A DNA stretch of 64,000 nt. It comes from Hormiphora californensis (lineage: Eukaryota > Animalia > Ctenophora). The first letter of the stretch is position 1. Every line of letters starts with the position of its first letter. The notes below the pieces were generated by a model. That model did no database searches and was not told the DNA's origin. It was given only the letters and a program-made list of their open reading frames with translations. The stretch covers positions 496,001-560,000 of the forward strand of contig CM035355.1 of the NCBI GenBank assembly GCA_020137815.1. Direction: 5' to 3'. The position numbers and the translations under genes are program-made. Shown one piece after another: positions 1-64,000 of this stretch.

Positions 1-3000
1 CTGTCTAAAAAACTAGGACTTTAATTGGGCTACCCCTTTCCCTTTCCCAACCCATTTTAAAAAATGATGGGGTTATACTTTGAAAAGGGGGGGAGAAAAA
101 AGGGGGAAAAAAAAAAGGAAAAGAAGAAACGAAAAGGGGAGTTTTCGGCCCGGGTAGGGAATGAATGAAAAACCTTTTGTTCCAGCCCAATTCTTTATGA
201 ATGAATGTTGCTAAATAAAGAGTATAATAGTGGGCGAGGGGACTGGGGAAGGAACACGTGACGAACAGGGGCATAAGATGAAAGAATGGTAGAGAAAGAA
301 GGAGTTATATTTTCCAAGTCGGCGAAATTTAAAAAAAACATTTTCATTGTGGTCAGTAGAGTTTGTCTGACGCCCTAAACCCCCAAAGTTTTGGGAATGC
401 TCCCTATCTGAGCAAAAAACCGCCCCCCGGGGGGGCCCAATCAGGAGATTTTTGGAAAGCCACCGCCAAAAAGAGGAGATTTTTAAAAGAATGGGGAAAG
501 AAAATGAAGGAGAAATAAAAAAGGAGTTAAGGGACCCGGGGGATAATTTGGAAAAAAATGAAAGGCATGGAAAAAGAGTTACGGGACAGGGGGAAAAGAA
601 AAACTAAAAAAAAAATTTTTTAAAAGGATCCCCCAACAGCCTTCGGGGAAAAAAATTTTTAGAAAGGGGAGAGGGGGGAAAAGACAGAGGAAAAAAGTTC
701 CTGCCAACGAACGTTTTTTTTTTTCCCAGGAGAGCCGTAAGGAAACAATTTTTTGAACCCCCAGAGCGGGGAACCGAAAAAGAGGGAGAGAAAGAAAGAG
801 AAAGGAGAGAGGAGAGAGGGTGGAGGCGGGGGACGCGGAAGCATAGCCCCATCAGCGAATGAAAGGAGAAACACCAAAGAAGAGGAAGAAGAAGAGAAAA
901 GAGAAGAGGAGAGAGAGGGGAGAGAGAAAAGAGAGGGGAAGTTTTTTTTCCCCCCCCCCCTTTTTTTTTTTTTGGGGGGGGGGGGGTTTTTTTTTAAAAA
1001 ATTTTTTTCCACCCCCCGGGGTTTTTTTTTTTTTTTTTTTAAAAAGGGGGGGGGTTTTTTTTTGGTAAAAAAAGAGTTAAAAAATTTTGGGGGGGCAAGG
1101 GCAAATTGGGGTTTCTTTACCCCCCCCCCTCCTTTTCCCTTCCCCCCCAAAAAACAGACAAAACACAGGCTCTTTATCACACTCTCTCTCCCCTTCTAGA
1201 GCATAAAATTTTCCCATTTTCCCCCATTTTCTTTTTAGTTCTTACTAAAAAATCTATTTTTTTTTTCCTTCCCCTTTTCAAATTACTAAAATTTAAAAGA
1301 GAGGGGTAAAAAGAGGGGGTTGAGACATGAAAAGAGGGCAAACATATAAAGAAAAATATCAGCCCATCAAATTTCCTCCCCGGGCCCCTCTTTTTATTTA
1401 CTAAACACATGTTTTAATGTTTTTCTTACAATCCCTCTATCCTCTTTTATCCCCCCCTCACCCCCCTCCCCCCCGTCTCCCCCCCTATTCCTCCCCCCTC
1501 CCTCCCACCTCTCTCCCCCCATCCTCCCCCCCTCTCTCCCCTCCCCCCTTTCCCCCCCAAATTTTTCTCTACTATCAGGGACTCTTTCATACAGTTTTCC
1601 CCTGAAAAGTTCACACACAAATGGGCTTGTGTGACAAGCGCACACTCACATCTCCATGAATTATGGGGGCCCGATGCCTTTTGTATGTTATTTAATAAAA
1701 ACCTTCTTTTCCTTGCCCCCTTTCTCTATTTCAAAACTTCTCCTTTCGACCCCCTATTCCCACTTTTATAAATTCCCTTCAACACGGGGCCCCCCCAAAG
1801 TAATTTAAAAAGTTGGTTTCCAACTTTTATAATAATTCCAGACCAATGTTGTTCTTATATTATAGCGTGTATCTTTAAACCTAAAAATTGAGCTCTTGAG
1901 CAACATAGAAGAAAAAGTGAAGTAATCCCAAAAATAGCGAAAGAAGGGACATAGACTTGTCACAGAACGAAAGTAAAATTGTAAAAACTTTTGCATATAT
2001 TTGTTTTTTTTACCAGATGATATTCCATGAAAAAAATACGCATAGAAGGTTCAATAACTTCATACAGCCGAAAAAATTTGGGAGGGTGGGCCCTTTTCCC
2101 ATCGCCCTTTTTCCGAGACAAAACTTTTATTTTAGGGCCCCCAATTCCTTTATCTAAATCTTAAATGTACTTTTTCTGGGGGATTTTTCAAATTTTTATA
2201 AGCGTTCAAGGGATTGAAATTGTAAATGTGGCACACATTCAAAGTGAAAAAAATGGGGGGATGAAAAATACTCATCGTACCGCACACGGCAACACTTTAT
2301 AAATGAAAATTTGAAAAGGATCAACACCAATGCCCCCAAATAAAAAGTTTTATGATAAATCCCTTTAGTTAGAATGTGATTCCCAAAGTTTTCCTTTTGA
2401 AAAATTCCCCTCCCAAAATTTCCCTTTATCTGTAATGCCCAATACGTTTCCCTGGTCACCTGTTAAAAAAGCAAATTTTAGGGAAGGTATCTTCAAAACA
2501 ATCTTCTGCAGACGCTGCTAACCTCTTTTAAGCCCCTTTCCTGGTGGCTACTTGTTTGAAAACTTTCCCACTGCGTAGGGGGTTTGGGGAAAACCCCCCC
2601 GGGGGAGGCCGGGCTCCAAGCGGTTCCTCCCTCACGATCACATCTTAACAAATCTTGAGGAACAAGGGGGAAATTAAAAGGGACAACCAAGAGCGAAAAA
2701 CAGAAAAAAAGACCAGAAAGGGAAAAACAAAAAAACAAACGAAGTTTTTTTTTTTGCTGTTGTTCAAGTTTTTTGTGGAATTTTTTTAAAATTTCCCAGA
2801 GCTGGGAAATTTTCCAGCGCGCGTTTTTTTCCCCACCCGAAAGCTTACGTGTGACAAAACACTGGGCTTGCGCGGGATTTCTCAAATTTTATCGTTTTTT
2901 CCCCTTTTTCTTTTTTTATTTTTTTTAAACCTTTAGACAAAGTCCTTTGATTCGTCGTTTCCCAAAAATAAAGAAAGTTCGAGGGGCTGCGGGCTGAGCT

Positions 3001-3087
3001 GTGATGCTCACCTCCAAACGGTAACACAAAAAAGAATTTGCCCTTCTGTACTTTTTAAAATTGAAAATTGGGGTTTTGGAGAAAAAC

Positions 3088-3125
<38 letters not shown>

Positions 3126-6100
3126 CCATTTTTTTTTTTTTTTCTTTCTCCGTCTTTTTTGGCCCTGGTTTTCCGCGGACCCCGGGACATCCCGAGTGCC
3201 TTCCTGTGTTCACAGGGGAGCACTCATGCTGTTTTTCCTTTCCACTGTGAGTTACCCAATCTGGGCTTGAGACCACCGTCAACCTTGGGAGCAAAAAACC
3301 TCCCGGGGAAAATATCCTCCTCAAAAAAACGTGTTCCCGATTTTCACGTCCTGCCTGATAAATCACCCTAGAAAATCACCCCCAAACTCCCCCTTTACGC
3401 CGAAGAAAAGGCCCGCTCTGGGAGCGGGAAAAACGGTTTGCAGTCACGGTTTTTCGGAAAGGGGGACCTTTGCTTTTTAAAACTGTGTCAGAGGGGATAT
3501 AACTTTACTATTATTTATTTTATTTAAAAGAATTAAAAAAATGTTGAAAAGATTCCAAACTGTAAGAAAACCCCCCTACAAAAACAGTCGAAGGGACGGT
3601 ACCTTTGGTAATTAACGCACCACACTAGATTATAAAATAGGTAGGTGCCCCCGTTGGGGTTTTCCAGGGGGCACCTATGACCTACATATTCATCATTAGT
3701 CAACTATCATAGTCAATCACAAAGGGGGGAATTTCAATACAGTCGGACCCCTTTTTTTGGGGGGAATTTTTTGGGGGGGCCAAAATTTGGGTCCGACTGT
3801 AAAGTCTATGAAAAAGTTATTAACACTCCCAAAAATTTTCCCCATCATCTCTAGGTTGAAGATGTTTAGTAAAACCATGTGTATCTACCCAACCCACACC
3901 ACCTTTACAATAGGGAAATTTGGTCCCCCTTTTTTTTAGGTTTGGGGGGAAATAAAAACCCCGGTTTGGTTGCCCTTTCAAAAAACAGGAAATTCTGTAA
4001 GTTTTCCCCGGGGGAGGGGGTTTTTAAAAAGTTTTAGGGGGGTTTTGGGGAAAAAGATAATTTTCACTTAAAAAATTTTTAAAATTTAATTTTTCCTTTT
4101 TTCCCTGGATTTTTTTTCCCCCCCTTTTTCAAATCACATGTTTGGGGGATGGGGGGCTTAAAAACCCCCTTTTGGGGGGCATTTGGGGGGAAAATTTTTA
4201 AAAAAACTTTTTAAAGGCAAAGGGGGGGGTTTTTTTTTTCCCCCCCCTATTAAAAAAATTTTTTGGCCCTTTTAAATTTTAACTTTTGTTTTAAAAAAAT
4301 AAACCCCCCCTTTGAGGTTTTATAATTCCCCTCCCCTTGCGGTCCCCCTAATTCCAGGAATCACCCTACGGGGGCCCGTTTTTAAACCCCCGGGTTTTTT
4401 GATTACTTCCTCACCCATTTTTCTCTCTTCCCGACAGTCCCTTTTATAAAATTTTCCCCCGGGTTTTCCAAATCCGTCCCCCTTTGGGGGGGGAGTCCCA
4501 ATAACTGTCCCCCCCAGTCCATCTTGCAGCCCCTCCCCAAGCTAAAGGGTCCCCATCTTAATAAAAAATTTTTTTTCCCCCCCCCCCCTGCAACTGGGGG
4601 GCTCTTTAAAATTGGGGGGGGGAAAAACCCTTTCCCTTGAAAGGGCATCAATTTAAATTTCTAAATCCTTCCGTTTAGTAGAAAAAAAAATCCCTTTTTT
4701 TTGTTTAATTGGAAAATTTAAAAAGGAGTGAAAAATTTCCCCTTAAAATTTTTAGGTTTAATGGGTTTTTTTGGGGGAAAAATTTTTTTTTTTGGGTGGG
4801 GGGTAAAGGATGGTGGGTTTTTGGGGGGGTTTTATGGGGTTGGAAGGGTTTTGGGTTTTTTTTTTTTTGGGGGTTTTTCGTGGGTTTTTTTTTGGGGGTT
4901 TTGGGTTTTGGGAAAGGGGGGTTTTTGGGGGTTTTTTTTTTTTTTTGGGTTTTTTGGGGGGGTTTGGTGGGCTTTTTTTGGGGGTTGGGGGGGGTTTTTT
5001 TTTTTTTTTTGGGGGGTTTTTTTTTTTTTTGGGGGGGGGGGTTTTTTTTTTTTTGGGAAGGGGTGGAATTTAAAATGGGAATTTTTTTTAGAAATTTAAC
5101 TTTCTTTTTAAAATTTTTTTGGGGTTTTTTGGAGGGGGAAAATCGAACCAACCTTCCATCCCCGTCCGAGTGGAACCTCAAACCCCGTATCCCCGGTTTG
5201 GTAGTTCTAAATACGAAAAATTAGGGGGGACAATGTTGGACTTTGGAAAACCCCCCCTATTGTTTTCTTTTCCCCACTCCCCTTTTATTTTTTTTTGGCC
5301 CATTTCCCCCCCCCTAAAAAAAATTTCTTTTGTGGGGTTTTCCCCATTTTTGTTATGTTAAAACCCCCAAAAAGAACATAAGAAATTGCGGGGGTTCGGG
5401 AGGGGGTGGGGTTTTTACCAAAAAAAACCTTTGTTTGTTTGCTTTCCCCCCATCCCCTTTTCCCCCCCGGGGGAAAATTTTAAAATCCCCTTCCCCTTTA
5501 GTTCCCCCCCCCTTTGGTCCCCTGAAAGGGTTTGTTCTTGCTTTTCTGAAGGTCCCCCCCCCGGAAAATTGGGGAAAACGGGCTAAAAAATCCCCCCTTT
5601 GGGGTTTTTGGCCCCCTTTTTTTTTGTAGAGGTTTTTTTTGTGTGGTTTCCCAAAATTTAAAAAAACATTTTTGGGGTTTTTAACTAAAAATTCCCCCCC
5701 CTCCCGGTTAAACCGCGGTTTTAAAATTCTAGAGTTAATCATCCCTTCTTTGTTTTAAAAAATTTCCTGTAGGGGTTAGGGGTTTTTCCCCTTTTCGGAA
5801 ATTGTAATACTCGGCTCGGGTCCCCTTTAGACACCTCCCCCTTTCCAAATGTGTGTTAAAAGGATTTTTAATTAATTTTTCGTTGTTGGATATCAGAATT
5901 TTTTTAAGGGGATTTAAAAAAAAAACTCTTTGGGAAAAACAACTTTTGGGCAAAAAATGTCCAGAAAGAAAAAGTTTTGGGTGTCTTTTTTTAAATTTTT
6001 CCCCATTGTTTCCCCCCAAAAAAGAAATTTTTTTGTCCCCTTTATAAATGCCCCGGGGGGGTAAAAAAAAAGGTGTAATTGAAAAGAGTTTTTCTTTTTC

Positions 6101-6760
6101 AGCAGGAGCCCTTTGGGTGGTTTCCCTTACCGAAAATGTTCTAGGTTAACTAAATTCCCTTGGAATTTGGGGGTTGTTCAAAATTTTTAAAGAAAATTTT
6201 CCCCCGTTTGGGTTCCCCCCCGGGTCCAAATCCCTTTGAAAAACTTTCCCTAAAATTTTAGAACGTACCGGAATTTTTCCCCGTAAAGGAAAAGGGTTTT
6301 CCCCCGGGGGGGGGGTGTTATTTTGGGGAATTTTTAAGACTTCCCCTTGTTTTAGGGTTCGATCCTTTTTTAAAATTTAAAAACCTTTAAAAAAAATTTT
6401 TTTATTTTTTAAAATTAAAATTTTAAAAATTTTTTGTTAAAAAAGCCCCTTTTTTTGGGGAAAAATTTTCCAAAGAATTTAAAATTTTTTAAAACCCCTT
6501 TTAAAAGGGTTTCCCCCCCTTTCCCAATTCCCCGGATTCGATCCCCCTTTAACTTTTTTGGGGGGGGCTCTTCCCCCCTTTTCCCTTCAAGGGTTCCCTT
6601 AATTAAAACCCCAAATTCAACTTTTTGGTTTTTTTTTGGAGGGTTGACAAAAATTTCCCCACCTGAGTTCCTCTGGTTCCCCTTTCCCCTTTTTCCCCCC
6701 CCCGTTTTCACCCAAAACCCTTAAAAAAGCCCCTAAAGTCGGGTTTCGTTCGGGGTAGGT
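1..6760. other. Low-quality, homopolymer-inflated direct duplicate of about 6770-13520 (probable sequencing/assembly artefact)
   Basis: Collinear degraded matches: 1152 aaacagacaaaacacaggctctttatcac vs 6833; 3738 tacagtcggacccc vs 9534; G/T runs at 4780-5050 in place of (GGAGAT)n; 6530 ccggattcgatcccc vs 13285. Differences are mostly expanded or collapsed homopolymers and lost bases. Confidence 0.9.
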
Positions 6761-7756
6761 TAAGAGTATGGGACCTATATACAGATGTCTTTACCCTCCC
6801 CTCCAGGTTATAATAGCTTACCTCTCAGCAATCAAACAGACAAACACACAGGCTCTTTATCACAGCCTCTCTCTCCCCTTCTAGGAGCATAATAATGTTC
6901 CCATTACCCATTTTCTTTTAGTTACTTACTAAAGACTCATATTTTCTTTTCTCTGTCTCATTTCAATTACTAACATATGAGAAAGAGAGGGTAGAAAGAG
7001 GGGGTTGAGACATGAAATAGAGGGCGAACATAATGAAGAATAATATGCATGTCCATCAGAATTTGCCTCTCCGGCTCCTCTTTTTATTTACTAACACACA
7101 TGCCTTAATGAATTTCTTACAATCCCTCTATCCTCTCTCTATCCCTCCCTCTATCCCCTCCCTCCCTGTCTCACCCCCTCACTCCTCCCCCTCTCTCTCC
7201 CACCTCTCTCTCCCTCACTCCTCCTCCCTCTCTCTCCTCCTCCTCCCTCTCTCTCCCACCTTCTTTCTCTACTATCATGTGATCTCATTTCTATACAAGT
7301 ATTCCTGAGAAAGTTCACACACAAATAGTGCATGTGTGTGACAAGCGTCACACTCACATCTCCATGAATTATGGATGGCCGATGCCTAGTGTATGTATAT
7401 TTAATCAAACACTATCTCTTCCTTGCCCTCTCTCTCTATTTCACAACTTCTCCATTTCGATCCCCCTATTCCACTACATCTTATAATTCCCTTCAACGAT
7501 TCAGGGCCACCCGAAGTAATTTAAAAAGTTGGTATCCAACGATTTATATATAATTCCAGACCAACTGTTGTTCTGTATATAATATCAGCTGTGTATCTCC
7601 TTAGAACATGAGACATTGCAGCTCTGTGAAGCAACATAGAAGAAGAAAGTGAAGTATATCCCACACATAGCGAATATGAATGCGACAATAGTACATTGTC
7701 AGCAGAATCAGCAAGTAAAATTGTAAAACTGTTGCATATATATGTGTGTTTCTTAC

Positions 7757-8404
7757 CAGATGCATATTCCATGATAAAATACTGCATAGAGAGCGTCTCA
7801 ATAACTTCATACAGCCGTAAAATGTTGGGATGGTGGGCCTCTTCCATCGCCTCTATTTCACGAGACAACAACTTTTGAGTTTTATGGTCCAACTTTCCTT
7901 TATCTAATATCTTCACTGCTACTTTTTCTGAGGGATGGGTCATAATTTATAAGCGTTCAATGGGATTGAAATTGTAAAATGTGGCATCACATTCAAAAGT
8001 GAACAAATGGTGATGATTAAAAATAGCTCATCAGATACCGCACACGGCACACACTTTATAAAGTGATAATTTTGATCAGATTGATCAACACCAAGTGCTC
8101 AAGATAAAAGTATTTTATGATAAATACCTTTAGTTAGAATGTGAATTCCAAGCTTCACTGTTGAAAAATTCCCGCTCCCTAAATTTCCCTTTAGTCTGTA
8201 ATGCCCAATACGTTTCCCTTGAGTCACCTGTTAAAAACAGCTAATTTAGGGAAGCTGTATCTTCAAAACAATCTTCTGCAGAGCGCTGCTAACCTCTTTT
8301 AAGACCTTCTCCTGGTCGGCTAGCTCTGTTTGCAATCTTTGCCACTGCGTGACGGGCGTTGGGGCAACCCCCTCCGAGGAGGCCGGCTCCAAGCGGTTAG
8401 CCAT
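7757..8404 (-). CDS. NIM1K: NIM1-family (AMPK-related) Ser/Thr kinase, first three coding exons; downstream exons not resolved
   Basis: Exons 8404-8294, 8227-8128 and 7927-7757 have phase-consistent GT-AG junctions and give MANRLEP...WQRLQTELADQEKVLKE-VTQGKRIGHYRLKGNLGSGNFSTVKLGIHILTK-EKVAVKILDKGKLDHKTQKLLSREIEAMEEAHHPNILRLYEVIETLSMQYFIMEYASG. This matches the NIM1K signature GKRIGxYRxxGxxGSGNFS...LDKxKLDxKTQxLLSREI. Confidence 0.9.
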
Positions 8405-9535
8405 CCCTCACGCATCACATCTTAACAAACTCTTGAGGTAACAGAAGGAGTAAGAGCAAGCCAAATGAGCGAAAACAGAAAAGAAGAGCCAGAAATGAGA
8501 AACTAAAAAACAACACGAAGTTTGTTTTTTGCTGTTGTTCAAGTTTGTTAGTGGAAGCTCTTACGGTAATTCCCACGAGCGTGGGAAATTCTCACGCTGC
8601 GCGCATTTTTCCCACGCCGAAAGCATATACAGTGCTGACAAAACAGCTGGGCTGCGCGTGGATTTCTCAAATTTATCGTTTCTTCGATTCAGTTTTTAGT
8701 TTTTACTCTTTAGACAAAGCTCCTTTGATTCGTCGTTTCCCTACATAAAAGAAAGACATTCAGATGGGGCTGCAGGCTGCAGCTGCTGATGCTCACCTCC
8801 AAACAGGTAACACAAGATAAAGAATTGCCCTTCTGTACTCTGTAGTAATTGTAAATTGTGGTTGGAGCACCATTCTTTTTGGTTTTTTCCATTTTTTCTT
8901 TTCTTTCTCCGTCTTTTTGGCCTGGGTGTCCGCGGACACCCGGACATCCACGAGTGCCGTTCCTGTGTCTCACGAGGGAGCACTGTCAGTGCTGTTGTCC
9001 TTTCCACTGTGAGTAGTACCCAATCTAGGCTTGAGACACTAGCCGTCAACCTTGGGAGCAAATAACCCTCCCGAGGAATATACCTCCTCAGAAAACGTGT
9101 TGCCGATATTCACGTCCATGCCTGATCAATCACCCATAAGAAAATCACCTCCTAATCTCACCATACGCCGAAGATAAAGGACCGCTCTAGGAGCAGGCAT
9201 CTGGTTGCAGTCACTGTTTTTCGGAAAGGCGGACCATTTGCATATTACAAACTGTGTCAGAGCGGGATATAAACTGTTACTATTATTTATTATTATTTAT
9301 TATAAGAATCTACAAAAATGTTAAGAAAAGATTCCTAACTGTGAAGATAAGGCCCTACAGAGAGACTAGATCGAATGGTACGGTACCATTGGTACTATGT
9401 AACCTGATCACACACTAGATTATAGAATAGGTAGGTGCCCCGTTGGGGTTTTCCACTGGGCACCTATGACCTACATATTCTATCATCTAGTCAAGTCTAT
9501 CATCTAGTCAAGTCACAAGAGGGAGATTGGCAATA

Positions 9536-9616
9536 CAGTCGGACCCCGATTTAGTGGCCCCCGATTTAGTGGCAGGATTTTTTCCCCGAGGATGCCACTA
9601 AATCGGGGTCCGACTG
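9536..9616. mobile_element. Tc1/mariner(pogo)-type MITE
   Basis: TIR CAGTCGGACCCCGATTTA ... TAAATCGGGGTCCGACTG with TA TSD; same family as 15822-15991. Confidence 0.85.
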
Positions 9617-9970
9617 TATGTCTATGAAAAAGTTATTAACAGCTAGGCACAATATTAACTCTCCCTATCATCCTCTAGGTTGAAGATCGTTTAGTAAAAC
9701 CACTGTGTATCTACCCGACACCACGACCATCTCTGTACAATATGATGGACAGATATTTGGATCGGCCCTTTAGCTTTGTGGTAGAGTTTGTGAGAGAAAA
9801 TAATTCCAGGCTTGGTATGACGCTCTGTCTAAATAAACAGGAACATCTTGCTGTCAAGAATATCGTGTCAACAGGTTAGTACACGCTGTATATAGTTTAG
9901 AGGGGGATTTTGGAACATAGAGTGCAAGTGTGAGCACTTGAACAAAGTATTAAATTCACTTCCATTTCCC

Positions 9971-10105
9971 TAAAGTCGGATTTTTTGAAACTGTCACCCC
10001 CCTTTTCGTGCACATCACATGTTAACGTATGGTGTGCGCGTCAAAATTGATAAATTTCACATGTGCGGTCATTTGGGGGTGACAGTTTCAAAAAATCCGA
10101 CTTTA
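9971..10105. mobile_element. MITE-like inverted repeat
   Basis: taaagtcggattttttgaaactgtcacccc ... ggggtgacagtttcaaaaaatccgacttta, 30-bp perfect arms. Confidence 0.7.
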
Positions 10106-10813
10106 TATGAATGTCAGCGGGTGAAAATTTGTCTGATATACCCCGCCCGCTATTAAAAGCAAGGATGTTTTTGCCGCTAAAACTTATAATCAATAAATCC
10201 TTGCTTATATAAAGTATAAACCCCTCCCTTTGGTAAGGTTTTATACCATATACCACCCTCCCTGCTTCGCAGGTCGGGCAGTATATGGTGCAGCGAATCA
10301 CCCTAGCGGGTGACCCGCTACATATAAACCCAGGTTTATTGATTACATATCCATCACCAGGTCCTGATCCTCTCTTCACCAGATCTAGTCTTGACTGACC
10401 TCACCTCTTCCCCCAGGTCTAATATACCAAGATGGCCGTCTCCGGTCGGGTGACGTAGTCCCTGCAATAAACGATGTCCCCGTTAGTGGCCTATCATTCG
10501 AACAGGCAGCCTACTACGACAATGCAAGAATAGGGTCCGACTAACTGTAATGAATGCCAATCTTGTCCAGTGCCCCCATCCGATGCAGAGCTGGAGATGC
10601 TCTTTAATATCGGGGATGGAGATAGCAGTGCACTTACCACTCATGAGTAAGTTTCAGATCACACGTTGCTACTTGCTATAATCTCTTACCAGTTCCAGTA
10701 TCGATCAAATCACACCCCTGCCTTGCCTTGTTCGACCTTGTTGCACTGTAGGCTAAGTTACACTATAGTAGCTGAAAAGTTACTCCGCCGTGAGTAGGGA
10801 GGGAGAATTGTTA

Positions 10814-11381
10814 GAGATAGAGATGGAGATGGAGATGGAGATGGAGATGGAGATGGAGATGGAGATGGAGATGGAGATGGAGATGGAGATGGAGATGGAG
10901 ATGGAGATGGAGATGGAGATGGAGATGGAGATGGAGATGGAGATGGAGATGGAGATGGAGATGGAGATGGAGATGGAGATGGAGATGGAGATGGAGATGG
11001 AGATGGAGATGGAGATGGAGATGGAGATGGAGATGGAGATGGAGATGGAGATGGAGATGGAGATGGAGATGGAGATGGAGATGGAGATGGAGATGGAGAT
11101 GGAGATGGAGATGGAGATGGAGATGGAGATGGAGATGGAGATGGAGATGGAGATGGAGATGGAGATGGAGATGGAGATGGAGATGGAGATGGAGATGGAG
11201 ATGGAGATGGAGATGGAGATGGAGATGGAGATGGAGATGGAGATGGAGATGGAGATGGAGATGGAGATGGAGATGGAGATGGAGATGGAGATGGAGATGG
11301 AGATGGAGATGGAGATGGAGATGGAGATGGAGATGGAGATGGAGATGGAGATGGAGATGGAGATGGAGATGGAGATGGAGA
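10814..11381. repeat. (GGAGAT)n hexanucleotide microsatellite, about 570 bp
   Basis: Perfect tandem array. It accounts for the SP/IS/EM repeat ORFs in the track. Confidence 0.98.
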
Positions 11382-13117
11382 GCATTTCATAGTCTTTCTT
11401 TTGAATGGGATTCTTGTTGTGTGTGTTTTTAGGAGGGTCAGAACTCAGAACATAACAACCTGCTCACACTCCCCTGATACCGAGTGCAGATCTCTCTAAA
11501 CCCTGCTCATCCTCTAGGTTTGACGATCAGTAAAACTCTACACTACGAACAAATAGTGACGGTGACAATAGTTCGGCAGGCTCTTGGCATCACCATTCTG
11601 CATTCTGATTCAGGGAGGTAGCGACACACTCCAGGGCTGTATCAGGGTGTTGAGTAGTCCTGCAGTGGCGACTGAGATTATACCTAAGGATACACTGCTC
11701 AGTGTAGCTGGTGAGTACTGAACCTGATTGTCTTGTTCCACCCTGCTTCACCACGCCGCGAACAAATGTAACATAAGAACATTGTCGAGGGGAATTCAGG
11801 AGAGGGAATAAGAGGGAATTTTTACACAATCATACATACCTAGATATGTAATAACAGCTCTCCTTGCAGGTCCTGACTAACTGTACCCACGACCGAGCAC
11901 TAGAGATAATGAGAGAGGCTCCCATTCAAACAACATTTTAGTTGCCCCGCCACTTCGGATCCCGGCCAGATGAGAGGTACAAAATTATCGATTCTTGTCA
12001 TTTCTGATAGAGGCCCACCCCATGTGACACATTAAGATAAGGAAGGAAGCGGACAAGACTGAAATCATCCCTTCTCAGAAGAGATGATTTGTGTCTCTTT
12101 CTCAGCTAGACGGTTGTCTTTTTGACCTAGTCGGTAAACCAAATTATAAAAGGAGCATGGTACTGGACGCTCTTTTAACTAACCTTCCCTCCCCCTCCCA
12201 GGATTATGCCGAGTACTGGTTACAACACCCTCTCTAGACGATTAATATCATCCCATCTACAAGATATGTGTATCTAAAATCGATGCCTTGAATCAGCCGT
12301 TAGACCCGTTTCCCATAATAATATAACGGAATTCGACTAACTACGGTACGGACATCGGACACGTCTACTAAAGTTAGACACGGAGCTGTCACTGTCCGCA
12401 TTCTCTACAAGATGCTGCTGTAAATTGAGATTTATAGGACTATAATTATCGTTAGATTAGGATATCACGAACTCTTTTTACCATGTTCTAGGGTTTGAAC
12501 AAAACTCTTTGAGAATATTACATACATATTGTGATCGATAAGTAGTGTCCAGAAAGTTAACAATTGTTTGTGGTCTGTCTTCTTAGAACTTTGCGTTCAA
12601 TTTGTTATAAATCCATCTAATCAAAGAATATTTATTTTGTACCCAATATATCAATTAGGAATGTTTCGGCGGAGGGTGAAACTTTCATACTTTCTCGTTG
12701 TAATTAGACGACGCTGGGGCTGGTTACAGCCATGGCAGCACTCTTGGACTGGTTTCCCTTCCACCGAACTGTTCCTCATTGATGTTCCAACGTCAATGAT
12801 GCAATCCATTGATGCAATGTGGCATGTGTGTGCAGTGTGATTGTAACGAAATTCTCAGTGACGTGCTGCTGCTGCAGTGCTCCGATGCTCGCGGCGCTAC
12901 CCAAATTGGCCCAATGTTGTTAACAACTGCATCCTCAACATTTTAGTAGACGTCACGCGCGATAATTTTTTGCGCGTCGAAAGCAAAGCGTGGGAAAAGA
13001 GGGCGCGGCGTGGGAAATGTTCCCACGGTGCGTGGGAATTACCGTAAGAGCTTCCACTAGTGTCTTTAGGATCTCGATCGCAAATTTTCAAAATTTAAGA
13101 TCACTTTCACAAAAAAG

Positions 13118-14380
13118 TATTATTATTATTATTATTATTAAATCTATATAATTTACACAATTTAATTGTATAAATAAGCCCCTTTTTTGTGGGCAAATAC
13201 GGGTTACCGATAGATATTAAAGTTCATTGAAGATACCCATTATGAAAAGTCTATCACCCCCCTCCGTACCCGGAATTGGCCTCCAGGATTCGAGTCCCTC
13301 AACTCCTTCAACGTTTGGTGGAGTTCTCTCCTCTCACTTCTCTCTGCGAAGGACATATCCCTTGCAAGATATACACCACAGTACGATTCTAACTGTTTTA
13401 GCTGCTTTGCCTTCTGGAGAAGGCTCAGCAGCATTTCCCTACTCTGTAGCTTCACAATCACTGGTCTCTCCCTTCCTCCCCGTTTCAAACCCACCCTTCT
13501 AGCTTCTATGGTCGGTTTCTCGCCTAGCTCAGCAAAAATATTTTCCACTTCCCCCTTTAACACAGATTCAGTTTCATCCTCACATTCCGGTAGACCAAAC
13601 ACCATCAGATTTTTCGATCTGTCTGGGCCGGTATCAACTGGCTTGTGCGTGACCTTTTCCACGGCTTTCTGGATCTTTTTCGATGCAAACGCAATCTTGC
13701 AATTCTGTGTGACGACTGCAGAGAAAGTACGCAAATCTTTCTGTACCGTCTCGGTAACTCGATTCAGTTGCTCGCCCTGAAGCTCAATAACCTGCTCTTG
13801 TAACTTGACAGTTCTTCTCAAAAGATCATCACACTCCACTTTCAACTTCTCCTCCTGCTCCTGCAACTCGAGAGATTTTCTCAACAGTTCATCTCGCTCC
13901 TCTTTGAGTTCATCTCGCTCCTCTTTGAGTACCATCTCAGGGGTTTTCTCGGCAAAGATATGACGCTCAAAGTGTTTTAGAACAATAAACGTTGCAAAGC
14001 TCATTTCTTCAATCAGTTGCTTTAGCTCATATTTCGTGTGTACAGAGTTGATTTTAACTGATGACGGTATTTCAGCATCGTTGAAATTTGGACTGCTCCT
14101 GCACTTTTTTAAGACATTGCCAGCGACAGAGCTCTCTCCACTTTTGGCCAGCGTCAGAATCCGTCTTACAGCAAAGTCCAATTCTCGTTGTTCGTCTGCC
14201 ATTATCTTACGTTCTGCCCTTTGGGGCCGTTACATCGCCATGTTGCTGAAACTCAAATTAATTTGTTTAAAGTAGTGTTGAAAAGTTTGAAACAAAAAAG
14301 TAAAAACCTGTTTTGGTTTTTTGTTTTGTTTTTACCGCCGTTTTCGCTGCTTTTTGGGCATTTAACGTGTGCTTAGCCTA
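13118..14380 (-). mobile_element. Non-autonomous ORF1-only retroelement with (TAA)n tail
   Basis: The ORF1 stop at 13240 is followed by about 100 nt of 3' UTR with the hairpin ATTTATACAAT-TAA-ATTGTGTAAAT, then a (TAA)n tail at 13118-13140. No endonuclease or RT follows. The 5' end is approximate. Confidence 0.65.
13240..14202 (-). CDS. LINE ORF1p-like protein (coiled coil + RRM + CTD), 320 aa, in an ORF1-only retroelement
   Basis: Intronless ORF with a coiled coil (KEERDEL repeats), RSKNLMVFGLPE, RRVG..RERPVIVKL and VYLARDMSFAERSERR, motifs typical of CR1/L2-group ORF1p. Confidence 0.8.
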   Translation of the reverse strand: MADEQRELDFAVRRILTLAKSGESSVAGNVLKKCRSSPNFNDAEIPSSVKINSVHTKYELKQLIEEMSFATFIVLKHFERHIFAEKTPEMVLKEERDELKEERDELLRKSLELQEQEEKLKVECDDLLRRTVKLQEQVIELQGEQLNRVTETVQKDLRTFSAVVTQNCKIAFASKKIQKAVEKVTHKPVDTGPDRSKNLMVFGLPECEDETESVLKGEVENIFAELGEKPTIEARRVGLKRGGRERPVIVKLQSREMLLSLLQKAKQLKQLESYCGVYLARDMSFAERSERRELHQTLKELRDSNPGGQFRVRRGVIDFS

Positions 14381-14628
14381 CATATCCAGCAACTTTCTTG
14401 TACAGAATAATGCTCTGTAATTTTCCTTTGCCCACAGTTTTACTTATTTTTCAATGGCAGAGTGACGTCGGAGTCTCTGACAGGGATGGCGCCGTCCCTG
14501 GTCTTTGGCTGACTGTTGCAGTTGGTCAAACCAACCAACATTTTACTTTTGTATCAGTCTGATTCAACTTTCAAGCCACCTATCTAGGCCGCTTATGTAT
14601 TTAGAAACATCCAGTGAAAGATAGCGTA

Positions 14629-17360
14629 ATGGATAGAAACGGACCCGTCAGTAAGTCTTAAAACACAACAACAACCCCGTATCTGAATTCAGATCACACA
14701 AATTCAAATACCTAAACGAAATGATTACCAGGTCGTGTGACGGTGACATCGTATCATAGAAAATGTGACATACAGATAACGAGTGATACAACTGGCCTTG
14801 AAATTATTGGAGACGTTTGTGATATCTTCAAACTTCCGGAGGTAACACGATAACAATGCATTATTTGTTATATAGATTATATAAACTATAATGCATGAGT
14901 GTATATTCATTTGAAACTATGTAATAGGTTAAGGCGCCATATCCAATAAAGGCCCCATATCAAATCCAGTAACGTATGATATCACCTTTATTGTTTTAGC
15001 GTGGTCCAGGGTCGGGAGAATAGAGAGGGAGAATAGAAAGAACTTGTGTGTGTGTGGGTTTGTGTACACAATGAAGAGGAAGTTAATACCTTGTACTATT
15101 AGAGAGAGAGAGAGAGCTGGGTGAATTGGAGGGAGAGCTATGCAAAGGAATGTGGAGGACAGAGAGAATGAGCTAGTGATGACTAAATGGAAAGTACCGG
15201 CAGCGTCTGTCTATAGAATAAGAAAATTGAGATGGGCCAGTGAGGGTATGAGCATTGAGTAAATCTATCTAGAGAAAGATTTCGTTAACTATTTCTGGAG
15301 CCGAACCTGAGTCGTTTAAACTGATAAACGGCAATTGAGTTTATAAAAACTTCAAATTATGATGTTAAGTTTTTTACACAAACATAATAATGCATATTTT
15401 ATATCTCATTCGACCTTTGTCCGATAGGGAGAACCTTAGGTAAACTTGTTACCAAGGAGGGAACCCGGGGGAGGGAAGACATTTCACAGATCTCTATGTC
15501 TTATCACAGTGATACACACCGTTCCTCCTTAGTACCGCCCTCCAGTGTATCTGTGTGTCCTTGACTGGCTTTCACTTGTCGCGACAAACACTCCCTGAGA
15601 AAGAGAGGGAGAGATACAGTCTAGAGAGAGAGAAAGAGAGAACAGTAGAGAAAGAAAAAACAGTAGAGAGCGTGTTTGTGTATGTCTAGAGAAGTGAAAT
15701 GATAAAGGAAAGAGAGCGATATCATATGTTTGTTTTGTTCACGGCATATTTCCTAACAATCATTCTAGGTAAACCATATGGTTTCATCTGGGTAGTCTGT
15801 GGCAATGTTACCAAAATTGTACAGTCGGACCCCGATTTAACGGCCCCCGATTTAGCGGAACCCCGATTTAACGGCAGCATAATATATGGGAAATTAACAT
15901 TATTTGACCCCGATTTAGCGGACACCCCTCACCCCGATTTAACGGATAAAATCCTTTCCCCCGAGGGTGCCGTTAAATCGGGGTCCGACTGTATATAACA
16001 AGGTATTGTGTAGTTCACATCGCATTTTATTTTATGAAATGACGAGCGCCCGTTCGGTAGAGCAACCAAGAATACCAACATATTTCGTCCTCCTCACACT
16101 GCTGCAATATATAAATGGGGGGTAATATGGTAGTTCTGGGCTGAACATTTTCGACCGCTTTAAAGCGCTTTAAAGCGTTTGAGAAAGCGCTTTATAGCGC
16201 TATAAAGCGCTTTAAAGCGGTACCGCTTTAAAGCGCACCGCTTTAAAGCGCTTTTAAAGCGCTAAAAGCGCTTTAAAGCGATTCTTGTAACGATTTAAAG
16301 CGCTTTTGAAAGCGCTATAAAGCGCTTTCGCAAGCGCTTTAAAGCGCTACCGCTTTAAAGCGCTTTTTTTGTTCAAAATCCAAAAATAAAGCGCTTTAAA
16401 GCGCTTTAAAAGCGCTTTAAAAAGCGCTATAAAGCGCTTTTAAGAACGCTTTATAGCGCTTTAAAGCGCTTTTAGCGCTTTATAGCGCTTTAAAGCGCTT
16501 TAAATCGTACAGTAGCGCTTTAAAGCGCTTTTTAAAGCACTTTTAAAAGCGATCTAAAAAGCACTTTTAAAAAGCACTTTTAAAAAGCGCTACAAAGCGC
16601 TATAAAGCGCTTTTGTAGCGCTATAAAGCGCTTTGTAGCGCTACAAAAAGCGCTTTATAGCGCTACAAAAAGCGCTTTTTAGCGCTTTCGAAAGCGCTTT
16701 ATAGCGCTATATAGCGCTTTGAAAAGCGCTTTAAAAAGCGCTTTTTATAGCGCTACAAAGCGCTTTAAAGCGCTATAAAAAGCGCTTTTTAGCGCTTTAA
16801 AAAGCGCTATGAAAAGCGATTTCGAAAGCGCCTTTTAGCGCTACAAAAAGCGCTTTATAGCGCTATAAAAAGCGCTTTAAAAAGCGGTTTTAAAAGCGCT
16901 TTAAAGCGCTATAAAAAGCGCTTTATAGCGCTTTATAGCGCTTTTAAAAGCGCTTTCGAAAGCGCTATAAAGCGCTAGAAAGCGCTTTAAAGCGTTTGAG
17001 AAAGCGCTTTATAGCGCTTTTTAAAGCGCTTTTAAAGCGCTTTAAAGCGCTTTATTTTTGGATTTTGAACAAAAAAAAGCGCTTTAAAGCGGTAGCGCTT
17101 TAAAGCGCTTGCGAAAGCGCTTTATAGCGCTTTCGAAAGCGCTTTAAATCGTTACAAGAATCGATTTAAAGCGCTTTTAGCGCTTTAAAGCGGTGCGCTT
17201 TAAAGCGGTACCGCTTTAAAGCGCTTTATAGCGCTATAAAGCGCTTTCTCAAACGCTTTAAAGCGCTTTAAAGCGGTCGAAAATGTTCAGCCCAGAACTA
17301 CCATATTACCAAATGGGGAAGGTGCTCATATGAACATTTCACATCAGCCCATTTAGAGTT

Positions 17361-17417
<57 letters not shown>

Positions 17418-19202
17418 GCCCACTCTCTATCCCTCCCTTTCCCTTTGCAGCCAGCATATTTTGGTATAAAGATGAAGCGAGAGGGCGAGATGCACTGGGT
17501 TGAAAATGATGAAACAATAAGAATGGTGTGTGGCAAGAGGTGGGCTGAAACAGCGAGTGATATGGAGTTCAGAATACGATTCTTCCCACCCGATCTAACT
17601 CGAATAACTGACGATAATATCATGTGAGTATGATTCGGTGTAACTGATTCTAACCAAACTAGTAAATTCCTCGTGGGTATATTGAGGGAATTATATCATG
17701 TGTAAGTTTGTGAGTCTGTGTGTATAAACTCAGAAACCCCAGCCATATTAGGTTTCTTACCATATAATGGGCCCTAGGGGGTAATTCTAGCCAGATGTTT
17801 TATTTGTTGAAAGTTGTACCTGCCACCTGGTAACAGATTTCAGATTGTACTGTTAGAGTTATTGTAGTACATGAGTCTGGACAAGTAATATAATTCTCTA
17901 CAGTATAATTCTCTGACAGTTACACATACTACACTCACGTCCGAGATGGAGTGGTCGGGGGAGGAATTCTAATCGAACCAGCAACGGCAATATCTCTGGC
18001 AGCACTTATACTTCAAGGTAATGATCCTGTAATTAATTGGCATTTAATTATCGGAGGTTGTTGTTTGCTAGTTGCTGTTATCATTCATTATGGCGCCAAG
18101 GGCTTTTCAAAATTCTATGTAACCTTGTATTGTTCCTACAATTATTTTTTATTTTATAAATAATGCCGAGGGCGCGGGGTCGGTGCAACAGCACAAATGT
18201 AACCATAATTAAAAAAGTCATAGAATGCGAGTGTTTGAACACTGAGGAGCCGTTGTAATGGAAGAAGTATAGAGTTACCACGCCCCTCTTTTCTTCTCGT
18301 GATCTTCTCTACAAATACATCAGAGAGACTGACAATAATGCTCTTAAATTTTGAAACTTTTAAATTCATAACCACAGATTGTAGAGCACTTCCTTTAGAT
18401 GTCAGAATAATTTCGGGGCGCTGATCTAAATTCTAAAAACAAGAACAGTTAATAAACTGTCAAGTGTCAACCTAAAAAGATGCTTCACTTCCCTGAAATT
18501 CTGTAGTACTGAGACTTGGTTTCTAATCCCTTCCCTAACATATCTAACACGTCTCCCACCCTAACATGTCTCGCACCCTAACATGTCTCCCTTCCTAACT
18601 TGTCTCCCACCCTAACATGTCTCCAACCCTAAAATTTCTCCCATCCTAACATGTCTCCCACTATAACATGTCTCCCACCCTAACATGTCTCCGTCCCTAA
18701 CATGTCTCCAACCCTAACATGTCTCCCAACCTAACATGTCTCCCACCCTAACATGTCTCCCACCCTAACATGTCTCCAACCCTAACATGTCTCCTAACAT
18801 GTCTCCCACCCTAACATGTCTCCTATTCCAGCTGACTATGGTGACTACCAAGGACCAGAGAAACATGGAGCTGAGTTTATACGGTCCTCAAAATGTCTTT
18901 CTACTAGATACTCTACTGAGAGCTCTGCTATTATCGATAATATCACTACGGAGTACCAGTCACTGAGGTACATTATATCCACTGAATTGTTTCACTTTGT
19001 GAACACATCTTAATTAGTCGGTGGACTTTTCACTTTTCATATCATTACAATCTATGGCGGAGGCTAGTTAGAGAATAAGAAAGGGGTGGTGAGAGATAGA
19101 GAATGGTTAGAGAGGTGTGGAGGCTAAGATATGCGATATTCATGAGACACGATAACATAGTTGTGTATGTTGCTACCATGCTGACCACAAAAACAAACAC
19201 AC

Positions 19203-19275
<73 letters not shown>

Positions 19276-21621
19276 CCCTGTACCACAGTGGTATATCTCG
19301 TGTGGATTCGCAGCTGGAGTTCTTGGAACGATGCCAAAAGATTCCAGAATGCGGAGTGGACTACTATTCCACTAAGGTTAGTACTACACAGCAACCAACA
19401 TCTGTTCCATCGGAAGTTATATATATAGATATTCGAGGACTCCTTTTTGGATTTGCGTGATTAATAGGTTTAAGGACTTCTCAACCAGGGCTAGATGGCC
19501 GGTGGGGTTCTTAAAATTATGTAGCGAGGGACTATGCAGAGAGAGAGGGAGAGAGAGAGTGTGTAGATTACACTGTATAATCAATCCGTGGACATTTCCA
19601 ACCTACACACATTATTTGAATTATGTGAGAGGGGAGTCATCTTTCACCCTCCTCTGACGTTGAATTGCATTTTAGAGGGGGGGGGGGCTCTCTTTGCATT
19701 TTCAAATAATATATTGGGCATCGTTCCACCGCTCAACCGAATCTGTATATTATTATAGAGATTCGCGTGTGGCTATTGTTATGCTGGAGTGTTAGAGATG
19801 TTATAACATTTGACTGAGAATAGTTTGGCTTTCATTTATCACAACGAAATAATAAAGCTGTATTTAGGAGGCTTTAGGAGGCTTTCATTTATCAAGTGTT
19901 CATCAAGTCAATTGCTCAAATGCTTGATTTCACTTTTGCCCAGTTACCATGCATGAAACCACCACTCACCAGTCACCCCATACCTGAGCCAACAAGTGGT
20001 AAACAGTAGTAATATTGAATTATAAAGTTCACACACGCCCACTTTTATTAAACTAGAGTCATATCAGATACACAACTTAGCTACTCTTTCTTCAGTTTCA
20101 CTGACTTGACGTGGCTCTGTCCCATCTCTTACATCTCTCTTTTTCTCAGTTCTCTCTTTTTCTTTCTCAGTTCTATCTCTATCTCTCTCATTATTCGCTA
20201 AGATCCTCTGACCTCCCTCTCGCCTCTAGGACAAGTCTGGAGCTACATTTACCATTGGAGCAGGACACGAGGGAGTTTTTATTAAACACAACAAACTCGA
20301 CAACCTAATAGTCTTCAAGTGAGTGCTGAACAACTGCAATTCTGTGAATCTCAGTAATATCTCACTTCCCCCATTCTCATTCCTCACTTCCCTACAGATG
20401 GGTTGATATTGTGACAATGCGACACGAACAGAAGTTCCTTTGGCTCGAGGTAGTGGGGAAACGTCCCAGCACCTTTGAGATGGTAACTAATTGGAGCGCG
20501 CGTGTTGATGCGCGTTTGTGAGTACACCGTTGTGAGTGCGAGTTGTGCGCGCCAATCAAGACTCTGTAGATCCGTGACCACATGCGACAGATTAAAAACA
20601 CTTTACTAAAGTTAGTTAAGTAAGTATTACCTTTATGTTTATGACATGTGTGTCAGGATGAGAGAGAGAGGCAAAATAGTCTGAAAACGAACCATGGGTA
20701 TGCGAGAGATTTCTGTGTGTTGAGACAACAATCAATGGCCGTACTCTTTCTTTCATTTAATACAGTGTGCTTCTCATCTTGCAAATTTGATTCTGTATTC
20801 CTTCTCCTTGAAAATCCCCTCTCGTTTTTGTCCCGAGTTCCCACCTCCCTGCATATTATGTAACCTTTAATACCAGTGATACTAACCCGATATCCCTCTT
20901 TACAGAATACTAAGGGCATTGCAAGGCTGGTATTTACATCCTTCATCGCACAGCATAACTTCAAACTGGGAAAACGGCTGTCACCCTTTAAAACGTGAGT
21001 ATTGTACTCCAGATGTTTGAATCTAATGTTTTCCTGAATTCTCCGTAGATGTTTCAATTATTACTAACATCTAACACTGTACTGTTTCACAGATATGGTG
21101 AAAAGAGGTCAATAAAGAACAAGTCTTCGCATAATGTAAGTTCAATAATAGCATGACTGTAAAACTATTTTACTGTGACGGTTCCCTAAAACTTGCAGTA
21201 CTCGACCTCTCCCCATTTCCAAATTTCATCCTTCATCCTTCCCTTCAGGGCGACGGAAAGTCTCAAAAAAGTGAGTAATCTGTAAAATGGATTTAGTCAG
21301 TTACAAAGTGCCCATACCAACCTCTGACCCCCGTTTCTATCTCCCTTATGACTCATGTCTTTAGTTAGTCACTTAGTTCATCTCGACTCATATTATCACA
21401 CTTTCCGTCAATCTCATTTCTAATCTCTCTTACTCACCTTCTTTCTCTCTCTGTCTCTTCCTCACCATCTTTCTCTCTGTCTCGTTTCAAGAGGGAGTGG
21501 TAAAATTATCGCTTTTCTCATAATGTTGTCGTCTTATGCTGCGTAAGATTGATCCTCTGGACGTCAGGGTTCGGGTACACCGCTCAATTAATCAGCATCT
21601 CTCTATCTTTCTATCTATATT

Positions 21622-21686
<65 letters not shown>

Positions 21687-22063
21687 CTTAGAGTAATGAG
21701 AATTCGGCCTACTACTACGTATTACCAAAACAGAGCTGCACAATTTACTGTCAAAAGGAAGCTCTGCGTTTCTTCTCGGTATATGTTCACTATTTTAATT
21801 ATGAGAGAAAAGAGAAGGTCTCCTGACACTCTGTTCCCAGACCTGTCCTAATATAATAGCTGAGGCGTGTCTAATTATTTGCTTAACTCTGTTTACTGAA
21901 ATAGATAATATTCAAATCATTTCCACCGTACGTAGAACATATAACACGCTAGATATGAAATTTTATATTGCTAATAGCCTTCTTGCCACGTGTGCGTCGG
22001 TTTGAACTCAAGTGTAATTACTTCGAGCGCAGTTTACTCTTTCTTTGCCAGTATATCTATCTT

Positions 22064-22155
<92 letters not shown>

Positions 22156-23171
22156 ACCCTCTCTCTGATCTCTCTCTTTAGCTTTCATTTCCCTCTGCGT
22201 CTTTTGATTTTCCAGCCCTATTATTGTGTGTCTACTATTTTACAGTGCCCACTTTCTTCTGCAGAGAGATGTTTTGGGGGAATTAAGAGTTAGAGACAAG
22301 AGAAGACAGGAGCGGTTGAAACTTTTTAGTGATTTTGAATTCTAGCTACATGTTCCGGTACTCAGGTCTCAGTTAGTAAAGTCTGCAGTACTATAAACGT
22401 ACTACTCCTATGTTCAATAACAATGTCATTGGGACTAATGACAATATAGCCACAGAAATCCTTTAGTTCCTACTACATGGTTAGGGACCGAGAGAGTTCT
22501 TCATGGCCATTGCCTTGTATCGTGGTCACTGTTGTCAGGTCCCTGCACAACTCTCCAGTAAATTGTCTTGTTGTCTACAGCGTCCCATCAATCATCATCG
22601 TCCCATCAATCATCATCGAGAGACTAGAGAGAGACGGAGGTAGTCTAATTGTGGTTGTACTTGAAGTAGTACTTGGAGGAATTATTATAATTAGTCGTTT
22701 TTGAAGTGGGAGAACTACTGCAAGTTAATCCTTCCAATTTGCAATGTGGTCACAAGATATGAAGTAAGCAGGATATAAATCTTGTTCTAAATTTGAGATA
22801 CATGTCAAAAGTAACGGGTTCAGGTCTCAAATATTTGTATCTTCCTAACTGTATATCTCTCTATCCCTCTCCCTCTTTATCTATCAATCTATCTATCTAT
22901 CTCTCCCTACCCTGACATACTCTGGTTCTTCTCAATGTAATTATGCCAGACACAGATAGACAGTTCAAGCTATGAGATAGAGACATGGCCTAGAGATAGA
23001 GAGAGGGAGATAGAGAGATAGAGATAGATAGAGAGATGGTGATTTGAGACATGAACTCGTAATATTAGTGCAAACGACCGTGTGATCATGATATGTACAA
23101 GTTTCTCTCTCTGCCTCTCTCTCTCTGTCTCTCTCTGTCTCTCTCTGTCTATCTCTGTCTGTCTCTCTCTG

Positions 23172-23216
<45 letters not shown>

Positions 23217-23902
23217 ATCTCTCTCTCTCTCTCTCTCTCCCTGTGCTGAACCATTTCATACGTCAAATAATGCATACTGTCTCTATAATACTTTATATAA
23301 TGCATACTGTCTCTGTAATACTTTATACAGTATACTGTCTCTATAGCACCACATAGATACCACCCTCTGAAGTTTGATATGGTACCTTATGTTTTGACGT
23401 CAATTAATATCCATAGATCTGGCATGAATGTGCATGAAAATAAGGATACCATGTATAATCATGACTGTTTAGTGATGTCAACAGACGATACAATACATCA
23501 TCTCCAAATCACTTAATAGATATTACATAACTATATTAATGACATCTTTTAGGATCTATAATGTTGCGTCTAGCCTAACAAATATTTGTAACAAAATGTC
23601 AACTTCCGCCTTCACTGTAACACTAACGAATGATTCACCCATGTTTCACGGCCGTATTTCACATAGTTTCTTACAGTGTGAATGTCTGATACTGGTTTGT
23701 CACGTACATTTTGCAACAACTGGCCGCAGCAGGTTTCCGAACCTTGTTTCCTGTTTAAGTTCCGGTTACTGCGTACCTATCTTGACTCTGGGTATATAAA
23801 GTATTAGCATTTGGGTAAAATGAGCTGTATTGATATTTGCATTTGCTTGCAGAAGTATCAGCTTTCTCTCTCTGTTTCTCTCTTTCTCTCTCTCTCTCTC
23901 TC

Positions 23903-23986
<84 letters not shown>

Positions 23987-26900
23987 TGTCTCTCTCTGTG
24001 GTATCCCGCTCTCCCTCTGTCTCTCTCTCTCTCTCTCTGGTATCCCGCTCTCCCCCAATAACTAAACTAATCTACATTTGTACCACCAGCTTTGACGGTG
24101 CAACAGCCGCTACAGTTCAAATATTAATGTAGTCCACTAACTTTACTGTTGTTTACTAAGTTGCGTGCGTCACAGTCAACTAGCTTCCGGTACTCAATTA
24201 TTCTGGTTTTGATGGATATAATTTAGAATGTTGTGTCTACTATTTATCTTGACTTGGCAACTGTTTTTCGCCAAACAAAACCGCACGGCCAGATTTGAAT
24301 ATACGCACACAACTTGATATAGAGCTTATTTAGCTGATGTTTTGCGTCATCTAGCATCTCCCTCTACTGTCTAGACTGTATCTCTAATTATTGAGGATAA
24401 TCACTTAATGAGGAACAGTGCTAATGTTGTTAGATCATCGGTCAAGGATGAACTTATGAACTGAAAAAGTAGAGGAAGTGAGAGAGAAGGAGAGGGAGTG
24501 AGAGAGAAGGAGAAGAAGTGAGAGAGAAGGAGAGAAAAGGACGGAAATTAAAGTGAGATAGGTTTACTAGGAGAGGAGTATAATGATATATAGAGTCATA
24601 CGGCATGGCATTCCTCTGTGGTTTTTATTCAAGCTTTATGATCATTTTCCGTTCACTTCTGTGCTCTTCCCTCATATGTTCCCTATTCTTATGTTCTAGC
24701 TTTTGAACATTATGACTTGTGAATTGTAAGGCCAACTAATTAATGGACTACCGGTGCTGGGAGGTACGCCATTCTCGGTACGAGCAATGGCACAAACATC
24801 TCAAGTACTTTAACTATCCTGCCACACCAGCTTTTATAAGTAAGTTAATTCCTGGTAGAGGCCAGAGGGGGCATTCCTGGAGGGGGGGCCGGGGCTATTG
24901 TTTGGAATTCTCATGATCACGTTTAGAATTTGGCGAACCTTGCATTGTGTCATTTTGTTGTAATACACACGTAATCGATGGAGTAATTAAGTGATTAGGG
25001 TTTGCGTGGAAAGGCATTGTGCCGTAATCACTTAATGGGCTGTACAATTTTCCCTTGTTCGTTCTCCCTATCATAATTTGTCTCTCTCTTTCTCTCCCCC
25101 GTCCTTCTCCCTGCACAATTTTACCCTGAAAATATCACTGTAATTAACAAAACCAAAAGCAAGTGTTAGCTGAATGATGGTGATTTACTAACTAGCTAAA
25201 ATCCCCTCCTGCTCAGGTGAAGGTACTACTACACCACCCAGTAAGAGATCCCATCTACAGACAATAATACCCGTCCCTTCACCCTCAAAATCAGACTTGG
25301 TAAGACAGTTCTTTTATACTACAAAGTTGATCAATGTCCTCAATTTTCTGTTAGGATGTTTGGAAGTCTAGTGTCCACACTTGGAAAATGTATTTTAAAG
25401 GCAGGAGATTCTCCAATTGTGCAAATTCTTCTGACCTCGTTCCTCCCACCTAACAAATGTTTTACCCCGTGCAGCGGAACCATCTCCTAAAGATGCTGGC
25501 TGAGCCAGATGAGATAAGGATGGAATATCTGAGTGTTGATAAAACTAAAGCAGACCACAGTTTTATCGCTGCTAACTTGCCCCACAACAAACCAAATAAC
25601 AGGTATTTCTTACTTTACAATCTTACATCTAGGGTGTATTTTCTTTCTATTAGTCATGAACAAATGCCCAAAATTTCCAACAAAAGTCTAAGTACACAGT
25701 ACTGCTCATCTCCTTTGATCTCATCTCACTCTTCCCCCACTAGATTCAGAGATATTGTGCCCTATGATGACACGAGAGTGATACTGAAGCGAGGAGATGC
25801 AGAGTGCGACTATATTAACGCCAGCCATGTCGATGTGAGTCTTTGAAAATATTTTATGTCTATGAGACAGTTTAAACTCACTGCGTAACTCAGTTTCTGA
25901 CCTCGTATACAATTATCAGATTTCGGGAGCGCCCCACCGGTATATTTTATCACAAGGGCCTAAAGAGAACACGGTCCCTGATTTCTGGACAATGATTTGG
26001 GAACAAGGTTGTTCTGTAATCGCCATGGTTACACAACTCAGGTACATAATTTTCAAATATTCGAATTTTTAGACATACTCATGTCTCTATTTTTCATGCA
26101 AGGAAAGGTACATCATGATCATGTCTAACACTTTCTTGTTCAGGGAAGGGTACAAGCCAAAGTGTTTCCAGTATTGGCCTGCTGAGGAGGGTGGTGTTAT
26201 GGGGCTGGGTGATCTTACTGTAACACTATCTTTTGAACGGGATGATGTGCTGTTTGTGACAAGGAGGTTCTTACTGTACTCTAAATCAGCTGACAGATCG
26301 GTGAGTTATAATCAGACAATCATTTTGACTTACTTTGACTTAGGGCGGATTCCACGAGTGGTATTTCCGAACTCCATGAATAACACTTCTCCACCCGACA
26401 CGATCAGTCATAACAGTAGCCAACTCGGAGGTTTCCCTGAGTCCCGTGTCCCGCCTGAGTACATCCACAAAGGTCTGCTTTGGTCGCCCTCGCCTGGAAT
26501 TTCCGTGGAGAGGCTCCCAGAGTATGACCTTGTTGAGCGTAAGTTCAGGGTGACGCACAGCGTGACCGGCTAGTCGGAGTCTCCTTTCCGCTATTTTGGT
26601 GCTAAGGATAGGGAGATTTCCAATACCGTACAGCGTGGCATTGCTCATTTTAAGGAGGTACTGGTTTTATTTAGTGCCATCCGTAGCATCCTCGTGTAGG
26701 TACCGTCAAGACTCCTTTCCATGTCCTTGGTGAGCGTCCAGCTTTCGCACCCATACAACAGAACTGTTTCAACCGTTGCTACAAAAAGTCTGGCCTTGAT
26801 CTTATCGTTTAGTTTCGAATTCCAAACAGTCCTAAGCCCGTGACACGCGTTCCATGCTTTCGCCTTCCTAACCTTAATGTCCCTCTTAGAGTCCCTTACC

Positions 26901-29900
26901 CACGATCCTAGATATTTGAAGTCCTCACTCAACTTTATCCTAGTGCCATCGACACTGTGGAGAGGACCAGGGTCTGGTATACCCTCAACCATGAACTCTG
27001 TCTTTGCCCGGTTTATCTCGAGACCCACCTCCTTACAAACACTCTCTACCTCCCGCATGATAACGCCCAGATCTTCCACTGAGTCTGCTAGGAGAGCTAC
27101 ATCATCAGCAAAGTCTGTGTCAGTAACCCTCTCCGCTCGTACTCTTCTACTCCGGGCTGGTTTCAGTGTGAATCCGATATCAGGGTGCCTCTCCAGTGCT
27201 GTCCGCATACAGTAATCGAGCACAATAATAAACAGGTAGGGCGCTAGAGTATCCCCTTGCAACACCCCGGCGACTATTTCAAATATATCCGTGAGGCCGT
27301 CTGGGGTGAGGACCTGAGCTCTTGTATTACTGTACATCCACTGGATGAGGTCGACGATCTTCCCTGGGATGCCATAAGCCCTGAGAACTTTGATCATGCG
27401 CTTCCGGTTAATGGAGTCGAAGGCCTTAACGAAATCCAAAAAGGCTACTGCCAGTGGTAGTTGTTTGGCAGTAGCTCCTTCGATGAGTCTCCTAAGCGTG
27501 AGGATGTGGCTGACTGTGGACCGTTCCTCTCTAAAACCGTTCTGGGAATCGAGTAACACAGTCTCGATGTAAGGCCGTATCCGGTGAAGTAGCATACGGT
27601 TCAGGGTTTTCGCAACTATAGAGGTAAGAGAGATGCCTCTATAGTTTCCGGGTTGAGAGAGGTCGCCCTTTTTCGGCACAGGGACAATATTACTCAGAGT
27701 CCACTGTTCCGGAATTCCCTTTCCGCACAAGGCATCGTTGCAAAAGGTCAGCACGAGGTCATCAATGTCGCATCGCTTCAAGATCTCGGGTGCGATGGCA
27801 TCATTTCCGTAGGCCTTATCCTCCTTTATCCGATCCTTCGCCTTTTTAAATTCCTCTTCAGTAAAGGGACCATCGTAGATATCTGCTCGGGGAAACACTT
27901 CCGGGATGTCTTGATCTACTTCATCCGGAGGTTCTGTCCCGAGGAGCAACTGGAAGTGGCTGAACCATTTGGCTTTCCGATCGTCTGGGGACGTTCCTTC
28001 AATTTGGATGGGGTGTTTGTCCTTCCTCCCAGAGATTTCGTTTACTAGCCTCCATGATTCCTTCGTCTTCGCGTTCCGAGTGGCTCTCTCTACACTCTTG
28101 ATTTTCCTATCGAGATGCTCTTCCTCGACGGCTAGGTACGCTTCAGTGAGTGCCTCTTTGCCTTCTTTCACAGTGGAACGTGTTTCTTCTGAAGGTGAGG
28201 TGTGGTACCTAGCAGTGGCAGATTCAAGATCCTCTCTTGCCCTCTTCACCCGGAAGTCCTCAGCTACAGTATCCTTAAGCCTCTTCCTCTTCTTTCCCAG
28301 TAGTTTCTTGCTAGTTTCTTCAACCGCCTGTATCAGGTCTCCATACTTTTCGGAGGCATCTGTACAGTCAGCAGAAGAAAGGGCAGCAAATCGATTCCTC
28401 ACTTCCACCGAGAATCTCTCCTGTAGATCAGGGTCCTTCTTCAGAGCACTTTAGTCCAGATTGGGGCGACCCGGGGCTAGTTTCCTCTTCCTGAGAGTGA
28501 CCTTAAGCCACCAGAAGTCGATGGTCCGACCCAATCGAGCTAAGTGCCTCGGACGTGTCCACATCCTTAATACTGTTTCTCCATTTCCGACGAACGAGAA
28601 TATAATCCAGTGTAGCCTTCCGTCCAGTACCATCCGAGAGAAAAGTCCAGAGTCTTCCCTTGTTCTTCCGGAACCTAACGTTGGCTAGGGGGGTACGTCA
28701 CCTTTTTTTTTGCCCACTGCCCACATTATTCTTAAATTTTGAATTTGCCCACATGGGCAAAAGTGGGCAAAAGTGGGCAAAAGTAGGCAAAAGTAGGCAA
28801 AAAATTTAAATCCATAAAAAATATATGCTATCAACCAGGTAATCGTCTGTGACAAAGATTTTTCACCACCAATGTCCTCCTAGAGGTCCCCCCTATCGAT
28901 TCCAACCGATAATTTATTTGCTCAGGGTTGATAAGGCTCCATATCCAACTGGGAAAATGGGCAAAATATGTTGGCAAAATTAGGAAAATTTGTCATTTTA
29001 GGCACGTTTCTCACATGGTTGGAGTGGAAAATTTTTCTGGTTTTTCTGGGACCCCATTGGAGTACAATGCAAGTGGAAAACCTTTGTTATGTATCAGTTC
29101 CCTAAATAGCCCCAAAATGACGAAAAATCACTGGCCTTTGCCTAATTTTGCCAAATTTTTTTGCCCACTTTTGTCCAGTCGGACATGGAGCCTTATCAAC
29201 CCTAAGTGATAAGTAAGTACATTAATTATCGGTTGGAATCGATAGAGGGGACCTCTTGGAAGACATTGGAGGTGAAAAACATTTGTCACAGAGGGTTTTC
29301 TGGTAAAGTTTTGATGCTTATAACATTTTTGCCCACTTTTTGCCCACTTTGCCCACATTATACCTGTTTTTTGAGATTTTGGTTTGCCCATGTGGGCAAA
29401 TGTGGGCAAAAGTGGGCAAAATAAAAGGTGACGACCCCCCCGTTGGCTACTTCCAATCTGGTCTCCTCAACTGTCTCCTGGAGCAGCTCTCCATTTCTAC
29501 TGGTATGTTGATGGAAATACCACCCGAAGCCAGAGTCCTCCCAGCCAATTCTGGCGTTGAAATCTCCGGCAACGACAAGGAGGTTATGAGCTGGAACAGT
29601 ATTGATGTAGTCCCTGAGATCGTGGTGAAATTTTTCAACTTCCTCTACATTCGCACATTCAGTGGGCGAGTAAACCGAGATGACTGTCAGTTTCGGATTA
29701 CCGGCCAAGGTAATGGCTAGAATTCTATGGGACACAGCTCGTATCTTGCAAATGAGCTTCGAGTACTCAGTTCTCATCAGAACTCCAACCCCTCCAACCG
29801 ATGCCCCTGCGCTGTTGCGCCAGGCTGTAGATGTGATAAGAGTTTCTCCTGGCCCAGCCTGAATCTGCCTGACTGTGTCTGCGTGGACAATGCGGTGTTC

Positions 29901-31655
29901 CTGCAAAGTGATTATGCCCAAGCCATTGTCAGCAAATTGGTAAACCAGCTCTTTTAACTTTTCCTTAACACGGAGCGTTCGACAGTTAAATGTTCCAATG
30001 CGTGTATTAAGTCGAGTCATAGCTATTCATATTGTTTTTCTTGGTTGCAGTATCCCAGGTGGGTCACCACTTCACCTGGCTGAGTCACTTTCAGTTCATC
30101 AAAACAGCATGTATGGCTGAGCTGGATAGACTGTTGGTGAGCAGTTATCTAAGCAGAGGTCTGGTCCACAAAGACAATATAATGTCAGTGTGGGGACTCC
30201 CTATGCTAATGCACTGTTTAGCCCACGCGGGCAATGGCCGCTTACGCAGCCTGCATGGTTACCACTCCTAGGTCATCGGGTGCCAAACCGACCGGGACCT
30301 AAGTGCATCCCCCTACTGGTGAGTCTTTTAAATAACAGAGACAGTAGAGAGAAGACAATCATCCCCCCTCCAAACCTGAAGACGTGAAACACAGTACTCT
30401 CGAAAGCTTCTGTCAGTGTAAATTTGTTGATTTATATATCGTTTATATATCTTATAAAACTAAATCCCCCCACCAGATGGAGGTGATACAACTACAGTTC
30501 ACCAGCTGGCCAGACCACGGTGTCCCAAAATCACCCAAGGACCTTCTAGGTACGGTGAATTTTCCCTTGCTCGGTGTAAAGTTTCCCTTGCTCGACCCTC
30601 TCTTACCGGAAAGCAGGGTTAGAGAGCACAAAAATCTTTCCCTCGACTATTATCTTCCTATTTAACCATCCTCCTTCCTCTCCCTAGATTACCTAGACGA
30701 GTTACAGAGTCTGGTTGAAACTAAAAAGTTGGAGCCACCTATTGAGAACGCAGTACCCTTGTTAATTCACTGTAGTGCGGGCGTGGGCCGGAGCGGAGTA
30801 CTGCTTCTTATGGACCTTCTTACCAACTCCTTCAGAAAAAATCAGGTACATGAATCATGATATTGATAACAGATCTCACGTTTTAGCCCCCACTGATTGA
30901 CCCCCAATTACTGAACCCAATGCAAATGACTGACCCCAATGAGTGACATACTGACTGACCCCTAGGAAGTGGATATTGTGGGTAGACTACGGGACATAAG
31001 ATTCTGCAGAGTTCATACCGTCCAAACAGTTGACCAATACTACTTTATTTACCGGGCACTACTTGAATTTATTGACAGAGGCGCTACCATCTGATGTGAG
31101 ACAGTTTATAATGTGACAGGACTGAGACAGACTTTACTTTTTTTAATTCAATACCATAAAGGGCGGCACAGACTGTCCATGTGTGATCATGTCCATTATT
31201 TTGACCAAGTCACCAGCGTATCAAAATAAGTCGGGTTCAGTGGTTCTCGATATGTTATGAATTAGTTTCAGTTTTTACTCTCCAAGCTTGGTCAAATGAC
31301 CAATTTTTTCAGTCTGTGCGACTTGGTCAAAATCTTGCCCATGCCCATAATGTGGGCAAGATTTTGACCAAGTCGCACAAACTGACAAAATTTGGTCATT
31401 TGACCAAGCTTGGAGAGTACATTTCCTAGTGCCTACCTCTCAAAAAAGACTATCCTCCCCGAACCGGGCCGGAATAGAATTACAGCTAGTATATACCCTG
31501 TTTCCTAACCCCATTCCTCATTACAGACAGTGGATATTCCTCGGACGTTAGCTGAGGTACGGAGGTGCCGATCACACACGGTACAGACTGAGGAACAATA
31601 CCAATTTGTATTCTCCTCCCTACTGGCATATGTTGACCAATCTCGACTTATCTAA
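14629..31655 (+). CDS. PTPN14/21: FERM-domain non-receptor protein tyrosine phosphatase, PTPN14/PTPN21/Pez type (19 coding exons, about 631 aa)
   Basis: Phase-consistent exons: 14629-14650, 14732-14841, 17451-17623, 17920-18017, 18832-18967, 19289-19376, 20230-20318, 20398-20482, 20906-20994, 21093-21135, 21249-21270, 25217-25299, 25475-25602, 25744-25834, 25920-26041, 26144-26300, 30477-30549, 30688-30845, then 30966-31094 or 31527-31655. FERM motifs: [22 protein letters not shown] motifs: [53 protein letters not shown]-terminal SRLI as in PTPN14/21. Confidence 0.9.
15822..15991. mobile_element. Tc1/mariner(pogo)-type MITE
   Basis: TIR CAGTCGGACCCCGATTTAACGGC with TA TSD; internal CCCCGATTTA repeats. 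Confidence 0.85.
16121..17310. mobile_element. 1190-bp foldback element built from AAAGCGCTTT-type units, 8-bp TSD
   Basis: TIR GGTAATATGGTAGTTCTGGGCTGAACATTTTCGACCGC...; arms of about 300 bp; AAATGGGG duplicated at 16113-16120 and 17311-17318. Confidence 0.9.
18533..18822 (+). repeat. 17-bp intronic minisatellite (CCTAACATGTCTCCCAC)n, about 16-17 copies
   Basis: Visible tandem units ending about 9 nt before the exon acceptor at 18831. Confidence 0.95.
26645..28408 (-). pseudogene. RTE reverse transcriptase region (587-aa ORF fragment)
   Basis: RT motifs listed for the RTE element, in the ORF track translation. Confidence 0.9.
28688..29440. mobile_element. Non-autonomous Mutator-like (MULE) DNA element nested in the RTE
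   Basis: 9-bp TSD CGTTGGCTA (28679-28687 and 29441-29449); termini GGGGGGT(A)CGTCACCTTTT; long imperfect TIRs with GTGGGCAAAA repeats. Confidence 0.85.
29441..30020 (-). pseudogene. RTE apurinic-like endonuclease N-terminal part
   Basis: [41 protein letters not shown]; continues at 28687 after the insertion. Confidence 0.9.
30966..31094 (+). CDS. PTP alternative terminal exon A ([42 protein letters not shown])
   Basis: CCTAG acceptor, phase 0, 129 nt, intact Q-loop, TGA stop. Confidence 0.8.
   Translation, partial: EVDIVGRLRDIRFCRVHTVQTVDQYYFIYRALLEFIDRGATI
31276..31419. mobile_element. Palindromic MITE between the two PTP terminal exons
   Basis: TACTCTCCAAGCTTGGTCAAATGACCAA ... TTGGTCATTTGACCAAGCTTGGAGAGTA; arms of about 65 bp, TA at both ends. 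Confidence 0.8.
31527..31655 (+). CDS. PTP alternative terminal exon B ([42 protein letters not shown])
   Basis: CTAAC branch-like motif and TTACAG acceptor, phase 0, 129 nt, intact Q-loop, conserved SRLI end. Confidence 0.85.
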   Translation, partial: TVDIPRTLAEVRRCRSHTVQTEEQYQFVFSSLLAYVDQSRLI

Positions 31656-34600
31656 TGTGCAGAACTGTTTTGTAGAATGAGAGATAGAAAGAGACTGAAA
31701 CAGAGAGAGAGTTCTGAGTTCTGATGTCGCAATTATGTTTTCTCGTCACAATTAGCTACAGAGAGATTGTTAATTGGCCGAGCTTTTTGTCCGTGATTTT
31801 TTGTGACTCGCGTTTTTTAGTTTTTAGTTTACACAAAAAGCGCTGTGTGCTGCCCTCCCCGACCCCAGCGCCCTACCCGAACGGATCCCATGTTGTGATT
31901 TCTACAACAATATGTGACCACAGCGTTTAGAGATGGTCGGTGTCGCCAGGCAGGCTGTACGTGAGGTGTGTATTTGTGCTTTTTAGAGAGTTTTCAGACC
32001 TTCTACAAATTAATTTCTATTGACGCTATTCAAAGTCATTATTACCTTTGGGGGTTCATTTGGTGGGAAATATTGATGTTAAGAAATGTAAATCATTCCT
32101 TAATTTTTATAAATAGAAAATTGTTTGTGAGTTTTGACCAGCAGAGTAAATGGAAAAGTTTGAAGAGAGATATTCTATGAAACAGAGTTCTGTCTAGTTC
32201 AACTTCGTCCCCCTTCCCCCGTGGCCGATTAAAATGAGAGAGAAGCATTTAGCCCATCATGTGGTGGGACGATTAATGTCTACTAGACATTGCCTGGTTC
32301 TCGGCAGTTATTCAATAAATCCACCTCCGTCCATTGTATGCTTTATAGTTTTACTACTGTTCAGTTATCGAGTAACAAAATAAAACATCGATGGCGTATA
32401 TTATATCAGAGATAGATGGAAGGTTTTTAGTTATACCATTGTGATCTCTAGATGGTCGGCTGAGAGAAATTGAAAGAGAGATAGATTTTTGTGATTTGAT
32501 TTGTTTCATACTTTCCTTCAATTCGTTTTACGCTTTACCATAATCCAATGTCTTTCAATTTTACGTGGTAACAATGAATATGTCTGGCCAGACCCCGTTT
32601 TGATTCTCTATCTGTGCGACTGCGACAGTGCGCTCAGATCGGGTCACCGCCGCTAGATAGATAACAATCGGATATGACTGGGACGTGGTTGGTCAAATGG
32701 ACCTCCCTAAAACTAAAAGTAAAGACGAGCCAGGCCAGGGAAAGGGCGACCATGTTACAAGCTCTACTTTCTGATATTCGGTAGAGAAAGTGCCCATCTG
32801 AGCGCACGGAGAATCAAATTGGGGCATGGCGCCGCCATACAGAGAGAAAGTAATATAAGGGGCAAGGGCTATGATTGTTGCCCTGGGTTATACTTTCCAT
32901 TACTATTGTCTAGTATAGACTATAGTGTACCATCCACCAGAAGACCACCCCGGCCCCACGTACAAATAAGAAAGGCGGTGTTTTTAGTGATTAAAAATTC
33001 CTTTGAACGGTTTATTTGAAGAAGCAAGTACACAAAACAAACAAATCAGAATTATTCCTCTCTGACACATTTCTCACCGTGTCAGGCGCCCTTCAATAAG
33101 TTTACTCTGAGGAAGGCCCTGACGATCTCACATTGTGTACTCCCTTCGAAAACTCATAAAGCCCACAGCTGCACGGGGTTGTTACGTGGTTTATAAGTTA
33201 GAATCTAACGGCTAACAACCCTGCAGGGTGGGTTTTGGGCTCTGTCCCACTACTAAAGGGGCCGTATAATAGCCACACCGGTGGGATAACAGACACACTA
33301 ATCTAACCTGATCAAGCATACAGTCAGACACCGTGCTGACCACACTTCTCTCCGCAACTGTTGCGTTGTGAGCACACCATGATACTGATCACGGCCGAAG
33401 CAATATCGATCTATATCGGATATCCCAACTACAGACTCGGAATATTTCTAGAAACAATCCTGGCTGTAGAAGGGGTACCGATATATATCTCCACTCTCAC
33501 GCACACACACACACCGGGTCGTGTTGTAAGAAAAATACAGTTATCACAGAAAAAACATTGGCCGGGGATTGCGTAATTTTGGGGTTAAAAAGAAGCTAAT
33601 TGTACTTTTCTTACAGAAAATATCTAGTTTGTTACTGGTACGTTTGTACCGACGATAAACAAATTGTAAAAAAAAGAGTGCAAATTATTCACTCAAAATT
33701 GCGTTTATCTAACTCTAACTTCCCAATCTCCAAAATAATATGATAGAGTATCTGTGTGTGCTTGGTTTTGTTGGTGGGTGACTATATATTATAATGTCAG
33801 GTTTCGCCTCAGAACTCCCTCTCCGATAACAGTTAGAGAGAATAGAGGTCTCCTGACAATGTGCAAGGTTCTCAAGAATGTGTCGTTGTGTGAGTTATTG
33901 ATGGGACTAATCTAGTCCAATAGAAAATCCTAACTTAACAGGGTGCATTAAAAGCGAAAACTAAAGAGGAAAATTTAGAAAAAAATAGTACGTTATAGGA
34001 ACGGCAGTATTATTAATAATTTTCTATCGTTTTTCGCACGTCCCTGTGCATATTTCGTTCTGAACTAAAGGATCACTAAAATCGGTACACAAATCATATC
34101 GTCTTTCTTCCGATCCTAATAAACAATTTGCTCTCTCTCAGCTCTCATTCCTCGATCTACGACTATAATGTCTCTCTCTTTCTCATTCTCCTCTCTGGAT
34201 TGTACAGTCGCATGGTCCTCTCTCAGACTGGTCTCATCAGCAGGTCTTGACACCGGACAAACAATAACAGGCTACTGAAAAAGGGTGGGTTAGTTAGACA
34301 AATGCACTAAATCTGACTGTCAGAATTTCAAAAATGGATGGTTTAAGAAGTTTTAGGTGGTTTCATAAAGTGTTACCTTTGGTGTTCATTTCGTGTATTT
34401 ATGGTAAGCATTCATAAGATTCATGAATGCAGTAACACCTTCAACCAATGCCGACCTCCGGTCACCTCTCGTAGTAACTTGTGTGGAATCTCTCCGGGAG
34501 ATGGGATGGGATTTGCAGTATTCCGTCTGAAAAAAGGGGGAGGTTTAGTAAAATTGTCTTCCACGTGAACAAAAACAACAACAAATCCAAACCTCAAAAC

Positions 34601-35190
34601 CCAATTCCCACGCCCCGCGCACTGTTGTTCGCGCGCCACAAAAAGATGCAACTTTTCAATGGATTGCCGATATCGCGCCTTACAGCAGGTATAAAAAGTG
34701 TTAAACACTTGGTTGCAAAGGAGATCGAGTGTATACTGTAGTAGGATGAACATTGTTTAACATCTTTTAGCGTAATATTACGTTTTGGGACAAGAACGGG
34801 AACGGGATGAGGATATAATTTTATTTAGCTGTTATCTAAATGTAATTCGTTTTACACTAAAATAGCGGTTTTTCGGAAAATGCCCCCACTCAGCACCATG
34901 ACGTGTTGTATCGATGAATCAAGAGATGCAATTTGCATCCAAACATGTGCACAAGCACAATTGACGAAGCTTGCTGTTGTATGGTCATGTGACTGCCTCA
35001 CAGAGAGACTGAGAGAGATGTTATTACATTCCATAGCGTCCTGGAGTAAGGCCAATACGTCTCTTTCTCCTTGTCTCTCTATCTCTCTCTCTATCTCTCT
35101 ATCTTTACCTCTCTATCCCTCCCTCTCTCTCTCCCACTCTCTCTTCCCACTCCCCAACTCTTCTCTCACAGCTATCTCGGCCTTTATGCT

Positions 35191-38100
35191 TCACTCCTCC
35201 AAGAGCTCTAGCCTGTAAAGCCACTGACACGTGATTCTCAGAGTTCGGCGGATGAAGCAAAGAGAAGTGAGAGGAAGATGCAAGTATAGGAGAGAGAGAA
35301 TACTAGAAAGTAAGATATATGGGTGACGAAAGTAAAGGGAGAGAGAGAAGGAAGAAGTGTCTGAAGAATGGGGTGACCTGGTTATACATAATGGGTGTGG
35401 ATTGGGCAAATTGAAATGACGCAATATGTGTGGGAGTGTACCGGGTCTCACTCCCCACCCCCTAGGACATATATATGTAGCATGAAGATTGGAAGAGATT
35501 AGGAAGAAGTTAGGAAGAATTGGGAAGAAGAGTTAGGGGACAGCAGACAACCAAAATAGACATGGGACTAGAGGGAAGCTGATAGACACTGGGAAAAGGA
35601 GACAGAAAGCAGCCCTCCACCAGACGCTTATCACCAAAAAAGGGGAATTTAGAGACGGATAAATTTAGTAACTCACCCCTCCCTTTCATCTATCTCCATT
35701 GGATTCCTTTCAAAACATGCATGTGAGAAGGACAACTGCCAAAAATGTGGCTGAATTTTACCGCAACTTCGTTATCTATCTTCGTAACCATATTACCCAC
35801 ATTTTCTTAGAAAAATCCCATTACTTACACTCTTGTAACACCCGAACAACACCCCCTTGCAACACCCCCTTGCAACACCTCCCAATAACTCACCCAGTTA
35901 ACGGGCGATAAGGGCGTCTCCGGGTTGATCATCAGTCTCACAGCATGGCCATGAATACTGTATATTTCCATGCCATTACCACTCTCCAGGAAGCCACGAC
36001 ACAGTTCCACCAGATATGTAATGATACTCATCAGCATTCCAAAGCTGGGATTACCGGGCTCGTAGTTGTTTGAGTGGTGAATAAACTCTCTATACACCTG
36101 GAATATAGTTGACCATGTTAACCACAGCAATATTAGGGACACAACTGTCACACATGAAGATGCCATATCTAATCGTAACAGTTCAATTTCTTTAGTTTTT
36201 TATTAAGTTGTTGACACATACCCTTGCAATGTGGTGCTTGTATGACCGTGCATCTTGGACGACACCGTCCGTTAAGGATCGAATTCCTAGTTTAGTCTCT
36301 GAATGGGAAGGGGTTTTAGGACGAATCCAACCAATAATAATAGGGTTTAATAAGAGGAGGAATTTTAGATGATAATTTGTACCCAAATAAGTCAATCAAT
36401 TAATTAGTGCCCAAATTTATTAGTCAATCACTATCGTATTGTACCTTCAGGTAGATGCTGAAGTTCGTTAAATAAGTGAAAAGCACAATCTGGTGCCTCC
36501 GCCGCCATAGCCACTAACTTATCCGAGCCGCTAAAGTCTTCCCCTGAGGGTTCAAAAGGGATTAGTTAAAGTAGGAGATGTTATGAGAGAGAGGGATGTT
36601 GTTATTAGGGCGTTTGGAGGTTTGCCAATAACCCCTCAGACAGCTACCAATAGTATTGTTCAACAGTAGTATTGGTCCAATACTAATACTGCTGTGTTGG
36701 AACACCACATGACACAATAAACAGAGACAGAACACAGAGGCAGCACAGTAAGATAGTGAACACTGAACACACAAACAATAAACATCCAACTGCCGAACAA
36801 GCCTTGATATTTTAGAAATTACTCCAAATTGTGAGTTTGTTTTAACAACGAGTTAATTAATATTTTTAAAAGAAAGCATTTAGTCTCAGTTTCGTAGAAT
36901 TTGGGCGTGTTTAAACTTGTCACTGAGGGCGCGTTTCTAAAAAGTTTCCTGGAACTTGATCGGGCATGGCAGAGTTTTTTGTTTTGTTTAGTCTACACAC
37001 ACTCAGTACTAAAGGCAGTTGGAAGTTTCACTGCCATTTCACACACAATGACTATCTTGAGATCTTCACACCTGATATATTCACTGTCAAATCACACGGT
37101 GGGTTATTAAAGTGCGGGAAATACAGGACAAGGGAGAGATACTATACGATAAGATCGGTGTATACTGGAACACTAGAAAACACAAATTTACCACCAAGGA
37201 ATTGGGTTAAATCAAAACATATAATCCACTAAACCGAACGAAATAATACAGCTGTTTTTAGGACTAACCGATAGATTTGACGATCAGGTAGGCGATAATC
37301 CGTTCCGTTTCCTCCTTGTCATCAGTGAACCTCATCACAGGGGGCCCCACGGGGCTGGAGGCCGTCGTGGTCAACGTGGATGGAGGGGTGGGTCCCTTTC
37401 TGAGATCACGAGTCCACCTGGGAGAAGGGGAGGGGGTTAGAACTTAGAGGCACACTAACATGCGGAGAATGGGCAGGGGGTTAGGGTCACATTTTAGGGA
37501 GAGGGGGGCTAGAAATAGGTACATTGATGGGGAGAATGGGGAGGGGTTGGTTAGTTTTCACGGTGGAATTGTTAGTATAACGGGCTGTATGGTAATATTC
37601 AGCAGTGATGGTGGTTTGTGTGTGTGGGATTGTAACACCAGATGTTGAGAGTGAAATTAGAGAAGGACTAAGAATACACACCACCGCACCACGACCGGCA
37701 ATTATAATGGACAAGTGACAGAGAGAGAGATAGAGAAAAAGCTAGAATGATGGGATTAAGTTAATTTCTCGGAAAAAACTTTCCAGAGTTTTAGACAGAC
37801 AGCTGATAGACATATATTGTGGACATATTGTCTGAAGATTGTGTAACCTAATGTAAATGCCACATGAGAGCACTCATAAAGCTCTCTGTGTCTCTTTCTC
37901 TCCGTGTGTGTGTTATTAATGGCACACTGAGAAGAGTGACGCACAATATAAATTATACCCCTCACTCAATCTCTCTCACTATCTTTTTCTCTTTCTCTCA
38001 CTCTTTCTCTCACTCTTTCTCTCTCTCACTATCTTTTTCTCTTTCTCTCACTATCTCTCACTCTCTCTCTCTCACTATATTTTTCTCTTTCTCTCACTTT

Positions 38101-38634
38101 CTTTTTCCTCTTCTTCATAGGTTCATTAGTCTCTCAAAGGAGGAGCGGCCCGAGATGAGCGCTTATGTAATTCCGAGATATGTCACATGTAGCATATATT
38201 GTGGGCTTACAGCAGAGCTGGTCAGATGGGTGTGTGAGAGAGACCTAGGATTACATACCGTATTTGGTCAAATCGAACCTTATCAAAGAATAATATGCTT
38301 TTAGGATGGTAAGATCTCAGTCAGAGAGGCAGCGAACTAAAGTTTTACCAATAGAGAAAAAACTTAACGAAAAAATGCTACTGGAGAAATTGAGAAGACA
38401 GCCTACTCTTGATAATTGTCCTCTAAATTAGACCGCACGGGTCCTGAGAGAATATATAATGCGGAGTAGCGGCTAACTATGGGAAGAATTTATATCGTTT
38501 TATTAGAAAGAGTTGGCGAAATTCCAAGGTGGCAGCCCAGGTCCCCCTAGATGGGGATGTTGTTTTCATTACCTGCACCCTCCCACAACGCTTAGGAAGC
38601 GGTTGTACATGTTGTAATGGTTCTCCACCTCCAT
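35191..38634 (-). CDS. Unidentified 8-exon protein, about 256 aa
   Basis: Phase-consistent GT-AG exons 38634-38573, 37417-37269, 36543-36445, 36298-36222, 36097-35894, 35750-35677, 35461-35378 and 35212-35191 give MEVENHYN...DDKEETERIIAYLIVKSIGEDFSG...VYREFIHHS...PVNWPHFWQLSFSHACFER...LELLEE*. No family recognised. The first and last exons are less certain. Confidence 0.7.
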
Positions 38635-38856
38635 ATTTTACAATTACAATCTATAAGCTACAAGAAATGAGAATAATAATACGAGGATTGATAAAATACG
38701 AGGATTGAGGAAGACAGAGGGAGCGAGATGAATTATCTACAGAGGCAGAGGCTGAATAGTATCATTGAAATCACAAGACCCAGGGATTGGGATCTAGAGG
38801 CGAGGAGAGCAGAGATACCCTTCGAAACTTTGGGTAGACTGCTAGTGAAGGATTAA

Positions 38857-39306
38857 AGGTTGACAAGATACCTAAAACTTTTCGTATATCGTCTTATTTT
38901 GATTTATCATTAATTTTCAGCATTTTTTCAGAATTTTTTGTCGGCTAGAAATATGTGCAAAATAGGGGGTCTACTGAAAAATGAGTGTGCCTTTTTTAAA
39001 ATTGATAACGTAATATCTCCGGTTCCTGATGAGATACAGAAACCGTTTTGGTAGCGTTGGAAAGGTCTTATTGAGACCAATCCAACGCAACCAAGATCAA
39101 ATCTTTATCTTTTGAGGAACCGGAAACGTGAATTTCAATTTGCGAGACGCAGTGAGTGTGCCCAGTAAAACCAGTGCTGACAATATCGGTAGACCCCCTA
39201 TTTCGAATTTTTTTCTAGCCGACAAAAAATTCTGAAAAAATGCTGAAAATTAATGATAAATCAAAATAAGACGATATACGAAAAGTTTTAGGTATCTTGT
39301 CAACCT
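38857..39306. mobile_element. 450-bp MITE with TTAA TSD (Kolobok-like AGG termini)
   Basis: TTAA-AGGTTGACAAGATACCTAAAAC ... GTTTTAGGTATCTTGTCAACCT-TTAA; about 95-bp perfect arms. Confidence 0.85.
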
Positions 39307-39310
39307 TTAA

Positions 39311-42300
39311 TGGTGTTATTTTCATCAAAATATTTGATATTGCGATAAACAAAACACCGTCTGGAAAAACAACTTGAGAAAAAGGAGGGGTCTAGACATC
39401 ACGGGACATGTGTCAACACGAAGGCAAAGGGAAGGCAGGGAAATATATCAGCCGATGATTGTGTTTATTACAGAAGGGATCTTATTTCACTATATTTAAC
39501 GCTGTGATCACGCAGAGACACATTCCAATGCAGATATTTGACACGATCAGCAGATAAACGCCCGATCCTGCTTAATAATAAACCCATCAAATAAAGTTAA
39601 ACAGTACAGTTCGCCCAATAACAACTGGGTACTGATCGGTGTGTTTAAATGTAGAGGCACTAGCCGCATTATATAGTGTACAGATCATAATCACCCAGCC
39701 AGTACTGTCTAGAAACTATGATCACCATCAAATTGTCTTGAGTAGCGCCTCTTTGAGATCAAATAGCTATTAATTTTAGTAGATTGTATACTTATCTCAG
39801 ATAAAGCCAAAAAAGGTCTGAGTAGAAAGAAGCGAGTGCCTGATTTAGCACTGCAATGCGACTGCTGCATACGTAAATCAAATGCGTCAAGAAAACACAA
39901 CAGTGTGCGAGATAAGATGGGGCTAAAGTCATTCCGACAGATAAACGAGAGGATCACATCCGTTGAACCCCAGTGATCTATCATTCTGGTTCTGCAAGGA
40001 GAGGAAACCCTTAGCAGAATAGCAGCTGTTATATGGACAGGGAATTACAACACACAGCGAGCGAAAAGCTCTGGATGTCTCTCAGCAACCACTCAGATGC
40101 ACTATCTCTCTCACTATTTCTCACTATTCCATAACAACCCAGGTGCTCCAGGGCTCAAATTTCTCTGGAGAGATGAAGAAAATGAAGACTGATGAGAAAT
40201 AGAGGGAAGGAGAGAGTGAGAATAAGGGAAGATAGAAAGGAAGAGATAGAACGTTTGAAGCACGTGACTGAAAACAACCAATGAAAATCATTGGCACCAC
40301 TGAACTCAATCACCAGATTCAGTGCAGTGGAAAACTAGACAAAGGATCATTGGGAGGATTGAACATTTTCACGAAATGATTTGACTTTTGATTCTGAAGA
40401 GTTGGTTCAAACAGTAGTCAGTACCAATCTTCTTGAACTGAACCGTTCGTCCTGTTTTTTAGCAAATCAGGATTGCAGTACGAACAGTTCAATTTATACG
40501 GTGTCTGTAGAATTCACCTGCAAATGATACGGCTTGGTCGGTATTCGAGGGCCTTGGACAGGGACACGGAAAACATGACTCAAAGTAAGAGAAATGATAA
40601 AGCGACGGATGGGATTGACGTCACCATCACATGGCACCCCCTCCACACCCCCACAACGATGGGGGTTGGATTACCCAGATAAAATTCCAAGAGAATGAGC
40701 TCAAAATCATGCAACACAAGAACAAAGCCCCGGCCCTGATAACAGAAGGCTGGTGTAAATTCCTCAGTCGTCTGATCCTCTTAATTTGACATCGGAAACC
40801 AATTTAAGGATCATAGCCACACACTGATCAAGTTTTGTACTACAACATACTATGGAATGTATTACCCGGAATTCTCTGACTCCAACACACACCTCTTATG
40901 TAGCTCTAAGTAGCTTGTAGGGGAGGTGACAACAACAACGAGAGGAATGCAATACCTGGATTCCTTTCAACAACAACTTTCTCAGCAAGACTCCTACCGC
41001 CAGCTAGCATGAGCTTTCTGTAAAGAGATGCAGAGTCTCGGAGGTAACTACTATAATACGCTTACCTGGAAAAACGCCAGATTTCAACCGAACTAACACT
41101 ATTCCGAGAAGCTTAAATCTAGATCAAAGAACCACTGGTACAAAACCAATTTGGACATGCCAGGGCATGCCAGGGCCTACGAAATCTGATCTGCATCTAG
41201 GGACTCGCAAATCTATAAAGGAATATCTATAACCGAATGAAATTACGTTAAGGTGGGACACTGGGAGCAAGGACCTGGGTTATAAAAACAGAATGTCAGG
41301 TGATCTCACCTCCTTGGCATTCCTGAACATCAAGAGAATGTCCAAACAAAGATCCGTCCTGTATCACGTTATATATATAGCGAGCTTTCTCCCACAGAAG
41401 ACAAATTATCGGATAATTACTGAAGCTTGCTAGTGAAAGCCTAGTGCGTGAGAAAAAAATAGCACACACCTCCGAAGTCGGATCCGAGTGTTTTGGAGAC
41501 AGTTCAAGTTTGTAGTGTGTCTGGGATCTTCTTCCTGAGAGGAGGGCCCAGAAGCGGGATCAGGAGTGCCAACCATAGCTCTGATGATCAATATAAAGAG
41601 ATTTCTCAGTGAAGCAAAGTAATTCGAGCAGAGTTACTGGAATGACAGAAATGCAGGAAACGATGATAGAACTGAGTTCTGAGTACAACAAAAGCTTTCC
41701 TACTCCGGGAAATAGTTTAAATAGTTTTGTCACTGCTTTGAGTAGGAGAAACTTCAAAGAAGCACACTTCAAGGATCCGAGGACTTCTTTGGATGTTCAT
41801 TTGGCCCGAAACAACCTGGATCTTAGATCATTGAATCACGAGGGTTACCATTGGGTTCATTGTTTAACCGCTCCGTATCCCATGAGGAGCTGTTTTAAAA
41901 CCAGTACACACACCATGAGAGAGGGAGAGAGAGAGAGATAGGGAGATAGAAAGAGAGAGAAAGATAGATAAAATGAGTGCTCTCAGCAAGGATGACTATA
42001 TTACGAAGAGCTGTTAAAATTGGACGCATGTTAAACCTTCAATTGCTTGATTGAGAGTGGCACCAGAGAGATGGGATTGTTCTCATACAGCTACACAGCT
42101 GTAGCAGCTCAGGATCGATACACGTCTGACAATTATATGATGAGACCTACTGTACCACTGTTATCCGAAGGTCACAGCGAGGGGGCTGACTCCAGAAGGT
42201 ATTATGCAAATAACAACTGATCGATTATATGATGTGAACCAATGAGATGATCAGAACCACAAATTGCAATGATCATATTGTAATATTGCATCTTATTATA

Positions 42301-43563
42301 TTGCTTTCCTAGCTCAGAAAATATCATAGAAATGCTATAAACCAGTACATACTTGTGTCCAGTAAAACGAAGACCCACGCGACGCTTGACGAAAGAGCTC
42401 AAGAGATAGTTATAATTAACGAACACACCGCCGACTGACTCTGTGTGAGTAGCGCTGTAAATCTAAATTAAGAATGCATTTCCGGGATACAGAAGGTCGA
42501 TACAAACAACTCCACCCTTCTATAACATTTTGCCAAAAACTAATGAAGATTCTTTTATATCGGTACCAGGACATAGAGATCATGACATAAAACCAGCCAA
42601 CTTCATGAGTGCGCAAAATGATAATTATTAGCTCGGTATCTCTGGAACTATCCCAGCGCTTACATCATCTAATTAATGAGAAATGATAGTCAGATATAAT
42701 TATATAACTACCGTCTCTCCGAAGCGGTACTCTTTTTACACTGTTACATAGATTCATGAGTTCACCAGTTTTCCGAAATAAGAATAAGGACATGGCATTT
42801 ATTTATGGTTCGGAAAATCAACCAAATTCAGTTTGCCAGCTGCTTTGTTCAAAGATTTCAGTAAATCGTAATTTTTCCAAGAATTGGAAATAAAGATCTG
42901 GAGACTGGTATTCCTTATGCCGGACTTCGGAGAGCAGTGTCAGTAGTAGTGGGTGTGTATGTTAAACATATAGTGCCAATGACGTCAAAGAATATCAATA
43001 CGGAAACCCCTCCGAGATAGAGAGAGAAATAGAGGGAGAGAGAGAGAGAGAGAGAGAGTGAGAGAGAGAGTGAGAGAGAGTAAGAGAGAGAGAGAGAGAG
43101 AGGAGAATATACTAGGTTGAAAGGTTTCTTGACGCTGGAAGTTCAAAAGTGTTGAAATCACTCCTGAACTGTCTGCAACTCCTCCAGGAAGAATGCTCTG
43201 AGTTCGAGATCTGACTTTTGAGTAACATCCAGATCAGGGGGATCAAGAGACCCGGTAGGCATACCCCTTTCTGATGATCAGGAGGATCAAGAAAACATTA
43301 GGAAACATTGCTCTTATGAAGACAGATCTGGCAAATAATACCTTAATTAATCCTTGCTGGATCGAAAGAGGTAATGAATGTAGTCACATTGTAGTGGCAA
43401 GGCCAAGAGATTGATATAAAATAAGGCAAACAATATTCAAGTTCACTTCACGAATATTCCACTGATACCGGAATTCAGTGATAAAATACTAAAAATCCAT
43501 TGGTCTAGATAGGTTTATCTATAAAAAGAAACAGGAGAATGGGAGATAGTGGGCAATATATAG
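39311..43563 (+). pseudogene. Decayed endogenous Mononegavirales-like L (RdRp/capping/MTase) gene
   Basis: Degenerate motifs in L-protein order across shifting frames: ISADDCVYY..ADK (39445), IKPKK..TAMRLL (39801), QMRQENT (39879), EKLWM (40063), ENNQ (40270), LYG..RYSR (40494), TPTTMG (40647), DPLNL (40774), HEL..FNRTNTI (41008), WTC..HAR..LRN (41152), GSK (41263), SANH (41565), LLSEGH (42158), KETGEWEIVG (43525). Confidence 0.6.
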
Positions 43564-44810
43564 CAGAAACTTGAGAAGGAGAAATAAAACTAATATATTG
43601 ACCCAAACTTGGGTCTGAGTAGGTTGAGCCGGGTTGTCAGTGTGTTAATGCACACAATAACAGTCCGAGCTGGTACCGCCAGATGGTCAAATATTGTGGT
43701 CTAGACAAATGATTCGTTTAGTGTGTGCCTTCAATTCTTCCTTACATCATCTGTAGTGTTCAGCTGATATTATACCCGATATAATATTGTAGCACACTGA
43801 TAAAACTACTGATATTAGAACATGATGCAGTTCGGGTTACATAACGGACGAAAGTATTTACTTTTGACTTCCCACCCCCTTTAGTATATATGCTTTATTG
43901 GTGAACCCTACAAAGTGACATAACAATTTTTAAACTCTAGGCTTCCCTTCCAGACCAGGAAAGCTATGTTTTACATTTCCCAACATTATATTTATTCTCC
44001 AGTTCACTTTCCTAGAAAGGGCCCGCACCTGGCTCTCATGAGTCACCTAACTATTCCTAGAATTGTAATGATCCTTCTAGAATAACATTTCCTTAACTAT
44101 TTTAGGAGCCCGTCTCTCATCTAAGTGGGCCTAACTAAAACGGCATATATTCCGCATAATGTAGCCATACCTCATTTTCAGGAATAGCGACCACTTTCAT
44201 GTGATTCGCAGAACAAGCACATCAATCAGAGAAAGAAGCAAGTACAGAGCCTGTAATCTCAAGGGATCTATATCCGGCGATATATAATAGTGAGGGTGGG
44301 GCCCTAATACGCCTCTGTAATGACCTAGGGAGGGGCAATATATATCTAGTGCCTAGTAATAGAGGTGGGTGTTACTAGTCAGTAATTGCATTCGGTCAAC
44401 TATGGGTATACCAAGGCAGCAGTTCAATGTTGGAGAGAGGGAGATTATAAGGGAGAAGAGAGTGAGAGAATGATATCGTAACTTGTTGGCGAAAACGAGG
44501 GCAAACAATTACCATTGTCAATATTGTCAAACGAGGCGGCACAGTGCCCGACCGTAATTTATAACTTATTGTAAACTCATCTTTTGGCACTATCTACTAA
44601 ACTAACTACATAATTTCCCTCTCTTCCAATTGAGCCCCCCCCCTTTCCCTTTCTTCCAATTTTCTGTTTCGCCTCAGACTGAGCTGAGCCTCTCAGTACA
44701 CTTTGAATCTCGTGTCATCACACCAGGGGTAAGAAAGCGTGAAAGATGTGGTACAGTGTACACAACTATCCTGAATATCCAATATTATGAAATTGCATTT
44801 TGAAAACTTA

Positions 44811-45298
44811 CTGAATGAAATGAGAGAAGAACTCAGGGTCATAGTTATAATTAGTAGGTAGGGAGCGTGGTCTGTCAGAAGCCGAGGAATCATGTCGATC
44901 CCTTCGATAAGCCAAAGCTGTAACTGGTGCTGTTCTAGGACCTGTTATACTGTTGGTAAACTCAGAGAGAGGGTCTGTCCGTTCGTTTGTCTGTCCGTCT
45001 GTCTCGTCATTGTCATCAGTTGTTTCAGAGCTAGTGCTGACTAATCTCACCCTCCATGTGGAATATCGGGGGCGACGGACGCGATGGTCCCTGGTATGTC
45101 GTCCACCATGGCTTGCTACTGGTGCTTTTCTTGTCTGTCTTGTACTGCCCTTTCTTGTCTGTTTTGGACTTGCCCTTTCTTTTCTGTTTTGGACTGTGAT
45201 CCTGAGTCTTTATAACTCTTTGTTTGTCGTTTCTTGTCAGTTTTCCGGTCTCCTCTGTCACTACTACTTGGTCTATCTCTGGTCTGTCTACTGCTCAT
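44811..45298 (-). pseudogene. Low-complexity K/S/T/D-rich exon with two frameshifts, product unknown
   Basis: Acceptor near 45314, ATG at 45298, SKT(E/D)KKGQ repeats, donor GTAAGT at 44810. Three consecutive ORF pieces need two frame changes to join. Confidence 0.35.
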
Positions 45299-45380
45299 AG
45301 TGAAAATAAATACCTGAGAGGATAGGGAATCAGCAAATATTGTCAGCAAATGAAAGGGATAGAGAGAGAGGGAGAGATAA

Positions 45381-45454
<74 letters not shown>

Positions 45455-45629
45455 GATAGAGAGAGAGATAGAAAGGGAGGAATCAGTGACAGACTCTGTG
45501 TGAGTGAGTGAGTGAGTGGAGCACAAAATTGGATGGTAACCATGGCAACCATCTCCCTGCTGATGCTGTTTGGAATGTGCATGGAGACCTCCCACACCCA
45601 CCTGGCATAGGCTACCTCACACTAATTGT

Positions 45630-46825
45630 TATACCCCTACCCGACATGTTTTTTTTGCCTTATTTTACCGGGAAAAGAAGATAAAGCACAATTTAGGTGC
45701 CGGCAGGCACCTCCGACCCGAAGAAAACAGCAAAAAACGAAAAAAAGAAAAAAATTTTTTTGCCCCTGCACAAAAACCCAAAAATGCCGGCCCTATTAAG
45801 AACAAAGAAAGGTCTTTTTTGGGGGGGGGGGGGGGGGGGGGGGGCAAAAAACATGTCAACGATTGTGGCCACACCGTTTGAGATATCGACTTGAAATTTT
45901 GTACGCATGTTCTTGTAGTATTCCTTTGTGTCATGACGTTGGCGGATTTTTGAATTTTTAATTAATTAATTAATTATAGGTAATTAAAAACGGTGCAAGG
46001 GCACCGTGCCCCTGCACATTGCGTGTTATGTCCCTTGCACCGCGCCCTTGCACCAAATTCTATTTTCCGTTCTGCTTAAAATATCGACTCGAAACTTTGT
46101 AGGAATGTTCTTCATGCATAAAACATATAATATAATCTACAGAAAGTGGGAATAGTCAAAATTAATTAATTAATTACTTAGAGATTAATTTTGGGGTGGC
46201 CCCTGCACAATTTTGGCAAATTTGATATTCAAACTTTGAGCCTTTGTGAAAGTAATGAAAATTATTTATTTCAGGTTATGATGAACAATAAGCTATAAAA
46301 ATGCCCCTTTTTGTTACACAAGCCTGTGCTTGGTATCGAAGACACCTCAAGTGACACACTCTGTCGCCGGGCGACCTTCGCGTGCACACGCTGGCAAGGG
46401 GTAACTTCGTAACCAAAGCCTGTGCATTGTGCATATAATAATGAAATGGATAAATTTTCATCCAGTTGCTGGCGATAGAACTCGATAGAGTTCGATTGAT
46501 TTACCATGACAACGGAGTTGGTTACCATACTAACCAGAGAATTCGTTGTAAAATAGTCCTTTCTTGCTATAAACTCGGCCTTTAGATAGAAAATTGATTT
46601 TATTCTACTCGCACTAATGCAAGGGCATTTCACAGTTTGGTGCCGTTATTTTTGTCTCTATTTTTAATAGGATTTTGGGATTAGACTGAAAGTATGGGAT
46701 CATTTGAGAAGTAGTGAAGATTTGAAAATGTTAGCAACTTGCCGGTTCGACAAACTAAACCCATATGATTTCAACTTCGGGTCGGACGAGGGGAAGCTTG
46801 CCTTTTGCGAACATATTACTTGAGT
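45630..46825 (+). mobile_element. Helentron-associated (HINE/DINE-1-like) non-autonomous element
   Basis: Starts TT-ATACCCCTACCCGAC. An inverted partner GTCGGACGAGGGG lies near 46782, about 30 nt before a CTTG..TT end. Internal GATATCGACTTGAAATTTTGT and AATATCGACTCGAAACTTTGT cores. Confidence 0.45.
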
Positions 46826-46980
46826 TCATGAGAATAAGAAATGTAAAAGTGACCGGTGCTCAGAGCTCTGTAAAGATAGTGACCGGCGCTCTAGAGATAG
46901 AGGTCGTGGCGTTGCATGCTACATTCCAATCTAATAACCTGACCATGTGGGTATAGGAATGTGTATAATATGTGACGTTA

Positions 46981-47040
<60 letters not shown>

Positions 47041-47640
47041 GAAAGATAGATAGAGATGATGAAGCTGGCAGGCTATCCAATCAACCCAAGATGATCAGCT
47101 TCCCTGTAACCCACAGACAAACAAAGAGACAGGTCAATGTTTATTACACTTCTCTCCCCTACTCAACACCAACATTGTGATCTGACAACAATACTAGCAC
47201 CAACACCACACCTAGTTCTGTGTGTAGTTCCTTAATGAGTGTGTGTGTGTCCATTATAAACTAGCCCCGGATGTACATAAAGTGTGAGTGAGTTAGGAGA
47301 TGGTGTGAGATGAGTGGGGAGGAGCTAGGAAGGGATGGAATCAATGAGTGAAATGACTACCACTCAATCGGAATTATTAAGTGCTCTTCCGTCTTTCTAA
47401 TGTGGTTCAGTATCTTCTTCAACTTACCAAAAAGCCCCAAATGACAAAATCAGCGCACCTGCCTATGTGTGTGGTGATCACTTTAACAAAACCAATTACT
47501 CAATGCAATCTATCACAACATAAACATAACAACCGAAACAAATAGCGAAGTGCCTCCTTAGTTGTGTGTGTGTGCGATGAGTTAAAATGGCTTTTGTCAT
47601 TGGCAGGTCACGTGGGCATAGAGAAAAAGATAGAGAGATG

Positions 47641-47686
<46 letters not shown>

Positions 47687-49082
47687 TACATGGTAATGTA
47701 TCACACGGTAAATTTTGTGTGGTAACAAACCACGTGTATGTGTGCTTGTATAAACCTACTGTACAACTACTACCAGAACAATGGTGTGTCCTATTTGTGA
47801 CCCAGCGTGTATAATACATGATAAACTAATATTAGAAAAATTAGGTTTTGTTCTAACATGGTTTGTCGGTTGGCTGACTGCTGCTGTACACTGCGGGCCG
47901 CTGTATCACGTGTGTTCGTATATATTGCGTGCACCTTTGTCAAAGCGATGGAGAGGATATTAGTTGAGAAGGGACAGATTGTATACTTCAATGTTGTCAT
48001 GACGTGTACAAACAACTTTCATACGCCGCTGGGCGTGTCCTTGACATCCTATTCCTGACTAATCTTTTCCTTTTTACAGTGGCCAGTCTTTGGTCTTATT
48101 CCAGTGCCTAGTCTATAATCCCCTCCCTTTCTTGCACCAGACTACTGACCTGCAGATCCGGCTCTCCAGGGGAGGGGGAGATAATCTGTTATTGCACCTG
48201 TCTTTATCAACCATCTTTGCAGCGAGAGGATGAGAGAGAGAGAGAGAGGGGGGGAGAGAGAGAGAGAGGGAGAGAGAGAGAGAGAGAGAGACGAGAGAGA
48301 GAGAGAGAGGAGAGATCTCTCTCTGTTCTCGCTCTCGGCTCTCTTCTCTCTTCTCCTCTAGCTTCCGGCTCTCTCGCTCGATCTCGCCTCTCCTCTCTCG
48401 CTCTCTCTCGCTCGCTTCGCGCTCGCTCTCTCCTCGCTCTAGCTCTTCTCATCTCTCTCTCGCTCTCTCTCTCGCTACTCTCTATCTACCTCTAATTCTA
48501 ATCCTCATTACTTACTCCCTAGGTTGCATCACCTCTCTCTCTCCCTCCACTCCCTAGCTTGATCTCGCAGCTCAGTAAGCCCATCTTTGCATAATTATTG
48601 CACAACCAACAAGAGAGGGAGGATATGAATGCATAAATGGTCAGATAGGGAGAGATACAGTGTGAGAAAAACGGTGCCACGTACATCTGGATAGGGCCGA
48701 AACTTGCAAATTTGAAATTTCAAAAAAAATCCAGGTCTAAGTTCTGCAGAGTAGCATGAAGCTATGCATTTTCCGCCTCTCAAGTCTAAACCCACTGTCT
48801 AGATTCATGTTAGCCTACAATTCTATATAAAACTCCCCCCAACTTTCCAACTATGGAATGACACTAGCGAACACAGACGAACTGACGTGCACGTGAGGGA
48901 GAGACATAGAAGAACTGGAGGGAGAGAAATGGAGGAAGAGAAGAGTAGGACAGTGAGGGAGAGAGACTTCAAAGATAGAGTGAGACAGAGGGCGGGGAAG
49001 AGTATGTTAGAGGGAGAGCATGCAAGACCACGTGATAGCCATTACAACAGGCTAATCGTTCTGTGTACATTCCTTCTCTCTA

Positions 49083-49114
<32 letters not shown>

Positions 49115-49717
49115 CCATTGAGTGTAAGCCAATGTATACACTGCCTCATGAAATGTATACCACACATGATGACACATCATGATGTCGAAGCCCCCTCATC
49201 ACCCCAAAATGTACATGCAATTGTTCGGTAAAAAGGGGGTTGTACAAGACGGTAAGACGTGAGAAAAGGGCTAAGGGCCAGGGTTCCACAGTGGTGCGAG
49301 TGTTCTAGAGGGCGAGATATAAGGAGGGAGGTGAGATAGTGGTGTGAATGTATAACAATGGTGCAGTGTTGACAGGAGCCCCCTATTGGTGAGAGACTGT
49401 GTGGCGCTCCTATTACTTAGGTTTCTCGTATAAACTACATCCCCTTGACCCAACAACTAACTGAACTTGTCACATTTCCTTTCTGCTCTCAACCACATGA
49501 ACATTTTACCTAAACCAACATTATCTCATAAAACCATTCCTCCGAGCTCCGAGCAGGAGTTGAAGTGCGGAAAAGCTTGTTATATATTCTACTGCTGGGT
49601 GTGGCAGCACTACAATCTGTACGAATTATCGTCTCGCCAAGTGTTCCTGTCAACTTATCAGAAGTGATATCTCTCCACACCTGTATCTCTCTGTCTCTCT
49701 CTTTCTTACTCTGTGTC

Positions 49718-49785
<68 letters not shown>

Positions 49786-49940
49786 TCTCTCACTCCCTAG
49801 GTGTGGCTATACTGTGCATGAGAGCAGTATAATACATGTGTGCTTTGCAGCGGCTAGTTTTAGATGTTATACAAGTGCTGCACCACTCAAATAGAGAATA
49901 CAAGAAGGGAGAACAGGAGTTATTGTGCTACCAAGGGAAC

Positions 49941-51522
49941 CACTTCACTTCACTTCTCACTTCTTCACTTCACTTCTCACTTCTCACATATCACTTTCAC
50001 TTCTCACATATCACTTATCAGTTTCGTCACTTCTCACATATCACTTATCAGTTTCGTCACTTCTCACATATCACTTATCAGTTTCGTTTAAACACTTCTC
50101 ACATATCACTTATCAGTTTCGTTTAAAAAGCTCGCTCCTGATAGTTTTTGATCTTGCACCGTTGTACACGCGAACGAGCATGGCCTCCAAGTTGGATCGT
50201 GCCTTCACTATCTGGCGGAATGGCGGCCCGGGCAACAGAGCTACTACTGCTGATTACAGCCGGCTGGAGATGTCCATCGTATCTACCTTGAGACGAGTCG
50301 GCGGGTACCCTGACCCTAACAAGGAAGGTGCCACGTTTGACCCGAACAAGCTGACCACCACCTATCTCTCTACTCTAGATACCAACAAGAAAGTTAGTTT
50401 TATTTCTGATATGGCGGGCTTGCTTTGGTATCGTGCTCTCCCTCTCAGTCGGTTAGCTAAGAAGAACTTGTCAGATGACATGCGATCGGTTCAGAACAGT
50501 TCTGTGTGTAGCGATGAATCAAAAGAGAAGGTAGAGAAGCTCATGGAGCATCTTGACCACACCCGTGACCGTCTTGACAGTGCTACAGATTTGTTATTAG
50601 AACGTGATTCTAAGATCATTGAACTGCAATCAGAGATCAGTGCCCTGAAAGACTCGATCATATCCATGAAAGATACCATGCTAGAGAAGAGCGTGACCGC
50701 TGTACAGACAGTTGTAAAGGACGAGATTCAGAACTACTCGGCTGTTCTCCAGACAGCTGCTACTGCTGTGAACCAGACCTGCGTATCTGCCCTTGCTCCC
50801 AGCAAACTACGAACAGCGATTGCCAGCGCTTCAGTTGATCGTAGTAACAACCTGATGGTGTATGGTCTGCCAGAGAGTGGTCAGCAAAGTGACAGTACTT
50901 TAGTCAAGGATCTATTTGAACATTTGTCTGAAGCACCAGTGTTATCAGAGGTGGCACGACTTGGTAAGAGAGGTGGTGAGGGAGTGCGGCCAGTACGGGT
51001 GGTGCTGAGGAACAGAGAGATTGCTAGGAATATTTTGGGGAAATCAGCGACGCTGAAGAACTCTGACCAGTATCAGTCAGTGTTTGTTGCACCGGACAGA
51101 TCAGTAGAAGAGAGAGCAGAGAGAAAAGAATTAGTTAGTAAACTGAGAGAGAGAAGAGAAAATGAACCTGATAAAGTGTGGAGGATTAGAAAAGGCTATA
51201 TTGTAGAGAGTGAGACGTGAGAAGTGTTACGAGAGATTAGAGAAATAGAGTTTAATGAGTTTGAGATACGGATTTATGTTATATAATTTTTTCATGGTTT
51301 TCAGTTTTGTAAAGACATAGTGGGGACCAGGGTGGGGTAACAGGTTCAAAGCACACATAAGACCTAACCGTCTTCGTGCTGACGACCCTGTTACGCCACC
51401 CTGAATCCTCACTCAGTTTGGTCTGTGTGGCTGGTTTGCTTCCTATTATATATGATTATTTCGGCGCAATGCCACTGCCAGCGGCAGTTTTGATTGATTT
51501 GATTGATTGATTGATTGATTGA
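49941..51522 (+). mobile_element. Second ORF1-only retroelement with (GATT)n tail
   Basis: 5' UTR of CACTT and 30-bp CACTTCTCACATATCACTTATCAGTTTCGT repeats; ORF1; about 270-nt 3' UTR ending in the hairpin ACTGCC-AGC-GGCAGT and (GATT)n at 51490-51522. No ORF2. Confidence 0.7.
50180..51220 (+). CDS. LINE ORF1p-like protein (coiled coil + RRM + CTD), 346 aa from the first ATG
   Basis: RSNNLMVYGLPE, ARLGKR..VRPVRVVL, VFVAPDRSVEERAERKELV..WRIRKG; homologous to 13240-14202. Confidence 0.8.
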   Translation: MASKLDRAFTIWRNGGPGNRATTADYSRLEMSIVSTLRRVGGYPDPNKEGATFDPNKLTTTYLSTLDTNKKVSFISDMAGLLWYRALPLSRLAKKNLSDDMRSVQNSSVCSDESKEKVEKLMEHLDHTRDRLDSATDLLLERDSKIIELQSEISALKDSIISMKDTMLEKSVTAVQTVVKDEIQNYSAVLQTAATAVNQTCVSALAPSKLRTAIASASVDRSNNLMVYGLPESGQQSDSTLVKDLFEHLSEAPVLSEVARLGKRGGEGVRPVRVVLRNREIARNILGKSATLKNSDQYQSVFVAPDRSVEERAERKELVSKLRERRENEPDKVWRIRKGYIVESET

Positions 51523-52430
51523 CCAATCCCCAGCCACTGTGTTAATTCTAGTGTTGTATTGTTTCTATTCTCATATATCGTAAAACTACCTAAAACTATC
51601 CACATCCACAGCGACAGCATGAACACCTAGCGTGATAGACCCAGCTAAGATCAGCATACATGGTACTAATGTCAGCACACATGGTACAAAGGGGGTTTAC
51701 AACAGGTCACAGTGAGACTTACACAGGACAGGGACGGTGAAGGGACCGGAGGTTATATCGGTTGCTCAGTTCGTGGTCCATATTGCTATTTGCAGAGAGG
51801 TAACGGGGTAGGGTGGTGTGTGTAAATAATATGGAGATACAAATGGAGTGAGATGAGTACAAAATGTGAACAACTAATAAAAAAGAAAATAGAATTATCA
51901 ACCGGGTTGGGCGGTAAAAGCAAATACTTACTGCTGGATCTGGACTTCCTGTTTAATTTCTACCATGTCTTGAAAAATGAGCTACTGCAAAAGATGGTAA
52001 GATTAGGGAAAATCGCTGTGTTGAAATAACAAACTATCAGATAATTTCGAATAACAACTCGTCAAGTCTCTAACTAGTGAGAGCTTTTATAGTAGCCCAC
52101 CAAGTATCGCAAAGCTGCTGTGAGTGAACTTGGTAAACAGTTCACTGTAGACGGAGATGGAGAGAAATGTTGGGAGAATCAGAGAGAGAAAGAGAGAGGG
52201 GGAGAGATAGAAATGTAGACATGTCAACACTGGGAAAACGCTACAGAACGGAAGCGTTAAAACTCAGAAGGCATAGCGAGAGATGACCTAGGAAAGGCTC
52301 CCTATAGACAAGGTAGACAGGTTACTAACTGACAAGGTCTCGTGACGTGGGTGTTCAACCCCCAATAGTGAGCATAATTCAACACAAAGGAAGGGAGTAA
52401 TTGGAATACAAAAGGAAGTCCAACGCCCTT

Positions 52431-53428
52431 TAGTAAGGGACCGGAACCCCATTTTATGCCCTGATTAGGAAATTTTTTTAGACCAGCTAATTCCTTCACC
52501 AATGTGTTCCCAAGGGTCTCCCTTAACACCACAGAAAACCCTAAAATCCAGTGAGCGGTGGAACACCCTCATTTCCGGGTGGGCGTGGTACCTGTATTTT
52601 CAGCCTGAGGCCAAAAACCTAAGTACCCTTAAAATGGGAGTAGAGATAAAATCGAGGGCACTAAAGTGATCAGCGCCCTCGCATTAGTGGGGGTAGGTAC
52701 CGGAATTAAGTCTCTATCTCATCTGGTTAATTAAATAATTGGATAATTAGGTATGCGCATAAACGTTTTTTGGCTATATGGCTATAGCCATTTAGGAATG
52801 GTTTAGAGACTTTTCACTGGTGTCATTTTGTTCAGAAGAAAATTCTAGAGAGAAGTTGTAGAAAAATTTAGGGCCTATCTCTTACCGTTTTGCCGTTATT
52901 TACGGTAAAAGAATGCCAAATTAGTCGAAAAAGCCAAAAATCGAGTTAATTGGCATTCGTTTACCGCAAATAACGGCAAAATGGTAAGAGATAGGCCCTA
53001 AATTTTTCCACAACTTCTCTCTAGAATTTTCTTTTGAACAAAATGACACCAGTGAAAAGTCTCTAAACCATTCCTAAATGGCTATAGCCATATAGCCAAA
53101 AAACGGTTATGCGCATACCTAATTATCCAATTATCTAATTAACCAGATGAGATAGAGACTTAATTCCGGCACCTACCCCCACTAATGCGAGGGCGCTGAT
53201 CACTTTAGTGCCCTCGATTTTATCTCTACTCCCATTTTAAGGGTACTTAGGTTTTTGGCCTCAGGCTGAAAATACAGGTACCACGCCCACCCGGAAATGA
53301 GGGTGTTCCACCGCTCACCGGATTTTAGGGTTTTCTGTGGTGTTAAGGGAGACCCTTGGGAACACATTGGTGAAGGAATTAGCTGGTCTAAAAAAATTTC
53401 CTAATCATAGGGCTCCGGTCCCTAACTA
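52431..53428. mobile_element. About 1-kb near-perfect palindrome (foldback element)
   Basis: Arms of about 490 bp with few mismatches and a loop of about 25 nt near 52922-52947. TSD unclear. Confidence 0.85.
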
Positions 53429-53681
53429 CTTTGCATTCGGGCGATCTTTGATTCTTTGAAAGTGTATACTGAAGATATTGACCTTGGTTAACAATTTAAA
53501 AGTCATGTTTGGACAAGCGATGAAAGGGCATTTGGTTCACAATAAAGAATGAGAGATGTTTGGGTATCAAATTCCTAACTGAGTATCGGCTCAGTAACAC
53601 CGCACAGTCGGTACCTGGACCACAAGCAGAATTTGGTAAAATTAAAAACATTAGTAGAGGGGTTGTAGCACCGGGAGGTAA

Positions 53682-53950
53682 TGAGTAAACACACACACGC
53701 ATTGAGCAAGCTCAATGTTTAGCTATTCTCCGGCTGGGTATAGGGCTGAGGTACTGGCAAGATATAGTAGGATCGCTACTGCCCACATATATATACCTGT
53801 GACCCCCCAACCTTTTAAACTTGTATATCCGAATAAACTTGACATGTGGGCAGTAGCGATCCTACTATATCTTGCCAGTACCTCAGCCCTATACCCAGCC
53901 GGAGAATAGCTAAACATTGAGCTTGCTCAATGCGTGTGTGTGTTTACTCA
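53682..53950. repeat. 269-bp hairpin with 107-bp perfect arms
   Basis: TGAGTAAACACACACACGC...GCCCACAT and its reverse complement; explains the mirror ORFs 53715+ and 53723-. Confidence 0.9.
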
Positions 53951-54665
53951 AAAATTAAAAACAATTTTCAAGCTCATATCATAAACTGCAGATTCAATTG
54001 ACCAGTGATCACCGCTTACATGAGTGATCAATGATCAATGACCATTGACCGGTAAGCGGAGTTTCAGTAGTCAGTAGCTAGTCAGGGCTTCGGCCCGAAA
54101 CCTTCGGAGTTCGGGGCTCGGGCCGATGTATCAGCTTCGAATTTTGGAGTCTAAAACACATGATCGACATTAGTCATCTATAATACAGGACTAAGAACGT
54201 TATACGTGAAAAATTACCTTCATATTGCTAATTGCCATGATGGGGGCTGCGAACGACAGTTGATCCCAAAATTCGTGTTGTTTTTTTTTCACTTCAAGAA
54301 AACGACAAATCTTTTAAATTATTTTTAAAACACTGGAAACTTTGCGCGCGCACTAAATATCTGTCAAAAACGCGCGGTTTAAAGCCGCATCGTGAGACAA
54401 AATTTACCGCACATTCCATTCCCATGGGAAAACTAAAAAACGCCATTCAAAATATGAAACTATTAAGGTCAGAAAATTAATTTTATAGCCTAACATAACA
54501 TCCAGAAACATTTAATAAAACCAAAACCGAAGTACAAGACATGAGTGTCACTGTATGCCATGCCGCCATGATCAGCCCTGATCTACTCAGTACACTATCA
54601 AATCAAAACTGTGCCGAATTGAAGTCGTCACTGCCACTGCCAGAATATAAGAGTCTCGATCTCTC

Positions 54666-57600
54666 TCACTTGCCAGAGTGTTCTCTGTAGCACTTAACAC
54701 AAACTAACGCTGGACTCACCAAATTCTTATCCGGCACACAAATCTTATTCTTGGCACAATTCCCACAAAACACATTCCCACACAACCGACAATGGTGCCT
54801 CATCCTCAGTTTCAAAGCAGAGAACTTCTCTTTACAGTTGTGACAGTTAGGGGCATCACTGTCTCTCACCCAAACCACTGCATCACCCTTCTCAGGCTCA
54901 TTCTGGTCCCTCCACAGATCATATCTCAGATAGTTCTCCTTCCAGAGCAACATGTGGCGAAGGGAGACCCGGGGAGAGAGGGGAGATTGTGTCTCCTGGT
55001 AGAGAGGGTTAGTTAGATCATCTCTCATTCCATCCAGGATGTCCCAGATGGGAAGAAGATGGGAGTGTGTTCGTTCAGAGGGACAGTTACGAAGGAACGA
55101 GCTGGTCCATCCACTGCCGTGTAGGTCAAACAAAACGAGAAGGAGCTGTGAAGTGAACTGGAAGTACCGTCCAAATTGTGACATGATCTGATACATGCCA
55201 TCCAAGAATAGGGAGAATATTGGTGATCTTTGGTCAGCGTGCCCTAATCCTAATCGATCGTGAAAACGATGCCCAAAACTCAGCCATTCCCGCTCTATCA
55301 GCACTTGTATTCCCTCATGAGTCCTATAATAAGGGTCCACTAGAATCAGGCCTAGAGATGTCAACTGGCTGGTCCTGTCCCACCCGTCAGAACAATGGAC
55401 CAGGGCTGGGCCCCCAGCAGCCAGGTGATGGGATACCTGGACGGCTCCAGATAACATGCCACTAACATGCCCCAACCATCCAGTGTGCTCCAACCTACTC
55501 AGTGACTTCCCCTGACACCGGGTACTACACAGGGCCGTTAGTTTGTTACTACTCTCTCTGATCGCGTGGATGTTGGCCATATCCAGATAGGTTAGTTTTG
55601 TGTTCCGATAGTTATCAGTATTTTCAGTTCCTTTTCCCTTCATCTTGTTCCCTTCTGCCGCTATCCGGGACCTGGGGAGAGAGGTAGTTGTTGAGTGTGT
55701 GTGAGGGGAAGGGGATGGTTTCATGAGGTTGGGAGGCGGGTGTAGGCCGTAGGGGTATGGTATTGAATTGTTCAAACTCCTAAAAGGGGTCTAAAACATT
55801 TCATGACTAGATAAAATTAGTTAAACTCTCACAGTTTTTACCTTGCATCGAATATGACCAATGGTAAGTTCCCTCCATCATCATCACGTCTCTGAGCGGA
55901 CAACTCCTGGACATGCGCCAGCAGCTCTTCGTCCTCAGTACAATTCTTCTTTAGGATTCCAGTCCGGGGCTGGGCGCTTCTCATTAGGATGGCCCCCGTG
56001 CTGGGATTCTGCCAACTCAGCGCTGGCATCCGCCCTTTTGATCTGGGAGAGTTGGAATGTTAATTGGGAGAGAAACCTACTTGATCAAAACCCATATGAG
56101 TCATGACCATGATACCATAATAATAACCCTATACCATGATGGTCCTCGCGTAATTTCCCCTCTAAAACTCGTGTTTTTAACCCACCTAAATCCTCGAACT
56201 GAATCAAGGAGGGCCACAGTGGCAGACCTCCGTGGCACGTAGAATGTGGGGGGATATGATTTACACAGGTTATACTCCGTGTTATCAACTTTAGCCCATG
56301 CTAACATACCACCTGTAACAATCATATTGGGTTTTTGTCTATCTAGGTCTTGAGATAAAACTACAATTTAGAATGTGATAAATACTTGTCATACTAAATA
56401 ACTTTATCTGTAACATCAGGATAGTCAAAAGATAATCATACCTTGTCGCTTGTTGTCCCCAACGAGGCAAGATTTAACCGCCTGGACCTTTCTCTTGGAC
56501 CCAACCTCACCCTCATCACCATCACTAGCTCTGTTGAGGTGACAAGGCTGAAACTGTGGGGCGTTCTTCTTATGGAATGCTATCCTCCACTTTAGACTTT
56601 TCATTTGAAGTGTAGAGTCAGGGTAGCTTCGGTGAAATATCCTGGCATCTCGAGTCAATGTGACCTCTTTACCACGTGATACCGTCTGAAGGCGAGGGGT
56701 GTTTAGAGACAGAGAATACTGACATAAGTTATTGACTAACACTAATTGCTGAATGTTGATTTTAAATGAATTAACTGCAAAAGAAATATCAATAGAACTT
56801 CATTATGATTATAGATTTACACGTACCCCTTTGAGATATGATTTGAAACTGGAAATGCTGGAGCCGGTGTAGTTTCTATCGCGGGCTATATCCTCGTCCA
56901 ATAAATCCACACTGTCAACAGAACCAGCATCTGTAAAAACATTGGGATTTATTTTATAAAGGAGATTGTTTGTAACTGAGCTTTTTACATAATTCGAATA
57001 GGAAGGGGGGGGGTCCGAATGCATTATTTCTTCTTCCTACACTCACGATCACGAGATCTCGTTCATTCTTCCTTTGCTTGTGACTCAGATCAACCTTAAC
57101 TCAATTTGCCTTTATTTGGGGGGCTTTGTTTGTGTGTAGACTTGAGAATATGAGCTATGTTCTTTATATCTGACTCATTTGATAATATAGTTCAAATCTA
57201 ACTTCTTTCATTCATCTAGTGATACAAATAATGTATGTTCCACAAGACATTGGAACCTGCTACCTCGATCTTCCTGGACTAAATGACCTGACTCTGCTTG
57301 CTGCGGATGGTAGAACCGTCAAGGCTAACTCCTTCGTTCTATCTGCTAACAGTTCTGTTATAAAAGAAACCGTTAACGGAAGAGAAGCTGCTAGGCAAAT
57401 AGAAATTGACCTATCCGAGTTTTCTGAAGAGACAGTGAGGAAGTTGGTCTGGTGTTGCTATACTGGACTTCGCTATACGGGGGAGGGTGTAACTGAAGTT
57501 GAGAAACTGGCTGACTTTCTTGAGGTGAACTGGTATAAAAAGGGGTGGAAAGAAAGACTGGGCGACTTCCTCAAAATCAAATGGCTTTGCCAAAGTGAAA

Positions 57601-60600
57601 CACCAAAACTCCAGCTTCCCCAAAATTTCGGCGCCGAAAACCTTGAAGTTGTTAGTCTTCTAGATCTTAAACTTGAGAATCTGGGTGGGAGAACGGTCGA
57701 AGCTAATTCATTTGTTATGGCTTGTAATAGTCCTGTCATCTATAAATTAGTTGGCGAAATGAATGAGACAGAGATTGACTTACAAGAATTCTCGGACAGT
57801 GCTGTCAACTGCTTTGTTTACTCGTGCTACACTGGCTCTGTTTCACAATTTCTAACTGAGGAATACTTTCGAGAGATCAACAAGCTAAGCATAGCCTTGA
57901 AAGTAGAATGGATACGAAGGGAATGTCTTATTTTCTACTGCAAACTCTCTGCAAACTTGACCAACTCTCTCGAGAATGCCCTGTTCCTTTTTGAAGAAGC
58001 GGCATTTCTGATGAAAGAAGCAGGAAGTATAGGTAGACAGTTTCAAGAAGCCCTTGATATTGTCCTACAATCGTATCCTGATCTGCGATTGAGGGTTGTT
58101 GAGAGTTTCATGTCCCGGGATCTAGCGAATGAGCACTACTCTAAAGCAGATCTCTGTGTTCTAATAGCACGAGACTCGACCCCGGTCATATTTAGGCATC
58201 TCATCGGTATATTTGCGAGTAAGACTCCACCTTTTTTGTTAAACGAATGTGAGAAAAGACTGTTGGACAAAGATGCGCTATCAAAATGCTCATCTCTTGA
58301 GCAAGAAGTCTACCATGAATTCTTCAAGATTTTAAATCATGATTTGGACAAAGAAGAAATTGGTTTTGTTATAAAAGTCCTACAAAAAGGCCTTGCTGGA
58401 AAAAGAAATATAGTAGAGGATATTGAAGTCAAAGAAGAAATGAGTGTAGCGATTTCTAGAATTGTTCAGTTTCCAAAATGTTTAGACATCAATGTCTGGA
58501 GTTTTCGATTTAGCGATTTAAAAATTGTTTTAAGTCTCAAATTCTGCCATTTGGTTGAAGTTATGTTTGAGATTTATTCCATACTTTGTGACGTTATCTT
58601 AGATCCAGATCTAGGGTTTTTTTCAATTATACTTAAGCTAATACGCCAATCTCATTACCGGATGATTTACACAGGTATTCAAAATCAACAGCCTATAACT
58701 AGACTAAATATAATATCAATGATATTATTCTTAATTTGCTTATACAGTGAAATTTGCTTATACAGTGCATTTATACTGATTTTACTCCAGCCGGAGCAAA
58801 TTATAGGTTTAATACTACCCTTATTGGTTCCATTTTCTTTAATATGCCTTACAAACTTAGTTAAACGTCAAAAATCACTTTTGCAGATTATATTATCTCG
58901 AATTTGGGTAGTAATTTTCTGGTCAGTTAGTGTTTTAAACTTATTGATATCCAAACTGTGTAAAAACCACAACCGAGTTATTGTATCTGATAAGATAGAG
59001 GGAGATATTAGCCGGAAATATTTTAATATATGTTTAGATCTGCAGGGTGATTGTAAGAAACTCCCTACCTCTTCTACCAATCGGTGCAGTATTGCAGTTA
59101 AGATTACTACTTGCTTTGTAGACGATTGGCCGAATGCAAAAATTCAGTTGTGTGACGATAAAGAATTTCTTTTTGAGCACCAGAGAGAGACGTGTTTACA
59201 CCAGGACCAGTCAATTATTGAAACAATGTTTGTTCGAGTGGGTGGTCGGGCGATAACGGCCCGATTTCCGGGGCTTCCCGACCCAAACTTGGCTAAAGAA
59301 CTGAACCCGGGAAGAAAGACTTGGTATACGAACCCTGAAGGGCAATTGGAGCTATTCTGGCTTCCAATGATCCCCAAAGAGTTCGATACACCACCGCCAT
59401 AAGTGAATCTCTTGATGCAAATGCAACCACAGTTTTTAGCATGATAACTTATTATATAAAGCTCGAGAAGATATTTTTCGTTTATGACACGGGAACTGGT
59501 TTTAGCTGATGAGAAATGAGCTGAATTTTTATTCTCCCTATCAAATGAGTTTGAATTGTTAAACAAGGATTATTGGATTATGTATTCATACATAATGCGG
59601 TGTTTCCTTGGTACCATTGCCACCTATTCACGCTTCGCTAGTAAAAAGGCACCATTCAATAGGGGCAGATCAATTTGCCTTTATTTGGGTCTTTGTTTGT
59701 CACCATGTGTAGACTTGAGAATATGAGTTATGTTGCGTATATCTGACTCATTTGATGTGTTATAGTTCAAATCTAACTTATTTCATCCATCTAGTGATAC
59801 AAATAATGTATGTTCCACAAGACATTGGAACCTGCTACCTCGATCTTCCTGGACTAAATGACCTGACTCTGCTTGCTGCGGATGGTAGAACCGTCAAGGC
59901 TAACTCCTTCGTTCTATTTGCCAACAGTTCTTTTATCAAAGAAACCATTAACAGAAGGGAAGCTGCTAGGCAAATAGAAATTGACCTAACTGAGTTTTCT
60001 GAAGAGACAGTGAAGAAGTTGATTTGGTGTTGCTACACTGGAATTCAGTACAGGGATGATACACTTAATGTTGCGGAACTGGCTGATTTTCTTAAGGTGA
60101 AATGGTTTCAGCGAGAGGACATGGCAACACGCAATTTCAAAGTGCCCCAAAACTTCGGAGCTGATAATCTTCAATGCTTCGGATTACAAGATCTTAAACT
60201 TGAGACTCTGGGTGGGAGAACGGTCGAAGTTAGTTCTTTTGTTATGGCCTGTAATAGCCCTATAATCTGTGAATTATTTGGCGAAATGAATGAGACAGAG
60301 ATTGACTTACAAGAATTCTCGGTCTGTGCTGTCAACTGCTTTGTTTACTCGTGCTACACTGGCTGTGTGAAACAATTTCTAACTGAGGAATACTTTCGAG
60401 AGATCAACAAGCTAAGCATAGCCTTGAAAGTAGAATGGATCCGGAGAGAATGTCTTGTTTTCTACTGCAAACTCTCAGCAAACTTGACCAACTCTCTCGA
60501 GAATGCACTATTCCTTTTTGAAGAAGCCGCATTTCTGATGAAAGAGGCAGGGAGTATAGGTAGACAGTTTCAAGAGGCCCTTGATATTGGCCTACAATCG

Positions 60601-63010
60601 TATCCTGATCTGCGATTGAGGGTTGTTAAGAGTTTCATGTCCCGGGATCTAGCGAATGAATCAACCGCTAAAGCAGATCTATGCATTCAACTGGCACAAG
60701 ACTCACCAGCTATAATTGAAGTTATTTACAAACGGCTTATCGATATCCTATCCAACAAAACTCAACCATTCACTCTGAACGAATGTGAAACGAGATTCAT
60801 AAATTATGAAACTCTAGAATATTGCGAGATTTTTCGTCCAGGCGTATATTATGAGTTTATTAATGTGTATTATTCGGGAACATGCGACGAAGTTATAAGG
60901 ATGGGATTTGGTATGCCAGGCAGGGGGTTAACAGTGAACAGAAAAGCAGCCGACGAAACCGAAATTAAAGATAAGATGGAGTGGGAAATATCTCAAATCG
61001 TTCAGTTTCCAATTAACTTCAAATTTCACGTTTGGAGTTTTCCAGGGATAAATCTACTGACCTTACGAAAGAGTCTCAGTCATCATCAATTTGTTGAAGC
61101 CATGTATGAAGTTAACTCAATTGTAAGTGAAAATTATCTCGGGCCAGACGTAGGCTTACTGCGAACCTTGTATGAAGGTTGTACACTTGAATTATATTGT
61201 AGATTTTGTAGATTCATTATTTTGTTCCTTACTGGTCATTATTTAGTGGGGAACAGTCGAAACTTTCGTTCCTCGGTGAAACCAATAGTAGAATTTTGGG
61301 AAGCGTGTGTGACCCTACTTTTCGTCACATTAACTCTGTGGATTTTCTTTAAAGTGTGTATTTCACTTGACATTTATTTGGGTACCGTCGGAGGGATAGA
61401 ACCAAGTTTTCTTGAAGAAATTTTTGAATTTTTATCAAGTATGCTGTTAATCTACATACTAACAATTTATTCCGTCGATTTCGTATTGACATATAATAAT
61501 TACACACATTCTCGAATTTGGATAGGGATTTTTTGGCTGGTGAAGATGTATAACGCAGTTAGATCCAAACTGTGTAACAAACCAAGCCGAGTTGTTGTAT
61601 CTGATGAGATAGAGGGAGAGAGCCGGCAACATTTTAATATCTGTTTGGATCTGTATGGTTTTTGTAAGAAATCCTCTACTACTTCTACCAATCGTTGCAG
61701 TATTGCAGTTAAAATTACTGCTTGCTTTGTAGACGAATGGCCGAATGTAAAAATTCAGTTGTGTGACGATAAGGAATTTCTTTTTGAGCACCAGAGAGAG
61801 ACGTGTTTACACCAGGAACAGTCGATTATTGAAACAATGTTTGTTCGATTGGGTGGTCGGCCAACCACGGCCCGATTTCCGGGTCGTCAATATTTAGTTC
61901 GTATGGTTAACTACAACCGGATCATAGAAGATTATCCTGGAAGTGGATCTGCGAATCTGATCCAACAGGGGTCATTGGAGCTATTCTGGCTTCCAATGAT
62001 CCCCATAGAGTGAAAACTAGATGTACCACCGGACCGCCATTTTGCATGTAGCCGCATGAGAAATCTCGAAAATATCTTTTTTCGTATTATTTATGAAAGA
62101 TCTGGCAAGCTAGTTTATGAGAAATAAGCTTAATTTTGTTATGCCTATCAAATGAGTTTGAATTGTAAATATAATAAATCACCCACCATTAGTTAGCTGT
62201 ATTTTAGGAACACCACCACCACTGCTAGCACCTCTGGTGGGTTCCAGCAGCCCGCCCTCCCCTATATCCTCATCTTCACTAAACACAGGACCACTAGTGG
62301 GGGAGGGTGTTCTTTGCTCGACATATAACCTGCTACCCAGGATCCAATCCTCTGTTTCTCCTTCTGAACCTGTTGTCTAGAGAGGGTGGGAGGGGTTCCG
62401 GGTTAGAGAGGGGGAGAGGGGTTAGAAGTAGATCTAGTATTGGAGGTCATCGGATAAAGGAATCAATTGATCAACGATCATACATGCACTACTTACATCT
62501 CTCGCCTCACCATCACTCTCGGGGAGGTAGGAGGAGAAGGAAGAGGGTCTAACTCCCCCCTCACCAGTCACTGTCAGACTAGTGCTAGGCACCTTCATCT
62601 CCATTACAAGCTTATCTGGATAGTTAGATAGTATAGAGTTAGGACATGTAATGTGGCGGAAAGGAATTATAAAAAGGGATATTTTGTCATGCGGCCGAGA
62701 GATAAGCAATAAGAAGAACTAGAAAGTGCAGAAGATGTTCACGAACCTTTGCTATTGATTCGTTCCCGTACCAGGTTTGCCATGCCACTATCCCGGAAAT
62801 TTAGAGTGGATACAGGCACTGAGATTTTGAATGTCCTGCAATCTGCACACTGGACTGTGTAAACACGCTTCCGATTCTGTTGGGATACGTATCAATATGA
62901 AGCCAGGGATTACATAGGGACAAAGATATAGTCGGTATTATAATCTTACCCTTTTGGTAACATATGTGAACAGTGGAAATTGGCCAACTTCTACTAACTC
63001 CATCTGCCAA
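54666..63010 (-). CDS. Myotubularin-family phosphoinositide 3-phosphatase with C-terminal FYVE domain
   Basis: Exons 55671-54666 (LVHCSDGWDRTSQ, IEREWLSFGHRF, FYVE WVRDSDAPNC..RHHCRLCG..VC), 56042-55842 (RSKGRMPALSW..RSAQP), 56312-56186 (NTEYNLCKSYP), 56685-56442 and 56930-56827. After a 5.3-kb intron: 62376-62187, 62615-62497, about 62842-62747 and about 63010-62950. Start codon and subfamily (MTMR3/4 vs others) not resolved. Confidence 0.85.
57231..59402 (+). CDS. Intronless double-BTB/POZ protein with hydrophobic (TM-like) segments, copy 1
   Basis: Two BTB-like units (DLTLLAADGRTVKANSFVLSANSSVI..EIDLSEFS..CYTG; DLKLENLGGRTVEANSFVMACNSPVI..IDLQEFS..CYTG), hydrophobic stretches at about aa 490-580, and a Cys/His-rich C-terminus. 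First ATG at 57231. Confidence 0.85.
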   Translation: MYVPQDIGTCYLDLPGLNDLTLLAADGRTVKANSFVLSANSSVIKETVNGREAARQIEIDLSEFSEETVRKLVWCCYTGLRYTGEGVTEVEKLADFLEVNWYKKGWKERLGDFLKIKWLCQSETPKLQLPQNFGAENLEVVSLLDLKLENLGGRTVEANSFVMACNSPVIYKLVGEMNETEIDLQEFSDSAVNCFVYSCYTGSVSQFLTEEYFREINKLSIALKVEWIRRECLIFYCKLSANLTNSLENALFLFEEAAFLMKEAGSIGRQFQEALDIVLQSYPDLRLRVVESFMSRDLANEHYSKADLCVLIARDSTPVIFRHLIGIFASKTPPFLLNECEKRLLDKDALSKCSSLEQEVYHEFFKILNHDLDKEEIGFVIKVLQKGLAGKRNIVEDIEVKEEMSVAISRIVQFPKCLDINVWSFRFSDLKIVLSLKFCHLVEVMFEIYSILCDVILDPDLGFFSIILKLIRQSHYRMIYTGIQNQQPITRLNIISMILFLICLYSEICLYSAFILILLQPEQIIGLILPLLVPFSLICLTNLVKRQKSLLQIILSRIWVVIFWSVSVLNLLISKLCKNHNRVIVSDKIEGDISRKYFNICLDLQGDCKKLPTSSTNRCSIAVKITTCFVDDWPNAKIQLCDDKEFLFEHQRETCLHQDQSIIETMFVRVGGRAITARFPGLPDPNLAKELNPGRKTWYTNPEGQLELFWLPMIPKEFDTPPP
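59806..62013 (+). CDS. Intronless double-BTB/POZ protein with hydrophobic (TM-like) segments, copy 2
   Basis: Tandem paralog of 57231-59402. The duplicated unit, including flanks, is about 57088-59560 vs 59667-62166. Confidence 0.85.
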   Translation: MYVPQDIGTCYLDLPGLNDLTLLAADGRTVKANSFVLFANSSFIKETINRREAARQIEIDLTEFSEETVKKLIWCCYTGIQYRDDTLNVAELADFLKVKWFQREDMATRNFKVPQNFGADNLQCFGLQDLKLETLGGRTVEVSSFVMACNSPIICELFGEMNETEIDLQEFSVCAVNCFVYSCYTGCVKQFLTEEYFREINKLSIALKVEWIRRECLVFYCKLSANLTNSLENALFLFEEAAFLMKEAGSIGRQFQEALDIGLQSYPDLRLRVVKSFMSRDLANESTAKADLCIQLAQDSPAIIEVIYKRLIDILSNKTQPFTLNECETRFINYETLEYCEIFRPGVYYEFINVYYSGTCDEVIRMGFGMPGRGLTVNRKAADETEIKDKMEWEISQIVQFPINFKFHVWSFPGINLLTLRKSLSHHQFVEAMYEVNSIVSENYLGPDVGLLRTLYEGCTLELYCRFCRFIILFLTGHYLVGNSRNFRSSVKPIVEFWEACVTLLFVTLTLWIFFKVCISLDIYLGTVGGIEPSFLEEIFEFLSSMLLIYILTIYSVDFVLTYNNYTHSRIWIGIFWLVKMYNAVRSKLCNKPSRVVVSDEIEGESRQHFNICLDLYGFCKKSSTTSTNRCSIAVKITACFVDEWPNVKIQLCDDKEFLFEHQRETCLHQEQSIIETMFVRLGGRPTTARFPGRQYLVRMVNYNRIIEDYPGSGSANLIQQGSLELFWLPMIPIE

Positions 63011-64000
63011 CTGTTCAACAGCAGTAGGTACTTACGGGTGCGATTTCTCCTTTAGAGATACTGGTTATGTTGTTAAATGTAGTCCACATAGTTAGTTCTG
63101 CATGCTCCCCTCGTATCGGTATCACTAGTAACCTATTAAGGGTCAAGGGAGTCACATCTTCTTGTTCTTGGTTTTGGAGTTCTGGGGATCCAGTGCTCGG
63201 TAAATTTTCCCACGGTCTGCCACGATTCGCGCGCACCAATTCACAAGTGAGAACCCGCGCCCTCCGCTATCGACCAAATTTAGTAGGAACTGCACTGGGA
63301 GCTGCACAAGCGAAAAACTCAAATTTCATTCTGATTCCTGGAGACTCAAATAAAACGGTACCTCCAATAAATTACCTGAAGTTGGTGAGATAAACAGATG
63401 CAGGGTAAGAAATATCACACATTTCAACCGATACATCAGACATTAGACATTCTACTTTCTCAAGATCACCTAGAGAACACATTGTTAGATTTGTAACATC
63501 TTAAATTAAATTAATTAATTAACTATAAATTGTTACACACTAATTAGTAATTACCTGGATAATTGATATCTTGTCCACTGTTAGCATCGTGTCTGGTATA
63601 TTGGAGGAAGGGAGGCGGAAATGGTAGCGTGGAGATATCTGACTGTCCTGACCAGCTTGCAAAATCCTGAACGGGTAAACAGTACACACACAAACTCATA
63701 GTATCAAGTATCCCAATATTTTGTAATAAACTGCTAGAATTAAATGATCTGGAATGCCCCATTACTTCAAAAACTGTATTTCAAGGTGAATTCATGAACA
63801 CCAGGCATGTGGGAGGGGAAGCAAGGTGTTAAATTTCAAGATGGTGGATAGAGCATATAATACCCCGAGTGTAAAATCAACTTTCAGATTCACCAGGTGA
63901 TCGAGGAAACACATTTTATGCAGCTGTGTGAGTGAGAAGTGAACATAGGTATAAAGGAAGTGAAGCTAGAGGGCTTCTCTTTACTATTCCAATATTGTCT

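What the first reader, a model, noticed from the sequence alone, without database searches (positions are those of the whole stretch)
39311..43563. Hidden fossil of a negative-strand RNA virus L polymerase
Seen: no long ORF, but about 14 short translated motifs fall in the order expected for a Mononegavirales L protein: pre-A, A, B (KLW), C (ENNQ for GDNQ), YG..SR, LGG-like, DPxxL, WTC..LR, GSx and H of the capping domain, an EG-type methyltransferase motif, and C-terminal KETGEWEIVG resembling paramyxoviral KETKEWYKLVG. Known: non-retroviral RNA viruses integrate through LINE RT, and LINEs are abundant here. Inference: an old, deletion-ridden EVE covering most of L, possibly of an undescribed lineage in an early-branching animal. 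Each motif is weak alone; the evidence is their collinearity. It may extend left of the TTAA MITE.
Basis: partly seen in the sequence, partly recalled or inferred. Interest (0 to 1): 0.8.

Follow-up and report, generated by a model that had tools for sequence, protein, structure and literature searches.

The report
Faint rhabdovirus-like polymerase fossil, comb jelly
A single-copy, non-coding stretch inside a predicted 7.4-kb intron of a comb jelly gene is likely the very old, dead remnant of a rhabdovirus-like RNA virus polymerase gene, but the signal is at the edge of detection and may still be chance.

Summary
The quoted motifs are in the sequence, but standard searches find nothing (Pfam, PDB, tblastn, two large protein collections). 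Frameshift-aware profile models built from 150 natural L proteins give a weak, repeatable signal in a different register: start near 38375, motif A 40316, motif B 40544, capping region 41560-42290. With the VSV-like and all-rhabdovirus-type profiles only 0-2 of 100 shuffles and 0-1 of 65 genomic controls score as high. The all-rhabdovirus-type profile's best of 765 window-wide starts falls here, beside a weak gene-junction-like signal. Against this, the best likelihood ratio is +4.8 bits, reversed-profile decoys peak as high elsewhere, the C-terminal third shows nothing, and many models were tried. The host is a ctenophore. The stretch is single-copy, shared with a related species (about 94% alike) and lies antisense in a predicted 7394-nt intron. 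Verdict: probable (about 0.6) ancient rhabdovirus-like L endogenous viral element, a known kind, not proven.

The parts
38375..42400 (+). Candidate decayed L (polymerase and capping domains) of a rhabdovirus-like virus; broken by many stops and frameshifts and interrupted by the MITE
   Evidence: Frameshift-aware profile tests; suggestive only (p about 0.01-0.05 each, correlated)
42400..44500 (+). Where the connector, methyltransferase and C-terminal domains would lie if the gene was complete; no statistical support
   Evidence: 192 of 252 and 61 of 252 other starts score as high in this third; end extrapolated from profile length
38356..38377 (+). Gene-junction-like signal (G, A-run, short spacer, start-like triplet) followed by an ATG at 38375
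   Evidence: G-to-ATG distance 19 nt against a mode of 20 in 41 VSV-like references; but a weight matrix ranks it only 16th-100th in the window, by setting
37772..37781 (+). Second copy of the same 10-nt junction-like word, 584 nt upstream; meaning unknown
   Evidence: 2 matches in the window against 0.69 expected; 14 of 100 shuffles reach 2; word chosen after the fact
38390..38430 (+). Match to the short N-terminal L motif
   Evidence: Posterior mass 0.64 with the VSV-like profile, 0.15 with the wider rhabdovirus-type profile; block score only 4.8 bits, reached at 893 + strand positions
38853..39309 (.). High-copy MITE with TTAA target site, a recent host insertion
   Evidence: 126-nt inverted arms; depth 118,408 against about 60 beside it and empty site in runs X1 and X4
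39639..39707 (+). Match to the conserved region-I motif of L
   Evidence: Posterior 0.68 with the paramyxo/filo/pneumo profile; same place with the VSV-like profile
40316..40348 (+). Polymerase motif A-like
   Evidence: Posterior 0.63; 10.9-bit block
40544..40561 (+). Polymerase motif B-like; the best-supported spot
   Evidence: Posterior 0.77 and 0.59; strongest agreement among four disjoint clade profiles; 228 nt after motif A, 219 expected
40600..40890 (+). Region where motifs C and D should lie; motif C not cleanly placed
   Evidence: Posterior mass 0.22-0.37 for motif C; segments at 40762-40779 and 40854-40890
41015..41085 (+). Match to the conserved glycine-pair and downstream proline motifs after the catalytic core
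   Evidence: Posterior 0.59-0.71 (VSV-like) and 0.62 (paramyxo/filo/pneumo) at compatible places
41561..42292 (+). Capping (PRNTase) domain-like region, with a GA microsatellite at 41912-41976 inside
   Evidence: Segments at 41561-41647, 41805-41852, 42119-42148, 42210-42233, 42272-42292, posterior 0.45-0.58; the histidine-arginine motif place varies between 42091 and 42148 by profile
37418..44811 (-). Predicted 7394-nt intron of a multi-copy host gene that holds the candidate antisense
   Evidence: Canonical donor, branch point, pyrimidine tract and acceptor; flanking frames join in frame; not shown by RNA
44812..45209 (-). Upstream exon frame of the host gene (no Pfam family above cut-off)
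   Evidence: raised depth (1199 in X1) suggests paralogs
37268..37417 (-). Downstream exon of the host gene
   Evidence: depth 984 in X1; a contig of run X14 (RNA is a guess) matches 37268-37317 and 36220-36257 at about 85%

Best explanation
The stretch 38356-42400 is likely an ancient, non-functional endogenous copy of the L polymerase gene of a rhabdovirus-like negative-strand RNA virus, lying antisense in a predicted intron of a ctenophore gene. Shown: it is single-copy, non-coding, present in two samples of one species and in a related species, and carries a recent MITE and microsatellites. Inferred: viral RNA was reverse-transcribed by a host retroelement enzyme and inserted in the germ line before the two species split. 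If the junction signal is real, the template was genome, antigenome or read-through RNA, since a plain L mRNA would not carry the upstream gene-end signal. The antisense intronic position would have let the host gene keep splicing. The copy then decayed neutrally; it must have lost roughly 0.2 or more substitutions per site with frequent indels, or it would be easy to detect. It does nothing as a protein gene today.
For: Junction-anchored forward scores: VSV-like profile 2/100 dinucleotide shuffles, 1/100 block shuffles, 1/65 genomic stretches reach the real score; all rhabdovirus-type profile 1/100, 0/100, 0/65; non-rhabdovirus profile 14/30, 13/30, 12/65. The excess holds over a 36-setting grid (z 1.2-5.9 against shuffles, 1.2-3.1 against real DNA). 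Unanchored scan of 765 starts: top peak at 38216-38666 (+) for the all-rhabdovirus-type profile, second peak for the VSV-like one; core-only scan ranks 2 and 6 of 406. Disjoint clade profiles agree on placement more than in controls (1/60, 3/60, 1/65). Single proteins show a gradient: VSV-like +0.92, other rhabdovirus-type +0.08, rest -0.68 bits; 15 of 59 VSV-like exceed 2 bits against 0 of 59 reversed. The N-terminal part and the core each show some excess. Junction-like word with ATG at the peak. Flat single-copy depth, and no match elsewhere in the window except the MITE to itself. Power estimate explains why standard searches are blank. Rhabdoviruses are reported from ctenophore transcriptomes (bioRxiv 10.64898/2026.08.30.748148, passages).
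Against: No conventional search hits: Pfam, PDB, tblastn, 5.8 billion proteins (22, 32), 1.84 billion representatives (52). No local frameshift-aware excess with any profile. The best likelihood ratio is only +4.8 bits and is negative at many settings. Reversed-profile decoys reach +5.3 elsewhere in the window. The block-chain test is marginal with broad profiles (1-24 of 100) and null with the VSV-like one (7-85 of 100). In one search the mean single-protein excess (0.29) did not beat reversed proteins (0.40). No signal in the C-terminal third. No outstanding peak for upstream rhabdovirus genes. The junction ranks only 16th-100th by weight matrix. Motif C is not cleanly placed. About ten profiles and several models were tried, the anchor and the rhabdovirus grouping were chosen after looking, and the tests are correlated. 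Two incompatible registers could be read by eye, and my own by-eye placement at 41100-41600 differed from the posterior.
Confidence: 0.6

Rival explanations
1. The stretch is ordinary old intronic DNA (unrecognisable transposon debris and microsatellites), and both motif registers are chance patterns.
For: All standard and local searches are blank. Likelihood ratios stay near zero and decoy peaks are as high. The A-rich skew fits an intron of a minus-strand gene in this genome. Stop codons are below shuffle level on both strands alike. Many analyses were tried.
Against: The best window-wide L start falls in the interval flagged beforehand, on the flagged strand, at a junction-like word. The excess is clade-specific and disjoint profiles agree on placement. 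The reversed profile scores poorly at this same place (rank 566 and 584 of 765), so composition alone does not explain it.
Confidence: 0.32
2. It is an L fossil in the first reader's register, from a paramyxo- or filovirus-like lineage, heavily deleted and reaching the C-terminus at 43563.
For: The quoted strings are present in order. The paramyxo/filo/pneumo profile shows a mild excess when anchored at the junction (3/30, 1/30, 2/65), and the filovirus-type profile peaks at starts 37916-38066.
Against: That profile's confident segments lie in my register. Its local and block-chain scores equal shuffles. The C-terminal third has no excess with rhabdovirus-type profiles and no confident segment beyond 42292 with any of four profiles.
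Confidence: 0.04
3. It is an L fossil in my register but from another lineage (Jingchuvirales, Lispiviridae or an unsampled family), with rhabdovirus profiles only the nearest proxy.
For: No single reference stands out (best excess 4.3 bits). The mixed profile scores above the VSV-like one. Chuviruses and a basal lispi-like virus are reported from ctenophores. This shades into the best explanation.
Against: The profile of non-rhabdovirus references shows no excess.
Confidence: 0.04

Closest known systems
Rhabdovirus-derived non-retroviral endogenous viral elements of arthropods
   Same: Dead, genome-integrated L fragments. Rhabdoviridae and Chuviridae are the commonest sources in insects (PMC12282059, passages; PMC2987831, search listing and abstract start only).
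   Different: Those are found by plain BLAST with clear protein identity. This one is below BLAST and HMMER thresholds, would span 4 kb or more from the gene start, and lies in a ctenophore.
L proteins of VSV-like rhabdoviruses (Alpharhabdovirinae; label recalled, grouping made from motif A text in the fetched loci) and other rhabdovirus-type L
   Same: Best-fitting profiles; order and spacing of the N-terminal motif, region I, motifs A and B and the capping region; junction-to-ATG distance.
   Different: No significant pairwise match to any of 144 references scored; motif C unclear; methyltransferase and C-terminal domains undetected; not coding.
Rhabdo-like and lispi-like viruses from ctenophore transcriptomes (bioRxiv 10.64898/2026.08.30.748148; passages seen)
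   Same: Same host phylum and virus order; the paper reports divergent rhabdoviruses (23-42% to known ones) and viruses in embryo libraries, a route to the germ line.
   Different: They are exogenous viruses. The word 'endogenous' does not occur in the main text. Their sequences and supplements were not available to me, so no comparison was made.
Endogenous bornavirus-like and filovirus-like L elements of vertebrates (recalled; PMC11398700 seen as search listing only)
   Same: Old, orthologous across species, thought to be inserted by LINE reverse transcriptase.
   Different: Different virus families and hosts; no target-site duplication or poly(A) tail seen here.

Membership tests
Mononegavirales L-derived endogenous viral element | Significant protein similarity to L (Pfam Mononeg_RNA_pol, tblastn, phmmer) | tested here: not met
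   blank. A reference L hit Pfam at E 2e-93. The tests lack power at this decay.
Mononegavirales L-derived endogenous viral element | Collinear frameshift-aware alignment above shuffled and genomic controls | tested here: inconclusive
   Glocal models p about 0.01-0.05; local models null; likelihood ratio at most +4.8 bits.
Mononegavirales L-derived endogenous viral element | Polymerase motifs A, B, C, D in order and at conserved spacing | tested here: inconclusive
   A at 40316 and B at 40544 with posterior 0.6-0.8 and near-expected spacing; C and D diffuse.
Mononegavirales L-derived endogenous viral element | Methyltransferase and C-terminal domains | tested here: not met
   No excess in the last third; no confident segment beyond 42292.
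Mononegavirales L-derived endogenous viral element | Integrated in host DNA and inherited (host flanks, several individuals, related species) | tested here: met
   DNA contigs of organisms A and B and of a marine metagenome cover it; one X1 contig runs from 38706 to 40998 across the empty MITE site; host genes flank it.
Mononegavirales L-derived endogenous viral element | Empty pre-insertion site in an outgroup or paralog | not testable with these tools
   No whole genome held; no listed joint skips the intron (tables cut).
Rhabdoviridae | Phylogenetic placement of L inside the family | not testable with these tools
   No alignment reliable enough for a tree; only profile preference.
Rhabdoviridae | Gene-end/gene-start junction before L | tested here: inconclusive
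   Junction-like word and ATG at near-modal distance, but rank 16-100 in the window.
Rhabdoviridae | Upstream genes in N-P-M-G order | tested here: not met
   Three upstream-gene profiles show no outstanding + strand peak before L; N was not modelled; low power.
LINE-retroposed insertion | Target-site duplication and poly(A) tail | not tested
   None seen by reading 44300-44810; no formal search; would not survive this age.

The most novel reading that the evidence does not exclude
A near-complete (up to about 6.3 kb) L gene of an unsampled rhabdovirus-like lineage, copied with its upstream gene junction from genome-length or read-through RNA, makes up most of a 7.4-kb intron and was fixed before two ctenophore species split. 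It would be a germ-line record that Mononegavirales truly infected comb jellies long ago, and a sign that ctenophore introns hide viral fossils below BLAST range.
Probability: 0.4. Interest if true: 0.6.

Novelty: new member of a known kind. Interest (0 to 1): 0.36.

Why it matters
Transcriptome surveys find rhabdoviruses in ctenophores but cannot be sure of the host. An inherited fossil shared by two species would prove germ-line infection and give a minimum age in what may be the earliest-branching animal phylum. My paper searches (listings only, open-access library) showed no report of a negative-strand RNA virus EVE in a ctenophore; that is not proof of absence. The element itself is a dead fossil of a common class with no sign of function, and it is unproven, which limits interest.

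Tried and rejected
No whole genome was held, so no paralog search. Pfam, PDB and tblastn blank. The search of 5.8 billion proteins was run on one + frame for longer proteins (not the frame I intended) and on another for near lengths: 0 of 913 and 0 of 613 candidates scored. phmmer of 41131-41832 against 1.84 billion representatives: 0 hits. hmmsearch on 2544 six-frame pieces with nine profiles: nothing in register. Local Viterbi and forward models: null. Segment-wise pairwise tests: mean z -0.55 to 0.01. Block chains: marginal or null. Anchored broad profile: weak. A-rich skew rejected as evidence because introns of minus-strand genes give it too. Stop-codon depletion rejected because it is on both strands. 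Rfam none; phage DNA none; bacterial promoter scan irrelevant. Expression: no RNA holder listed; run X14 (RNA is a guess) does not cover the stretch; neither says anything about expression. Organism C run X13 laid 1 record, no evidence either way. Protein atlas gave no result. Earlier-findings look-ups by place and by sequence were empty. My own by-eye register for 41100-41600 was dropped in favour of the posterior placement.
Full report
SETTING. The window comes from a ctenophore. Its myotubularin frame (54666-55787) has its best named match in Bolinopsis microptera (60%, 484 bits); the next named animal scores 294 bits. Other content: a kinase, a tyrosine phosphatase gene with a LINE (RT, E 5e-34; endonuclease) in an intron, and two BTB genes. 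No whole genome was held.

THE LOCUS. 39311-43563 has no long frame. Depth in run X1 is flat at 34-71 from 39670 to 43706, against 118,408 at the MITE and about 1000 in the bins 37101-37467 and 44808-45174, so the stretch is single-copy between multi-copy pieces. Those pieces look like exons of a minus-strand gene: a canonical donor at 44811 and a branch point, pyrimidine tract and acceptor at 37418 join the two frames in frame, giving a predicted 7394-nt intron. A contig of a possibly-RNA run matches two downstream exons at about 85%. The MITE (38853-39309) is missing in runs X1 and X4, so it is recent. Organism B holds the locus with 59 other letters and 53 gap letters over 40503-41543, and its listed indels are mostly not multiples of three, as in neutral DNA.

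CHECKING THE OBSERVATION. To test them I fetched natural L genes by motif scans: 204 long L proteins, 150 after removing near-duplicates; one was checked as Pfam Mononeg_RNA_pol. Pfam, PDB, tblastn and two very large protein collections found nothing. Local frameshift-aware alignments with single proteins or profiles did not beat shuffles. An analytic power estimate shows what that means. A copy with 0.1 substitutions per site would score +44 to +456 bits; at 0.2 the true path scores -503 to +36, and lower beyond. So a young fossil is excluded and an old one is not.

A DIFFERENT REGISTER. A block-chain test with the broad profile was slightly high (1 of 60 shuffles, 0 of 22 other stretches) but unstable over 12 settings (1-24 of 100) and null with the VSV-like profile. 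The G-to-ATG distance is 19 nt; the mode in 41 VSV-like references is 20. A weight matrix from those references ranks the site only 16th-100th in the window, so it is weak evidence.

GLOCAL TESTS. I used a forward model with nucleotide-level indels and neutral codon decay, with the MITE and, in later runs, two microsatellites left out of scoring. Anchored at the junction, the controls reaching the real score were: VSV-like profile 2/100 dinucleotide shuffles, 1/100 block shuffles, 1/65 genomic stretches; all rhabdovirus-type 1/100, 0/100, 0/65; other rhabdovirus-type alone 0/30, 6/30, 1/65; non-rhabdovirus 14/30, 13/30, 12/65; paramyxo/filo/pneumo 3/30, 1/30, 2/65. Across 36 settings z was 1.2-5.9 against 12 shuffles and 1.2-3.1 against 18 real stretches, with a best likelihood ratio of +4.8 bits. 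Without the anchor, over 765 starts on both strands, the top peak of the all-rhabdovirus-type profile is 38216-38666 on +, and the VSV-like profile has its second peak there. Reversed profiles rank 566 and 584 at that place but reach +5.3 elsewhere. The core alone ranks 2 and 6 of 406. By thirds, the N-terminal part and core show excess and the C-terminal third does not. Four profiles built from disjoint clades agree on placement more than in controls (83.4 against about 40; 1/60, 3/60, 1/65), and their confident segments give the coordinates listed under parts. Single proteins show a gradient towards VSV-like L, though an earlier unanchored version showed no mean excess over reversed proteins. 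Profiles for upstream genes gave no outstanding peak.

WEIGHING. Each positive test gives p about 0.01-0.05, but they share the same few matches. About ten profiles and several models were tried, and the anchor and grouping were chosen after looking. Two incompatible registers could be read by eye, and my own by-eye reading of 41100-41600 differed from the posterior. In favour: the best window-wide start falls in the interval and on the strand flagged beforehand, the excess is clade-specific, and composition is excluded by the reversed profile at the same place. These odds are judgement, not computed.

HOW IT WOULD WORK. Shown: inherited, single-copy, non-coding DNA shared by two species. Inferred from general knowledge of non-retroviral EVEs (recalled; passages of PMC12282059): viral RNA was copied by a retroelement reverse transcriptase into the germ line. 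The presence of a LINE in the window shows that the enzyme class exists in this genome, not that it acted here. An upstream gene-end signal would imply a genome-length or read-through template. Antisense placement in an intron would spare the host gene. The copy has since decayed and gained a MITE and microsatellites. Nothing suggests function; expression could not be assessed.

COMPARISON AND NOVELTY. It would be a new member of a known kind, the rhabdovirus-type L EVE. Strict membership is not shown: significant protein similarity was tested and not met. Rhabdo-, lispi- and chuviruses are reported from ctenophore transcriptomes (bioRxiv 10.64898/2026.08.30.748148; passages only; supplements not available, and they may hold the decisive sequences). 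bioRxiv 10.1101/2023.11.03.565523 (passages) notes low virome diversity in Ctenophora and cannot separate EVEs from viruses. Six literature searches showed no ctenophore negative-strand EVE (listings only). Earlier scan notes report clearer nucleoprotein fossils in other animals, unchecked here.

Noticed in passing
window 35825-45300 (-): Spliced, multi-copy gene of unknown family around the candidate (exons near 44812-45300, 37268-37417, 36220-36257, 35825-36098). The first exon looks frame-broken in this copy; no Pfam family above cut-off.
   Followed up: partly
window 38853-39309: Presence/absence-polymorphic MITE with TTAA target site and AG...CT ends; Kolobok-like by recall, not tested.
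   Followed up: partly
window 1-7000: Homopolymer-error-ridden sequence that repeats the kinase region at about 7000-10000; likely a long-read assembly artefact (seen in the translations printed).
   Followed up: no
window 52462-53407: Near-perfect palindrome, arms 467 nt, 97%, 12-nt spacer; a smaller one at 53682-53950.
   Followed up: no
window 16121-17310: Foldback element with 132-nt perfect inverted ends and internal 10-12-nt palindromic tandem repeats.
   Followed up: no
window 26645-30026 (-): LINE with RT and endonuclease frames inside an intron of a + strand tyrosine phosphatase gene.
   Followed up: no
window 57186-62013 (+): Two tandem single-frame BTB genes of 738 and 764 codons, 76-93% alike in blocks.
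   Followed up: no
window 49895-51220 (+) and 13240-14229 (-): Open frames of 441 and 329 codons with no Pfam family above cut-off; possibly retroelement ORF1-like coiled-coil proteins (guess).
   Followed up: partly
window 54666-55790 (-): Myotubularin phosphatase with a C-terminal FYVE finger; 98% to an unnamed EukProt protein, 60% to Bolinopsis.
   Followed up: partly
window 10814-11381: Near-perfect hexamer array of 95 copies.
   Followed up: no
window 45690-46800: Cluster of high-copy nested repeats with many presence/absence joints between runs.
   Followed up: no
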